From Lytechinus pictus (lineage: Eukaryota): a stretch of DNA of 64,000 nt. Position numbers and translations under genes: made by a program. Under the pieces are notes generated by a model that searched no databases, was not told the DNA's origin, and saw only the letters and a program-made list of their open reading frames with translations. The stretch covers positions 10,418,001 through 10,482,000 of the forward strand of contig NC_087251.1 of NCBI RefSeq assembly GCF_037042905.1, written 5' to 3'. Below are positions 1 to 64,000 of this stretch, in pieces (within the stretch, counting starts at the first letter, position 1; every line of letters begins with the position of its first letter).

Positions 1-155
1 ATCCGCTTGAAAAATCTATTCCGGGCGATTTCGAGACACTGGATAAAGAGACCCTTGGAAAGATTTTGGGGAAATTTTATGTGTCAAATTTTGGGGAAAT
101 TTATCAACACAGATTTTGGGGATTTTTTAAAATCAATTTACTATATAGGTAATAA

Positions 156-305
156 TAATAGTATTAACTGGCATAGAATGAGATACAAACCTATATTTCC
201 CTCTCTGAATCCAATATTGCCCAAGCCGAAGGCGCGGGCAATATTGGATTCACATAGGGCAATATAGGTTTGTATCTCATTCTATGCCAGTCAATATTAT
301 ATAAT
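156..305. repeat. Foldback palindrome with ~67-bp arms and a GCCGAAGGC loop; probable non-autonomous element
   Basis: ACTGGCATAGAATGAGATACAAACCTATATT...AATATTGCCC is followed by its near-perfect reverse complement GGGCAATATT...AATATAGGTTTGTATCTCATTCTATGCCAGT. Confidence 0.8.
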
Positions 306-1736
306 TAATCACATTCCTACCCCTTTGCCCCTATACACACACCCAGGGTCAGCTATTAATGTTCTATAGGTACTATGGAATACTTAAAACACAGCAACTC
401 ATTACAAGTAAATCTATACAATTGTCTGTGATAATGACTATGTTCATAAGACAAGTCACAGCTCCCATCCACCAATTAATACATTACATGAATATCACAC
501 TTATTCCATTGAAGATAAAGCAAAATCAGTTCAAGAAATAAGGAAACATATCCAGACGTTTAAATAAACAAAAATAATTTGTAGGCAAACTGCACACCAA
601 CATGAGTTATAAGACTGACCTTAAATTCTCTTCATGATGTTAGTGTTTGAAGAGAGCAAAACTTAGGTTCCAAATTCAATGTTTGCAGAATTACCAGTAT
701 TTCTTTTTAAGAAAAATCCATACCTTTCCATTACTTCAGAAAAAATAAATAAATTGACATATAATGAATGCTCCTTTTTGGTAGCTGGAAATGGGGCCTT
801 TAATACCTTTGAATGTTCTTGTAAAATAATTGAGATTCTCCTGTCAATATCATTCTAGTCTGAGACGCTATATCATAAACATCTGTAAAGTATTATCAAT
901 GCCTTCTATCTATAGGTTGATCAGAGGAACTATAACTGGGAGGAGGAACTCATGTCATATCTCATTGAATCATGTTCTGATTTACATGATGCACTCGACA
1001 GACATCAGAAAAAGAATAGTATAACACAATATAATTTCACTTCTATAAAAATGCATTTCCATCCATTAAAAAGTTTTATTACAACTTAAAAAAAAAAAAA
1101 TCCAAATACACAGGTCTTAATAAACAATTGAAGTTATCGGACGTAATGTGTAAAATACAAAATGGCAAAAATACCATCTAAATAGAATTTCACCTATGAT
1201 GTATTCTTCCATGTAATTTATTTTTTCTCTGATTTTTTGTCCAAAAGTGAAGGCAATGTAGACTAAGACTTTGGATATCAGCAGTAGATATCAACTAAGT
1301 ATAATTAGAGACCAACAACCAATTACTCATAATGAACCTCAGGAGATAGATAACAACTTCTGTACACATGTGACTTAATTCTATAATCAATCATCACATC
1401 TGCATGCAAGTAGACTTAACAAGACATCAGCACATGCAGCAAAGTAACGCACTGTGTCTACTTCATTTAAAAAGTCTATATTTCCCCCGATCTTTGGGTA
1501 TATAGAGCAAATCCCTTGGTATCAATTGAAATCATCACTCTTCTTTTCTCTTTCTCCTCTACTCCTTTAACTTCCATCACTTTCTTTCTTTTTAGGATGT
1601 TGTCTAACGCCCATACTTCTGAGTAGCGAGGCCGCTGGAAAAAACCCTTCTCCCAGAGTCTTTGTAACTGTGAGTCGGCCTGAGACCAAGGCCAGCAAAA
1701 TGTGGCCCAGGCTGGCCTTGAATACATCCCTGCAGT

Positions 1737-2600
1737 CTCTCTCTTTAAAATATCCTCCTCTCTTTCTCTCTCTCTCACCCCATCTCTCTCTTTCTTATCT
1801 CTCATGTTCTCTCTCTCTCTCCCTCTCCCTCTCTCCTTCAATCTCACAATATTGTCCCTCTCATTCCCATTTCCTATCTTTATTTTTTGTTTTCAATGGT
1901 GCCCCTCTCACTCTCATTCACATCTCCTATCTCTCATGTTCTTTTCTCTTTCCCCTTCTCCCTAATCTATTTTCCATCTCTCTCCTTCAATCTCATAATA
2001 TTGCCCCTCTTATTCCCATTTCCTATCCTTATTCCCCCCCCTTTTCCCCAGTCTATTTCCCCATCACTCCCCCTCTCCTTCAATCTCACAATATTGCCCC
2101 TCATATTCCCATTTCCTATCTTTATTTTTTGCCCCCCCCCTTTTCCCAACACTCCCCCTCTCTCTCTCCTTTAATCTCACAATATTGCCCCTCTCACTCC
2201 CATTTTCTATCTTTATTTTTGTTTTCTCTCCCCTTCTCCCCAGTCTATTTCCTCATCACCCCCCCCCCTCTCCTTCAATCTCACAATATTGCCCCTCTCA
2301 CTCCCATTTCCTCTCTTTATTTTTTGTTTTCTCTCCCCTTCTTCCCAGTCTATTTCCCCATCTCTCTCCTTCAATCTCACAATATTGCCCCTCTCACTCC
2401 CATTTCTTATCTCTTATTTTTTTGTTTTCTCTCCCCTTCTCCTCAGTCTATTTCTACGTCACTCCTCTCTCTCCTTCAATCTTAAAATGGTGCCCCTCTA
2501 ATCTCCTATCTATTATGTTCTCTTCTCTTTCCCCTTCTCCCAAGTATATTACCCATCTCTCCCCCTCTCTCTCTCCTTTCTAACTCACCATGCAGCCTCT
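1737..2600. repeat. Pyrimidine-rich minisatellite, ~90-110-bp units
   Basis: Repeated unit CTCCTTCAATCTCACAATATTGCCCCTCTCACTCCCATTTCCTATCTTTATTTTT with (CT)n tracts. Confidence 0.9.
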
Positions 2601-5600
2601 TTTACTCTCATTCTTCTTATCCTACATTCTTTCCACAAAGTAAACACTTGTAAGTTAAGGTTCTCTGAAGATTAAAAATAATTAGATTTAATATCAAAAG
2701 AAAGATAACTTGACTGAATTTCAATCATGGATATTATAAATTAGGAAGTCCTTCATGGGTACAAAACCTCTGAGAATACCAATAAACTGCCTCCTAGAGA
2801 TTTTGTATCTTCAATTTACTATCCTACTCTGTTTTAATTTGTGTAAAATTATGAACTAATCAAGCTGCATTTAAAATTTGACAGGTTCACCAGCTTGAAT
2901 ACAGCTTGGGGCGTCTGTAAGTTGAACCATGTGGTGTTAATGTAAGGTATACCATGTGTGAATAAAACAAGGCTATTGTAAATATACACATCTTCCATAA
3001 TGCTGAAACAGAATGAAATAATGGGAAACAGTTCTTAAATAAGTTCTACTACAGTTTTACAATAGTGTCATTAAATATAACAAATGTTTCATTTCCTGAC
3101 AGGAACAGGAATTTAAGATATAATTAAAGACAGTTATTCTTCTCTTTCATCCGCCTCTGATTCCTCCTCATCTTGCTCTTCCTCCTTAATCTTGTAATCC
3201 TGTATATATTTAAATGATGTGTGTGTAATATTCCTGGTCCTTTTTCAGAAAATTGGTCATAAAAAATTAAAGCTTCTGAAATACTAACTAAATTTGCCAT
3301 AGCAATTTCATATTTGTAATCAATAAAAGGTCTAAAGGAAAAATTGACAAAGTAGCTTATTGCTTGAGCATATAACCAAAAATAACTAAGAATTAGTATG
3401 TTGAACATTTATTCAACTCTTTAAAAATGTTTTGCCAGAGTAGGATAAATGGTATCAGAAATGCAGTAAAGATATCTTGAAGCATCCAATAATTCATGAT
3501 GGCTTACAAATATTTATCCTAACATTTAAAGTGAACTGGATGACTGATGGTCCATGGTATAACTAAGCTAAACGGGACAACATGGCAGTTCTTGTGGTGC
3601 AAATGAAGGAATATGGAATCCAAGAAGTTGGGCAGGCATTGGCAAAAATCCAAACATGTATTTTGCATGAAAAAAAAAACATATCAGGACGTCTTTTCCC
3701 CATTAGAGACTTCAGACATTTTCCTCTCATTGAATTACCTACATATACATTTATGGCAAGAGATCTATGGAAAAGATTGATTTTCTTTAACAAAACTTTT
3801 CTCAGGGGTGTTCCCCCTCCCCAGTAGCTCCATCGCTTCTATGACCAAGTCCAACAGACTTCATTTTAAGATGACATTGTTTTTGATTTGTAGTAACATG
3901 GGCTTGACTGAGGCCTACCATCAGTTTGAACTTGCATCGTAGCATAACTCTCATACCTTACATTCCAGCCAGTCAAGTCTCGCCAAATCCAGGCTTGGTT
4001 TGCCGTCACCTCCTTGGGACAACCCTACTTGGTTAACCCCATTAATACTGGACACATGATAAAGTCATTTATGGTTTTGGCTTGCATGAAACTGGGGGTT
4101 AATGCATGTTCTCAGGAACCTCATATCGTTTGATAAAACAACACATTCACTCGGATGTAAACTTTGTTGTTATTATTTAAATACTGGATGTCTTAGAAGA
4201 TTATAACCACTAAAGAAAATGGATTCCATGAATTTCTTTAATGGAAAAGGAACTTTGTCATAAAGTTTTTCCTGTACTTTTGTTTATATACTTTGCAGTA
4301 AGTAAAAGTAAAAGTCCTATACAATAGTAAAATGGAATCTAACCCTTTGACTCCTACCACCTGGGGATGATTCACTCACAGCTACAATAAATATAATAAA
4401 GCTATAATCTAATCATATCCCATTCCATTTGATTTGATCTAACTTTGAATTGATTATACCTGCTTGTGAATCATGATCATCCCTGACATTAGTACTCAAT
4501 GAGCTTTCAATAATATATATTTTGTTCTGCCAAGAAACTAAAATCCATTTCAATAGGGCCATTCCTTTAAGATCCAAAGTCAAGAGTAAATGGGCTAACT
4601 CCCTCCATACTAGCACCTACATCCAACACGTCCTCCCTAAGACTATCGCTAGGCAACATTATCCTACAGATTATACCCATGTGGGGTGCAACTACTCCAG
4701 CCCAGTGAGGAGGTAATTCTTCTACCATCAACTTGGAAGTGAGGGTTGTGTTTTGTTTGTGTACACGTCAAACAAACTGCAGGCAGCCGAAACAATTACT
4801 GTCTATCTCGATCAATGGACCAGCACCTATTAGACAGGAATTGATTAATTGGACCTGTCCTCAGACAATGCTCTTGCTGTGAATCTACTAGGGAACTTAA
4901 TTTGGATTTCTATTCTTTTTTGCAACACTCTCTTGTGTATCCAATGGGATTGAGGTCAGGTTGTTGAGATTTCTTCTTTGTGGATCACTTAATTTGGGGA
5001 TTTAGTCAAGCTATCTTGCAGGTAAAATTTTTTTTTTTACAAACCTTACAATTCTGTAAATTACTTTGTTACACATCTAGAAATATATTCTTTTGAAGAT
5101 ATGAGAAATTGAATTGCTGCAATCACCAATCCTGTGTAGTTTTAAAACTTTCTTAAGCTTGTATTTGAAATGATTTAACAACATGAATATTGTGTTTAAT
5201 CTATGTTGATCTATTTGGTATGATCCAGACATTCAGTAGTAGGCTCTTGAATATTTTGCTTTCATATAACTGAACATATCACAGAAACTGATATCTTATG
5301 AAGATATAAACATAGTCAAGCTTACATAAAGAACGAATCCTTATAGGATAAAAAAAACGACCTTTAATTCTGATTCATGTGTGAGATGTAATTTATATGC
5401 CACAGAGACAAATGGAAGAATTATATCACCAGGAAGTAGAGAACATTATGAAACGGTGATGTAGAGCCTAATAAGATGATTGGCTAAAATCCATCACATG
5501 ACCAATTATTCATTTTAGCTAAGAGTCATATTTGCTCATGATTGGTAACAATGACTACTTCTATTGACCGGTCATGGTTTTGAGGATGATATATTAAACA

Positions 5601-8009
5601 ATAGATGGTTCATTTCAAAACATTGTTATAACAACAAAATCTACAATAACATTTAAAAGCTACTGAAATCCTTCAAACCTGGTTGGCTGATGGAAAATTG
5701 GTTATAGAAATCGTGCCATGTTTTATTATAACAAGTGTTTATGAAACAGGACAAAGGAACTACAATACTATCTTATAAAACATATCATAATTTTCTTCAG
5801 GCATTAGAATTGCCCATACTTGTTACATTAGAAACGCCAATTGTTAGAATTGTTCCAGAAGTACCTTGCGCATGTAATTCTTACCAATACCTCTGATGTA
5901 TATTATTTGCATACTGCTGACTTATTAAATTGAGATATGACAAATTTTATTCCCTTTCAAATAACATTTTATCATGTCCATGGATCTGATGCCCATTAAA
6001 AAAAGAATTTTCCAGGACGGTTTATGGCAACTTTGCTTTATTGACAATACCATAGCAAAAAGGGCTCAGTAGTCAATGAAAAGTTACCCAATGTATGTAA
6101 ATTACTGGAAAAAAGGTTGCCATAATCATACATCATTTTGAAACTTCATCTACTTGTACAGTTACACTGACTTATGTTGCATCCAATGACAAACTACGTA
6201 GGCTAAACCCAACACATGGGTCTTTGATCACTGGTGTTAAGAGGTATTCATTTACAATTGAAATAGATAGTGTTTAGAGAATGATAACATATGACAGATG
6301 ACAAGTAGATGTTATGATAAGCTGGATACTTCATTACAATCATGGCCAGTGAAGGAGGATCATTTGATACTGAAGAGATCATCTTCACTCATGGTGCCAG
6401 TATTATCTATAGGCCTACAGTAGTGTTGATAGTACAACTCTTTGACATTATGAGGTAGATGAACTGCATAATAATCTATCTGAGAACAATTTTAGAGTAA
6501 GATCAAACCACATCTGGTTTCTCAAATTTCAATCATAATGAAAGTCAGGAATGTTATCAGAACTTTTGGGGATATTTACTAATTTATACCAGCAGATTAT
6601 ATGAAAATCATGAATATTATCAGAACATTTTGGGATATTTGATAATATAAACTGGCAGACTGGAAGATATTTGCCAGCATTTGACTTTTGTTTCTCAGGT
6701 TTTCATGTATAGTTGTTAAATTGTGCTGTTTTTTGTTATTAATTTGTGGACATAACAAATATTTTATTGAAAAAACTTTACAATCAAACATTATAAAACT
6801 TAGGATGAAAGATGGTTTATATTCCTCATTCATTCTTTCTATTTCCTTCCAAACAGAGGATAAGATGGGCATGAATAAAGGACGCTGCCTCAGAACAAGC
6901 TTAAAACTTCCTTTTTGTCTTATTCTAATTAGAAATGCTTATTATTCACTTCAGTTGACCATGTTTACCCCAATTAACCACATGTCCCTCGCTGACAGAC
7001 AGAAGCCATACCACATCCTTCATAGATCAAACTCAAGTATTTTACAAATGACATTGATCTAACCCTAACACAGGGAAAGGAAGATGAAAGAATGGAGTTT
7101 TCAAGCTTACCAAAAAAAAAACTTTTTAAAAGGATTTAAAAATTTCACATAGAAAAGGACAAGTAGAGAGTTGTTATGGGTAATCGTAATGAGATTCTGA
7201 TAACATCAAAAGAAATATCTGCACCACTTTACTTTATGCACTCTTAGAAATTATCAATTTGTTGGACATCTCACAAGAAATGTTTGATACATTTCACAGA
7301 TATTATCCTTTCAGGTTTTTTAAAAAGAAAATTGTTGATTGTTATCTCTTGTGTGCTCTAATCTATACTCATGGCAAAATATGAATTTCAAAATCTTTTA
7401 CAATAGATGATTAAAGGTAGTCAACAGATCAATTAATCCTTCGCAATTTTTATTTTTTTGTTGTTGAATGTCACCAAACGATTCCAAGCATGCTTTATAC
7501 TAATAAAGTTGGTTGACTATAGGGACTGTGACAGAAACCAAATGGTTAAGATGCACCAGAAGGTATTCCAATTTGTGCATCTAGAATAGAGCAACATGGA
7601 GTTCCGATTTCAAATGTTCTATTTATATACAGACACCCTACCTTAGTAGTCAGACGACTCCTATCATAGATCATGTTTTGAATTGGTTACTTAGTCTTTG
7701 ATCAGACCTCACTTCTTTATGATGTCAGCATATATCAATTAGTTTCATATCTGGATCTGTGTATAACAAAGAATCCTAATCACTTTTAACGATATACATT
7801 TCTTTAAAAGATTAAGCCTAAAAATTTTTCAAAAAGTTTTTTTTATTATTCAACCTTAGTCTTACAGAATTTCAGATGAAATCAGTATTCACTGCAAAAA
7901 CATTAATTTATCTTTAATTATCCTCCCACCAAGCATACTTTGTCTGAATATCAGAATATAAGAAAATAAAGAGTTTTCAACAGAAATAAATTTTAATAGG
8001 AGCAATTGA

Positions 8010-9380
8010 AATTAAAGGATAAATTTTTCAAACCTTTGATGAAGATTAAATTATAGCCACTTCCTGGCTTGATCTATATTAAACTTTCTTCAAATAATAT
8101 CCTTGGTACTTGTAGGCAAATAAAACTACATTATTTGCTATAAATCCATAACTGAAAGCATCAAAATGCTGCTTTATTCATAACTGGCAAACTAAAAAAA
8201 ATATTGCAATAATTGGCTGAAAAAGCAAAGTTGTTTTTTTTTATTGAAAATATATTTAATCTGCATTCACTCACATCTTTGTTAGATATGAACATTTTAT
8301 AATGGTACATATTTTGGATCTTAATTTTTCCCTAGTAATGTCTAGTATGATGTTCATCTACATTTCTGACCAAGACAAGAAGATTGAAAAACTAAAAAAA
8401 CTCAGTAAAGTTTAGAATTAGAGGTTTATTTTCTAGCTGGATGTTTACTTGTTTTAATGTGGAAGAGCAACGGGAATGTCAATGTCCGAATTAGCTTAAG
8501 ATTTCCGCTTAATGTGGGGAGGTTGAAAGCCATGAATCGGTGCATACTCTTCTATTCTGTTAATTACAATTGTTTAACCCACTCATGAAGCCTGAATGGG
8601 CAAAAAGACTTAATGAGTAAAAAAAAAAATGAACTTCCCATCACAGCTCTTCTGTATATTATAAATTTATAACTAGATTTTTGTACTAAAGTTTCCTGAA
8701 ACTAAATGATAGATCAATTTCTTTAAACCTTTGATGAAGACTTAAAACCTTTGCTAATTACAGCCACTTCATGGCTTGAACTACATTTACTTCCTTACTA
8801 AAAATCATATCCTTGGTACTTTTCGGCAAAGAAAAAATAATTTGCTTTTACTCCAAAATTGACTGTGTAACAAGAAATCTTTTAAAAATAAAAACCTACT
8901 TATCTTTTAAAAAAATGTAAAGAATTGATTTAAACATATGAATACTGTTGTTCTTTTTTAATGAAAATAAATTCAATAAGCATTGGCACACATCTTTGTA
9001 AGATATGAACATTTTATAATGATATATATTTCAAACTTATTGTTCCCCCAAATGTCCAGTATGATGTGCAACTATATTTCTGGCCAAGACTAGAGAATTG
9101 AAAAACCTCAATTTGGGGGAAGTTTTTTTAGAGGTTTATCATCAAGCTGGATGTTTACTTGTTTTAGTGTGGAAGAGCATCAGGAATGTCAATGTCCGAA
9201 TTAGCTTAAGATTTCCGCTTAATGTGGGGAGGTTGAAAGCCATAAATCGGTGCATATTCTTCCCTTCCATTAATAACAATTGTTTAACCCACTCATGAAG
9301 CCTAAATGGGCAAAAAGATTTAATAATTAATAAAAGTTTTTTTTTTAAATGAACTCTCCCTCACAGATCTTCCATAATTA
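8010..9380. repeat. Diverged tandem duplication, two ~690-bp units (~8010-8665 and ~8700-9380)
   Basis: Colinear similarity from AAACCTTTGATGAAGA through ATGAACT..CC.TCACAG; both units share an identical ~60-bp core. Confidence 0.85.
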
Positions 9381-10496
9381 CATTTTTGTGTGTATACTGA
9401 ATCTTCCTGTGCAGTACCCCCACTCTGATAATTCTACTCTTCTTGCCCTTCCACATCTCTAATCATTTTCCAAAGTAACAAGCAGAAATTCCCTTCTCAA
9501 TGGGGCGTAATCAACAGTCTGGAGATGAATTAATACCCACCAGCAAGAACCCCATGTTTTGATATATCTATGCCTTGGGTGACAGTACATGGGCTTCAGA
9601 ATGTTGCTATTTCAGAAAACAATTGAGCTATCATATTCGTGTAACTTCACTATAATAATTTTGGAAGTAGGAATCTTGTCATTTTGTCCTCAGATATTTA
9701 TTAATTGAATTTTGATCTTAAGAATAATGCATTTTTCTTGACGAAATTTAACTTCCCATTCTACCTTCCACTAATTCAAATTTATCAATACACCGTGTCT
9801 AGTCTGCAGGCACAGACCCTGATTGAAACTTTGATCAACAAGTGTGTCTCCATGCAAAGACCAGCACATACAAAACTTGCTGTTTCAATTTGTGCCCAAC
9901 TTCGAAAGATGAAGCGGACCCTGGGCGAGAGGGCCTTCAGTACACAAGGCACAAGGCATGAGTAGGCTGCAATTCAGACCCATAACTCGAGTGAAGGGTT
10001 TGCACAGCAGACTACACTGTGTCCTTAATCTCCATTCCACCCCCCCCCCCCCCGTGTCAAGGTCTAATCTCATTTACTAAAAAACAAGCTTTCTCACAAT
10101 ACATTTTCTCTTGACCTAATCATGATAATTACATCATGAAAGACTGGGAAACCAATTTCAATTTTCGCTACAAACTTGATACATAATCATAAACCAAGCA
10201 TTTTTTTCTTACATTTTATTCTTCCCTTACATATCAACACGTAGACTGTATGTATAAGGGATATTGATGTGTTCTTCTATTGCATTTTTTTTCACTTGTA
10301 TTTACTCTTGTCTTCAGTTCTTTGATATTACTTCATACAGTCTCAAGAACAAGATTTCTTGTCTTCTCTCTCACATTATACAGGTCATCTGATTTGCTGC
10401 ATTTCAGCAATTATTTCTAACTGTTGGATAAGTCTGACCAACTACTCAGTCTACTGGACATCGATTTCCATTTCATTACTGACCACTAAACCAAGG

Positions 10497-11504
10497 ATGT
10501 ATGTAAAAATAGGAGTTGTAGCCTGTATTGTCTTGTTTTCATTGATTGGTTTGGTGAGTACAAGTCCTATAAATCATATGCAACATTATTAATGTTATTT
10601 CAGATTAATTTTAAGTTTCTTGAGAAGCATAAATTCAACAATAAGTCATGTTCTGCTCTTGGAGAAGAAAATACCCTCAAAGACCCACCTTGGTAGAACC
10701 ATATCAATGTGGGCTTATAATTTTGGAGCTTCTGATGCAGTGAACTAAATGTATCAAAGTGTATATATTATGTGAAAGAGTCTTGAAATTTGGTGAAAAA
10801 AATTGATAATCTTTCACCGGACTCTAAATATTTCACAATTAATCGCCAAAGAGCAGCATTACATAGAATAGAAGACTTGAAAGAAGAATACATCAAAAAA
10901 TTATTATTTGCTTGTTTGCTCTTTCAATACTATAGAAATTTCTCATCGAAATATTCCTCTCTTATCCCCTATAAATAAACCTCTTCAGTTTTCTTCACCA
11001 CTGTCATCTCTGATACACACTTAATTCTTTTTCTTTTCATGCTCTCTTTATCCCAATCTCATGTTTTGCCTCCAATTCTATTTTTTCTATTCAAATGAGT
11101 GCATGTCAAAGAGCTTCAGTATGTCTGTTTTAAGGCTATTTTACAATTTTGCGGTACTAAACACTTATTCATTTAATTCTATTTTCTTAAATTTCTCCTC
11201 TTATTTCTTTTATACTCATGTATTTCCCTCTAAATCATTGTTCCTCTCTAACAATTTTTAAATGTTTCTTATTCACTTTTATCCTGAATTGTCTCCGAGA
11301 AACCTTTATATTTTTGTATCATTCCTCCCTATGCAGTGGATGTCAGAGGTTGGTTTCTTCTCAATGTTTCTCATAGCAACAATGGTCTTCTCCGCTATGT
11401 TGGTAGCCATGGGTTTTGATCATGCCATGATAGCTTACAGCAAGACTCATGTTTCACCAGACAGAAGAGCATCAAGACTTCCAGATCTCAATAAGGACCA
11501 GTAA
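10497..11504 (+). CDS. Candidate spliced gene for a 74-aa hydrophobic protein (exons 10497-10553 and 11337-11504)
   Basis: ATG exon MYVKIGVVACIVLFSLIGL ends at a GTGAGT donor. A pyrimidine-rich acceptor (TTCCTCCCTATGCAG) opens an in-phase exon WMSEVGFFSMFLIATMVFSAMLVAMGFDHAMIAYS...KDQ*. There is also an upstream acceptor at 10383. No homology recognised. Confidence 0.4.
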
Positions 11505-12970
11505 CCACAAGCAGTCCATCCTTTTAGTTCTTGTTAGAGATGTCTTGCAGGAAAGATGGCTCCCAGCACCCCAGTTCATCAACAATTACTCTGTGACATA
11601 TGGCTCCATGATATATGCCATAGTAACAGTAGCTGTGGTTGTTCCTACAGCCTCAAAGCATGACATTCAATAATAAATATTCTGCAAAATTTGCTCCAAC
11701 ATCAAAAGCTCTGACCAAAGTTGATGCTTACCAGTTAAGCATTAGAGCAAAAGGAAGGACGAAGGTTTGACTGCCTTTGCAAAAGGGATATAGACAGTTT
11801 TGCTATGTGGGATAATTTGTAGCCATATTAATTTTCATATCTTCAAGAATGATCACTCGTAAGGTATGAACATATTTTGCTGGCAGATATAAGTGCTTAC
11901 AGATTTCCATGCACTGGTATAAGCAAAATATATTGCAAATAACAAAATTCATTAGGAGGAATATTTATGATAATCATAAAGAATCACATGCCAAATGAAT
12001 GCATGATGGTTGCACACACCAAAAAAAAAAAGCTAGAATGAAACCAGAAAATAAAAATGCAAATATATAAGAGAGCAATATCACAAACTTGGTTTAAAAG
12101 TTTGAAACTAATCAATAAAATATGTTGTATATAGTATTTGTAAAACAAAATTCAGTCTTCCAGGAAAAAAGGTGACTTTAAAATTGTAGGCAAAAAAATA
12201 TAACTTTGGCAGAAAGACTGATCCCTATTTCATAGCAACAAAACAAAATAGATATATGGAAAACTATCAGGAACAATTGAAATATTCTTTTTTTTTCTAG
12301 CAAACAGATCCACATTTCATAACTTTATACAACAATTTATAAAATGCATTTTTGTGATTTGCAGTTGTTCTGCAATAAACTAGCAGCAAAGGCTTTTACT
12401 CACTGCTTTCTGCCCCCAAAAAATATTAAATAAAAATGGGCATTTAAAATGTATGATTATGACTTATAAGGCAGTATGAACAGAAATTAGAGAACATCCG
12501 ATATTAGATATTGCTTTATGATGTTATCAATTCAAAAGAATAAGATCATAATAATTTTTAATTTTACCGATAATTCTTGATGACATTATATAATTGCTTG
12601 TTTCATGGTAAATTTGATTAAAAGAAGCAATTCACCTTATTCTAACCCAAATAAGATTTATGAAATAATAAAATAGGAACTTAAGTATAATTGACAAAAA
12701 CTCAAAATGACTAACATCAGAGTTTTCTTTTTTTACATTCACACCATCTATGTTAATTGTAAATTCATTACAAAAAATGGTTTGTACAGGATAACCAATT
12801 TTACAGGAAAGAGTCAAGAAGAAAGAATGTGTTCTTCAATACGACAAAAGATATGTGCTTATGAATTATCAAATATTTACTACTAATGCCCACCCTAAAT
12901 AAAGGAGTAGAAGTTAAACCATTAAAAGCATTGCTTTTTTCATGCATAACATTACTAGTATATGGATATA

Positions 12971-13200
12971 CAAAGGTGCTCAAAAGTTAGTGAACCTCAC
13001 CAGAAAATGAACAAATATAAATTGTTCACTTTCTACCATATTATAGACATTTAATTGTGAAGTCAGGTGATAAAATATTACATTCAATTAAGTTTGTTTC
13101 TCTGGGTTCGCCAAACATAATAGTGCTTTTTGTCTAAATTCAACACTCAGCATGAATGAGTGCTTTTTTGGTGGGGTTCACCAACTTTTGAGATTGACTG
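12971..13200. mobile_element. Tc1/mariner-type MITE
   Basis: TA-flanked; TIR CTCAAAAGTTAGTGAACCTCACCA / TGGTGGGGTTCACCAACTTTTGAG. Confidence 0.6.
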
Positions 13201-13879
13201 TATGTCCCAATGTGTGAAAATTGTACATTTTCAAACATTAGCAACCAGGCACATACAGTTCATAATCAATTCACTGTAAAGAATAAGTTGTGATAAATAG
13301 TATACAATGACCAGTTGTATTTTGGTAACCCTTAACAAGGAGCAAAATGAGTTGAGAATTGATACATATTTCTCAAAGCAATTAATGGTAAAAATATAAC
13401 CCTTCCGTCTTCCACCAATCAAATTGTCATTAGTGCTTTTAGAGCTTGAATAATTGTGTTTTAAAAGCAAAAAAAAAAACGTTTTCATTTGCATTGTAAA
13501 TACCATGTGGTTTGTGTAACTGTCTCAATCAATCTTGATATTTAGACTGCTATGTATTAAATCCTTTATTTGTTCAGTCTTTTTCAATAAGATGGCATTA
13601 AATTCTAAGAAATGCATAATGCCACTCACTTGTTGTGACAGTTTGCGATTATCAATGGAGTTCTTTGAGCGAAACATGAATGGCCGCTTGTCTAAACAAG
13701 TAAGTTGTAACATGTATTCCCATTTTTTAAATTCAAATTTTCATCTACTGATAACTTGTATCATTCAAATGTTTCATTCTGTTGCAATTCACGCTTTATT
13801 TTACCTTAATTCATATAAAGAAGATCATATCATTATCCTTATCATTATCAACATTCAGTTGATATTGATAAAGACTATG

Positions 13880-14538
13880 TATCATTGGCGGTCATCCGAA
13901 CCATTGTATCACACAAACGACAGTGCAAACCCATTTCAGTGAAAATCAACTTCAAAGTTCACTGTAATTTTCACTTAGTTCCCCAGCCTTACAACATATT
14001 CATTGCTATAAAAATACATGGTTAGAAAGACCAAGACAATTGCTTGACATTGGTATCTTTTTTTACAAAAAAAAAACCAAGGATCAGAGAAAATATCGCA
14101 AAAGAGCTACATGTACATGCTTGTAATTTTGGTTTGAGTGGTTTAGATTTTCCCCAGGTACAAAAACGCCATAGGCTATACAACAACGCTGACCATGATT
14201 TCAATGCGTCAAAACGTCATATCTCTTTTTCACCTGCAAACTCAATGCAATGCTGATACGACGGTTTGACTGACAGCGCATTTGCATATTAAGTGCATGC
14301 AGCTGTTATTTGCTTTGCTATGGTACTTGTTTAATATGGGATTTGCGCATTTTATCAACAATTTGCATGGCATCGCCATGAAAATCCCCACATATCTCAG
14401 AAACTAAAATACATTGCTGCCTAGAAATTTAGTTGGGAAAAGGATAGGAAATGTACTTTCATTTTCTGCAAAAATCTCAAAATTGTTTTTTTATACTAAA
14501 ATTGACTGATATGACGGTTCGAATGAACGCCGACGATA
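13880..14538. mobile_element. Non-autonomous TIR element (MITE)
   Basis: TATCATTGGCGGTCATCCGAACC is an imperfect reverse complement of GGTTCGAATGAACGCCGACGATA. Confidence 0.55.
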
Positions 14539-16007
14539 TGGGCAAAATGTAAATATGTGTGTGGTGTATTAATCTTTATATGCACAATAAACAAATTACT
14601 CACAAAAATAAAATTGAAATTTTTATGAGTGTTTTGATGAAATATAATTTATTAAACATGGAAAATAGCATTATTATCTTTACACATATTCTATAGAAAT
14701 TACAAAATGAAAATAGGAAAAGATGTATACAATTGTAAAAGCATAAGAAAGTAAGTGTAACTGTATATGGAGTTTCAGGCTAAACATGCAATAAAGCTAA
14801 GGTGTAGAAATTTTAAATGCTGCTTGTTTGTCTTATGTACATGGATTGTTGTCCCAACAGTCTGCAGTTCTGCTGGTGTTGTACTTTTCATATACTGAAA
14901 AAACCCTTTATTATAATAAAGAGATTTGTAAAAACATACTAAGTGTTCATATTATATTTTTTAACCACTGGAATATTTTGGCACAATCTCAAGATTGGGT
15001 GGGGATGATCAAATAATATATATATAAAAAGATGTTCAAGCTTCTCCCTTTCTATTGATTTAGAATGCAATTTTTTGTCCAATTCTATGGACTTTCTCTT
15101 GGTAATACTCTGATTGATTAAACCCATCCCATTATGTTCTGGCTGAACAAACCTTCAAGACAGGAGTCAATATAGAATGGAATTATGTCTTCATTACCGA
15201 GTTTGAAAGAATTTCTGGCAAAGAAAGGTGAGTAATTCTATGTGATTTATCCAACTCTAAATAGGAACTCTTGATATTCACCGTCACTGATCTTTGGTCG
15301 AGTCCAGTGATCACAAGATGACAGGAGGGGGGGGGGGGGACCTGTGACAGATCACTTGGCTTGAGATTGTCCATAGGTGTTGGTAGAAGCTTGGACATTT
15401 GTTAGCTTTTAACATTTGCAAATCTTACTACAACCACCCAAACTTAATTTAAACCCTGTCTAGGGTTTCGGTAAAAATTCAATTATACTGGACTATTATT
15501 TTAAATCACATCTTTTTCACATTAATTTCTTTACTACAAATAAATTTCATCTCACATTGGTAAGAAAATGATTTAGCTTTACCAATATGTCACCCAGGCT
15601 TTAGGAACTTTATTTATCTTGAATAAATTAATAAAAAACAACATAATGTCATTATAAATCAATTAATTTTCTTCTTATTTTGATTGTGAAAACCACTTGT
15701 TTGTTAAAAACAAAGTGATTCAATAAAGTTTAACTAAACTACTTTTAAAGCATTGTATTAAACACAAATAAGCAAATACAAATAAATATTTGATACAACA
15801 ATAAGACTACTTTCATGAAGTAGCTCTTTTGAAAGTATAGCTCAAACTAGTCCTTTTATAATGTAGTCAAGATTAATAGACTTTCACCATCTTGAAATGA
15901 AATAACACGTTTTTACATTACAATATTATTATAGAAATTAATCAATTACAATGTGATCTCGTTACATATGATAATCTTATATTCTAAGCCATCATTAGAA
16001 ACAACAA

Positions 16008-16327
16008 CAGGGTTCCCACAGAAATTTAAAAACGGAATTCCACAACTTTTCCATGACTAAATTGCTGCTTTCCATGACTTCCCGTGACATCAGAGCAGTT
16101 ATGTAGAACTTGGGATGTCACAAAACTGGGAAAAATGAAAATCATGATCACCAATTACAATAGCAAAGTATGATCACTGAGTATGAGAGTTGCAAGACAT
16201 GACAAAATGGAAAACTGCCATAGCCAAGAGGTAAATGCAATTCCACGACTTTTCACAAATTATCCGAATTCCCTGACTTTCTATGACCACAAATTTTTCC
16301 AGGATTTCCATAACTGTGGGAACCCTG
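16008..16327. mobile_element. hAT-like MITE
   Basis: TIR CAGGGTTCCCACAG / CTGTGGGAACCCTG; AACAA on both flanks; internal TTCCATGACT repeats. Confidence 0.75.
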
Positions 16328-16744
16328 AACAATTATATTGCCCGTCTATAAAGGGTGACATTGGAAATCCTGATCATGCATTGAGATCAATATGTATCAA
16401 ATTTCCTTCAGCAAATTTGAGAAACAACTGGCAACAGTTTCCGCAACACATGTACTGTATGTGGGTCATATGGACATTATTACATGGCTAATTATTTTAT
16501 TAGGATCTATTACAGATATCTTGTGATGCACTTTGAAAACATATCCTTTGCATCATGATGCCACAAGTCTCTCATCTTAAATACTGCAAGCCCCCTGCCC
16601 CTCATGCAGCATGATAATAAAATAGAACAGACAACAGAGTGGAATCAATTATTGGTATGCTATGGCATTAGGCCAATGTCTTAGTCTATTGGAGTACGCA
16701 TTTGAACAAGTCAGAATGAATCATTTAGTGACAGACTAGGTTAA

Positions 16745-17348
16745 AGGACAAGTCCACCCCAGCAAAGAGTTGATTTGAATAAAAAGAGAAAAATCCAACA
16801 AGAATAACACTGAAAATTTCATTGAAATCGGATGTAAAATAAGAAAGTTATGACATTTAAAATTTTCGCTTAATTTCACAAAACAGTTATATGCACATCC
16901 TGGTTGTTATGCAAATGAGGAGACTGATGACATCATCCACTTACTATTTATTTTGTATTTTATTATATGAAATATGGAATATTCTAATTTTCTCCTCATT
17001 GTCAAGTGAAACAATGATTAATTCCTCCCTGAACATGTGTAATTCAAATTGTTTAATATTATATGGTTCAGTCATGTTGGTCCTAATTGTCAAATCTGTA
17101 AAAAATTAAATATTGTATAATTCAAACAATGAAAAAACAAAAGAAGTAGTGAGTGATGGACATCATCGACTGACTCATTTGCATGCCACTAAGTCGTGCA
17201 TATCACTGTTTTGTGAAAAATAAGCGAAACTTTAGAATGCCATACCTTTCTTATCTTATATCCGATTTTGATGAAATTTTTACCATTATGCTAGTTTGAT
17301 TTTTCTCTATTTATTCAAATCAACAGTTTTCCGGGGTGGACTTGACCT
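16745..17348. mobile_element. Non-autonomous Kolobok-type MITE with long imperfect TIRs
   Basis: TTAA|AGGACAAGTCCACCCC ... GGGGTGGACTTGACCT|TTAA; a TTAA TSD with RR..YY termini is Kolobok-like. Confidence 0.8.
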
Positions 17349-18199
17349 TTAAAGAAGCAAAAGGAGGGGAGGGGTAGTATTCTTATTCTTAACAAAAAAA
17401 TGTTCAAGAGCAAGGTGAGAGGTGAAAGGGTGGTTCTTTTCCCAAATCTTTTTACTCGTAAAAATATGTGGTCAAAATGACTTCACCAATTTCATGATTA
17501 ATGTAGTTTGTTGAGCTTTTATCAATTTTACAATAAATCAGAACAAAAGTGATAAATGCAACCATGCAATGTTGGTCATCAACAATGCGTATAAACATCA
17601 TCTGTCAGAGTTGAGGGATTGTTTCTGCTCCATGTGGTAGATATGCCATGCATATCATATTTACTGGACACCAGGGAAAATTTACACAGGGGCTGGGGGC
17701 GAATGAGCCCCTGAAATGCTCAAAACAGCCCTGCAAACTCATAAAAGAGCCCCAGAATTCCAATTTGTTGCAATAGTATAGCTTATTCAATGTTGCAGAT
17801 TCAAGAAGCAAGTTGTGAAAAGTACCCCCTGAAAATAAAAATTTATCAATTTACCTGATGAACGTCCTTACAAGAGCGCAGAGACAGCTAATTCCCTATT
17901 GAAAGCCTTCTCTGATACCAGCAACAGATCAGCAGCTGCCATCCATAAGGTGAAGCAGAACCCCAGGTACTTTGGAAAGCATGGGGGAGCAGCTAAATAA
18001 GAGCCAGAACAAGCAGAAGAGGACCGGGAAAACAGGACAATCAGCAACATGCTAGTACTAGGGATAAAAGCCAGTGTCCAGCCTATGGAGAGACATGCAA
18101 GGCATCTGGTTAGTCAAACCATTTTGCCAATGTATGCATAATGAACAAAAAGAAAGCCCACAAAGTTGATGATCAGCCTGACAGTGACATGTCTCCATT

Positions 18200-18780
18200 G
18201 TAGAAAAGCTGAGTCAGCGGTCAAAACAGTGAAGCGAATTCTGATGAAGACTAACAAATCACATTCTGATCCCTACCTAGCGTTGTTACATTATCAGAAT
18301 ACGCCATCCCAAGGGTTGAGCACTGGCCCAGCATCTAATGAATCGGCATACTCACACAATCCTGCCAACAATGGCTGAACTGCTCGAACCAAGAGTAGTT
18401 GGAGAGTGAGAGCATACAAAACCACAAGTGCAAAAGCAAGCTGACAACTACAAGTCAGCCAAAGATCTACCTCCCTTGGAAAAGGGGATACAGTAAGAAC
18501 GCAAACCCTTGTTCAGGGCAAGAAAGGTTAGGAAAGAGCAATATTAAGGCGACAATTTAATGAGCATTCCTATGTCAGTGGGAAGCCTTCTGGCGTCTAT
18601 CATCACAATCAAGTGCATTTTCGCAAAACGCATGAAGACCATCCTGCAGTCCGGCAGCGCCGGAAAGGTGATGATGGGGATTCTGATTGGGTTCCGGTTC
18701 AACTACCGGAACCAGAGGCTGATCCAGCAGGGAGAGCATCGTTTCTACCAAGAAATGTTTGACCCATAAATGTTCCTGCA
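18200..18780 (+). pseudogene. Decayed Ty3/Gypsy integrase C-terminal fragment
   Basis: KAESAVKTVKRILMK...DPYLALLHYQNTPSQGLSTGPA is the typical motif after the catalytic E of Gypsy integrases; frameshifts and stops follow. Confidence 0.8.
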
Positions 18781-19505
18781 AAAAACAGCCCACCAATAGC
18801 ATATGTGGAATTGTTCCTTGGCAGAGAACTGCTGATAAAAATTGTAAATAGAACTAATTGTTATGCCAATGTGTTCCTCACAAATGAAGCGGCTGTAACA
18901 TGAATGAGCGGGCAACCTAATTTGCGGTTCAAGAAATGGCCTGTGAATGGTATCAATATTGTTTTGCTCAAAAAACACTTGAGACTAAGCATGAGTATGG
19001 GGCTTGTGAGAAAGGAGCACCATTCCGAGTATTGGTCCACACGAGCAAGCAAGACAAACCCATATTTCAGCTCCGTGATACCATATTGGTTGTTCTTGTT
19101 CACCACTGATATATGTCAATGACAACGCAACTGAAGTTGCAGGAGGTGAAGAGGGATTTGACCCTTAGAAAAAGGCCATGGACAAACACATGAATAATTC
19201 ATTGCCATATTTTCTTATCATGTCTCACAAGAGGGAATAATTGGTTGATTCAACAATTAAGTTAGGTAAAATACTTGTTAAAACTATTCTTTGGAATACT
19301 TACCTACACTACAAAAAATGGTAAATATGACTGTCAGTCACACATCACTAGGGTCTCATTAGTTAACCAATAATTTGCATCTTTAAAACCGTTGGGTTTG
19401 TAAATTATGTGATGCAGTAATAAATCTTTACCAAAAATTACTGAAATTTCACATTTTTAATCTTTACATCCACAAAATTACCATCCATTTTCCATACCGG
19501 CATAT

Positions 19506-19926
19506 CCTTATAATTGTTTTGATTTAGAAGGAAATTGTGAAGAAGTATTTTCTTGAGCCTCAAGGAATTCAAGGAAAAGAAAAACAAAAAGACCGCAGGC
19601 TGAAGCCGGCTACCCAGCGAAACCAGCAAACAAAAAGATTAGAGGCAAGGTTTTCATCATCTGAAGCCAGTTTTGAAAGGACAAATAAAACAATTTAAAG
19701 ATGTGAAAGAAACCTTATAATTGTTTTGATTTAGAAGGAAATTGTGAAGAAGTATTTTCTTGAGCCTCAAGGAATTCAAGGAAAAGAAAAACAAAAACAA
19801 GAAGGCCGCAGGCTGAAGCCGGCTACCCAGCGAAACCAGCAAACAAAAAGATCAGAGGCAAGGTTTTCATCATCTGAAGCCAGTTTTGAAAGGACAGATA
19901 AAACAATTTAAAGATGTGAAAGAAAC
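19506..19926. repeat. Tandem duplication, two ~210-bp units
   Basis: CCTTATAATTGTTTTGATTTAGAAGG...GATGTGAAAGAAAC occurs twice, nearly identical. Confidence 0.9.
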
Positions 19927-21656
19927 TATTACCTATTAAAAGTGAAGAGTTGAGAAGAAAGGAGCGAAAAACTGAAGGTGATGGAAGCAGATGGAAGTGG
20001 TAGAATTAGAATCAATTTTGCAAATGGAAATTGATAAGATGTTTATGTATGTGGCAAGAGAGAATCTGATCTTCACGTGACTAGTGAGGAATGAAGATGA
20101 AGATATAAAGCCACTTCTGAATGATTTTTACAAAAATTCACTGACTGAAGAGGAGACTGATGGGGTAGAATAACAGTGGTTGCATAGAATTGCAGCGGGA
20201 TCGATGCCACACCCCTATCAAAGGACGTTTCGTGCCATACACCAAAAGAGAAAACATATGCAATGCAAAAATTATGAAAGAAAAAAAATGTCTATCAGGG
20301 AGGACATTCACATGCTCATAAGAAGGTCAAGACTAGCACAAATACCAGTTCTTTTTGCAGCGAGAAAGGCAGGACGCTGGCTAATTTCCCCCCACATTTG
20401 TCCACAATAAATGGCTGCCAATATCAAAATATAGAAACTTCCTTGAGTCCCCCCCCAACAAAAAAAAAAATGAAGTCTTCACATTGCCCCTCAGTGTTAC
20501 CAGCACTTGTTGCCTCTGTACCAAGGGTTAGGGAGCAAGTGTATTAAAGAGCTCTGATTTTAATGAGCTTCTTAACATGAATTTGTTAGGAGACTTGTAA
20601 AGAAAGTAAATTTTGTCATGAAAGAAAGAGCTGATAAATGCCACAATGTGTGTTATACACAGATAAGCAAACTGAAGACAACGAGAGATGAGAAAAGAGA
20701 GGTTCTGGGCTTATTAAAACAAATGTACAGTATCTATTGCAATTCAGTTTATGATCAGCCAATCAAATAGAATGATTGTTATCCTAACAAGTTTTATTAA
20801 ATGGGCCCCAGGTGTTTGACTCTAATTTTGATTGTGGGCCAATGTATTTGACAATCGCATCTTATTAGCATGACATCTTTGTTAAATGGAGTAATCACAG
20901 GTTTGTCATATTCATGCCTGGGTTAATTAAACATTTTAGAAACAAGTTGTCAAATGGCCTTCAGCATACAAGTGTACAGTTCTATGGGACAGATTGAGAG
21001 CTTGCACTTCAAAAGGGCATAGCAGCAACCTCAAGCTTCAAGGAATTTTCACTGCATACTTCATCATAAGAGAAACTGTGAAGCCAAGCTAGCTAAACTG
21101 GGTGTCAGAATGTTGCCGGGGACAATTAAATTCATGGGAGAAGAGATGGATAGAGTTCCTTTTGCGACAGCCACCCAAAATCGATGGATATTAATATTAG
21201 ACTAGCCAGCATTCTTAATGAGGGCAAATTTTTTATGGGGGTTGAGCAACAAATTAGGCGTGGAATTTCTTTTGGTTATTATAAAAGAAAATGAAAAAAA
21301 AAAAAAAAATACTTTTTTTAACTGACTCTTGCTTTCTCTCCATCTCTCTTCCTCCCTCTCTTTCTGTCAATCCATGTGCACCGTCACTCTGTAACCTTGT
21401 ATTGCTTGCTATTTTGTATCTGTCAGGATTATAGAATGTGAATTGAACAATTAACATAATTACATTTATTGATCAAGAAACGAAAATGCTGACTTAAACC
21501 CGAGTCTTTGAGCATGTGAGTCCCTCGCCTTCACAATGAATCTGCGAAAAGAAGTTAGCAGCTCGGGTGGTCATAAGGTATAGACAAGTAGATACAACTG
21601 TAAGGCATTGGCCAATAGATGGGGCTCTCACTTTTGCTTATAATTCTAGCCTTGAA

Positions 21657-22119
21657 GGGCGCACACCACTAATAGGATCCGGCAATTTCGGGAATCCCCT
21701 TTATACCCGTACCTAAAATGACGTAATGGTTGGAAAAATATTCATATAAAATCAACGGTGCATATCTCAGAAATTTTTTTCAGGGCATAGAGAGGGATTA
21801 CTACTGGATCTGTTCACATCCATGGGAGAGCAGTAATTTGTCAATGCTAGATATTATGGGACCTTAATTAGTTGCCCAAGAAACCCTGTGAGCACTGCGA
21901 CTGCAACCAAGTTTGCATGTAGTCTTGGTTCGAGCCCCTGTAGCGCGAAAAAATGTTGAAAAACACCTTTTCATATCTTTAGCGTTTGAAGGATATTGGA
22001 TGAACTACCAAATGAGGAAGGTGTGGATGATGTCGTTATTAAGACTTATTTTGGGCGATTTTTTCAAATCTCATTTTTAACACATGAGTCTATGGGGAAA
22101 TAGTTAGTGGTGTGTGCCC
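21657..22119 (+). repeat. Left long terminal direct repeat of family 1 (463 bp) with its own 16-bp TIRs
   Basis: GGGCGCACACCACTAA ... TTAGTGGTGTGTGCCC; nearly identical to 26085-26550. Confidence 0.95.
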
Positions 22120-22640
22120 TGAATGGATGATGTGTGGTGAACAGGGCTAGCTGGATGTCTTGCTCCTGGAAGGGAAACTGATTAAAAAGAAGGGGTGCAA
22201 ACACTCTGAATAAATGCCTGCCCTGTTGTTCTATCATGAAAACCCAATTGGCAGCTAACTAGGCACCATTTTCATCAAAATACTCAAACAAATATAAAAA
22301 TGCCACTTTTGCCATTGACTTTGTATGTAATTTTGGCACTCTCCTACATTGGGGGTCTTAAATGCAAGACTAGCACGCGCGCAATAATCAGAAATACGTG
22401 TAGATCGTAGACCAAAACATAAACAGGCCAGCACCGACACCGGCACCTAGTTTATTGTTAGTAATTCTCTTTCAACATCTTCCTAAGATAGGATTTTGAG
22501 TCAAGTTAAAAGGAATAGCATGGCAAGGTAAAATTTAAAGTTTTTATATGGAATTTTATAGCAATGAATGTCTGGTTACTGAAATTCATTACAGAGGGCA
22601 AAACTTACTATTAAGTAATGTTATTTGGCTGTACACAATC

Positions 22641-23018
22641 ATGGCTGATCCACATCAGGAATGGTGCTCAAAATATTCAAAAATATTAGACAGTAAGACA
22701 GAAAAGAGGGGAAATGAGCCGTCGGCATGCTGGCCATTTAAAGGGCGAAAAAAAAATGGGTATGGCCTAGTGGATGTTAACATCCCAGGCAGCCGTAAGA
22801 CCACTAGGCATGCCCATCGGCTTGTGCTGATGACAAAGGTGGCGATGACTTGGGAGGTTTCGTCTGAGCTCTATGCCTCTCACCTTTGCGGTAATCGCAT
22901 CTGTGTGAGGCCAAGCCATTTAGTGTTTGAGAGCCATGAAGAGAACAAACAGCGTCAAATTTGCCATAATTTGAAAACTTGCCAATCCCACGAGCCCCCT
23001 TGCATCATATCAGCCTGA
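22641..23018 (+). CDS. His-Me finger (His-Cys box, I-PpoI-like) endonuclease, intact; the ORF is open from 22548
   Basis: CWPFKG..NGYG..AHRL..ASHLCGNRICVRPSHLVFESHEENKQRQIC..C.SHEPPC. Confidence 0.9.
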   Translation: MADPHQEWCSKYSKILDSKTEKRGNEPSACWPFKGRKKNGYGLVDVNIPGSRKTTRHAHRLVLMTKVAMTWEVSSELYASHLCGNRICVRPSHLVFESHEENKQRQICHNLKTCQSHEPPCIISA

Positions 23019-23138
23019 CTTAAGTATCACTGTGACTAACCGAGACGACAGTGAGTTTATTAACTAATTTTAGGGAAAGTAGGCATAGAGGTCTGGGCCT
23101 AGACTACTTAATTATTAAACAAATAAAGTGATCCAAAG

Positions 23139-25169
23139 TCAAGATCTAGTTTCCCCTTTATCGCAGATCTTTCTGTCATAGGAGTGATCACTTTGAATAG
23201 ATATGCGAGTGTTTTCTAATTGTCCCTTCACATAAGAGTGGAAATTGCTGTCATCTTTCCACCTTTTTACCTTTTGATACAGTTTGTATTTATACTCCCT
23301 ATGTGTAGCTTTGGACTTAATTGCTGTCATCTTTTTACTTCTCTTTCTCCAGTAGTCCCTTCTCTGCTGCAGATGCAAGAGCTTGTGTCGAAGTCTTGAT
23401 CCCCCTTTCACTGGAACCTGGGCAGCTAAGGCCTTGTCAAGGATCGATGCGGGGCCCCCGTTGGTAAGTTGTTGCAGAATGCTCTCTGTTTGCTTGATTT
23501 CTTACATAGGTAGTGGAATGTTTTGGGTAGGTTACTCTGAAAGCAGAATTCATTGACTCTGCCTTTTGTGTTGACAAATTAAACCTTGTTCTCCTGAGGG
23601 TTTGAGTGGACAGTCTTTGACGTATTGTTCCCAAAATTTGTTGCTGATCTCTCATATTAAGCGTTATCCGCTGTCTAAACTCCAAAGGTAAAAAGGGAAA
23701 TTTGAACCCTCCGTTACATGCTAGGCTCTGGTTCCAGCACAGTTCATGATTTCCAGTATAACACAAAATCATTGCCTCCCCACATCTTTGTAACTGTTCT
23801 TCGTATACTAAAATGTCCCCTGATTGATTATGTGCTGAATTTAATTCAGCTTGAACCCTGTAAGCAATGTCGCCTGCCATTGCTCTCTGCTGCTTGTCTC
23901 TCAGTCTTGAAGTTTTACCTGGGAAAGTATTTTTGCTCAGAGTAAGTCTTTCCAATTTTTTACACAGAGACCGCTTCAGGTGATTGACACAGAGGTATGA
24001 TGTTGGATCTACACCAGCTGCGCTCTTCATGACTTCTTGGACTCCCCTGTGAAAGTGTCCATCACTATCGCTAACACCTTTGACAAGTAGCTGCGTTTCA
24101 TCTCCAGTAAGTAATTTTTGTGCACATTTTTGTCCACCAAGCATTTCGTCCCCTATGTTATCACTCATCTTTATTGTGGCTGTACACTTAGGATGGTTAG
24201 GGCAGGCAGGTTCTTTTCCTTGACCAACTAATCTCTGGCCTACTCTACAAAGTTTGTTTGTTGAATTGTAAGTTACAATGTACTTCTCTGGGGTCACATT
24301 TTCTGTCACAACATCGCGAGCTTGAGTCGCTGGTGCAAATGGTGTTCTCCCCTTTGCATGGCTGAGAGGTATGTTATATTGTCTGTCAATTTCTATGTTA
24401 ATAGGTGTATTTCTGTCCATCCCTCTGTACTCCAAACTGTCTTTCACCTTCCTGCGCTTTTCTGCCATATCCAATTCATTGGCAGCGGCCAAGATATCAC
24501 CACATTTGTTAGCTTCTTTTGGAAACCGCTAAGTGATTCAGTTGGAATACTCATTGCTGTTAGAATCCTGTTTGCAGCAGCATTTGCAATACTGCTTTGG
24601 TATAGCCCCACCTGTAGAGCCATGTTTGGTACAGCAGTTTTTCTCCCTGATTCTGTTTTATCAATCTCTCTGAAAAACTTTAGAGCGGTTGATTCAAATT
24701 TACAAGTCCTGCACCTGAATACGACAGTAACTGCAATTCCTCTTATCTTTTCTTTTTCTTCAGGAATCATCCAGTCCATGTTTGAACACCCAGGGCTACA
24801 ATGTGAATGCTGTTGGCAAGCTTCATTGATGGACATGGTGAGCTTCTCTACATCAACAATCCGATGACCGACAGCTGAACCATCAGTGGATGTTAACATT
24901 TTTGCCAGTGGTACAGAGTCTTCTGATGTCTTTTGCCTGAGAATCATGGTTGTAGAAGAGCGACTGACAGGTTGATCATGCTTGTGAAGAAAGTTGCCAC
25001 GCTCATCACCGGACATTGTGCGGTCCAAGTCCTCTCTTGTTAGACGTACATATTTGGTCTTGAGAATACTGTTGGAATTACCAGCTTCCCACTTCAGCCC
25101 CTTATTCCATGCTCTATGGCCAGGTACAAGGAGGTTCTTTCGCTTGTCAGATAGTTTCTTGGGGCCCAT
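23139..25169 (-). pseudogene. Kolobok-type DDE transposase with two frameshifts (ORFs 24444-25169, 23437-24492, 23139-23411)
   Basis: H..C..C and CxxC N-terminal motifs; putative catalytic motifs NIEIDRQYN, VSDSDG and TQKAESMNS; CxxH; clearly homologous to 31886-33891. Confidence 0.85.
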
Positions 25170-26084
25170 TGTGACTGCTTTTGGTTTGGCAGGGAAAGTT
25201 TTTACTTGTATTTATACACTTTTCTACTGTGCATCCTCCCCCCCCCCCTCCTCCCCACAATAAGGAGAAGAAAAAAAAAATCAAAATTATGTCATGATTT
25301 CCTCCCTATTTTACAGGGAAATCATTTTCTTTTTAACCCAGAAGGGCAGCAGTGACGTATTTTGTAGCCAGAATTCCATGAGTACTTCCATGTCCTTCAC
25401 CTAGTTTACATTACACAATTGCTATGGTGACAGATTCATATTCCACACTGGCCAGCAATAAATGTCCCTTTAGTATACTACTGAATTAATACTCTGGATC
25501 ATGATAATAATCACAATGTATTCAGCTATCATTCTCTGTCATTTGGCTCTTCTCAATAACCCCCTCCCCTTTCCCCTTCCTCTCTCTCTCTCTCTCCCCC
25601 CCCCCACTCTCTCCCTTTCCTCCTTCCATTTCTCATCCCTTTCTGTCAACATGCCACTCATTTTCTCTGCCTTCTGTAAAACTATGAATGTTATTACACA
25701 CGAGGCACTTAGATTTGCTTTTTCTTTTGTTTTTATTGTTTTTTCTCTTGAATTGTGATATTAATTTCAAGTGATAATGACTTAGAAAAATGAATCAAGT
25801 ACTATTAAAACACATTTACAACATTTCAAAGGTGATGATTATCATTAAATTTCAATTCATGAACATGGATTGAGCTTAAACATTACAAAATTTTCTTATA
25901 GGTGCATTGTTTCAACATTGTGTATTCTGTCTGTATTATAACCCTGGAGAGACAATGTTTACTCCCTGATCATAAGAGAACAGGGTCTCAATTTTTTTTT
26001 TTTTTTTAAACATTATGCATATGATACCCTAAGGTTGTGCCAAAAAAAAAAATCCCAAGTTCAGTGAGAATCGCACCCTCTGAA

Positions 26085-26550
26085 GGGCGCACACCACTAA
26101 TAGGATCCGGCAATTTCGGGAATCCCCTTTAGACCCGTACCTAAAATGATGTAATGGTTGGAAAAATATTCATATAAAATCAACGGTGCATATCTCAGCA
26201 ATTTTTTTCATATGGGCATAGAGAGGGATTACTACTGGATCTGTTCACACCCATGGGAGAGCAGTAATTTGTCAATGCTAGATTTTATGGGACCTTAATT
26301 AGTTGCCCAAGAAACCCTGTGGGCACTGCGACTGCAACCAAGTTTGCATGTAGTCTTGGTTCGAGCCCCTGTAGCGCGAAAAAATGTTGAAAAACACCTT
26401 TTCATATCTTTAGCGTTTGAAGGATATTGGATGAACTACCAAATGATGAAGGTGTGGATGATGTCGTTATTAAGACTTATTTTGGGCGATTTTTTCAAAT
26501 CTCATTTTTAACACATGAGTCTATGGGGAAATAGTTAGTGGTGTGTGCCC
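26085..26550 (+). repeat. Right long terminal direct repeat of family 1 (466 bp)
   Basis: Direct copy of 21657-22119, flanked by TGAA on both sides. Confidence 0.95.
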
Positions 26551-26737
26551 TGAAGCAAGTCAACCTTCTGGACAACCTCGTACTGTAATATTGAGAGATG
26601 ACGGAATAAAGCCATGTGACATTGATTAGCCCACAACTAATGACTTTCGCCAGTGAATTGTGAATCTGCTAACTGAGCATGCGTTCATACTTAGTTCTGG
26701 CCTTACGACTGTCGCTTGCTTATATATATATATATAT

Positions 26738-26930
26738 ACCATATTCATGAATGCATCTATTATTTCAATATCTTGTCACTGTGAGCTTTAATGTATTCCT
26801 GAAAAAGACGAGGGATTTATTTCGAAAATTTGGACTTGGAAATAAGCTCTGTTGGAACTAGTACAATGCATTACCTCTTTGCCTCTTTTATCTCATCTAT
26901 GTCCAACACGTGAAATATAATATCGTTTTA
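26738..26930 (+). mobile_element. Short insertion in a (TA)n tract, possibly a Penelope-like terminal repeat fragment; copy A only
   Basis: Flanked by TA microsatellite and absent from copy B (~35403); contains CTGAAAAAG...TCGAAA. Confidence 0.4.
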
Positions 26931-27029
26931 TATATATATATATTTATATATATATATTTTTTTTTTTAGGGGGGGGTGGGAATTGAAATGTTATTGTGAC
27001 ATTTTGAACTCAGATGCACGTGTGCGCTC

Positions 27030-27615
27030 AAAGGAATGGATTTGCCCATCGACAGTGTGTGGAATAAAACTTTTAAAGGCTTTTGAAATGATTAATTACA
27101 GAAGACGAAGCGATAAGGTTTGGCCAAGATAGTGGACTCAAAGCGAAGACTGTCAACTGCCCATCTTGTGGAGAAACATTAACAAAACTGTACAAAAACA
27201 ATCAAAGTGGAAGATGTGTGAAACAACAGTTTCAGTTCAACAAGAGAAAGCGCCGTGAAAAAAAAGAAAAAGAACGTTGTACCAATTTGACGAGGAACAT
27301 GGTTTGGTAACACAAACATTAGTGTAAGGAAATCTTTTTCGTTGATGCACTGTTTTGTGAATAAAGTCAATTATACAGACACTGTGCATGAAACATCTGT
27401 ATCATCAGCAAGTTCCAGTACTAGCAACAATACTGAAACTGCAGATTTGTCAACTGAACGTGACTCTGTCAATCTTGACGAGAGACTCTACCTCAGAAGA
27501 GAAAGAGGTCATAACAAGTTGTGAAACTATTTCAGATTATTATAGCAACTGCTAAAAAGTATGCCTTTCTTCAATTGAAAATAGACATAAAGGCAGAAAG
27601 ATTGGAGGACCGGGT
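27030..27615 (+). pseudogene. Decayed Merlin (IS1595-like) transposase N-terminal fragment
   Basis: RGTWFGNTNISVRK...ETISDYYS.C*KVC...KIGGPG resembles the Merlin T..DW..FCREVC...KIGGPG motif; contains stops and frameshifts. Confidence 0.6.
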
Positions 27616-27900
27616 AGCTTTCGGGAGGGGAGGCTCAACTTCAAAAGGATATTACAGAACTCCAAATATATAAGAGTGCTTCAAGCAAGTAAGCCCGACA
27701 TATTGATTTTAGATTTGGGTACCAATGATTTATGTTCTCAGGACCCATTGACTGTACTGGTACATTTTCTACAGTTTAAAGATGGTTTGAGGGGAATGGG
27801 AGTTGCCCCAGCAGTAATTTTTGTCCTCCCAGTCCTCCCAAGGACTCGGGCGTACACAGGTTCAGCTCTTTCCCTCTCGGAATATAATCTCCGTGTGGAT
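27616..27900 (+). pseudogene. SGNH/GDSL hydrolase fragment, as carried by Ngaro/DIRS-like retroelements
   Basis: PDILILDLGTNDL (block III), VLPVLPR and YNLRV. Confidence 0.7.
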
Positions 27901-27977
27901 TAGTGATCATTGATTATATGATGTATAATTGTTTGATTTTCTTGATTGATTCTTGATAGATTTTGCAATGAATTAAT

Positions 27978-29740
27978 AAGCGAGTTCACAGATACACTCG
28001 GCGATTTCTGACGTCACGGCTCGAGAGGTCATTGGAGACCCAAAATGCGATCGTGCTTGCCGACGATAACGAGAAAGGTCATACTCGTCCGTGGGCCGCT
28101 CGGAACATGTACAAAACGAATGTAAATTGCGCGTGCCGTTATTAATAACAAACCAGTGTTTGTAGCTTTCTTTCTGAATTCCAGTGAATGAACTTTTCAT
28201 CAATATCATCGATTATTCATCTCCATTTCTCCGTAATTCCTGCAATGGCTGACGAAACAGAGGTATCGATAGATGAGATACGGCTTTGGACAGTGAGCGC
28301 CCTGAAAGACTTTCTTCAGAGCAGAAATCTCAAGGTTTCTGGTCAAAAAGACGAGTTGGTCGCTCTCGTGTATGCTGCCAAGATCATGCCAGGTATCGCA
28401 CCGCCGGCCACCAGCGCAGCCGAAGCTGAGGCAGAGAAGAAAGGGGAATATGCCGATCTTCTGAAAACTCCAACTGGGACAATACCGGATCCCCAAAACT
28501 TGTTAAATTGGGAATCAGAGGAGGAAGGTGTAAAGAAGTGGCCTCCAACAATGGCCTTTGACATCGGAGACTATCTGAACAATATTGACGATGTTGACTT
28601 GAGAACCAGACTGATGGCCAACTACAAGTACCAGAAAGCATATTCTTATTTCGCGTCGGGTTGGATAGGGGAGGTAGAGTACAACGAAATCAGTCATGAC
28701 AATAAATATCGTGCATTAAGAGCAGAGTGTACTCCATCCCAACGGATCCGAGATATTCCATGGAAAGTGTGGGTTTCGATTGAAAAGAAGAGTGGGAAAA
28801 TTCACTGTACTTACTGTACATGCTTAGCCGGGTGAGTGTTTGTGATTCTTTGTATATATCTAGATCTACAGTTTGGTAAATGTTGCAGAAACGTCAGGAT
28901 CAGGGAATCAGTGAATATAACAAATTGTAATATTATCATGTAACAATAAACAACTGTAGTCACTAGACTTAGTCTGTGAGTCTATGAAATATTTATGGTT
29001 TAATCAGTGTGTAGAAATATGTCTACGACGACTATCAGCATTTGAAGAAAAAAAATTGCCGCTGGAAAATCTTCAAACCCATGAATTCAACAATAAATAC
29101 ACTTGTTTCATAGTTCCTGGTTTTTCATTGTCAAAAATAGCTATGAAGAAATCCATGTACTTACATTTTGTATTTTTTTTTTCATTTCTTTTTTCTGCAG
29201 GTTCAGCAAAACTTGCAATCATATTGCCGCCCTACTGTTCAAAGTAGATTTTGCTTGGAGACATGGTTTGAACAATCCTGCCTGTACATCACTGCCATGT
29301 CAATGGTCTGCTTTTAGTGGACGACGTGCTTTTCAGCCCAAACGGATGAGCGAATTGATGTGGACTAAACCGCAGTTCTCCAAGCAAGGTATGGCCTCAT
29401 GAATGTATATTAATAACTCTTTTGAGTGTTCAGTGTGCGAATCTGCAAATATTCGTAAAGATAAATTGAACAATTCAATGTTCATAATTTGTTTTCTACT
29501 CCATCTGTGAACCTTAGAAAAAATGGCTGTTCTGTATGTAACATTAATAGATATAATTACTATTATTGTTTAATTTGGAACAATTATTTGACCAGCATGA
29601 GTTACAGGAGATGTCACAATTTATCCATGCAGTAGAACATATTTTTTCTTCAAAATAACTACATGTACATTTATTTTGAGATATGATAATTAATTTTAAA
29701 ATGTACACAAAACTGGAACAACATTGATCATATTTTTTTT
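27978..29740 (+). mobile_element. One end of a DNA transposon (ISL2EU-like accessory gene side), truncated at the duplication junction
   Basis: Absent from copy B at the homologous site (~36662). It has a CpG-rich start followed by the SAP-SWIM gene; no second end was found. Confidence 0.55.
28245..29388 (+). CDS. SAP-like plus SWIM zinc-finger protein, 5' exons only (28245-28831, 29201-29388); transposon accessory protein type
   Basis: WTVSALKDFLQSRNLKVSGQKDELVALV (SAP-like). Splicing joins CTYCTCLAG|FSKTCNHIAALLF (SWIM CxC..CxH), followed by ACTSLPCQW. Splice sites are canonical and in phase. Confidence 0.8.
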
Positions 29741-30291
29741 TTAAAGAGCTCTGATTTTAATGAGCTTCTTAACATGAATTTGTAAAGAAAGTAGATTTTG
29801 TCATGAAAGAGAAAGCTGATAAATGCCACAATGTGTGTTATACACAGATAAGCAAACTGAAGATGAGAGATGAAGAAAAGAGGTTCTGGGCTTATTAAAA
29901 CAAATGTACAGTATCTATTGCAATTCAGTTTATGATCAGCCAATCAAATAGAATGATTGTTATCCTAACAAGTTTTATTAAATGGGCCCCAGGTGTTTGA
30001 CTCTACTTTTGATTGTGGGCCAATGTATTTGACAATCGCATCTTATTAGCATGACATCTTTGTTAACTGGAGTAATCACAGGTTTGTCATATTCATGCCT
30101 GGGTTAATTAAACATTTTAGAAACAAGTTGTCAAATGGCCTTCAGCATACAAGTGTACAGTTCTATGAGACAGATTGAGAGCTTGCACTTCAAAAGGGCA
30201 TAGACAGGTAGATACAACTGTAAGGCATTGGCCAATAGATGGGGCTCTCACTTTTGCTTATAATTCTAGCCTTGTAGCAAGTCAACCTTCT

Positions 30292-30755
30292 GGTCCCACG
30301 AGCCTAATTACATTGGGAAGGCATAAGATATTCATTCGACCCAACCCAAATAATTTTTTTTTAATTTGATATAGCTGATTGACAAAAATGCATGAATATG
30401 ATTGAAAATTTAACACTGATTCTAGAAATGGTAACTACTGAACTTCCTTTGCCCAAATTGGGGAGATACATAAGTGACTTGGGACTATTTTTTGACTGGC
30501 GGAAGAAATAGGGCTATTTTACTGTTTCAGTTGATGAATTTGATCCATTCATAGTTATCTTCATAAATGGCGATTTATTTTTTAAATGAGCTGGCTACGG
30601 TACCCTTTCCTGGTCAGATATGGAATGTCAGATATATATCCTATCCAATGGTAGTAAACATTCGACCCTCTAATTTCACATTTATTTTTTTGAATTTTTG
30701 AAAAGTGCCATTATAACACACAAGTCTATGGGGAATGTTTTACGCGCCTGACACC
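30292..30755 (+). repeat. Left long terminal direct repeat of family 2 (464 bp) with imperfect TIRs
   Basis: GGTCCCACGAGCCTAA ... TTACGCGCCTGACACC; nearly identical to 34783-35248. Confidence 0.95.
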
Positions 30756-31110
30756 TCTACTGGAGAATAGGAGAAAATTTCAGTTTTGGGGATGTTGCTG
30801 AAATACCTGTCAAAACTCGTCAATAGCCAATATTGTGCACTAATTTCCATGTTTAAATCATCAGGTGACGCAAAAAAGTGGAATTTGAAGGCCGTACGAC
30901 CGACGGAATGGGGCTATATGCATAATGCAGGTAAATATACTGTAGGGCCTAGGGCTAGGCCGATGCTTGTGTGTGGACAGGCCTAACTTAAAGTGCCTGT
31001 GCGTGTTCTACATCCATATCTACCGACGATTGTGATGTTGTGCTTTTCTTACGTTCGGTCGATAGGAACGTTAACACCGTTTGATAACTTGTGCTTGTGA
31101 AAAAAGAGAC

Positions 31111-31545
31111 ATGGCTGAAGTTGGAAGAGGAATGGGGAGAAGTCAATTGAAAGATCTGACTGAAGAAGAGTGGTGCGAGCACTACAGAAAAAAATTGAGA
31201 GAAAGGCACAACGGGTCTGAGGGGGACCCAATATCTATATGCTGGATATTTAATGGGAGGAGCAAGAAAGGCTCGAATTACAAATGTATCGATGTGACAA
31301 TACCGGGGATAGGCCAGACCGTGCGTGCAGCACACAGGGTGGCCTATATGACCAGTATTGCAGGGTCTTGGTCCCTGCCTCCTGAGCTTGAAGTATCTCA
31401 TTTGTGCTGTCAGCCGTCTTGTGTTAGACCAGCACATTTGATCCTTGAAAGCCATGAAGAAAACCTATCTAGACGGAATTGTAATTCTTTGCAAAGATGT
31501 CTAGGGCATGGAACCAGACCATCATGTATCTTTGAATTAGACTAA
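31111..31545 (+). CDS. His-Me finger (His-Cys box, I-PpoI-like) endonuclease, intact
   Basis: CWIFNG..AAHRVAY..VSHLCCQPSCVRPAHLILESHEENLSRRNC..C.GH...C. Confidence 0.9.
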   Translation: MAEVGRGMGRSQLKDLTEEEWCEHYRKKLRERHNGSEGDPISICWIFNGRSKKGSNYKCIDVTIPGIGQTVRAAHRVAYMTSIAGSWSLPPELEVSHLCCQPSCVRPAHLILESHEENLSRRNCNSLQRCLGHGTRPSCIFELD

Positions 31546-31885
31546 GTTACATTATAGTTAGTTGCTCCTCCCTTAGTTGGACTAAGTTAGGTCCCCCGAT
31601 CCAATTAAGGTAGGCTAGAAGTAGGCTGTCTATTATTAAGTCAGGCCTAATTTTATTTTTATGTTAGAATTTGAATGAAGAATTCTAATCTAATTTAGGC
31701 CTATAGCAGTCAAGATCTAAACACAGTGCAGGTTAGTTACTGGGCCAACAGAACAAAAATGAGTTAGGCTCACATCTAAAGTAGATCAGGTGTTGGCCTA
31801 CACTAGCATGAGACTATTCCTTGAAAATAATCATTCATCCTAGAAACCTGATTAATGTCACTTATTTCCTCTATTCTGGGAGAGT

Positions 31886-33891
31886 CTAGTCACTATCACT
31901 CTCAGTGTTCAGCAGGGTTATATCATAGCTATGATCTACATATATATGACTATGGTCTTGGTCCAACTGTCCTTTCAAATAACATTCTTTGGAGTTAATG
32001 TCCATTCGCTTTCTCTCGTACAGTCTGAACTTATATATGCGATGAACAGCTCTTGCATGCTTGACATGAATCCTCTTTGATCTGACCTTCCAATAATCCC
32101 GTCTTTTCTGCATCTCTTTCAGTCTCTTCACGACTCTGAGACAGTGGAACCTTTGCAGCTGCAGTCTTGGAGAGGATGGATGCCCCTGCTCCATTGTTGG
32201 TTAAGCTGATAGCAGAGTGGTCTCTACCTTCATAGTTTTTGGTAAAGGTTTTAGTTTGCTTGGGATGGGTGGTATTAAATGCACTATTCATCGACTCACA
32301 TTTCTGGGTTGTGCTAAGTAGCCTTGATTTGGACACAGTAGATGGGTTCAGGTGCTGCATTATAACAGTCTGAATTCGTTGGCGATCAAGCTGTGTGAAA
32401 CATGTGGTTTGTCCAACTCTGAGACTGGAGTACACAAATTCAAAGTCACCTCTACATACATTACTATTTATATGACACAATTCATGGTTTCCAGTGAAGC
32501 AGAGAATGATAGCTGGCACACATTGGCTAAAATCCACTTTTGATATATCACCTTTTTTCAATTTTGCTGCTCTCATTTCAGCCTCAACGCGGTATGCAAC
32601 GTCATCAGAAAAGTTCCTCTGCAGTTTGTGCCGGCCTGTGACATACTTTGCTGGAAATGCCTGCTTGCTAAGTTCAAGTTTACCAAGCCTTCGTGCCAAG
32701 CCTCGGTTCAGGTGAGTGTTGCACAGAAGCGGCTCTGGGTCTATATTTGCTCTTTTGTACATTACTTTCCTTATACCTCTTGCAAAGTGACCATCGCTAT
32801 CTGTGGTCACTGCTCCCACAGTTATGCTCTCTGATCCATCTAGTAGCATCTTGGCACACCGCTCTCCTCCATCCTCCTCATCTCCAATGTTTGCAGAGAG
32901 TGGTACAGTTGCAGTGCACTTTCCATGATTGGGGCATAAAGGTTTCTTTCCCTCCCTGACAAGCCTCTGCCCATGTCGACACAGTTTATTTGTTCCATTA
33001 TATGCTAGAATGTACTTTTCATGGGTTACATTTTCAGCTACTGTGTCCCTGGACTGGCTTGCTGGGGCAAAAGGGGTCTTTCGTCGAGCATGGCTTAATG
33101 GAGTATTGTATTGGCGATCAATTTCAATGTTTATGGGAGTATCCCTTGCCATTCCCCTCCATTCAAGTATATCCTTCACCCTCTTCTTCATTCGACCCAT
33201 ATCACTTTTGTTTTCTGCTATCATGATTTGTCCACACTTGTTAGCATTTCTTTGAAGGGAGCTCATTGCAGGGACAGGGGTATTCATAGAGGTAAGCATC
33301 CTTGTTACAGCTGTACCAGCAATACTGGTTTGGTAAAGACCAACTTGGAGCGCCATGTTTGGTACAGCTGCCTTCCTTCCTCTCCTGTTGCTTTCAATCT
33401 CCTTGTATAGTTTTTGGTGGGTACTCTTAAAATTGCAGTTGGTGCACTCAAACCGCTCACTTACTGCTAGTCCTCTTGACATTTTCACCCTTATCACTTA
33501 TCAACAGATTTGGAGCCAAACAAGAAGGACTACCGACTTGATGCTGACTGATCACGTTGTTGAAGCACTCTGCTAATTTCTCCATGTCCACAAAGCGATT
33601 GCCAGTGGCGTTTCCAGATAAAGATATTGGCTCTGTGAATTCTTGCAAAGGTAAACTTTCTCCCATTTTAGGGCGAAGAAGCATTACTGTTTTAACTTGT
33701 GTTTCGATAGTGCTTGACTGTAGATCACCATGGACAGAAGTTGTTCTGTTCATATCGTTGCTTGTCAGTCGCACGTAGCTGGTAGGCTTCAGCAATTCCC
33801 TTTCACATGATTGACCTTTATTCCAGGGTTGGTGTTTAACTTTAAATTGTGTCTTTTTTACTTTATTGTATGAATCTTTCCTCCTAGCCAT
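31886..33891 (-). pseudogene. Kolobok-type DDE transposase with two frameshifts (ORFs 33457-33891, 32031-33497, 31886-32194)
   Basis: CTNC; NIEIDRQYN, VTTDSDG and TQKCESMNS putative DDE motifs; CNTH. Confidence 0.85.
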
Positions 33892-34782
33892 GATGCAATG
33901 TCATCTCACCAACTGAATTTTCTTCACACTACATGATGACAAGAACAAACTGAGCAGTATGATGTTTAGATGAGATCTAAAAATCACTCCCTCTCCCCCC
34001 CATCATCTCTCTCAATCTTGTAGAAGAGTAGTTTATTTACACTCTTGTATGCACCAGTGAGTTAATCCTTCCTTTGTTCTGTTGAACCGCAGACATTTAG
34101 AATTAATAAGGTTATTATTTTATTTTACATTTGAAATCTTTTACTGGGAAGATGTGCACAGAGAATCAATGTTCAGATTTCTTCAATCACCCTCAATAGA
34201 CTTGCACAACTACCATTCAGTGTATCTCTTACTTCCTCTTTATTTCTTTCTCTCTCTCTCTCTCCTTTTTCTTGCCCCCCCCCTTCTCTTTATGTCTCCC
34301 CCTTTCCCTCTATGTCTTTCTTTCTATCTATCTATCTCTCTCTCTTTTCTCTTCATCCCATACTCCTTTCTCATTCTTTATACCATGATAATAAACTGAA
34401 GAAAAGACAAATATTTGTAATATATGTAAAAAGAAACATTATTTTATTGTTTTCTCATTTCCTTCTTATGCAAATCATGTACCAATGAGGGAGGACATTG
34501 TCTTGGGGCCTCTAGCACACAGATATGATCAGAAATTGTACATATTTACACCTTTATGTTACATAAGTATATCACTTATTACAATACATTTTTTATGAGT
34601 GTGCAGGTAGAATATTGTGTAGAGTGCCTATAAACATGTACATATATGAGTCAATTAAATGAGTCATTACTTATTACATTTGTATTTTGAGTGCAATTTA
34701 TTGTAATCATGTGACTGTACAGATGTGAAAGAACACCAAGGGGGCTGAAATAATTTTTAAAATTCTTACGTCATACATTATA

Positions 34783-35248
34783 GGTCCCACGAGCCTAATT
34801 ACATTGGGAAGGCATAAGATATTCATTCGACCCAACCCAAATAATTTTTTTTTTAATTTGATATAGCTGATTGACAAAAATGCATGAATATGATTGAAAA
34901 TTTAACACTGATTCTAGAAATGGTAACTACTGAACTTCCTTTGCCCAAATTGGGGAGATACATAAGTGACTTGGGACTATTTTTTGACTGGCGGGAGAAA
35001 TAGGGCTATTTTACTGTTTCAGTTGATGAATTTGATCCATTCATAGTTATCTTCATAAATGGCGATTTATTTTTTAAATGAGCTGGCTACGGTACCCTTT
35101 CCTGGTCAGATATGGAATGTCAGATATATATCCTATCCAATGGTAGTAAACATTCGACCCTCTAATTTCACATTTATTTTTTATGAATTTTTGAAAAGTG
35201 CCATTATAACACACAAGTCTATGGGGAATGTTTTACGCGCGTGACACC
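34783..35248 (+). repeat. Right long terminal direct repeat of family 2 (466 bp)
   Basis: Direct copy of 30292-30755. Confidence 0.95.
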
Positions 35249-35499
35249 TTCTGGACAACCTCGTACTGTAATATTGAGAGATGACGGAATAAAGCCATGT
35301 GACATTGATTAGCCCACAACTAATTACTGTCGCCAGTGAATTGTGAATCTGATTGTGAGCATGCGTTCATACTTAGTTCTGGCCTTACGACTGTCGCTTG
35401 CGTATATATATATTTATATTTATTTTGGGAGGGAGGCTTGGGAATTGAAATGTTATCGTGACGTTTCGTTCGAACTCAGATGCACGTGTGCGCTCAGAG

Positions 35500-36520
35500 G
35501 AAATGGATTCGCCCATTGACATCTGCCTCATCTGGGGGAAAAACTAAAGTGTGTGGAATAAAACTTTTATAGGCTTTTGAAATGATTAATTACAGAAGAC
35601 GAAGCGATAAGGTTTGGCCAAGATAGTGAACTCATAGCGAAGACTGTCAACTGCCCATGTTGAGGAGAAACATTAACAAAACTACAAAAACAATCAAAGT
35701 GGAAGACGTGTGAAACAACAGTTTCAGTTCAATAAGACAAAGCGCCGTGAAAAAAAAAAAAGAATGTTGTACCAATTTGACGAGGAACATGGTTTGGTAA
35801 CACAAACATTAGTTTAAGGAAATCTTTTTCGTTGATGCACTGTTTTGTGAATAAAGTCAATTATACCGACACTGTGCATGAGACATCTGTATCATCAGCA
35901 AGTTCCAGTACTAGCAACAATACTGAAACTGCAGATTTGTCAACTGAACGTGACTCAATCTTGACGAGAGACTCTACCTCAGAAGAGAAAGAGGTCATAA
36001 CAAGTTGTGAAACTATTTCAGATTATTATAGCTACTGCTAAAAAGTATGCCTTTCTTCAATTGAAAATAGACATAAAGGCAGAAAGATTGGAGGACCGGG
36101 TAGCTTTGGGGAAGGGAGGCTCAACTTAAAAAGGATATTACAGAACTCCAAATATATAAGAGTGCTTCAAGCAAGTAAGCCCGACATATTGATTTTAGAT
36201 TTGGGTACCAATGATTTATGTTCTAAGGACCCATTGACTGTACTGGTACATTTTCTACAGTTTATAGATGGTTTGAGGGGAATGGGAGTTGCCCCAGCAG
36301 TATTTTTGTCCTTCCAATCCTCCCAAGGACTCGGGCGTACACATGTTCAGCTCTTTCTCTCTCGGAATCTAATCTCCGTGTGGAAAGGTTCAACAGACTT
36401 TTGTCTGTAGTCTGCTCTAGGTTTGGGAGCACCGTTCCCTGTCGGATGCAACCCATCATATTCTTGATGGAGTGCATCTGACAGAGAGAGGGAAGGAGTT
36501 CTACATGCGTAGGGTGATAA
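35500..36520 (+). pseudogene. Copy B of the Merlin transposase relic plus SGNH hydrolase relic
   Basis: TISDYYSYC*KVC..KIGGPG, then LDLGTNDL and DGVHLTERG (SGNH block V, ~36466). Confidence 0.7.
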
Positions 36521-39500
36521 GTTTCTGTCAGACCCATTTTGGGGTTTAATTGATTTTTTATTATTGTGGGGTGAATGAAGTAAATTAGTTATCATTTATT
36601 ATATGATGTATAATTGTTTTATTTTCTTGATTGATTCTTGATTGATTTTGCAATGATTTAATTGACCCAGTTTGATTTGCCGACATGGATCATTTAACAT
36701 ATTCTTTGTATCCCTGTTATATAAGTTATAATGTAAATATCAATTATATTTGTAGGAAAATTCTGTATCAGACGGCAGGATGGTGTCAAACGGAACTGGA
36801 GGAGGCATGGGATATCTACCTCTGATGGTAGTCTTGATATCATCCCAAAGTCTTGGTAAATGGGATTTAATCAGGAACGGGTGTTACTTGTAATAATATT
36901 TTAAATGAGTTATATTTGTCCATGTGCAAGGATTTGTAAAATCAATTATTTTGGACATTTGAAACAAAATTTAAAAAAATACAGAAAAGGACAAAAACAC
37001 AATAAGTAAAAATAATAATTTTCAGGCACAGAAAGAAAGTGGAAATATTTGGTTAGATTAATTGAATTGTGGAAAGGAAGCACATTAACCCTATTCTTAG
37101 AGATTGGGGGTTAAGGAATTAAATAAGGTTTTGATATTATTATATTGGTACCTTTTACATTGCATGTACTTTGTAAATATCATTTTACGCTTGTAATTAC
37201 AAGTACAGGGCTACTGAAGGGGAGAGCACTTCATAGCTAGATGTCCGTTGGCAAGGCTTTCCGTAAATTTGGTGTGACATTTTCCTAACATGACGCTATC
37301 CACCTTGATCCTAAGTATCTTTGCTGACTTCGAAATTGGTTGGTCATTGGTATGATTTTCTTTGTAAAAAGATTTTGTGTGAGACCTTAAGTATAGGCCA
37401 AGAAACTTTTTTCTACATGTATCATTGCTATTATTGCTAATGTATATATGATGGGTAAATGTACATGTAGTATTTGATATAACTAGTTGTGCATAAAAAG
37501 TATAATGAACGTTTAATTGATGCTTAGACGTCGTCCTTTAAACTAAACATTTGAATTCATTTTTATACAGGGGTATGGAGTGTTAATCTTTGAAGGGGTG
37601 ATATCATCGATGAAGCAGCAGGATGCCTGGGTCATCCACTTCCAAATGCCTATGCGTTGACATTTCCCTCATAAGAAGCCCTCCATATCCTAATTGGAGA
37701 AGATAAAGGTATATACAGTTTATTTGCCAAAATAGAGTGATAGATTTGGCATAAATATAGAATGATATTGAAATGTTTCTATTGCTTATGACAAAAATTG
37801 TAAGTGTCATGGATGGACTTCCGTCAGTAACAACAAAACCTTTTCCCTTAATTTTTTACGATCTTATGGAACAGATCGATTCAGTAGGGGAAAGTTATAG
37901 CGGGGTGGAAATAGAGATTTGTTTGTTTTGGTAAAAAGTTTGTTTGCCTTCTTCCATTGTTTACATTCCTTCATGTGTTGATTTCAGTTGCTAGTTTTTC
38001 TGGGCCAGGCTAGTGCTTTAGATGTGGAAGTGAAAGAATGCAAACTGGCTGGGTTGCTAGGTGTTGCTAAAGGCTGTCTGGGATTTTGAATGAGTATTTT
38101 TCGGGACTTGATGGATTTGGAAGAGCTGAATTGAATACCCAATTAGAATTTATGGGCAGTCCAGCTGAACTTAAATATCTTTCTGTTCTGCTTCTGATTT
38201 CCAGTTCTACGGCTCGCTTACATTCTTCAGCGGTTATAAAGGGAGAGAGAGAGAGAGAGAGAAAGAGAATGAACAGGTGGGAGAGATAACTGAGTTGTAA
38301 GATGAAGAGTCGTAGAACGAGAGAATTGAGTGAGAGAGTGAATGAGAGAGCTGTAATGGGAGTGGTTAAAGGGTGAGAGTCGCAGAGAGAGGAAAAGTTG
38401 ATCTAGAGAGCAATTGGGGGAGTGTAAAAGGAGTTGCCTAATACTAAGTGGGAAGAATAATGGAAAGCCAAAGAACTTGAATTTGGAATCAGAGTACGCA
38501 CATTAATTAGTTTCGCTTTATACACTAATATTGCGGGCGGATTAATTTGGCGCATTACGCCAAAAGTGATAGGCCCGATTTGGTGGAAGGGTTTTCTTGC
38601 CATGTGGTGTTTGAGCCAAGAATGATAAAAGGGAGAGGGTTAAGTCGGCAGTTGGATTCTTTTCATTCGTAATTGGTTTGCTGCCGTTAGCAATGTCAGC
38701 TTAATTTTACTTAATTGTCGTCCAGCCCAGAGATGCGACGTTATTATATTGTACCAACACATTGATTTGACGTTGATTTAAAATAAACTTAATGCACAAC
38801 TTTACTTCATCCAGGCATGAGAATTGTCCCGATTTTTATCGGAATTCCGATTTTTTTTCATCAAAATCTGTGGTCACCGAGTTCGATGTGAATTTGATAT
38901 ATTTGGGGGGTAGCGAGCCACCGCGAGGCTGAATCCTTACCGGGCCGCGCCGGCGGGGAACGCACTGATCGATCCGTTGCTAGCTACGCTAGCTCAAGCA
39001 GCAACACGCACGGAGTGCGAGACTGCACCGCACACTACTTCGGTCGCACCACTGACATGAACGATGCGAGCGAAAATCGTGCGGTGGCTTTAATTCAGTC
39101 TCTAGTATCAAAATGGCGGCATCTACACCGAAGTTCGTTGATCGCGATGGGGGAGAAGCGGACCCGAAGGAGATAGATAAATCCGTCAAAAATAGATGGA
39201 ACTGGTCGTGGTGTGACCATATAATTTTGGAAGGCACTTCTGGGGGGGCGTTTCATCAACATTTCCCGTCTGACATCTTGTCAGATCCGACAACTACGTC
39301 ATCGTCTGACATCTTGTCAGAACTGACCAAAAAACCGTTTCATGAAGCTCGCAGCGGCCGTCTGACATCTTGTCAGACGGTTTTTAATTATTACATCGTA
39401 GTGAACGAGCCTACTGACCAATTAGGCTCCGCCCCAAACTAGCGGCAAAGAAAAACATTAAAAATTCTCGCGATCGTACCCTTCTGCTGCTGCTGCTGTC

Positions 39501-39770
39501 TGAGCGAAGATGGACACGAACACCGAAGAACCGACGGTAAGTACAGTTTTTTAAAGTATTTGAGCTGATGAAATTAAAATAATGATATTACTTGTGCATA
39601 TTGGCCTGTATATTTAGATTGCCTTGATACTGAATGGTATTGGAGCAACAGTTTAGAGGTATAAAAATTGGTGCGACAAGACTCATTGTGGTCCCACCAA
39701 TGCCTTTTACTTTCGCGAAAGGTACGCGAGCTCGACAATTCTAACTTGTAGTTTGTAGTTGTACTAGACC

Positions 39771-39818
39771 TAACCCAGGAAGCTCCCGCCCGCTGCGCGG
39801 CGGGAGCTCCCTGGGTTA
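39771..39818. mobile_element. 48-bp palindromic micro-element with a 9-bp TSD
   Basis: TACTAGACC|TAACCCAGGAAGCTCCCGCC..GGCGGGAGCTCCCTGGGTTA|TACTAGACC. Confidence 0.75.
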
Positions 39819-39884
39819 TACTAGACCTAGACTAGAGCTATACTTAGTCTAGGTAATTTATCCAATGTACAAGGTTATGATACA

Positions 39885-41020
39885 ACCTTGTCCTGAGTTA
39901 GTAATCCCTGTGTGGTGAAATAAGGTGGGTATAATGTTTGGGTTTTTTCTCTTGTTTGGGGGGATGAATGCGTGATTTGTTTTGACAATGAAAGTAGTAG
40001 AATGAATTCTTTTACTTATTCTTTCTGAATTAAAAAGAGAGTCTGTGACTATGGAGATGGAGAATGCCATCAATCTCAGTTTTCCACCAATAGAGGTTGT
40101 CATAAATATCTGCCTAAAATTAAAGAGTTTTTTTTTTTTTTTTTGCGCTCTGGTGAATAAAAAAAAAATGATTCCCCAAAGTCTAGAAAATCATAACTTA
40201 ATCAATGGCAACTGATTTTTTTATTGTCACAAAGGGTATTTTAAAGACTTTTTGAGTGTGTGTTGTATGATGCATAGATTCATCACATACAGGGTGGTTG
40301 CAGAGTGCAAGTGGTCTAGGCCTAGACATAAAAAGCCGTCAGATTCTGGGGATTTATTAATAATTTCTGACATTTAACTATCATCCCCACAGAGTTTTCC
40401 AAACTCGATCGCACTTTATCTTTATGGAGCACCTCGTCCTTGAATGTAATACATTGGATAAATGGTCTACGTGAGATCTATTAGTATTACTAATAGATGT
40501 AACGTAGACCACTTATCCAATGTTCACCTATAAATATTATGATAATCTTGTCCTCAGTTAAAAACCCATGTGTGTTAAAATTACATGAATAAGATTGTCA
40601 ATGTTTGACTTATTTCTCTTGATCTAGAAGGGATAAATGCTTGATTTCTTGGCACAGTCAGATTTTACTACAGTAGATTCTAATTCATCATAAAAAAAAT
40701 ATGTCTTGGCCCAAAACTAAATTGGATTCTTTAAATTATTTTTTTTCTAATTAGACTCTAAAGAGAGTCTGGAGATGAAGATCTGCATCAATCTCAGTTT
40801 TCCACCAATAGAGGTCACCAAAATATGCTCAAAATTAAAGCTTTTGAGCGCTCTGGACTTTCTGGTGAATAAAAATATGATTCCTAAGACTGGAACTGGG
40901 TGTTGTTGTTTTTTTTTCTTCACAAAACTCAAAAGTGATATTTTAAAGACTTATTTTAATGTATGTTAAATGTTTAATGTATGACCCACCACAGACGGTG
41001 GTTGCAGAGTGAAAGTGACG
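39885..41020 (+). repeat. Two copies (39885-40315, 40545-41020) of a ~430-bp interspersed repeat also found at 55860-56297
   Basis: Shared CCCTGTGTGGTGAAAT...CATCAATCTCAGTTTT..CCAATAGAGGT...GGTGGTTGCA.AGTG.AAGTG. Confidence 0.8.
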
Positions 41021-42077
41021 TAGACTTGGTCTTGGGAATCATTTTTTTTTTCATTCACCAGAGTGCTAAAAATCTTTAATTTTGTCATTTCGATGAGACA
41101 ATTGCCATTGTTATAAATTTAACTTCAACCTTGGAAAAATTACATGATTTTTTTTTGCAGGATGCTGAATGAGCACTTCATCATTGATATTTTTTGTAAC
41201 ATGAACTTTAGTGAAATTAGGTCTGATTTTGATGTATAAAATGGGTCAGTGTTCATTGTAAATTCCATCCATTCTTTATTCTTAAATTTTCCATTGTTTT
41301 GAAACAGGATGGACCGAGAGTAACATATAACGACGCCCAAGTTCAGGCGATATGTTCGTATGTGAGAGAGAATTACACTGAATTATTTCCGTGTAGTGAC
41401 AAGCCAAATGTAAGTACCACTTTATTGTAGAAACCATGACATTGTTTAATCCAAGTACCAGTTTAATTCATATGCAGACAATAGTTATTACACAGGATTC
41501 TTATTTCTGTAACTTGTTGTATCGCAATTTTCCCAATATTTCAAAGAAATTTTATTATTGCTATTTTATAATGTCAAAATTAAAGAAATAACCATCCAGA
41601 ATCGAGTTTTGTTTTATGAAGGTCCCTGCAACATTCAATAGTATGCATGCAAATTATCCTATAATCCTATTCAGCTTCATCTTTTTAAATGCAAGTTATC
41701 ATTTTTAATTTGTCTTTCTCAACCCTGTTTTCACCTCGAGCCATTTTCTCCATATCCTCCCAATCTTCCTCACAAAACATGTTTTGTTTCATTCAATGTT
41801 CCCAAATTGTTTTACTTGATAAATTGTATAATTGATCTTGTTTAAATTTAATTTCATATGCTTCATTAAATGAATGAATCTTGATTTGATTTTGAACTTT
41901 TAAAGTGTTTCTTGTGGTCATCTGCACAGACTTTTTATTGTTAAAAAAATATTGACATACACCTTTTTACATTTACAACATACAATGAACTAAATCTGTT
42001 TAATAAATAAAGAAATTATTAGTCTAGTAATGAAAATGGTAAAATTTATGTTCAAAATATCTAGGACATTTCATAAT

Positions 42078-42572
42078 TTTTGTCTCGCCTGCATAGCATA
42101 GCGAGACTATAGGCGCCGCTTTTCCGATGGCGATGATAGCAGCGGCGACGACGGCAGCGTCAACAATGAAATCTTGACCAAGGTTTATTTTATGAAATGT
42201 CATAACTTAGAAAGTATATGGACCTACATGTACTTCATGAAACTTGGACATAAGGGTAACCAAGTATCACTGCTCATCCTGCACAAATTTCCAGGTCAGA
42301 TTATGAAGGTCAAAGGTCATTTAAGGTAAATGAACTTTGACCATGGTTAAGTTTTTTTGAAATGTCAACATAACTTTAAAAGTTTAAAGGCCTTTTTCAT
42401 GATACTTGAACAAAGGATTAAACAAGTATTGCTGATTATCTTGCATCAGTGTCAGGTCACATGATCAAGGTCAAAGGTCATTTAGGGTAAATGAACGAAC
42501 GTTAACCATCAGCACTGCTGCTGTATTGAATTGCGTAATGCAGGCGAGACTGCCAGAGGCGTTCCACTTGTT
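42078..42572 (+). mobile_element. Non-autonomous Helentron/HINE-like element
   Basis: TTTTTGTCTCGCCTGCAT start, subterminal inverted ATGCAGGCGAGAC, internal AGGTCAAAGGTCA repeats, CTTGTT end. Confidence 0.6.
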
Positions 42573-42988
42573 ATTGAGTGTGTGTCATTCAGAACAAAAC
42601 ATCAAATTTGATAAACAAAACACAGATTTAATGCATTTTTTCGTCTACCTTTCAGACCAAAGGACGGGTTGCAGAGGCATGGGACAGGGCAGCCACCACA
42701 TTGATGAGTGGTGGTCTGCCCATTTCTAATGCCAAGAAGGCCCCTGGTGTGCACCTCCGGGACCTATGGCACAAGATGGTGTCGAGGGCCAAAAAGTACC
42801 GTGATGACCGTTCACGTACAGGTAAGATTGAGACATATTTCACGAACCTTGGTTACATTTTGAAATTATTGTATGTCCAACATATTAGAATATAAAGCGC
42901 TCAATCCAAAATTACAAGAGAGGGGGCTCTTTTGCGATATCTTCTCTCTAAGTTCATGGTTCTATAAAAGGATGATGATCAGGGTTAA

Positions 42989-43730
42989 CCATATCTAGGC
43001 CAGGGTATTTTGGGAGTTCATATGGCCGGGGGGGGGGGGGGGCCTCCCAGGCCCCCCCTTGAGATCTCGACCGCACGATCGCGCCAAAAATTGGCACGCA
43101 GGTTGTCTGGGATATAATCTACAAAATTGTATATAATTTCATGCGAATTGTTATTAAGTAATTATGCTAATTTATGCGTCATTAGTATGCGAAATCATAG
43201 TTTTTCCTCAAACTTCCTAAATAAGGCTCCAAATGTTCTAATTTTTGGCATAGAAATTCTTTGTGGTGTTCTTAGCAAGTTTGCATGAAAAAATTTGTGA
43301 TATCAGATCAATTTCTTATGTATTATACTGCTTTTTGCAATTTCTTTGTTTTTTTAACCCTTTGTTTTTCATTATTTTTGCAATGAAATTCGTTGGGGAC
43401 TCTTCTAAGATCATAAAATACATACATTTAGACCAGCAAAACTAAAAATCATCATACATTTATGATTTTTGGTTGAAAACACAATTTACATTGACTTTGT
43501 ACACAAAATTACGTTTTTGAGCAATTTTTGGTCTGACATGCACTTACATAATGTTGCGTAATTTCGTAACCGCGTACCCGGTTGATGCAAAATTGGTCTC
43601 AAAATTTGCGCAAGACTTGAAAGTAAAAAGTCAGGGAGCAGCGCGGTCAAAAAAATTTGCGTGGCGAAAATATCACGCGACTCGTTGAGGGGGGGCCTCG
43701 GAGCCCCCCCCCCCCCCGGCCTAGATAGGG
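42989..43730. mobile_element. piggyBac-type MITE
   Basis: TTAA|CCATATCTAGGCC ... GGCCTAGATAGGG|TTAA. Confidence 0.8.
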
Positions 43731-43890
43731 TTAAGCATGTCTCTGTTTTTCCAACCATGTACTTTTCTAGCAAGAAAAACTGTGGACGGCATGGGACAAA
43801 AATTGGAATTATAGTACAGTTTGAACTTTTAACTCTGAATTGGTTCTCGCACTTTCGTATATCGTGACACTTTGAATGCCCGTCGACAAT

Positions 43891-44124
43891 GGGTGATTTC
43901 AAGTTCGGTGTTGGCCTTGGTGTTGGTGTTGAAATTTCTATTGCTTCCCCTAGCTCCAAAACTTATTCAGAGTTTGTAAAACTGATCCAGATCACATTAT
44001 TGACATCTCAACAACTAGTGAGTGACTTTTCGGGACCATCCTCATTTTATGTTTGGTGTTATAATTGTGTAAAAATTGACCCAACACCAACACCAAAAGG
44101 TCAACACTGAACTTGAAATCACCC
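43891..44124. mobile_element. Harbinger/Tourist-like MITE
   Basis: AAT|GGGTGATTTCAAGTTCGGTGTTG ... CAACACTGAACTTGAAATCACCC|AAT. Confidence 0.8.
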
Positions 44125-46289
44125 AATATGTGTCCTGTTGTAACAATTTGTTTTTCCTTGTGAATTTATTCATCGTAGGATTTTAACAAGTATTGGTTCA
44201 TATAATATAGAATAAGATGCATGAAATACAAAAATTCCATGCTTGTTGATGAAATTGATTGATCATTGGAACCTTTGTAATGTTGTATCCTGTGCAAATT
44301 TGATTACTGTTTGTGCCAATTAGAATGTTGTTCATGTTTAATTGAATTAGATTTTCCTAAAAGTCAATCACATGTTGAAATCAAATGGACCTTAAATATT
44401 TGCTAAATAATTTTGATAGACATTGATAATTGATTTCACATCAGAATGAAGGAACTATCATTTATCCCAACGATAAGTTCATGAAGTTAGCAGGAAAATC
44501 CTTTAAACACATTAACTCATCTTAATAGGTGGTGGCCCTCGACCCAGATTCCATCAGCGCCATGAAATGGTCATGGAGGTGCTCCCTAAACCTGCATGCA
44601 TGGGCTTTCTCGGCCAAGAGAGTGAAGGAGGGAATTTAATTGCCTTAGTGAGTAATCATTTCTAATGCTTCACTTGCAACTCTTCTGTCATTCATATATT
44701 TCATGTATCCTCTGTATATTTCTTCTTCTCTTCTTACAATGGAAACAGAAACTTTGTCTGCAAACATACACCACCAGTTCTTGTGAAAACAATTACATAA
44801 GAATGCAAGAGTGGTGCCAAAGCACACCTGTGAATCTTGTACTACTTATTCTTCTCTTTCTCCTTTTCAAATCTACCTTTTGCTCTTGTTCATCTCCTAG
44901 ATCTTCAATATTTACATTTCTATGTTGTTATTAAAATGAGGAAAATTACCCGCTTTTTTTTGGGAGGGGGTACCTTTTAATAAGCTAGATTACCTCCCCC
45001 TAAATAAAACAAAAATTATGCATGTTGTAAATTGTAGTTTTACCATTTGATAAAACTAGTAAATTTTATGATCTGTGCAATCTCCCCTCCCAATTTCTCT
45101 CTCTCTTTTTTTTGAAGTTTTCCAATAGAAAGGGCATATTATCGCTTTACCCTAGAGACACCATTTTTTCAGTTTTCTAAAATGCAAATCTTGATGTTCT
45201 AAACATCAAAGTTTACATTTTCATTAGACATTTTATGAACATGTCACCCGGTATGCAGATACTTTTTTACTTGAAGAATAGATAGTGAAAGCAGCGTTAA
45301 TTCGTAGATACTGCTTTGAACTGATTTTTTTTTTTTAGATTTGGAAATGATTTTCATGATTATACAGATTTTTTTTCTATTTACTTTCTTAAATTGCAAA
45401 AAATTAGATTTGAATGTTCTTTCTATGTTCCTCAAACTCTTTAATTTTATTTATCACAGAAAAATGGAGTCTCTACAGCTTTCTTACTTAAAAAAGATGT
45501 AATGAAATTAGACCTTAAATGACACACAAAAAAATGATATTTGTAATATTCTTATGAAAATATCAATTTAATGATACATGCACTATTAACGATGATCTAC
45601 AGTAATAAATCTTCTTTGGATTAATAAAAAATATTTACAAAGTCTAAATGAGTTTTTGTTTTTTCATTGCTGATTAAAAAGTCTCTGTATTTCAAAGGTA
45701 AAAAATTTAACATTGTACTGTATTTAAATTTCAGCTAACGAATACGGAAGACTTTGATGACATGGAAGAGCAATATCAGACAACACGGCAGCATCAACAA
45801 CAGCAGCAGCGGCAGCAACAACAGCAACAACACCAGACACAGCAACAACAGTAACAACACCAGACACAGCAACAACACCAGACACAGCACCAGACCCAAC
45901 AACAACACCAGTCACTCCAGACCCAGCAACAGCAAGTGCAACCTTTGCAACAACAGCATCAACAAGATCGACGGCAAAAACCACAGCATTCTAACCTTCG
46001 ACAAGTGCAAAAAAGGAAAGCAGATTATCAGTGGGAGTTGCTGGAGTGTGAAAAGGAAAAGCTAGGTGTAATGAGGCAGAGACTAGAGGTTGAGAGAGAA
46101 AAAGTTCAAGTATTGAAGCAAATATTTAACAAACTTAGTGGCAATGTGTCAGAGAATGAAGCATAATTCCATAAACAATTTTGATAGAGTAAAGAAAGTA
46201 ATAACTATAAAGACCAATTTTGGAATAGTTAGAACAATCACGGTTTGAATGAAAGTGATTGGAAATAATTGCATTTATCATTAAATGCA

Positions 46290-49200
46290 TAGACAAGACC
46301 AATATGGGGAGAACTTGAGTTCAAGAAGCATTTTGGGGTAAAAGTTGGGAACCGGTCTATTTCACCTAATTTGAATGTGCTGAATCTGATAAGACCGGTT
46401 CCCAAGCCAATTTTTCATGTTTTGACCACCTAATTTGCATAAACAAAATGGCTGCCAAATTAAAAATTTATAATCTTATTTCTACAATATTCTTTTATAA
46501 TATTCGCTTTCACCGATATGGATACTGCAAAATCCTGCATACCTAACATGTACCATTCGGGAAAATTTGTTATTTCTGTTTGCGGCTAATTAATTATGCA
46601 AATTTATGCATATTTTGCAATATTATGCTATAATTTGATAATTACACCTAAAATGTTTATCATATTGGGTACAAATAGAATTTGTATCATTATGATAATT
46701 GTTTGGCCCTTAGATATAAAACTCAAGTCAATTTTTATATGTATTTTATTGTTATTTGATATTTCTTTTGTGTTCTTGTATTTTCTGCCATTTGCTTTGT
46801 ATATGTTTGATATGAGATCTTTAAAAAACTAATATCAATGGCAGACAAATATTAAGCTTCAATGATTGAATCATTTGATAAACTTCTTTTGCCACAACTG
46901 TTAATTGTACTCAGGAACAAATACACACACATGCTCCCACACCCACACCTGTATATAGAAAGTAATATACTTGCAAGGTATAGTAGACATGCCCAATATA
47001 AAAACATTGATGCTGATCCTATAATCATGACAATTACCAAATTCAATGAACCAGTAAGAAAAGAAGAGTTTAGAAGTTGGAAAACCTGTAATCATGCTGA
47101 ACTTAAATTTCTTAAAATAGATATATTAAAATGTTTTATAATGAATTAAACGTATGATTTACGCAGTGTAGTTTATCAATCGGACATAAGTATCAGTACA
47201 TTGTTATTATCCTTGTAGCAAAATTATATTTTTGATTCAGCTTCATCAGAACTGCAATCATGGCAGTTAACCAAAGAACAATTTGTAATAAATGCAAAGG
47301 GTCTGTATTACTGGATCACTTACTAGGTTTTTTTTGGTCATTACCGATTTATTTATTTATTTGGCAACGATACATTTTCCCCAAGTCAACCATGAAAGTG
47401 ATAACTGAAAACCACAGCTTTTATCCAATCCTTGCCTTGGAAGATTCTTTGACGAACGATACTGAATACAGAAGAGGAAATTATAAAAACATGGGGCTAA
47501 ACACAGATTAGCTCCATGGTTAAAACATGGGAAAAACAAGAAGGTTTCCAGCCCAGTCACTGCCCAATGCAGATCAAATTTTCACAGTGTGTCCTATGGT
47601 TAAAAAGTGCTAGAGATGCCTGTTGAAGGTAAACCAGCATGGAGACAGTTGCAGAAGTCCAGTCTAGAGGTTATCCAGTCATGGATGATATTTTCTGCAC
47701 CAACTCATGTAAGACAATGTCTGATCTCAGCAATTCTGTGGAGCAGGTAATATGCAGATTGGCAGACATGTGATGTGTGTTTCTTCATGCTCATTGTTCT
47801 ATCAAAGACTACGCCAAGAGATCTAGCCTTGCATACTGGAGAGATATAGCTTCCTCACCTATTAAGACTGGAGTTGTAGTCATAATAATTACGCATATAT
47901 GGAGATGACAGAACAAGATACTTCGCTTTTTATTGTTAAGCTCCAGGAAGTTGACCTTCATCCTACATCGAATCCTCAATGGCAGCACCAACAACAGCAG
48001 CTGCACGAACATCTGGATCTTTAACTTTTGGATCAAAAGTGAGGTATACAGCTGGATGTCATCAGCATGGAAGTGTATACCAAGACCATGTTGCCACATT
48101 ACAGAGCCAAGAGGAGTGATGTACAGTTTGAAGAACAAGGGACAAGGACAGACTCCCAAGGAACTCCATATCAAAGGGTAGTCACAGGAGACTGCATGCC
48201 AGTGATGAATACAGCTTCATACAGCTCTGTTAAACTTGCCATTGGAGTGCAGAATCATCAATTCCAAAACAGACTGTCAGTCTCCCAAGAAGAATGACAT
48301 ATTCACTGGTATAAAAACCGGTTGACAAGTCATACATAACTTAGGCAACTGCTTTCCTCATAGAAAGAGAAATCCTGGCTCTACAATCGAAGAAATTCTC
48401 GACCTAGACTTTGATGGTGATATCTCAGACTCGCATGCAGCATATTAGAGCTGGGTAAGCAATTGGATGCTGTTGGGTTTAATACCGATCAAAATAAGTG
48501 GATTAAAATTCACCTAAATGAACGCCAAACATGCCAGGAACCCACCATCCTCTGAAAGATATCTTCGTTATCAATTTGAAATAGTCTATCTTATGAAGAT
48601 ATGAAGATGTGTGAATATTAGAAGTTCGATAAATGGCCTAGAAGACATAACACAATTCACTGCGGTATTAAAAAGGTGCACTCCGAGCATTTTAACACCT
48701 GAAACAAGATCTGGTTAGACAGCAGATTCTCTCTCAAGACATGCAAGACAAAAGTTTAGGTTTTCTCTATGGATCTGTGACATGAGAATCGGACATATCT
48801 CAAGAACACAAACACAATGACTTCGATACGGACTGCCTCCGCAGAATACTTGTACTAAATTGGTTTGATTTCAACAATTAGAGATGACTTTTATAATATG
48901 AGGCTGCCCTATCAATCAAGCCATCCAATGGAACACCAAATCGATGATAACTGACATTGATCATTCAACACCCCGAAGGTAAAGGTGTATATCAAGCTGG
49001 GGGAAGCTGGATGCCTCTAAGTTGGATGAAGCGGCAATCCTTGATAGGACAGGTGCAGTACTGCATTGGAAAAGATATATTATGGAGATGCACATGTAAT
49101 CCGTTAATGAAGTCCAACGATAAAAAATTGTTATTTAAAGGATATGCAGTGACTTATTCCTTGTGGAACTTTAGAACATCAGTCTGGCTTTTAAAACACG

Positions 49201-50357
49201 GAAAACGGTCTAATTGATAGGTAAAATGAGAAATTAGATGGATTATATGTGGGTTCAGTTCTGATAATTTTTTTTCAAAATTGGGACAATTTGAAAAGCG
49301 TAATGGAGAAAAACACAAGACATCTCATTTTCAGCAGACTGTTTTCACTTCATTTTGCTGAAGAAAAACACACTAAATATATATACATGTATGTATGATC
49401 AGCTTCTGTTGGTCGGGAACATAACTACTTCAAAGGATATTAAATGCAACTGATTGACTATTAGGAGTTGAGAATTACAGTACTGCTATGATTCAAATTT
49501 AATAATTCATCATCTAAAATTGTAAATATGAATGAATTGATTGATATCATAATTCAAGATACCATTTTATAATAAAAATATAAGCAATAATAGTGACATT
49601 CGCTTGAATACAGATAGGTTCATGAAATTCGTTGGATCTCCATCAGTGTGCTTTTAAATGGGAACGCCCTCCGTGCAGGAGTTTACCTTTGTATGCAGAT
49701 GTGGGTGTGGGAGTGGGTGCATCTGTTTATGCCCATGGATATATGCGAATAAAAAAGTGATTACATAATTAAATCATTGAAGCTAATTATTTTCTGCCAC
49801 TGATAATCAATAATTTGACAGATCCCATAACAAAACATGTACAAAGCAAAAGGTACAAAATACAAAGAAATACATAAGAAATTCAAAAACAATAAAATAC
49901 ATTATTATCACTGGGATATTATATTCTAAGGGCCGTACAATTATTTATAATGATGTAAATGCTATTTGTACCAAAAATATAAACATTTGAGCTGAAATTA
50001 TCAAATTATAGCATAATGATCCAAAATATGCATAAATTTGCATAATTAATTAGCCGCAAACAAAATTAACAAGTTTTCCCCAAAGGGACACGTATGTATG
50101 CAGGATTTTGCAGTATTCATGTCTGTGAAAGCGAATATAATTAAAGAACATTGTCGAAATAATATTCTGAATTGTCAATTTGGCAGCCATTTTGTTTATG
50201 CAAATTAGGTGGTCAAAACATGAGAAATTAGCTTGGGAACCGATCTTATCAGATTTGTCATATTTGAATTGTGTGAAATAGTCCAGTTCCCAACTTTTAC
50301 CCCAAAATGCTCCTTAAAGTTTATATAGGCCTCTTTTTCCAGAATGGGTCTAGTCTA
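46290..50357. mobile_element. Non-autonomous Academ-like element with ~650-bp imperfect TIRs
   Basis: GCA|TAGACAAGACC ... GGTCTAGTCTA|GCA (TAG..CTA termini, 3-bp TSD); 46290-46950 is an inverted match of 49690-50357. Confidence 0.75.
47810..48290 (-). pseudogene. L2/CR1-type LINE reverse transcriptase fragment
   Basis: GVP..SVL.P, LYITPLG, HFHADDIQLY (YADD box) and M..NFLELN..K; frameshifted. Confidence 0.75.
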
Positions 50358-50493
50358 GCACACAAAGGTACTGTGTTCTAATTTGTTTCATTAGATATGG
50401 TTTCAAATGAAAACTTACAATTGATGATTAGGAATTTTATAGCAACCAGACAATAGTAAAGGACTTTTTCTTCAAAAGTTTGGTACTTTTCCT

Positions 50494-53400
50494 TCAAAAG
50501 TTTGGTATTAAAACCGACGTCAGATAAAGTTTGGTACAAGTAAATTTAAAGGATGACAAACTGACAGTGGATTTATGCAAAAAAATACGAATGATGTCAT
50601 CTCTAACTTGTTTTCCTGTCATGGCATCCCCCTCTTCATTGAGGTCATTGGCTTCATCATCAGCGTCGTCGTCAACCCTCTCCTGTTCAACCTCTGGCTG
50701 CTTCATCTGCTTGCTTATGTTATGAAGGCAGGCACATGCCGTTATAACATCGCTCGCTCGTTCAGGAATCAAGTTGAGCCCTCCACCAATCAGGCAACGG
50801 AATTTAGACTTCAATTGTCCGTTGACTTGTTCTATCACAGCTCTGGTGCAACTGTGAGCTCTGTTTGAAAATGAGAGAGAGAAGATTAATAGGACTACTA
50901 ATTTTCTTCTCAGAGGTCTTTTAACCCTAACTAGGCCTGGCTTTTTTGGTTGTTCTGTGGCCGTAGGGGGTTGATTCACCCCCCCCCCCCGGCCGTTTTT
51001 TGTATGAAGGAAGAAACAATGTTATCTATGATGATCTCAGGATTTTTTTTTTCTTCTTGCTCCTTTACTCTTACACATGATTATTGTGAGTGAAGTTTCA
51101 AATGCCATGTTATCTGTTGTAAGATAAATATGATATTGGTATACAGTGGACAGGTAATGCAGTAGGTATTATTAACTAAAAAATTGTGGCATTGATGTTA
51201 CATACTGATTATATCTTCTCTCTCCTCGTGTTCTTGGCAGTGGTACCGGTGTCATTAGCCACGATTGGAGGCCGTAGCCAGAGTCCCCCAGCAACAATCC
51301 ATTTAGTGCACCTTCTCTGAAGGCCTGGGCAATTACGCTGGTCTGTTGAAATGAGAGCAAGACATTTCCTATGAAAATTTCCCCCTCAGTTTTCTTCTGG
51401 CATTTGTATAAAGAGTGACTAACATTGTAACTTTAGCTTCATTATTCCTCTATACCACAATTTGCTTCCTTCTGGCTTGAATTAGCAGTGGTTGTTATTG
51501 ACGAAATCCCCAATCTATAGCTATGAGGTACATTTACATTTTATAGTATTCATTGTACTGAAAATTTCTTTTTGTTCAGTATAATGTTTCAAATTCCTAG
51601 TTATGGCTCCAGGTTCATTTTATAGCCCTACCTATGAATTCATCTAACTTTAAATAATAATAATAATATACAACATTTATAAAGCACTTTATACAGTTCA
51701 AGAATAATAACTGAGTCATGTTGATTTTTTTTTTCATGTTATCTATTTTTTGTTGTTTTGGGGGGGGGGGGAGGGGGAAGGGAGGATAAAAAACCTTCAA
51801 ATTTTACCCTGCAAATCCTGCTATCGTGAGTAGATCCAGGCCATCGAGCAGAAATGCTCGTTATCTCATACCGGGCATTGCATGTTAGTTGGACATTTAT
51901 ACTGTAGAAGCCCATTCTGTTTACATAGAGATGTTCGGCTGCTCCTAGGGGGACTCCATTGATCCGAACATGAGTACCGTCAATAGCCCCAACCACGTTG
52001 GGAAAGCTTGCCAGAAGGAAGAAACGTCTTTGGGTATTACGCACTTCTTCTTGTGTGCAGGGAAATTTAATGAACTGTAGAAAAATGATTGATAAAAAAA
52101 GAATTGTTTGAATATTAAGACTCTCTTCATTTGAGATTAAGGCTAATGGAGCTTGCCTGCAAGGAATAAGAACTTGCTTTGTTGTTTTAACCAAGTATCC
52201 GATATATTGTGTTAACAAATGAAATAATATATGTACATATTTATATAGATATTGATTAACTCAATCGTATGCTCATATTGTACAACATCCAGTTAGCAGG
52301 TCAATATTTGTACATAAAATTACACATGTGCTAAATGTCCAGCAAGTAAGAAATGTCTTTAAATTATTTATAAATATGCATGATTTAGAATAATTATCAA
52401 GATGATAAAATTGAACAGAAGATATGAATATTTTTTCAATGAAAATGTTAACAGCAAAATTCCACACTAACACTCATGTGTATTTCTTTGATGTATTTTC
52501 TTGAAATTTGAAATAATTTATTAACTGCATGGTTACTTTCACATATTGTATTTTCTACAGAAAAGTAAAACAATTGTTGTACAAACATATTTATTTGATG
52601 CAGGATACAAATGAATATTGTTATAATGAATATTATTATATTGGATATTTTTATTGAAAAATATATATTTGAATTTAACACAGTATTGTTTAAAATAGCA
52701 ATATATAGTACAAGTAATATATGAAAATAAGATACCGGTACATGTTTGATGATTATTTATTAATAAATTCCAATCCCAGAATTAAAGCAATTGCCTCCCT
52801 ATATTTCTTTACTTTTTGGATGTTGTCTCTATTTTGCATATGTTCCAGGTAACTAACAATTGCTGTAAATACATATTTTATGTGGTGGGTAATTATAAAT
52901 GATAATATTTATGAATGAATTTTATAATACCTGTATTTGTGAATTTAAAGAAAATATTTAAAATAACTGCCAGTAGTAATTAATGAAAACATATGTGTAA
53001 AATGAAATTGATTAATTAATGTTAGCAATAAAATTGTATGCTGTAAATTATAATAGATAACTTGCTTGCTTCTATTCCTTTACTTTTTGCAGATGGTATA
53101 GGGGATTAGCAATGAGCTGCCTTTATTTTTCCATCTTTCATAAAAATGTTCACATCTTCTACAGTTGATATGTTCATCTTTTTATAAGTTTTGAAATAAG
53201 AAAAAAATCATTGAGTTTTTTTAAGAAACATAATTAACTTGTAACATGTAGATTTACATATCTAATAAACCCTAGAAATATGAATAATAACTTTCCAAGA
53301 TATAGAGAATGCAGCTTTTTGATCCACCAATGTTGGATCTTTTTCATAAAGGGCTATTGAGAATATTTCTCCCCACTGCCTGTTCACTAATTTCTTTAGT

Positions 53401-55333
53401 TATCTTGCTTCTACCTTCTCTAATTATAACTGCATCTGTATGTCTCATTTCATATTAGAAAAATATGCTTGATTCGAGAATTAGCATCGTTAACCAGTAA
53501 ACAAATATTTTTTGTTTAATTATCCAACATATCAAAATTGATTTAAAATTGAGGGTGGGATAGGGGTGTCGATCCAGAGGGAGATATGGAGATATTGGCC
53601 TAAATATAAGGTCTTGGGGCCATGGACCCCAGAAGTTTCATGATCAAAAGGAGGGTAGAAAAAAGAGAAGGAAGAAGGGTGAATATGATGTTTTTTTTAA
53701 TGTCAAAATGCATCAAAAATTTTATTTATATCAAAATGTCAAAATTTTTGCTAGTTCGCTTTGCGGGTTCAATTTTTTTTTACCCCATAGGCCTACATAA
53801 ATCGGGCCCCTCAAATTTGGCTAACTGTGCCACCCCACCCCGTCTAAATTAAAAAGAAAGGGAAAAGAAAATTGTGAGAACCCCCCCCCCCCCCGAAGGG
53901 GGTCTTCATATTCATAGAATAAAGTTGATTTCTGTCAACTTAAAAAAAAATTGACAAGCCAAAAAGAAGAAGGAAAGTGGTCTTTAATGACTACCAAATG
54001 AAGGTGATTTTTAATCTTCCCAAAAGTAGCATACCCAACAAAAATTTAGGGGGGTTCACCCCTGCTTGCAAGGGTTGTGGAATTAGTTGTTCATGAGAAA
54101 TAAATGCTGTATTTCAATTTGTTTTGTCTTATGAGAAACCAGTTACAGTATACAAATGATTTGTAGAGAAATATGCATTTGTTTGAGATATGTCGTCATT
54201 AAAACACAAGATCAAAAGGCATGCAGGTACAAAATTAGGTGTATCAACCTCCCAGGATTTGTTTAAAATATAATTTTTATCATTATTTCTGAAGTATTCC
54301 ACTGCGGGCCGAAACGACATTGAAATATTCTTCGAAATGCCGCCAGCTTTCGACCATGTGTAAACAACCCTGGACAAAATGTAAACAGTACGGTATACAG
54401 TTGTGGTCACGACAGTCTTCCGTTCTCTGAGAACTGTTAGAACTTCGGCTTAATTGAAGAATAACCTTCCAAAATGTTCATAAACTGATGTAAGTAATAC
54501 AGATCTCTAGGCATATCAACTGTTTTTATCTAACTTGAAATATTTGGACGCAAACAGCTGCAGTCTTGCAGACATGGACGTACAGTATACGATTACGAGT
54601 GAGCGAGTTGTATTGACAATACTATTGACTGTTTGCAGACGACATACAATCGCCAACAATATTTGGTATGTATGGGACTGAAGTGAAGGCTGTGCGGTGC
54701 AACGAGAAGTGAGTGCGATCGATCGATGGTCAATCGCACTCTTCTTTCCCCCATATCGACTTGAAAGAAAAAGAAATAAAATGAATGAAATACATTATAT
54801 CAATCTTGCTCTCAGGATCATGACTTTTCAATATTTTAGGACCCCACTATATAACTTAGTGTATTCTAGAGACTAGATCTAAAAAAAAAAAAAAAAATTA
54901 TTCATGATGGCCAAACTAAAGTTAGACTGTCTCTACGACGTAGTAGAACTAGATCCAAATTAATAGAAAAGGACAATTAAGAACTTACCTCATCTCTTTT
55001 AGAGCACGAAGCAAGTGTCACCCTTCTTATGACTCTTCATGCTGTTGATCTACTGCACCCGTGGATAGTGGCTGAACTATCCAGCACAGATCCCATGGCG
55101 TAGAACCGCAGTGCTACAAAAATTTGCAGTGCTGGGGTCAGTGCATTACTCCTTTGAGTAGTGTGTTTCAATTCATCTCCGATATAATCTATGATGAAGC
55201 TTACACCATCTCTGGTGAATCGGTATTTTCTGAACATATCTCTGTCATCGTACAGTTCATAAGGATTGGATCTGTCGCGAAAAACACGCTCCCTACGCAG
55301 AGCAGCTCCAACAAGAGCATTCACCAACGCCAT
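50494..55333 (-). pseudogene. Harbinger (HARBI1-like, DDE_Tnp_4) transposase; exons 55333-54989, 52074-51808, 51342-51206, 50860-50494; one premature TGA at 55037-55039
   Basis: YRF...ALRFYA.G, FPNVVGAIDGTHV, WPGSTHDS, LLGDSGY, RAVIEQVNGQLKSKFRCL and CACLHN; splice sites are in phase. Confidence 0.92.
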
Positions 55334-55859
55334 CCTGTTACTGTTGTCATGGGCAGTGGACTTGTCGGATGAAATTGGCATTTGTCGGTAGGTAAAGAGT
55401 GACCGACCAAATTCAAGATACTTGTCGGATCAAATTAGAGCACTTGTCGGATTTTTCATCCGACAAAGTTTCATGAAATGGAAAGTTGTCGGACGAATAA
55501 AAGTTGTCGGATAAAATGGGACTTGTCGGATAAAACGTCCGACAAGTCCTTTCATGAAACGCCCCCCAGATCAACATTTGGCCGGGGATTGTTTTCGTAA
55601 GCTGTACAATCCCGGTGAAGCTTGGTGCAATGACAGCATAAGGTATGGCAACGGAGGTCTTAAAACACTGCGTCAGCATGCCACTGGAGACAAACACAAG
55701 AAGAGATTCCGTGAAAGAAGGACCAACTACTGCCTGAACTTTGGTAATTTGAATACTTTGTTTGTGAATATTATATAAATTACTGTAGACTCTACATGAC
55801 ATTCATTTTAAAGTTAAGCTTACTAACTTTCTGAACTTGATGACCAACTTAGACCCACA

Positions 55860-56297
55860 AACCTCAGTTTGTACCCTGTGTGGTGAAATAAGGTGGGTAA
55901 TGTTTGGCTTATTTTCTCTTGTTTGGGGGATGAATGCTTGATTGTTTTTACACTGTCAGTTTCTAATGTAGTTATTCATCATGTAACTAGGCTCTAATGT
56001 AGATTAAATTCTTTTAATTATTTTTTTCTGAATTAAAAAGAGTCTGTGGAGATGGAGATTGCCATCAATCTCAGTTTTCTACCAATAGAGGTCGTCACAA
56101 AAATATGCTCAAAATTAAAGTTTTTGAGCGCTCTGGTGAATAAAAAAATGATTCCCAAGTCTAGAATGAAAAAAATCATAACTGGATGGGAACTGATTTT
56201 TTTTATTGTCATAAAAGTGGTATTTTAAAGATTTTTTTGAGTGTGTGTTGTATGATGCATAGATTCACCACAGGCAGGGTGGTTGCAAAGTGCAAGT
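55860..56297 (+). repeat. Third copy of the ~430-bp interspersed repeat, in the hAT transposase intron
   Basis: Colinear with 39885-40315. Confidence 0.8.
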
Positions 56298-59200
56298 GCT
56301 TACACCTAACTGTTAACGATTGAATGATGACCTAACAAAGTAACTCTTGATCTTATTGATTTTATGTTGAGCTTCGTCAATTTATCATTGTTTTGCCACC
56401 ACCCATGGGGCAAGTCACGATGGTCCAATGTATGGAGTGACACAAGCCCCAGGCGTGAGCCAGACTACCAAGCCATCGGGTGGTCTGTATGGGCATGAAT
56501 GATTGATGGGTACCCAAGGGCATAGGCTGGGGAGTGCAACCCCCCCCCCCCCCCTGGCCCGCGCAGAGCCATAGGAGTTCCACCCTAATAGCAAGAAAGA
56601 AATTTCCCCACCTTTTTTTGCTTTTAATTCCTGATTTTCTCAACTTTAGTTCCACCTCCATCATGATCCCTAAGAAGATGTGCAACTCCCTATTCCACTT
56701 CCCCTACTTCCCCTGCCGAGATGTGCACCTCCCCATGCCAAAACCAGCCTACGCCCTTAAGCCTGGCAACAACAAAAAAAAATGTTTCTTGTCCCCGCCC
56801 TTTTCCATTTTGGGGCCTCAATGTATTTTTTAGTTTTCAAAATACTGACATGACTGAGGAAAAATGTGGAAAATGGGTACAAATCTGGTGGAAAACAAGG
56901 ATGACAAGTACTGAATATTAAATTTGCTTTACACAGTTCAATCCTCTACAGGTCAATCCTCCACCAGTTCTGGGCCATATGGACTGAATCCCCTGCTACA
57001 GGTCCCTCAAGTAGAAAGAAAGACATCGACTGATCCAAAGCCCCATGTCACTGTGGCAGATAGATCTGCAAAGGCACAGGTAAGGTACTTTTTTTTTGTA
57101 TAGTTAAAAGTCACAGTCACTTATTTTAATGATTGAGCATAAATTTTCCTATGGGCATAGTGATTTTTACCAAATAATGTAAATGATAGCAGATTGAAGA
57201 TTTACAGGGTTTGGTCCATTATTATGTATGTTTTTTCATTTTTGTTAGGTCAACCTTTCCTTTCAAGACATACAGCCCAGGGCCCAAATCCATATCTTAA
57301 AACCTACAAGGAATTTTGAGATGAATATTCAGTTACTATCAGAAAAATATGGGCTGTCTGATGAAATCGAAATCTCAGAATCTTGTACTTATTAATAGTA
57401 AGGCCCCTATTATTATAATGCCAAAAGTTTGACTAATTTTAATTGTATTGTTCTTTGTGTTATTTTAATTGGCAGGCCTTAGTTCTGGGTACTCTGGCAG
57501 AACATTCAATGCCATTCACAATGGCACCAGTTACAATAGAGACGGCCAAGACCCTTGCTAAAGACAAGAAGACTCTTGATGGGCTGTCTATGGACAGAAC
57601 TACTGCATCGTACAAGATGCAGTACGGATTAAAGAAAACTATTCTGCAGAAGACGCTTGCCAGCATTTCCACATGCCCATTTTCACTCAACATCGATGAG
57701 GCAACAAGTGCCAACAAGAAGGTACTTGCTATATTAGTGAGCTATTACTCAGAAGCGGACAGTCATGTCGTAGTAGAGCACCTGGCTTCGATCGAGATGT
57801 TGACGGTCAAAGCTGAATCCCTGTACAACAGTTTAGTGCAGCTGTTTGAAGAACATGGAATACCGTGGGAGAATCTTGTCTCCATCCTGATGGACTCATG
57901 TGCTGTGATGCGTGGAAACAAGTCAGGTGAGAATTTTGTTTTAAATTTCAATTGGGGGTCTTTCTGCTTGGATAAGGGAGTAGATGTTTCTTTTCTGCAG
58001 GTCCATCTTGTGGGTGTATTCCTTTGTGTCTTTTCTCAAGTTGTAGCGAGGTTTCCATAGCAACTCTAGGTAGCGTGAGGATGGCATCCTTATGATGTGA
58101 TTGAAGGATTAACCAGATAAAAAGTTGACTGCTCTGTACATCATTTGTGTTTTGCAGGTTTTGAAAAGAGAATAAGGGATAACAAGGCACCGCAGATGCT
58201 AGATATATATGGTGACATATGCCATCACGTACACAATGCCACCAAGATGTTTTGCAAGCCCTTTGAGAAGTATGTAGAGCTCTTCAATGATTTGCACAAA
58301 GATATGAAGTGGTTGCCAGATTTACGACAGGCCTTGGGTGACATATGTGAGCTGATTGGGATATCTTTTACTATGACAGACCGCTTCTTAGAACATAGGT
58401 AAGCAAAGCATTATCCAGAATTTTGAAATGGGGTGTCAATCATGGTCCAAAATACCTAACTCTACAAGATCAGGGTGGCCACTTCCTGTTCTCTCCATTT
58501 AAAAAAAAATCAGAAAAATTAAAATCAGGGTGTCCAAAGTGACACACTTCTGGCTAATGCCTTGTAGGTGTGAAGTGAACATTTTTCAATAAAGATCAAA
58601 ATGATCAACTTCAGAATGTACATCAAGGTGCAGAATTTTTATCTATGGTATCATTCTTGGAAAAAAATTAACGGTACATTGCCATTAAATGATGAAAAAT
58701 GTACAATTCTGCACCTCACTCAGAATATAAATGTTCACTGAAATTTGTGTCTGTGTCTTGATTTTCATCCATAGAATTTTTGTTTTTTTTCTTCTTTTAT
58801 TTCAAATTGGTACAGATGGCTGTCATGCTATGATGTAGCAGTATCAACCCTGCGCATGTTTGATGCACTTCAGATATTTTATCATGGATTTCTACCATCG
58901 AATATGAAACTGACCTACAAATCGCAGCTGGTTGGGTTGTATCGAAAGCATGGATTAAGCGATGAAGATAGGGACAAGATCAGAGAGATTCATAAAATGC
59001 TGACAGCGAAGAAGCTCACAGAAGATGGTGCTAACCGAAAGAAGAGGATCTATGAGAAAATTCTCTACACATCACCGAAGACCCTCCTGATACTTCACTT
59101 GTACAAATCTGCACTACCACAACTTGAGTCTTATGTTGTGCTGTTTCAGTCAAAGGAACCACTCATTCACAAAGTCTATGATGAACTGGAAAAAACTCTA

Positions 59201-60139
59201 CATCAAGTTCTTGTCCTGTTACATGAAGCAAGAATATTTGATTGGAATAAGTACTAGACAACTTATGGAACTTGATCTTGATGACAACAGTAAGTATGTG
59301 GCCCAGGGTGACATGTTCTTTGGCTCAGCAGCATCAAAGATAATCAAGCAGCGAGGAGCAAAGGATAAGACTGTGGTTGAGTTTCTTGAGAAGACATCAG
59401 CAGCCTACAAGGAATGTGGCAAATGCTTACAGCGGAAGTTGCCTCTTACAAATAAAAATTTGCAAGCCATATCAGCCATTGACCCTGGAGCTAGAGGTCA
59501 TAGTCTCAGCTGCAAGTGGATGAAGCGGTTGAAAGACATGATGCCTATCCCTCTCACTGATGATGAGAGCGATAGCTTTGACTTGGAGGTTCAAGCATTC
59601 CATACAGACAAGCTACCGGCACTAGAAGATGATTCCAGGATTGACTCCTGGTATCATACCAACGTGTTCAGGAACAGAAAATACAATGTTCTTGGAAGAG
59701 TGATTAAGGGAGTGATATCAATTTTTCACGGTCCCCAAGTAGAAAGTAGTTTCAGCATTATGGGGGACATACTAGACCAACACACAGGGAGAATGAATAT
59801 TTCCACATTCACATCAATCCAAACGGTGAAGTACTATATGCTTGCAAGAGGCGAAGATGCCATTACTGCTTTCAAGCAGCCTGATCGCCATCTCACCCGT
59901 AACATGTTCAGTGCAGCAGCTGCTTACAAAACAGCGAGAAAAGGTGAAGTAAAAAAGATGGAAAAGAAGCTAGCCACGAAAGCAGCTTTCAAGAGAAAGG
60001 CTGTAACAGATGAGAAGGCAGCGCAGGTGCAATATGTATCCAAACAGCGCAAGATAGCAAGGAAAAAGGCACTGGATACACTTGTTGCCAAGAGGATGGA
60101 CAAGAAGAAGAAAAAGGAACAATATTAGAATTGCAGGGG

Positions 60140-60193
60140 TAGCTCCCTGGTTGTAGTTCACATGAATACAAGTGAACTAGAACCAGGGAGCTA
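60140..60193. other. Stem-loop with 22-bp arms just 3' of the hAT transposase stop
   Basis: TAGCTCCCTGGTTGTAGTTCAC-loop-GTGAACTAGAACCAGGGAGCTA. Confidence 0.7.
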
Positions 60194-61819
60194 AGAACAG
60201 ATGATTGGGTAAATACTTATGTCGCTTCCAGAATAGTCTACTGCATTGTACATGCTTGTGTTCCATAATTGTCTCTCAATGTCAGCAGCATATGGTTTAC
60301 TTTACTATAGGTGTGGTGTATAGGTCTATACACAAACGGTGTTCATAAAGTACAAATTGCATTGTATAGTTTGTAAAAATTTTATTTCCTTTTTCTGTCA
60401 AATTGGTACTCCACAATGGGTTCCTTTTTCGATCAAATTGGTACTCCAGAATGGCTTCCTATACCCCCTTTAAATGCTAAAACCCAGGAGCTTCAGGGGG
60501 CGCTGTCCCTGGAACCCCGTCCGTAGGTTTAATTTCCTTTCAGATATTTTTCAAGAAAGTCTCATGCCTGTTCATCTCTTCGTTCGAACTTGTCATTTTT
60601 TTATTCTGTCTTTCTTGGTACGTGGGCAGCGCAAGACGGTGGGCGGCCACCGGCCGTCTTGCAATGCTGTCCTGATACATTTAATAATTGATCTCATTCT
60701 TGTAGGTTGCCTACTTCTTTGGAGACTGTTGTCCAGGGATCAGTTAAGCTACCGCAAGGTCCAATCCAGCTGGCGTTTAACAGCACAGCCGGTGGTACGT
60801 GCCATCACATCGAGCAGGACCTCAAACAGTAAAGAAGTTATATTCTTTTTGCTATATATAATTTATTTCATATAGAAATTGAATTTGTTTGCAAAAAGAA
60901 AAGTATAATAAAAATTCTTAATAAAGAAAAACATTCTGTATGATTCGTTGCAGGTCCTAGGCCTAAGCATCGAACCACGTCTCGATCAAAAAGGAGATTT
61001 AGTTGAATTATTCAATAAAACCTTTGCTGCTATTTGTAAAGAAGGAGCATTCTGGTTTTATGGGCTTGAGATGGGGTGCACCTCAGCGAGTGCAGCGGCA
61101 TCCCCTTGCTCCTCCATGAGGTTTATGCGAAAATGAATGATGTTTCGTGGCAAGAGACTGAGAGTGAGGATACTACATCGCTGGACCTATCGACCACGTC
61201 CTTCCCACCATTACCATGAGCAGGACATATTTCACATGGTTAGATATTGATATTTCTAAATGTTATTGTACATGCATATTTTGTGTAGCTTTCATAATGT
61301 TAATATAACAAATAGAACAGGTAATATTCTTGAGCGAAAATATTTCGTTAACAAGCGGTTATCCAGAGTCTAGACATCAAGGACGTAGTTGGAAATCTCC
61401 CCGCCTGGCGATCTTGGCGCGGACAGGTGGTCCAGTTTTACGACTTTGTTGACCAAAAAGTATCGGTGGGGAGATTTCGTTCAGGCCTCCTCACTTTTCT
61501 TTGTGGTGTTCATTCAGAGTAGCGGGTCATGTTACTTTCTTTCGCTTGGTTGATTTTTTCGTATTTCTAAAAATTTGGACGCTTTGCTGCACTGGTTTAA
61601 CACATTTTTATGGTAGGAAAACTCAGGACGCTTTGCTGGAATTACTTTTTTCTTTATTGATGTTACAGTTTCTTTGGACGCTTTGCATAAATTTGAGGCT
61701 AGCTATTTGCCACTAAGGTGTTTACCTCTGTTTCGGTGCCTAACTCGTCGTTTGTTTATTCTCCTTGTGCTATTATGATCTGCCTGGTGTAACATTCGAA
61801 CTTTTTGACCACTATTTCG

Positions 61820-62300
61820 AAATCGTTGAATTTACCATGGTACATCATCCTCCTGTTTTGTCGACAGTGAGCTTTTGTGCTCGGATTCTACGTTTACAGT
61901 TTACGTTTCATTTTTGTTCCAATCATGTTTAAGTCATTGAATGTACCACGGTCCATCAGCTGTAATATCTGGAGATATTTTCCTTTATATTTTGTATATT
62001 CAATGACACACAACCGGAAGACAAGAAAAAACGATTGTATGTAACTTGGAGTTGATGTTAGTGTTACCCAAACAAATGACATTAAAATGTAATCGCTGTC
62101 TACGGATATGATCTGTTGGAACCCACAGTGTATTTCATCAGCCTCCTGTTTCGCGACTGCGAATTTTAGTGCTCGGATTCTACGTTTACAGTTTAAGTTT
62201 AATTTTTTTACCTTTATTCTGAAGTCGTTAAATTTACCTCGGTGCATCATCCTCATGTTGGTCATCTGGGAAATTTTGCGCTCGGATTCTACGTTTACGC
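61820..62300 (+). repeat. Three degenerate direct repeats upstream of the DIRS/Ngaro gag
   Basis: GCTCGGATTCTACGTTTAC at ~61879, ~62171 and ~62280; two copies share the upstream TCGTT.AATTTACC..GGT.CATCATCCTC. Confidence 0.7.
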
Positions 62301-62310
62301 TAATTATTGA

Positions 62311-63430
62311 GTGGCCTTTTGTCTTTCCGCGACATCTTTGGAAGTAGTTGAAATTATGCTGAAAGTCAAACAGGGAAGGAAAAATGTGATCAAGTCCGCA
62401 ACGTCTCCTCGCTCGCAGAAAGCTGGGATTGGGAATGCATCGACCATCCCGGTCGTCGTAGAGGACGTCACTGGAGCCGGCACAAGTAATATAAACAGTG
62501 AGTCTGTTTCTGTAGGGGCTCCCTGGCCCATAGTTACCCCTCCCAGCGCTACGAATAGTTCTGAGGCAACCCATGAAATTCACATCCCCCAGCTACTCCT
62601 GTTACCCTCAACAATGCTTCCAGCATTACCCCTTCGTCACAGCCGGCTATGCTGAGCTGTTTGTGTGATGAGCTGGGTAGTGAGGTTTCTGTTGGAATTA
62701 AAGAAAAAATTTGGAGCAGTGAATACATTGATCTAGGTTTGCTGCTAAAAAGGGATGCAGGTAGATTCCCCTCAATCTTTCAGCCTCTGTTCTACAGGGG
62801 CTGCAGTAGTTTTGCGGCCAAATAGCAAGCCCCCTGTGCTGTCTAATATTGAACAGTGGATGTCAGCTATTCTGATATTCGCGTTGATCTATCTAGAGTG
62901 TCATCCAGCCCGGGCTAGGGAATTGTTAAAGTACATGGACATCGTACGTTCCATTGTTAGATATGTGGGGTTTAATTGGCGGTCTTATGACGCTCAATTT
63001 CGCCTCCGTCAGGCGTCAGCCTTTTAGATCCTGGACGTCAATCGATACTGACAATTACAACAGCGAGCAACAGGTTTCAACATCCTGCCTTGTCATCCCT
63101 CGCTTCCCGGAGTCAGCCCTTTCATCCATACGGTCGGAGAAAAGGCCGCACGCACCTGTCTTGGCCGTATGGGTCAAACCGCATCGTCAGCCCCCGACCC
63201 CCACTGCTCTGTTTTGCATTCAATGACACCGGATCAAGCAGCCGAATTGACTGCCGTTTTCTGCACAGATGCAGAAACTGTGCAACCTCCCATGGTGCCC
63301 ACGCTTGCATCAAACCCACCGCCGCCGCCAGCAGCAAGCGGGTGCCAGGCCCAAACACCAATTAATTTGAAATGTATGCTTCCTTTTCTAAATAAGTACC
63401 CTGGACGCGATGATGCCAATTTCAAGAGAA
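62311..63430 (+). pseudogene. Decayed DIRS/Ngaro-like retroelement gag (ORF1) plus the start of the RT ORF
   Basis: IKEKIWSSEYIDLGLLL, IEQWMSAILIF..Y..ELLKYMDIVR..NWRSYDAQFRLRQ, Cys/His finger CFAFN...CRFLHRCRNC...H....C, and overlapping TPINL...L.KYP. Confidence 0.75.
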
Positions 63431-64000
63431 TTGGTTGAAAATTGAGAAAGTAGTTTGATGCACAAGATTTGCAACGGACTGACCAACCGACTAACCAATT
63501 CCCATATACCCCCTTCAAACTTCGTTTGGCGGGGGTATAATGAATCACAGCCCAGTCATTAGAAGACAAATGCTTACGGATTACAACAATATCATAACTC
63601 ACATTGTTGTGTCCTTAAAATCTGTTATCCTATCATTTTAAGTATTTGAAATTTTTACATAATTAAGCTTTCTTTCCATGATCTGTTCATCTGTTTTTGT
63701 AAAAAATAACAAATGATTTTGTAATTGATGTATTTATGTACATGTATTTTAAGGTATATTCTTTTTCTGTATGTCTGTGCTTTCTTGCATTTTTTCTTCA
63801 GCACACATTATCAAATCACTGGAGTATCTGCATGTGGACATTCTTCCTGTGCGACTCTACTATTCATCACAAAGAGTAAGGCCGAGTTGTCTCACAGTGA
63901 CATATTACTGTGACGCAAGCCATCCCTATTCCACTCCACGGGACAAAGAAAAGTGAAGTGCGGAAGAAGAGTGAGGGGTAACAACATTGGTCAAGATGAA

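What the first reader, a model, noticed from the sequence alone, without database searches (positions are those of the whole stretch)
30292..35248. Second, strongly diverged family with the same composite architecture
Seen: same gene order, orientation and ~4.9-kb size. The terminal repeats share almost no sequence with family 1, and the proteins are homologous but diverged (shared TPINIEIDRQYN, TPFAPA, ESHEEN). The two repeats within each element differ at only a few positions, so both families moved or were homogenised recently. The TSD is TTCT rather than the canonical Kolobok TTAA.
Basis: partly seen in the sequence, partly recalled or inferred. Interest (0 to 1): 0.7.

Follow-up and report, generated by a model that had tools for sequence, protein, structure and literature searches.

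The report
Known sea-urchin KolobokP transposon copy
This is an ordinary, damaged copy of a DNA transposon family already catalogued from the painted sea urchin, and its one oddity is that it and a related transposon next door sit 15 bases apart in two copies of the same duplicated sequence.

Summary
The anatomy is real. 30292-35248 has 464/466-bp direct end repeats (462 of 466 columns identical), a TTCT target duplication, a His-Me nuclease (+) and a DDE transposase (-) broken in two places. It is not a duplicate of the neighbour at 21657-26550: transposases are 52% identical, nucleases 46%, and the best DNA match is 65.7% over 498 nt.

It is a copy of the published family KolobokP-1_LyPi (Kojima & Bao 2022, Lytechinus pictus). 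By eye it differs from the consensus at 14 of 466 end-repeat bases, 11 of 350 internal bases and 3 of 85 nuclease residues. The neighbour is the family I could not find in that paper. Non-TTAA duplications are normal for KolobokP: 14 of 185 published sites I tallied were TTAA and 5 were TTCT.

Left over: the two elements lie 15 bp apart in two copies of one duplicated host segment (about 2% by chance). This element's target reads CC-TTCT-GG, like its own abutted ends; published sites lean the same way (37 vs 10). The scan already filed the neighbour as KolobokP; three look-ups showed nothing on other DNA. Known; low interest.

The parts
30288..30291 (.). left target-site duplication TTCT
   Evidence: unoccupied homologous site with one TTCT at 26566-26569
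30292..30755 (-). left long terminal direct repeat (464 bp), GG...CC ends, imperfect terminal inverted repeat (11 of 16)
30713..30735 (.). subterminal block shared with the neighbouring family's end repeat (also at about 35206-35228); probably a transposase-binding site (inferred)
   Evidence: local alignment; motif found in only the 4 L. pictus entries of the paper's sequence file
31111..31545 (+). His-Me finger (His-Cys box-like) nuclease, 144 aa from the first ATG, open frame
   Evidence: PF05551 E 4.9e-11; 82 of 85 aa equal to the paper's KolobokP_1_LyPi row, by eye
31886..33891 (-). Kolobok DDD/E transposase in three frame pieces (breaks near 33476 and 32140); IEID, TDSD, CNTH and QKCES motifs present
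34228..34370 (.). CT-rich low-complexity stretch inside the internal region, also present in the published consensus
34783..35248 (-). right long terminal direct repeat (466 bp), terminal inverted repeat 12 of 16; 14 of 466 differences from the published KolobokP-1_LyPi repeat
   Evidence: comparison by eye
35249..35252 (.). right target-site duplication TTCT
29741..30291 (.). host segment left of the element, duplicate of 20544-21022 and 21577-21656; holds the unoccupied site of the neighbouring element (TGTA at 30273-30276), 15 bp from this element's site
35253..36662 (.). host segment right of the element, duplicate of 26570-27977; includes a broken GDSL/SGNH-like frame
21657..26550 (-). 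neighbouring KolobokP element of another family (end repeats 21657-22119 and 26085-26550, TGAA duplication); context, not part of this element

Best explanation
A full-length but damaged copy of KolobokP-1_LyPi, a composite-like Kolobok DNA transposon of the sea urchin Lytechinus pictus (or a very close relative). A DDD/E transposase from an intact sister copy recognised the outer GG...CC ends and inserted the unit with a 4-bp staggered cut, duplicating TTCT. The duplication is shown; the enzyme step is inferred from the family. The two end repeats were copied from one template shortly before or during that move (inferred), in line with the paper's untested circle or unequal-crossover models. 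The nuclease is proposed to cut in or beside the end repeats to drive tandem amplification, not to choose the site; that is the paper's model and is untested. This element and the neighbour inserted independently after the host segment was duplicated, into a transposon-rich region. Their 15-bp offset is best read as a local hot spot helped by a weak CC|N4|GG flank preference, plus chance.
For: - Family identity: 452 of 466 end-repeat bases, 339 of 350 internal bases and 82 of 85 nuclease residues equal the published consensus (by eye).
- Transposase 99% identical over 307 aa to an L. pictus protein.
- Domains above Pfam cut-offs; catalytic motifs present.
- Same opposite-strand nuclease in 16 of 21 related loci.
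- Dispersed family: 10 contigs of run X1 leave the end repeat at 30755 into different sequence (agreement 0.45), and end-repeat depth far exceeds internal depth, in line with 44 repeat copies against 10 internal copies in Table S1.
- Host copies differ by 35 of 1363 aligned bases (2.6%), more than either end-repeat pair (2 and 7 substitutions).
Against: - The 15-bp coincidence has about a 1.7% chance if two insertions fall evenly in ~1.8 kb of shared sequence. Having two full-length elements 3.7 kb apart is itself unlikely for families this rare.
- The comparison with the published consensus was by eye and covers about 0.8 kb of DNA and 85 residues, not the whole element.
- The frame breaks could be assembly errors: no listed X1 contig covers them.
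- No genome was held, so the family's target sites could not be tabulated.
Confidence: 0.9

Rival explanations
1. Same identity, but the site was chosen by end-mimicry. KolobokP moves through a circle with abutted ends, and the transposase is drawn to genomic sequence that looks like an element end, as in IS911-type targeted insertion. This would explain the CC-TTCT-GG target, the near-shared site of two families, and how direct end repeats and multimers are rebuilt.
For: - 30285-30293 and 35246-35254 both read ACCTTCTGG, so the element's terminal ACC and GG are also present in the target; CC-N4-GG occurs 79 times in 64,000 bases.
- By-eye tally of published sites: end-like CC-left or GG-right against wrong-side GG-left or CC-right was 25 vs 7 in 120 sites of one clam family, and 12 vs 3 in 65 held-out sites of two snail families (two-sided P 0.002 and 0.035). 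One clam site has the same CC-TTCT-GG context.
- The paper infers a circle intermediate from excision footprints.
Against: - The lean is weak: only 3 of 185 sites have both dinucleotides, and most have neither.
- A plain palindromic preference of the transposase gives the same counts.
- The neighbour's site lacks the full pattern.
- No L. pictus sites could be counted, and the pattern was noticed after the fact.
- IS911 targeting is recalled; some searches showed only a reference title.
Confidence: 0.15
2. Both families home to this host sequence: the nuclease cuts a site in the duplicated segment and elements are captured at the break.
For: Two families 15 bp apart in homologous copies; the nuclease frame is intact in both; parts of the host segment are multi-copy in run X1 (depth 146 at 29950).
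Against: The family's ends run into many different flanks. The paper finds no strong target specificity and concludes that the nuclease does not set the site. A 2026 review argues that protein-guided homing needs a site-restricted transposon. The nucleases are only 46% identical. No host-like flank was found in 21 of 21 related loci, though those come from other sources and mostly lack flanks.
Confidence: 0.04
3. The two host copies are alleles placed in tandem by the assembler, so the two elements are allelic insertions at nearly one locus.
For: 2.6% divergence between the copies is in the range I recall for sea-urchin alleles; no listed contig spans the whole stretch.
Against: X1 contigs match with 0 other letters across both joints of the spacer: 27945-28477 crosses 27977 and 29173-30321 crosses 29741. 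28478-28774 is not among the pieces shown, and X1 may not be independent of the assembly. The 15-bp offset would still need explaining.
Confidence: 0.08
4. The two elements are one insertion duplicated together with the host segment.
For: Both sit in homologous host sequence.
Against: The host copies differ by 2.6% while the elements are at best 65.7% alike. The sites and duplications differ, and each host copy holds the other element's unoccupied site.
Confidence: 0.01

Closest known systems
KolobokP-1_LyPi (Kojima & Bao 2022, PMC9587614; Lytechinus pictus; 4984 bp, end repeats 466/467 bp, 4-bp duplication)
   Same: End repeat 97% identical, start of internal region 97% identical, nuclease core 82 of 85 aa (by eye); same size class, gene layout and duplication length.
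   Different: This copy is 4957 bp, has two frame breaks in the transposase, and its two end repeats share 13 differences from the consensus, so it may belong to a subfamily.
Neighbouring KolobokP family at 21657-26550 (not found in the paper's sequence file)
   Same: Architecture, orientation, ~465-bp end repeats, subterminal motif, 4-bp duplication, two frame breaks, same host segment.
   Different: Transposase 52% (181 of 351), nuclease 46% (56 of 123), different terminal inverted repeat (15 of 16 matched), TGAA duplication, different branch of the tree.
Canonical Kolobok (Kol0) elements
   Same: RR...YY ends, 4-bp duplication, C/DxxH-type DDD/E transposase.
   Different: Kol0 is TTAA-specific and encodes KolX; the paper describes long direct end repeats and the His-Me nuclease as particular to KolobokP.
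Bacterial composite transposons and copy-out/paste-in IS (IS911, IS256 family, IS26)
   Same: Works like them in layout: two end modules with their own inverted repeats around a core; a circle intermediate is suggested.
   Different: The transposase lies in the core, not in the end modules; no circle has been shown for KolobokP; not a member of these families.

Membership tests
KolobokP | Two long terminal direct repeats of ~450 or ~660 bp | tested here: met
   464 and 466 bp, 462 of 466 columns identical
KolobokP | Each repeat has RR...YY ends and its own short inverted repeat | tested here: met
   GG...CC; 11 and 12 of 16 positions match; imperfect repeats are common in Table S1
KolobokP | DDD/E transposase with C/DxxH signature and two zinc-finger motifs | tested here: met
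   PF20700 E 2.2e-44; IEID, TDSD, CNTH, QKCES and two Cys/His clusters; which residues are catalytic is my reading of the motifs
KolobokP | His-Me finger nuclease downstream on the opposite strand | tested here: met
   PF05551 above cut-off; 82 of 85 aa equal to the paper's row. A sequence-only PDB search did not reach I-PpoI.
KolobokP | 3-5-bp target duplication without strict sequence | tested here: met
   TTCT on both sides and once in the unoccupied homologous site
KolobokP | Solo repeats and multimers in the genome | tested here: inconclusive
   End-repeat depth far above internal depth and 10 contigs with different flanks in X1; no genome to count them
KolobokP | Nuclease activity and its role in multimer formation | not testable with these tools
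   Still unconfirmed in the 2026 review
KolobokP-1_LyPi | More than 90% identity to the family consensus (threshold of the paper's Table S1 footnote) | tested here: met
   97% over 466 + 350 bases, by eye; the rest of the internal region was not compared
Canonical Kolobok (Kol0) | TTAA-specific duplication | tested here: not met
   TTCT
LTR retrotransposon | gag / reverse transcriptase / integrase between TG...CA repeats | tested here: not met
   GG...CC ends; the 4 internal frames scanned gave only Mutator-like transposase and His-Me/HNH families above cut-off

The most novel reading that the evidence does not exclude
KolobokP transposases choose targets that mimic their own end-to-end junction (CC|N4|GG), as bacterial copy-out/paste-in IS do when they insert next to an IS end. 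This end-directed integration of a one-repeat circle would be what rebuilds the direct end repeats and multimers, and what drew two 52%-identical families to within 15 bp of each other in two copies of one sequence. It would be an animal DNA transposon using IS911/IS26-like targeted integration.
Probability: 0.15. Interest if true: 0.55.

Novelty: already known. Interest (0 to 1): 0.14.

Why it matters
As posed it matters little: the element, its host and variable target duplications are in a 2022 paper. Two modest things are useful. (1) The window gives a natural pair of filled and empty sites for two KolobokP families 15 bp apart, a ready substrate for testing what the transposase and the still untested nuclease recognise. 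(2) The published site lists lean towards C before and G after the duplication, which the paper's text does not state. If this proves to be mimicry of the element's ends rather than a plain palindromic preference, it would support a circle-and-targeted-insertion route in animals and explain how the composite build is kept.

Tried and rejected
- One duplicated insertion: rejected.
- TTCT as an anomaly: rejected. By-eye tally gave TTAA in 14 of 120 sites of KolobokP-1_MeMe and 0 of 65 of KolobokP-6/-7_GiAe; TTCT in 2 of 120 and 3 of 65. Rows dropped before counting: 42 of 162 and 22 of 87, for longer or mismatched duplications or internal-region flanks.
- Genome-wide target table: not possible, no genome held.
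- Viral contigs: 0 of 28 pattern hits confirmed. GTDB gave 2 loci and metagenomes 19. None matched the host segment, and no pair of flanks from a full-length insertion was recovered.
- The TGTA/TGAA difference at the neighbour's site as an excision scar: not supported. Trimming a TGAA duplication returns TGAA, and a substitution in 4 given bases has about a 10% chance at 2.6% divergence.
- The host segment as a TTAA-type transposon: it starts and ends at TTAA, but no inverted partner of its start was found.
- Similarity of the target region to sequences inside either element: only short, chance-level matches.
- PDB sequence search with the nuclease: one irrelevant hit, E 0.49.
- Expression: no RNA holder listed. 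In two raw RNA runs about 6% was read; 434 and 408 reads were laid, mostly 90-95% alike and on the end repeat, so nothing is shown for this copy.
- Self-closing metagenome contigs as evidence of circles: rejected, since assembly of a two-repeat element gives the same loop.
- The first motif search of the supplements found nothing because the paper stores the opposite strand and its consensus differs in one peptide; later searches with positive controls worked.
Full report
Observation. The element has exact ends at 30292 and 35248. The direct end repeats are 30292-30755 and 34783-35248; they differ by 2 substitutions and 2 single-base gaps. Each begins GG and ends CC, with an imperfect inverted repeat (11 and 12 of 16). 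TTCT flanks both outer ends. Inside are a His-Me nuclease on + (PF05551, 43.4 bits) and a Mutator-like/Kolobok transposase on - (PF20700, 152.3 bits). The transposase lies in three frame pieces with breaks near 33476 and 32140. A contig of run X5 lacks one base at 33476, so that break is not shared by all copies. Whether the breaks are decay or assembly error is open.

Relation to the neighbour (21657-26550). Same layout and size (4957 vs 4894 bp). Transposases are 181 of 351 identical, nucleases 56 of 123, and the best DNA match is 65.7% over 498 nt. In a 32-row tree the two cores fall on separate 100/100 branches inside one 100/100 group of 18 rows; the root is at the midpoint, for drawing only. 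The end repeats are distant homologues with a shared subterminal block, not unrelated.

Identity. The best named protein hit is an L. pictus protein, 99% identical over 307 aa, among 30 hits. Kojima & Bao 2022 describe KolobokP: 450- or 660-bp direct end repeats with their own inverted repeats, a DDD/E transposase and an opposite-strand His-Me nuclease, in 228 families from 7 phyla. Table S1 lists KolobokP-1_LyPi at 4984 bp with 466/467-bp repeats. By eye, the reverse strand of the right repeat differs from the published repeat at 14 of 466 positions without gaps. The first 350 internal bases differ at 11, and the nuclease core at 3 of 85 residues. The neighbour's end motif and nuclease peptide gave no hit in the paper's sequence file, while this element's controls did; line breaks could hide a match.

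What I saw of each paper. PMC9587614: main text parts 1-5 of 6, Table S1 whole, file 2 parts 1, 2 and 5 of 7, file 3 part 13 of 106 and search passages. File 4 was searched only. PMC13565253: two passages. PMC2909936 and PMC7780238: passages, with IS911 targeted insertion only as a reference title; its mechanism is recalled. The other papers were seen as listings only. The unread supplement parts could change the site tallies.

Target duplication. The paper states that KolobokP shows no strong target preference. I tallied by eye the rows with an exact 4-bp duplication and genomic flanks: 120 of 162 rows for KolobokP-1_MeMe and 65 of 87 for KolobokP-6/-7_GiAe. TTAA made up 14 and 0, TTCT 2 and 3. 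TTCT is unremarkable.

How it works. Shown: the anatomy, the 4-bp duplication, and a dispersed family. In run X1, 10 contigs leave the repeat end at 30755 into different sequence, and repeat depth is 1295-2139 against about 8-12 inside (depth is not a copy number). The opposite-strand nuclease recurs in 16 of 21 related loci. Inferred: an intact sister transposase inserted the unit, and this copy can now move only in trans if the breaks are real. The two repeats share 13 differences from the consensus but differ from each other at 2 substitutions, so they derive from one template more recently than the consensus. That fits the paper's circle or unequal-crossover models, or simply a subfamily. 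The nuclease's role remains unconfirmed.

Both elements sit in copies of one duplicated host segment: 20544-21656 plus 26555-27977, and 29741-30291 plus 35253-36662. The copies differ at 35 of 1363 aligned bases. Each copy holds the other element's empty site, and the two sites are 15 bp apart. For even placement in ~1.8 kb this has a chance of about 1.7%. X1 contigs with no differences cross both joints of the spacer between the copies, which favours a true tandem arrangement. The contig reaching the element's left end has only 30 bases inside it, one short of the tool's bridging rule, and X1 may not be independent of the assembly.

Target context. The target of this element reads CC-TTCT-GG, the same pattern as two abutted element ends; CC-N4-GG occurs 79 times in the window. 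In the published lists, CC left or GG right of the duplication outnumbered the wrong-side arrangement 25 to 7 in the first family. In the two families that I set aside as a held-out test it was 12 to 3 (two-sided P 0.002, 0.035; pooled 1e-4). The effect is weak, counted by eye, and equally explained by an ordinary palindromic preference. I found no statement of it in the paper's text; my searches were 'KolobokP' (2 papers) and Kolobok + target site + transposon from 2022 (19 listings). Against true homing: many different flanks, the paper's conclusion and the review's argument.

Earlier notes. The scan's follow-up on the neighbour also calls it KolobokP; I had reached that name. A note spanning 21599-35390 exists but is withheld. 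Sequence look-ups with the end repeat and the host flank found nothing.

Verdict. Observation confirmed, interpretation partly supported, novelty 'already known'. Interest 0.14, carried almost wholly by the shared site and the flank bias.

Noticed in passing
window 21653-21656 / 30273-30276 and 26566-26569 / 30288-30291: Two KolobokP families inserted 15 bp apart in two copies of one duplicated host segment; each copy preserves the other's empty site.
   Followed up: partly
window 21657-26550: The neighbouring family was not found in the 2022 sequence file. Its outer duplication and both inner junctions all read TGAA, whereas a copy in run X1 has a different start of the internal region.
   Followed up: partly
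PMC9587614 Figures S3-S4: Published KolobokP sites lean to CC before or GG after the duplication (37 vs 10 wrong-side among 185 sites, by eye).
   Followed up: partly
window 27978-29740: Truncated spliced gene or transposon piece with a SAP domain (PF02037) and a SWIM-like CxC...CxH motif (recalled pattern) sits between the two host copies; X1 contigs match the covered parts without differences.
   Followed up: no
window 27556-27903 and 36042-36550: Broken GDSL/SGNH-hydrolase-like frames in both host copies (Pfam below cut-off), a type I recall from tyrosine-recombinase retroelements.
   Followed up: no
window 21023-21576: 554 bp present in host copy 1 but not in copy 2, bounded by a short near-repeat.
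   Followed up: no
L001 and L002: KolobokP transposase plus nuclease on 4.6-4.7-kb contigs of Sedimenticola and Ca. Thiodiazotropha genome bins; most likely animal host DNA contaminating symbiont bins.
   Followed up: partly
L008, L013, L017, L020: Metagenome contigs of 3.7-4.2 kb that close on themselves, three of them (L008, L017, L020) with a clear single end repeat; circles, tandem arrays or assembly loops cannot be told apart.
   Followed up: partly
L004:3069-3548: A 480-bp end repeat whose terminal inverted repeat closely resembles that of the neighbouring family in the window.
   Followed up: no
window 50494-55429, 57443-60128, 61894-64000: Relics that look like Harbinger, hAT and DIRS-type elements (labels recalled, not tested); the window is rich in transposon remains.
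   Followed up: no
window 46320-50318: A long interrupted inverted repeat (arms of 226, 123 and 70 nt at 77-88%).
   Followed up: no
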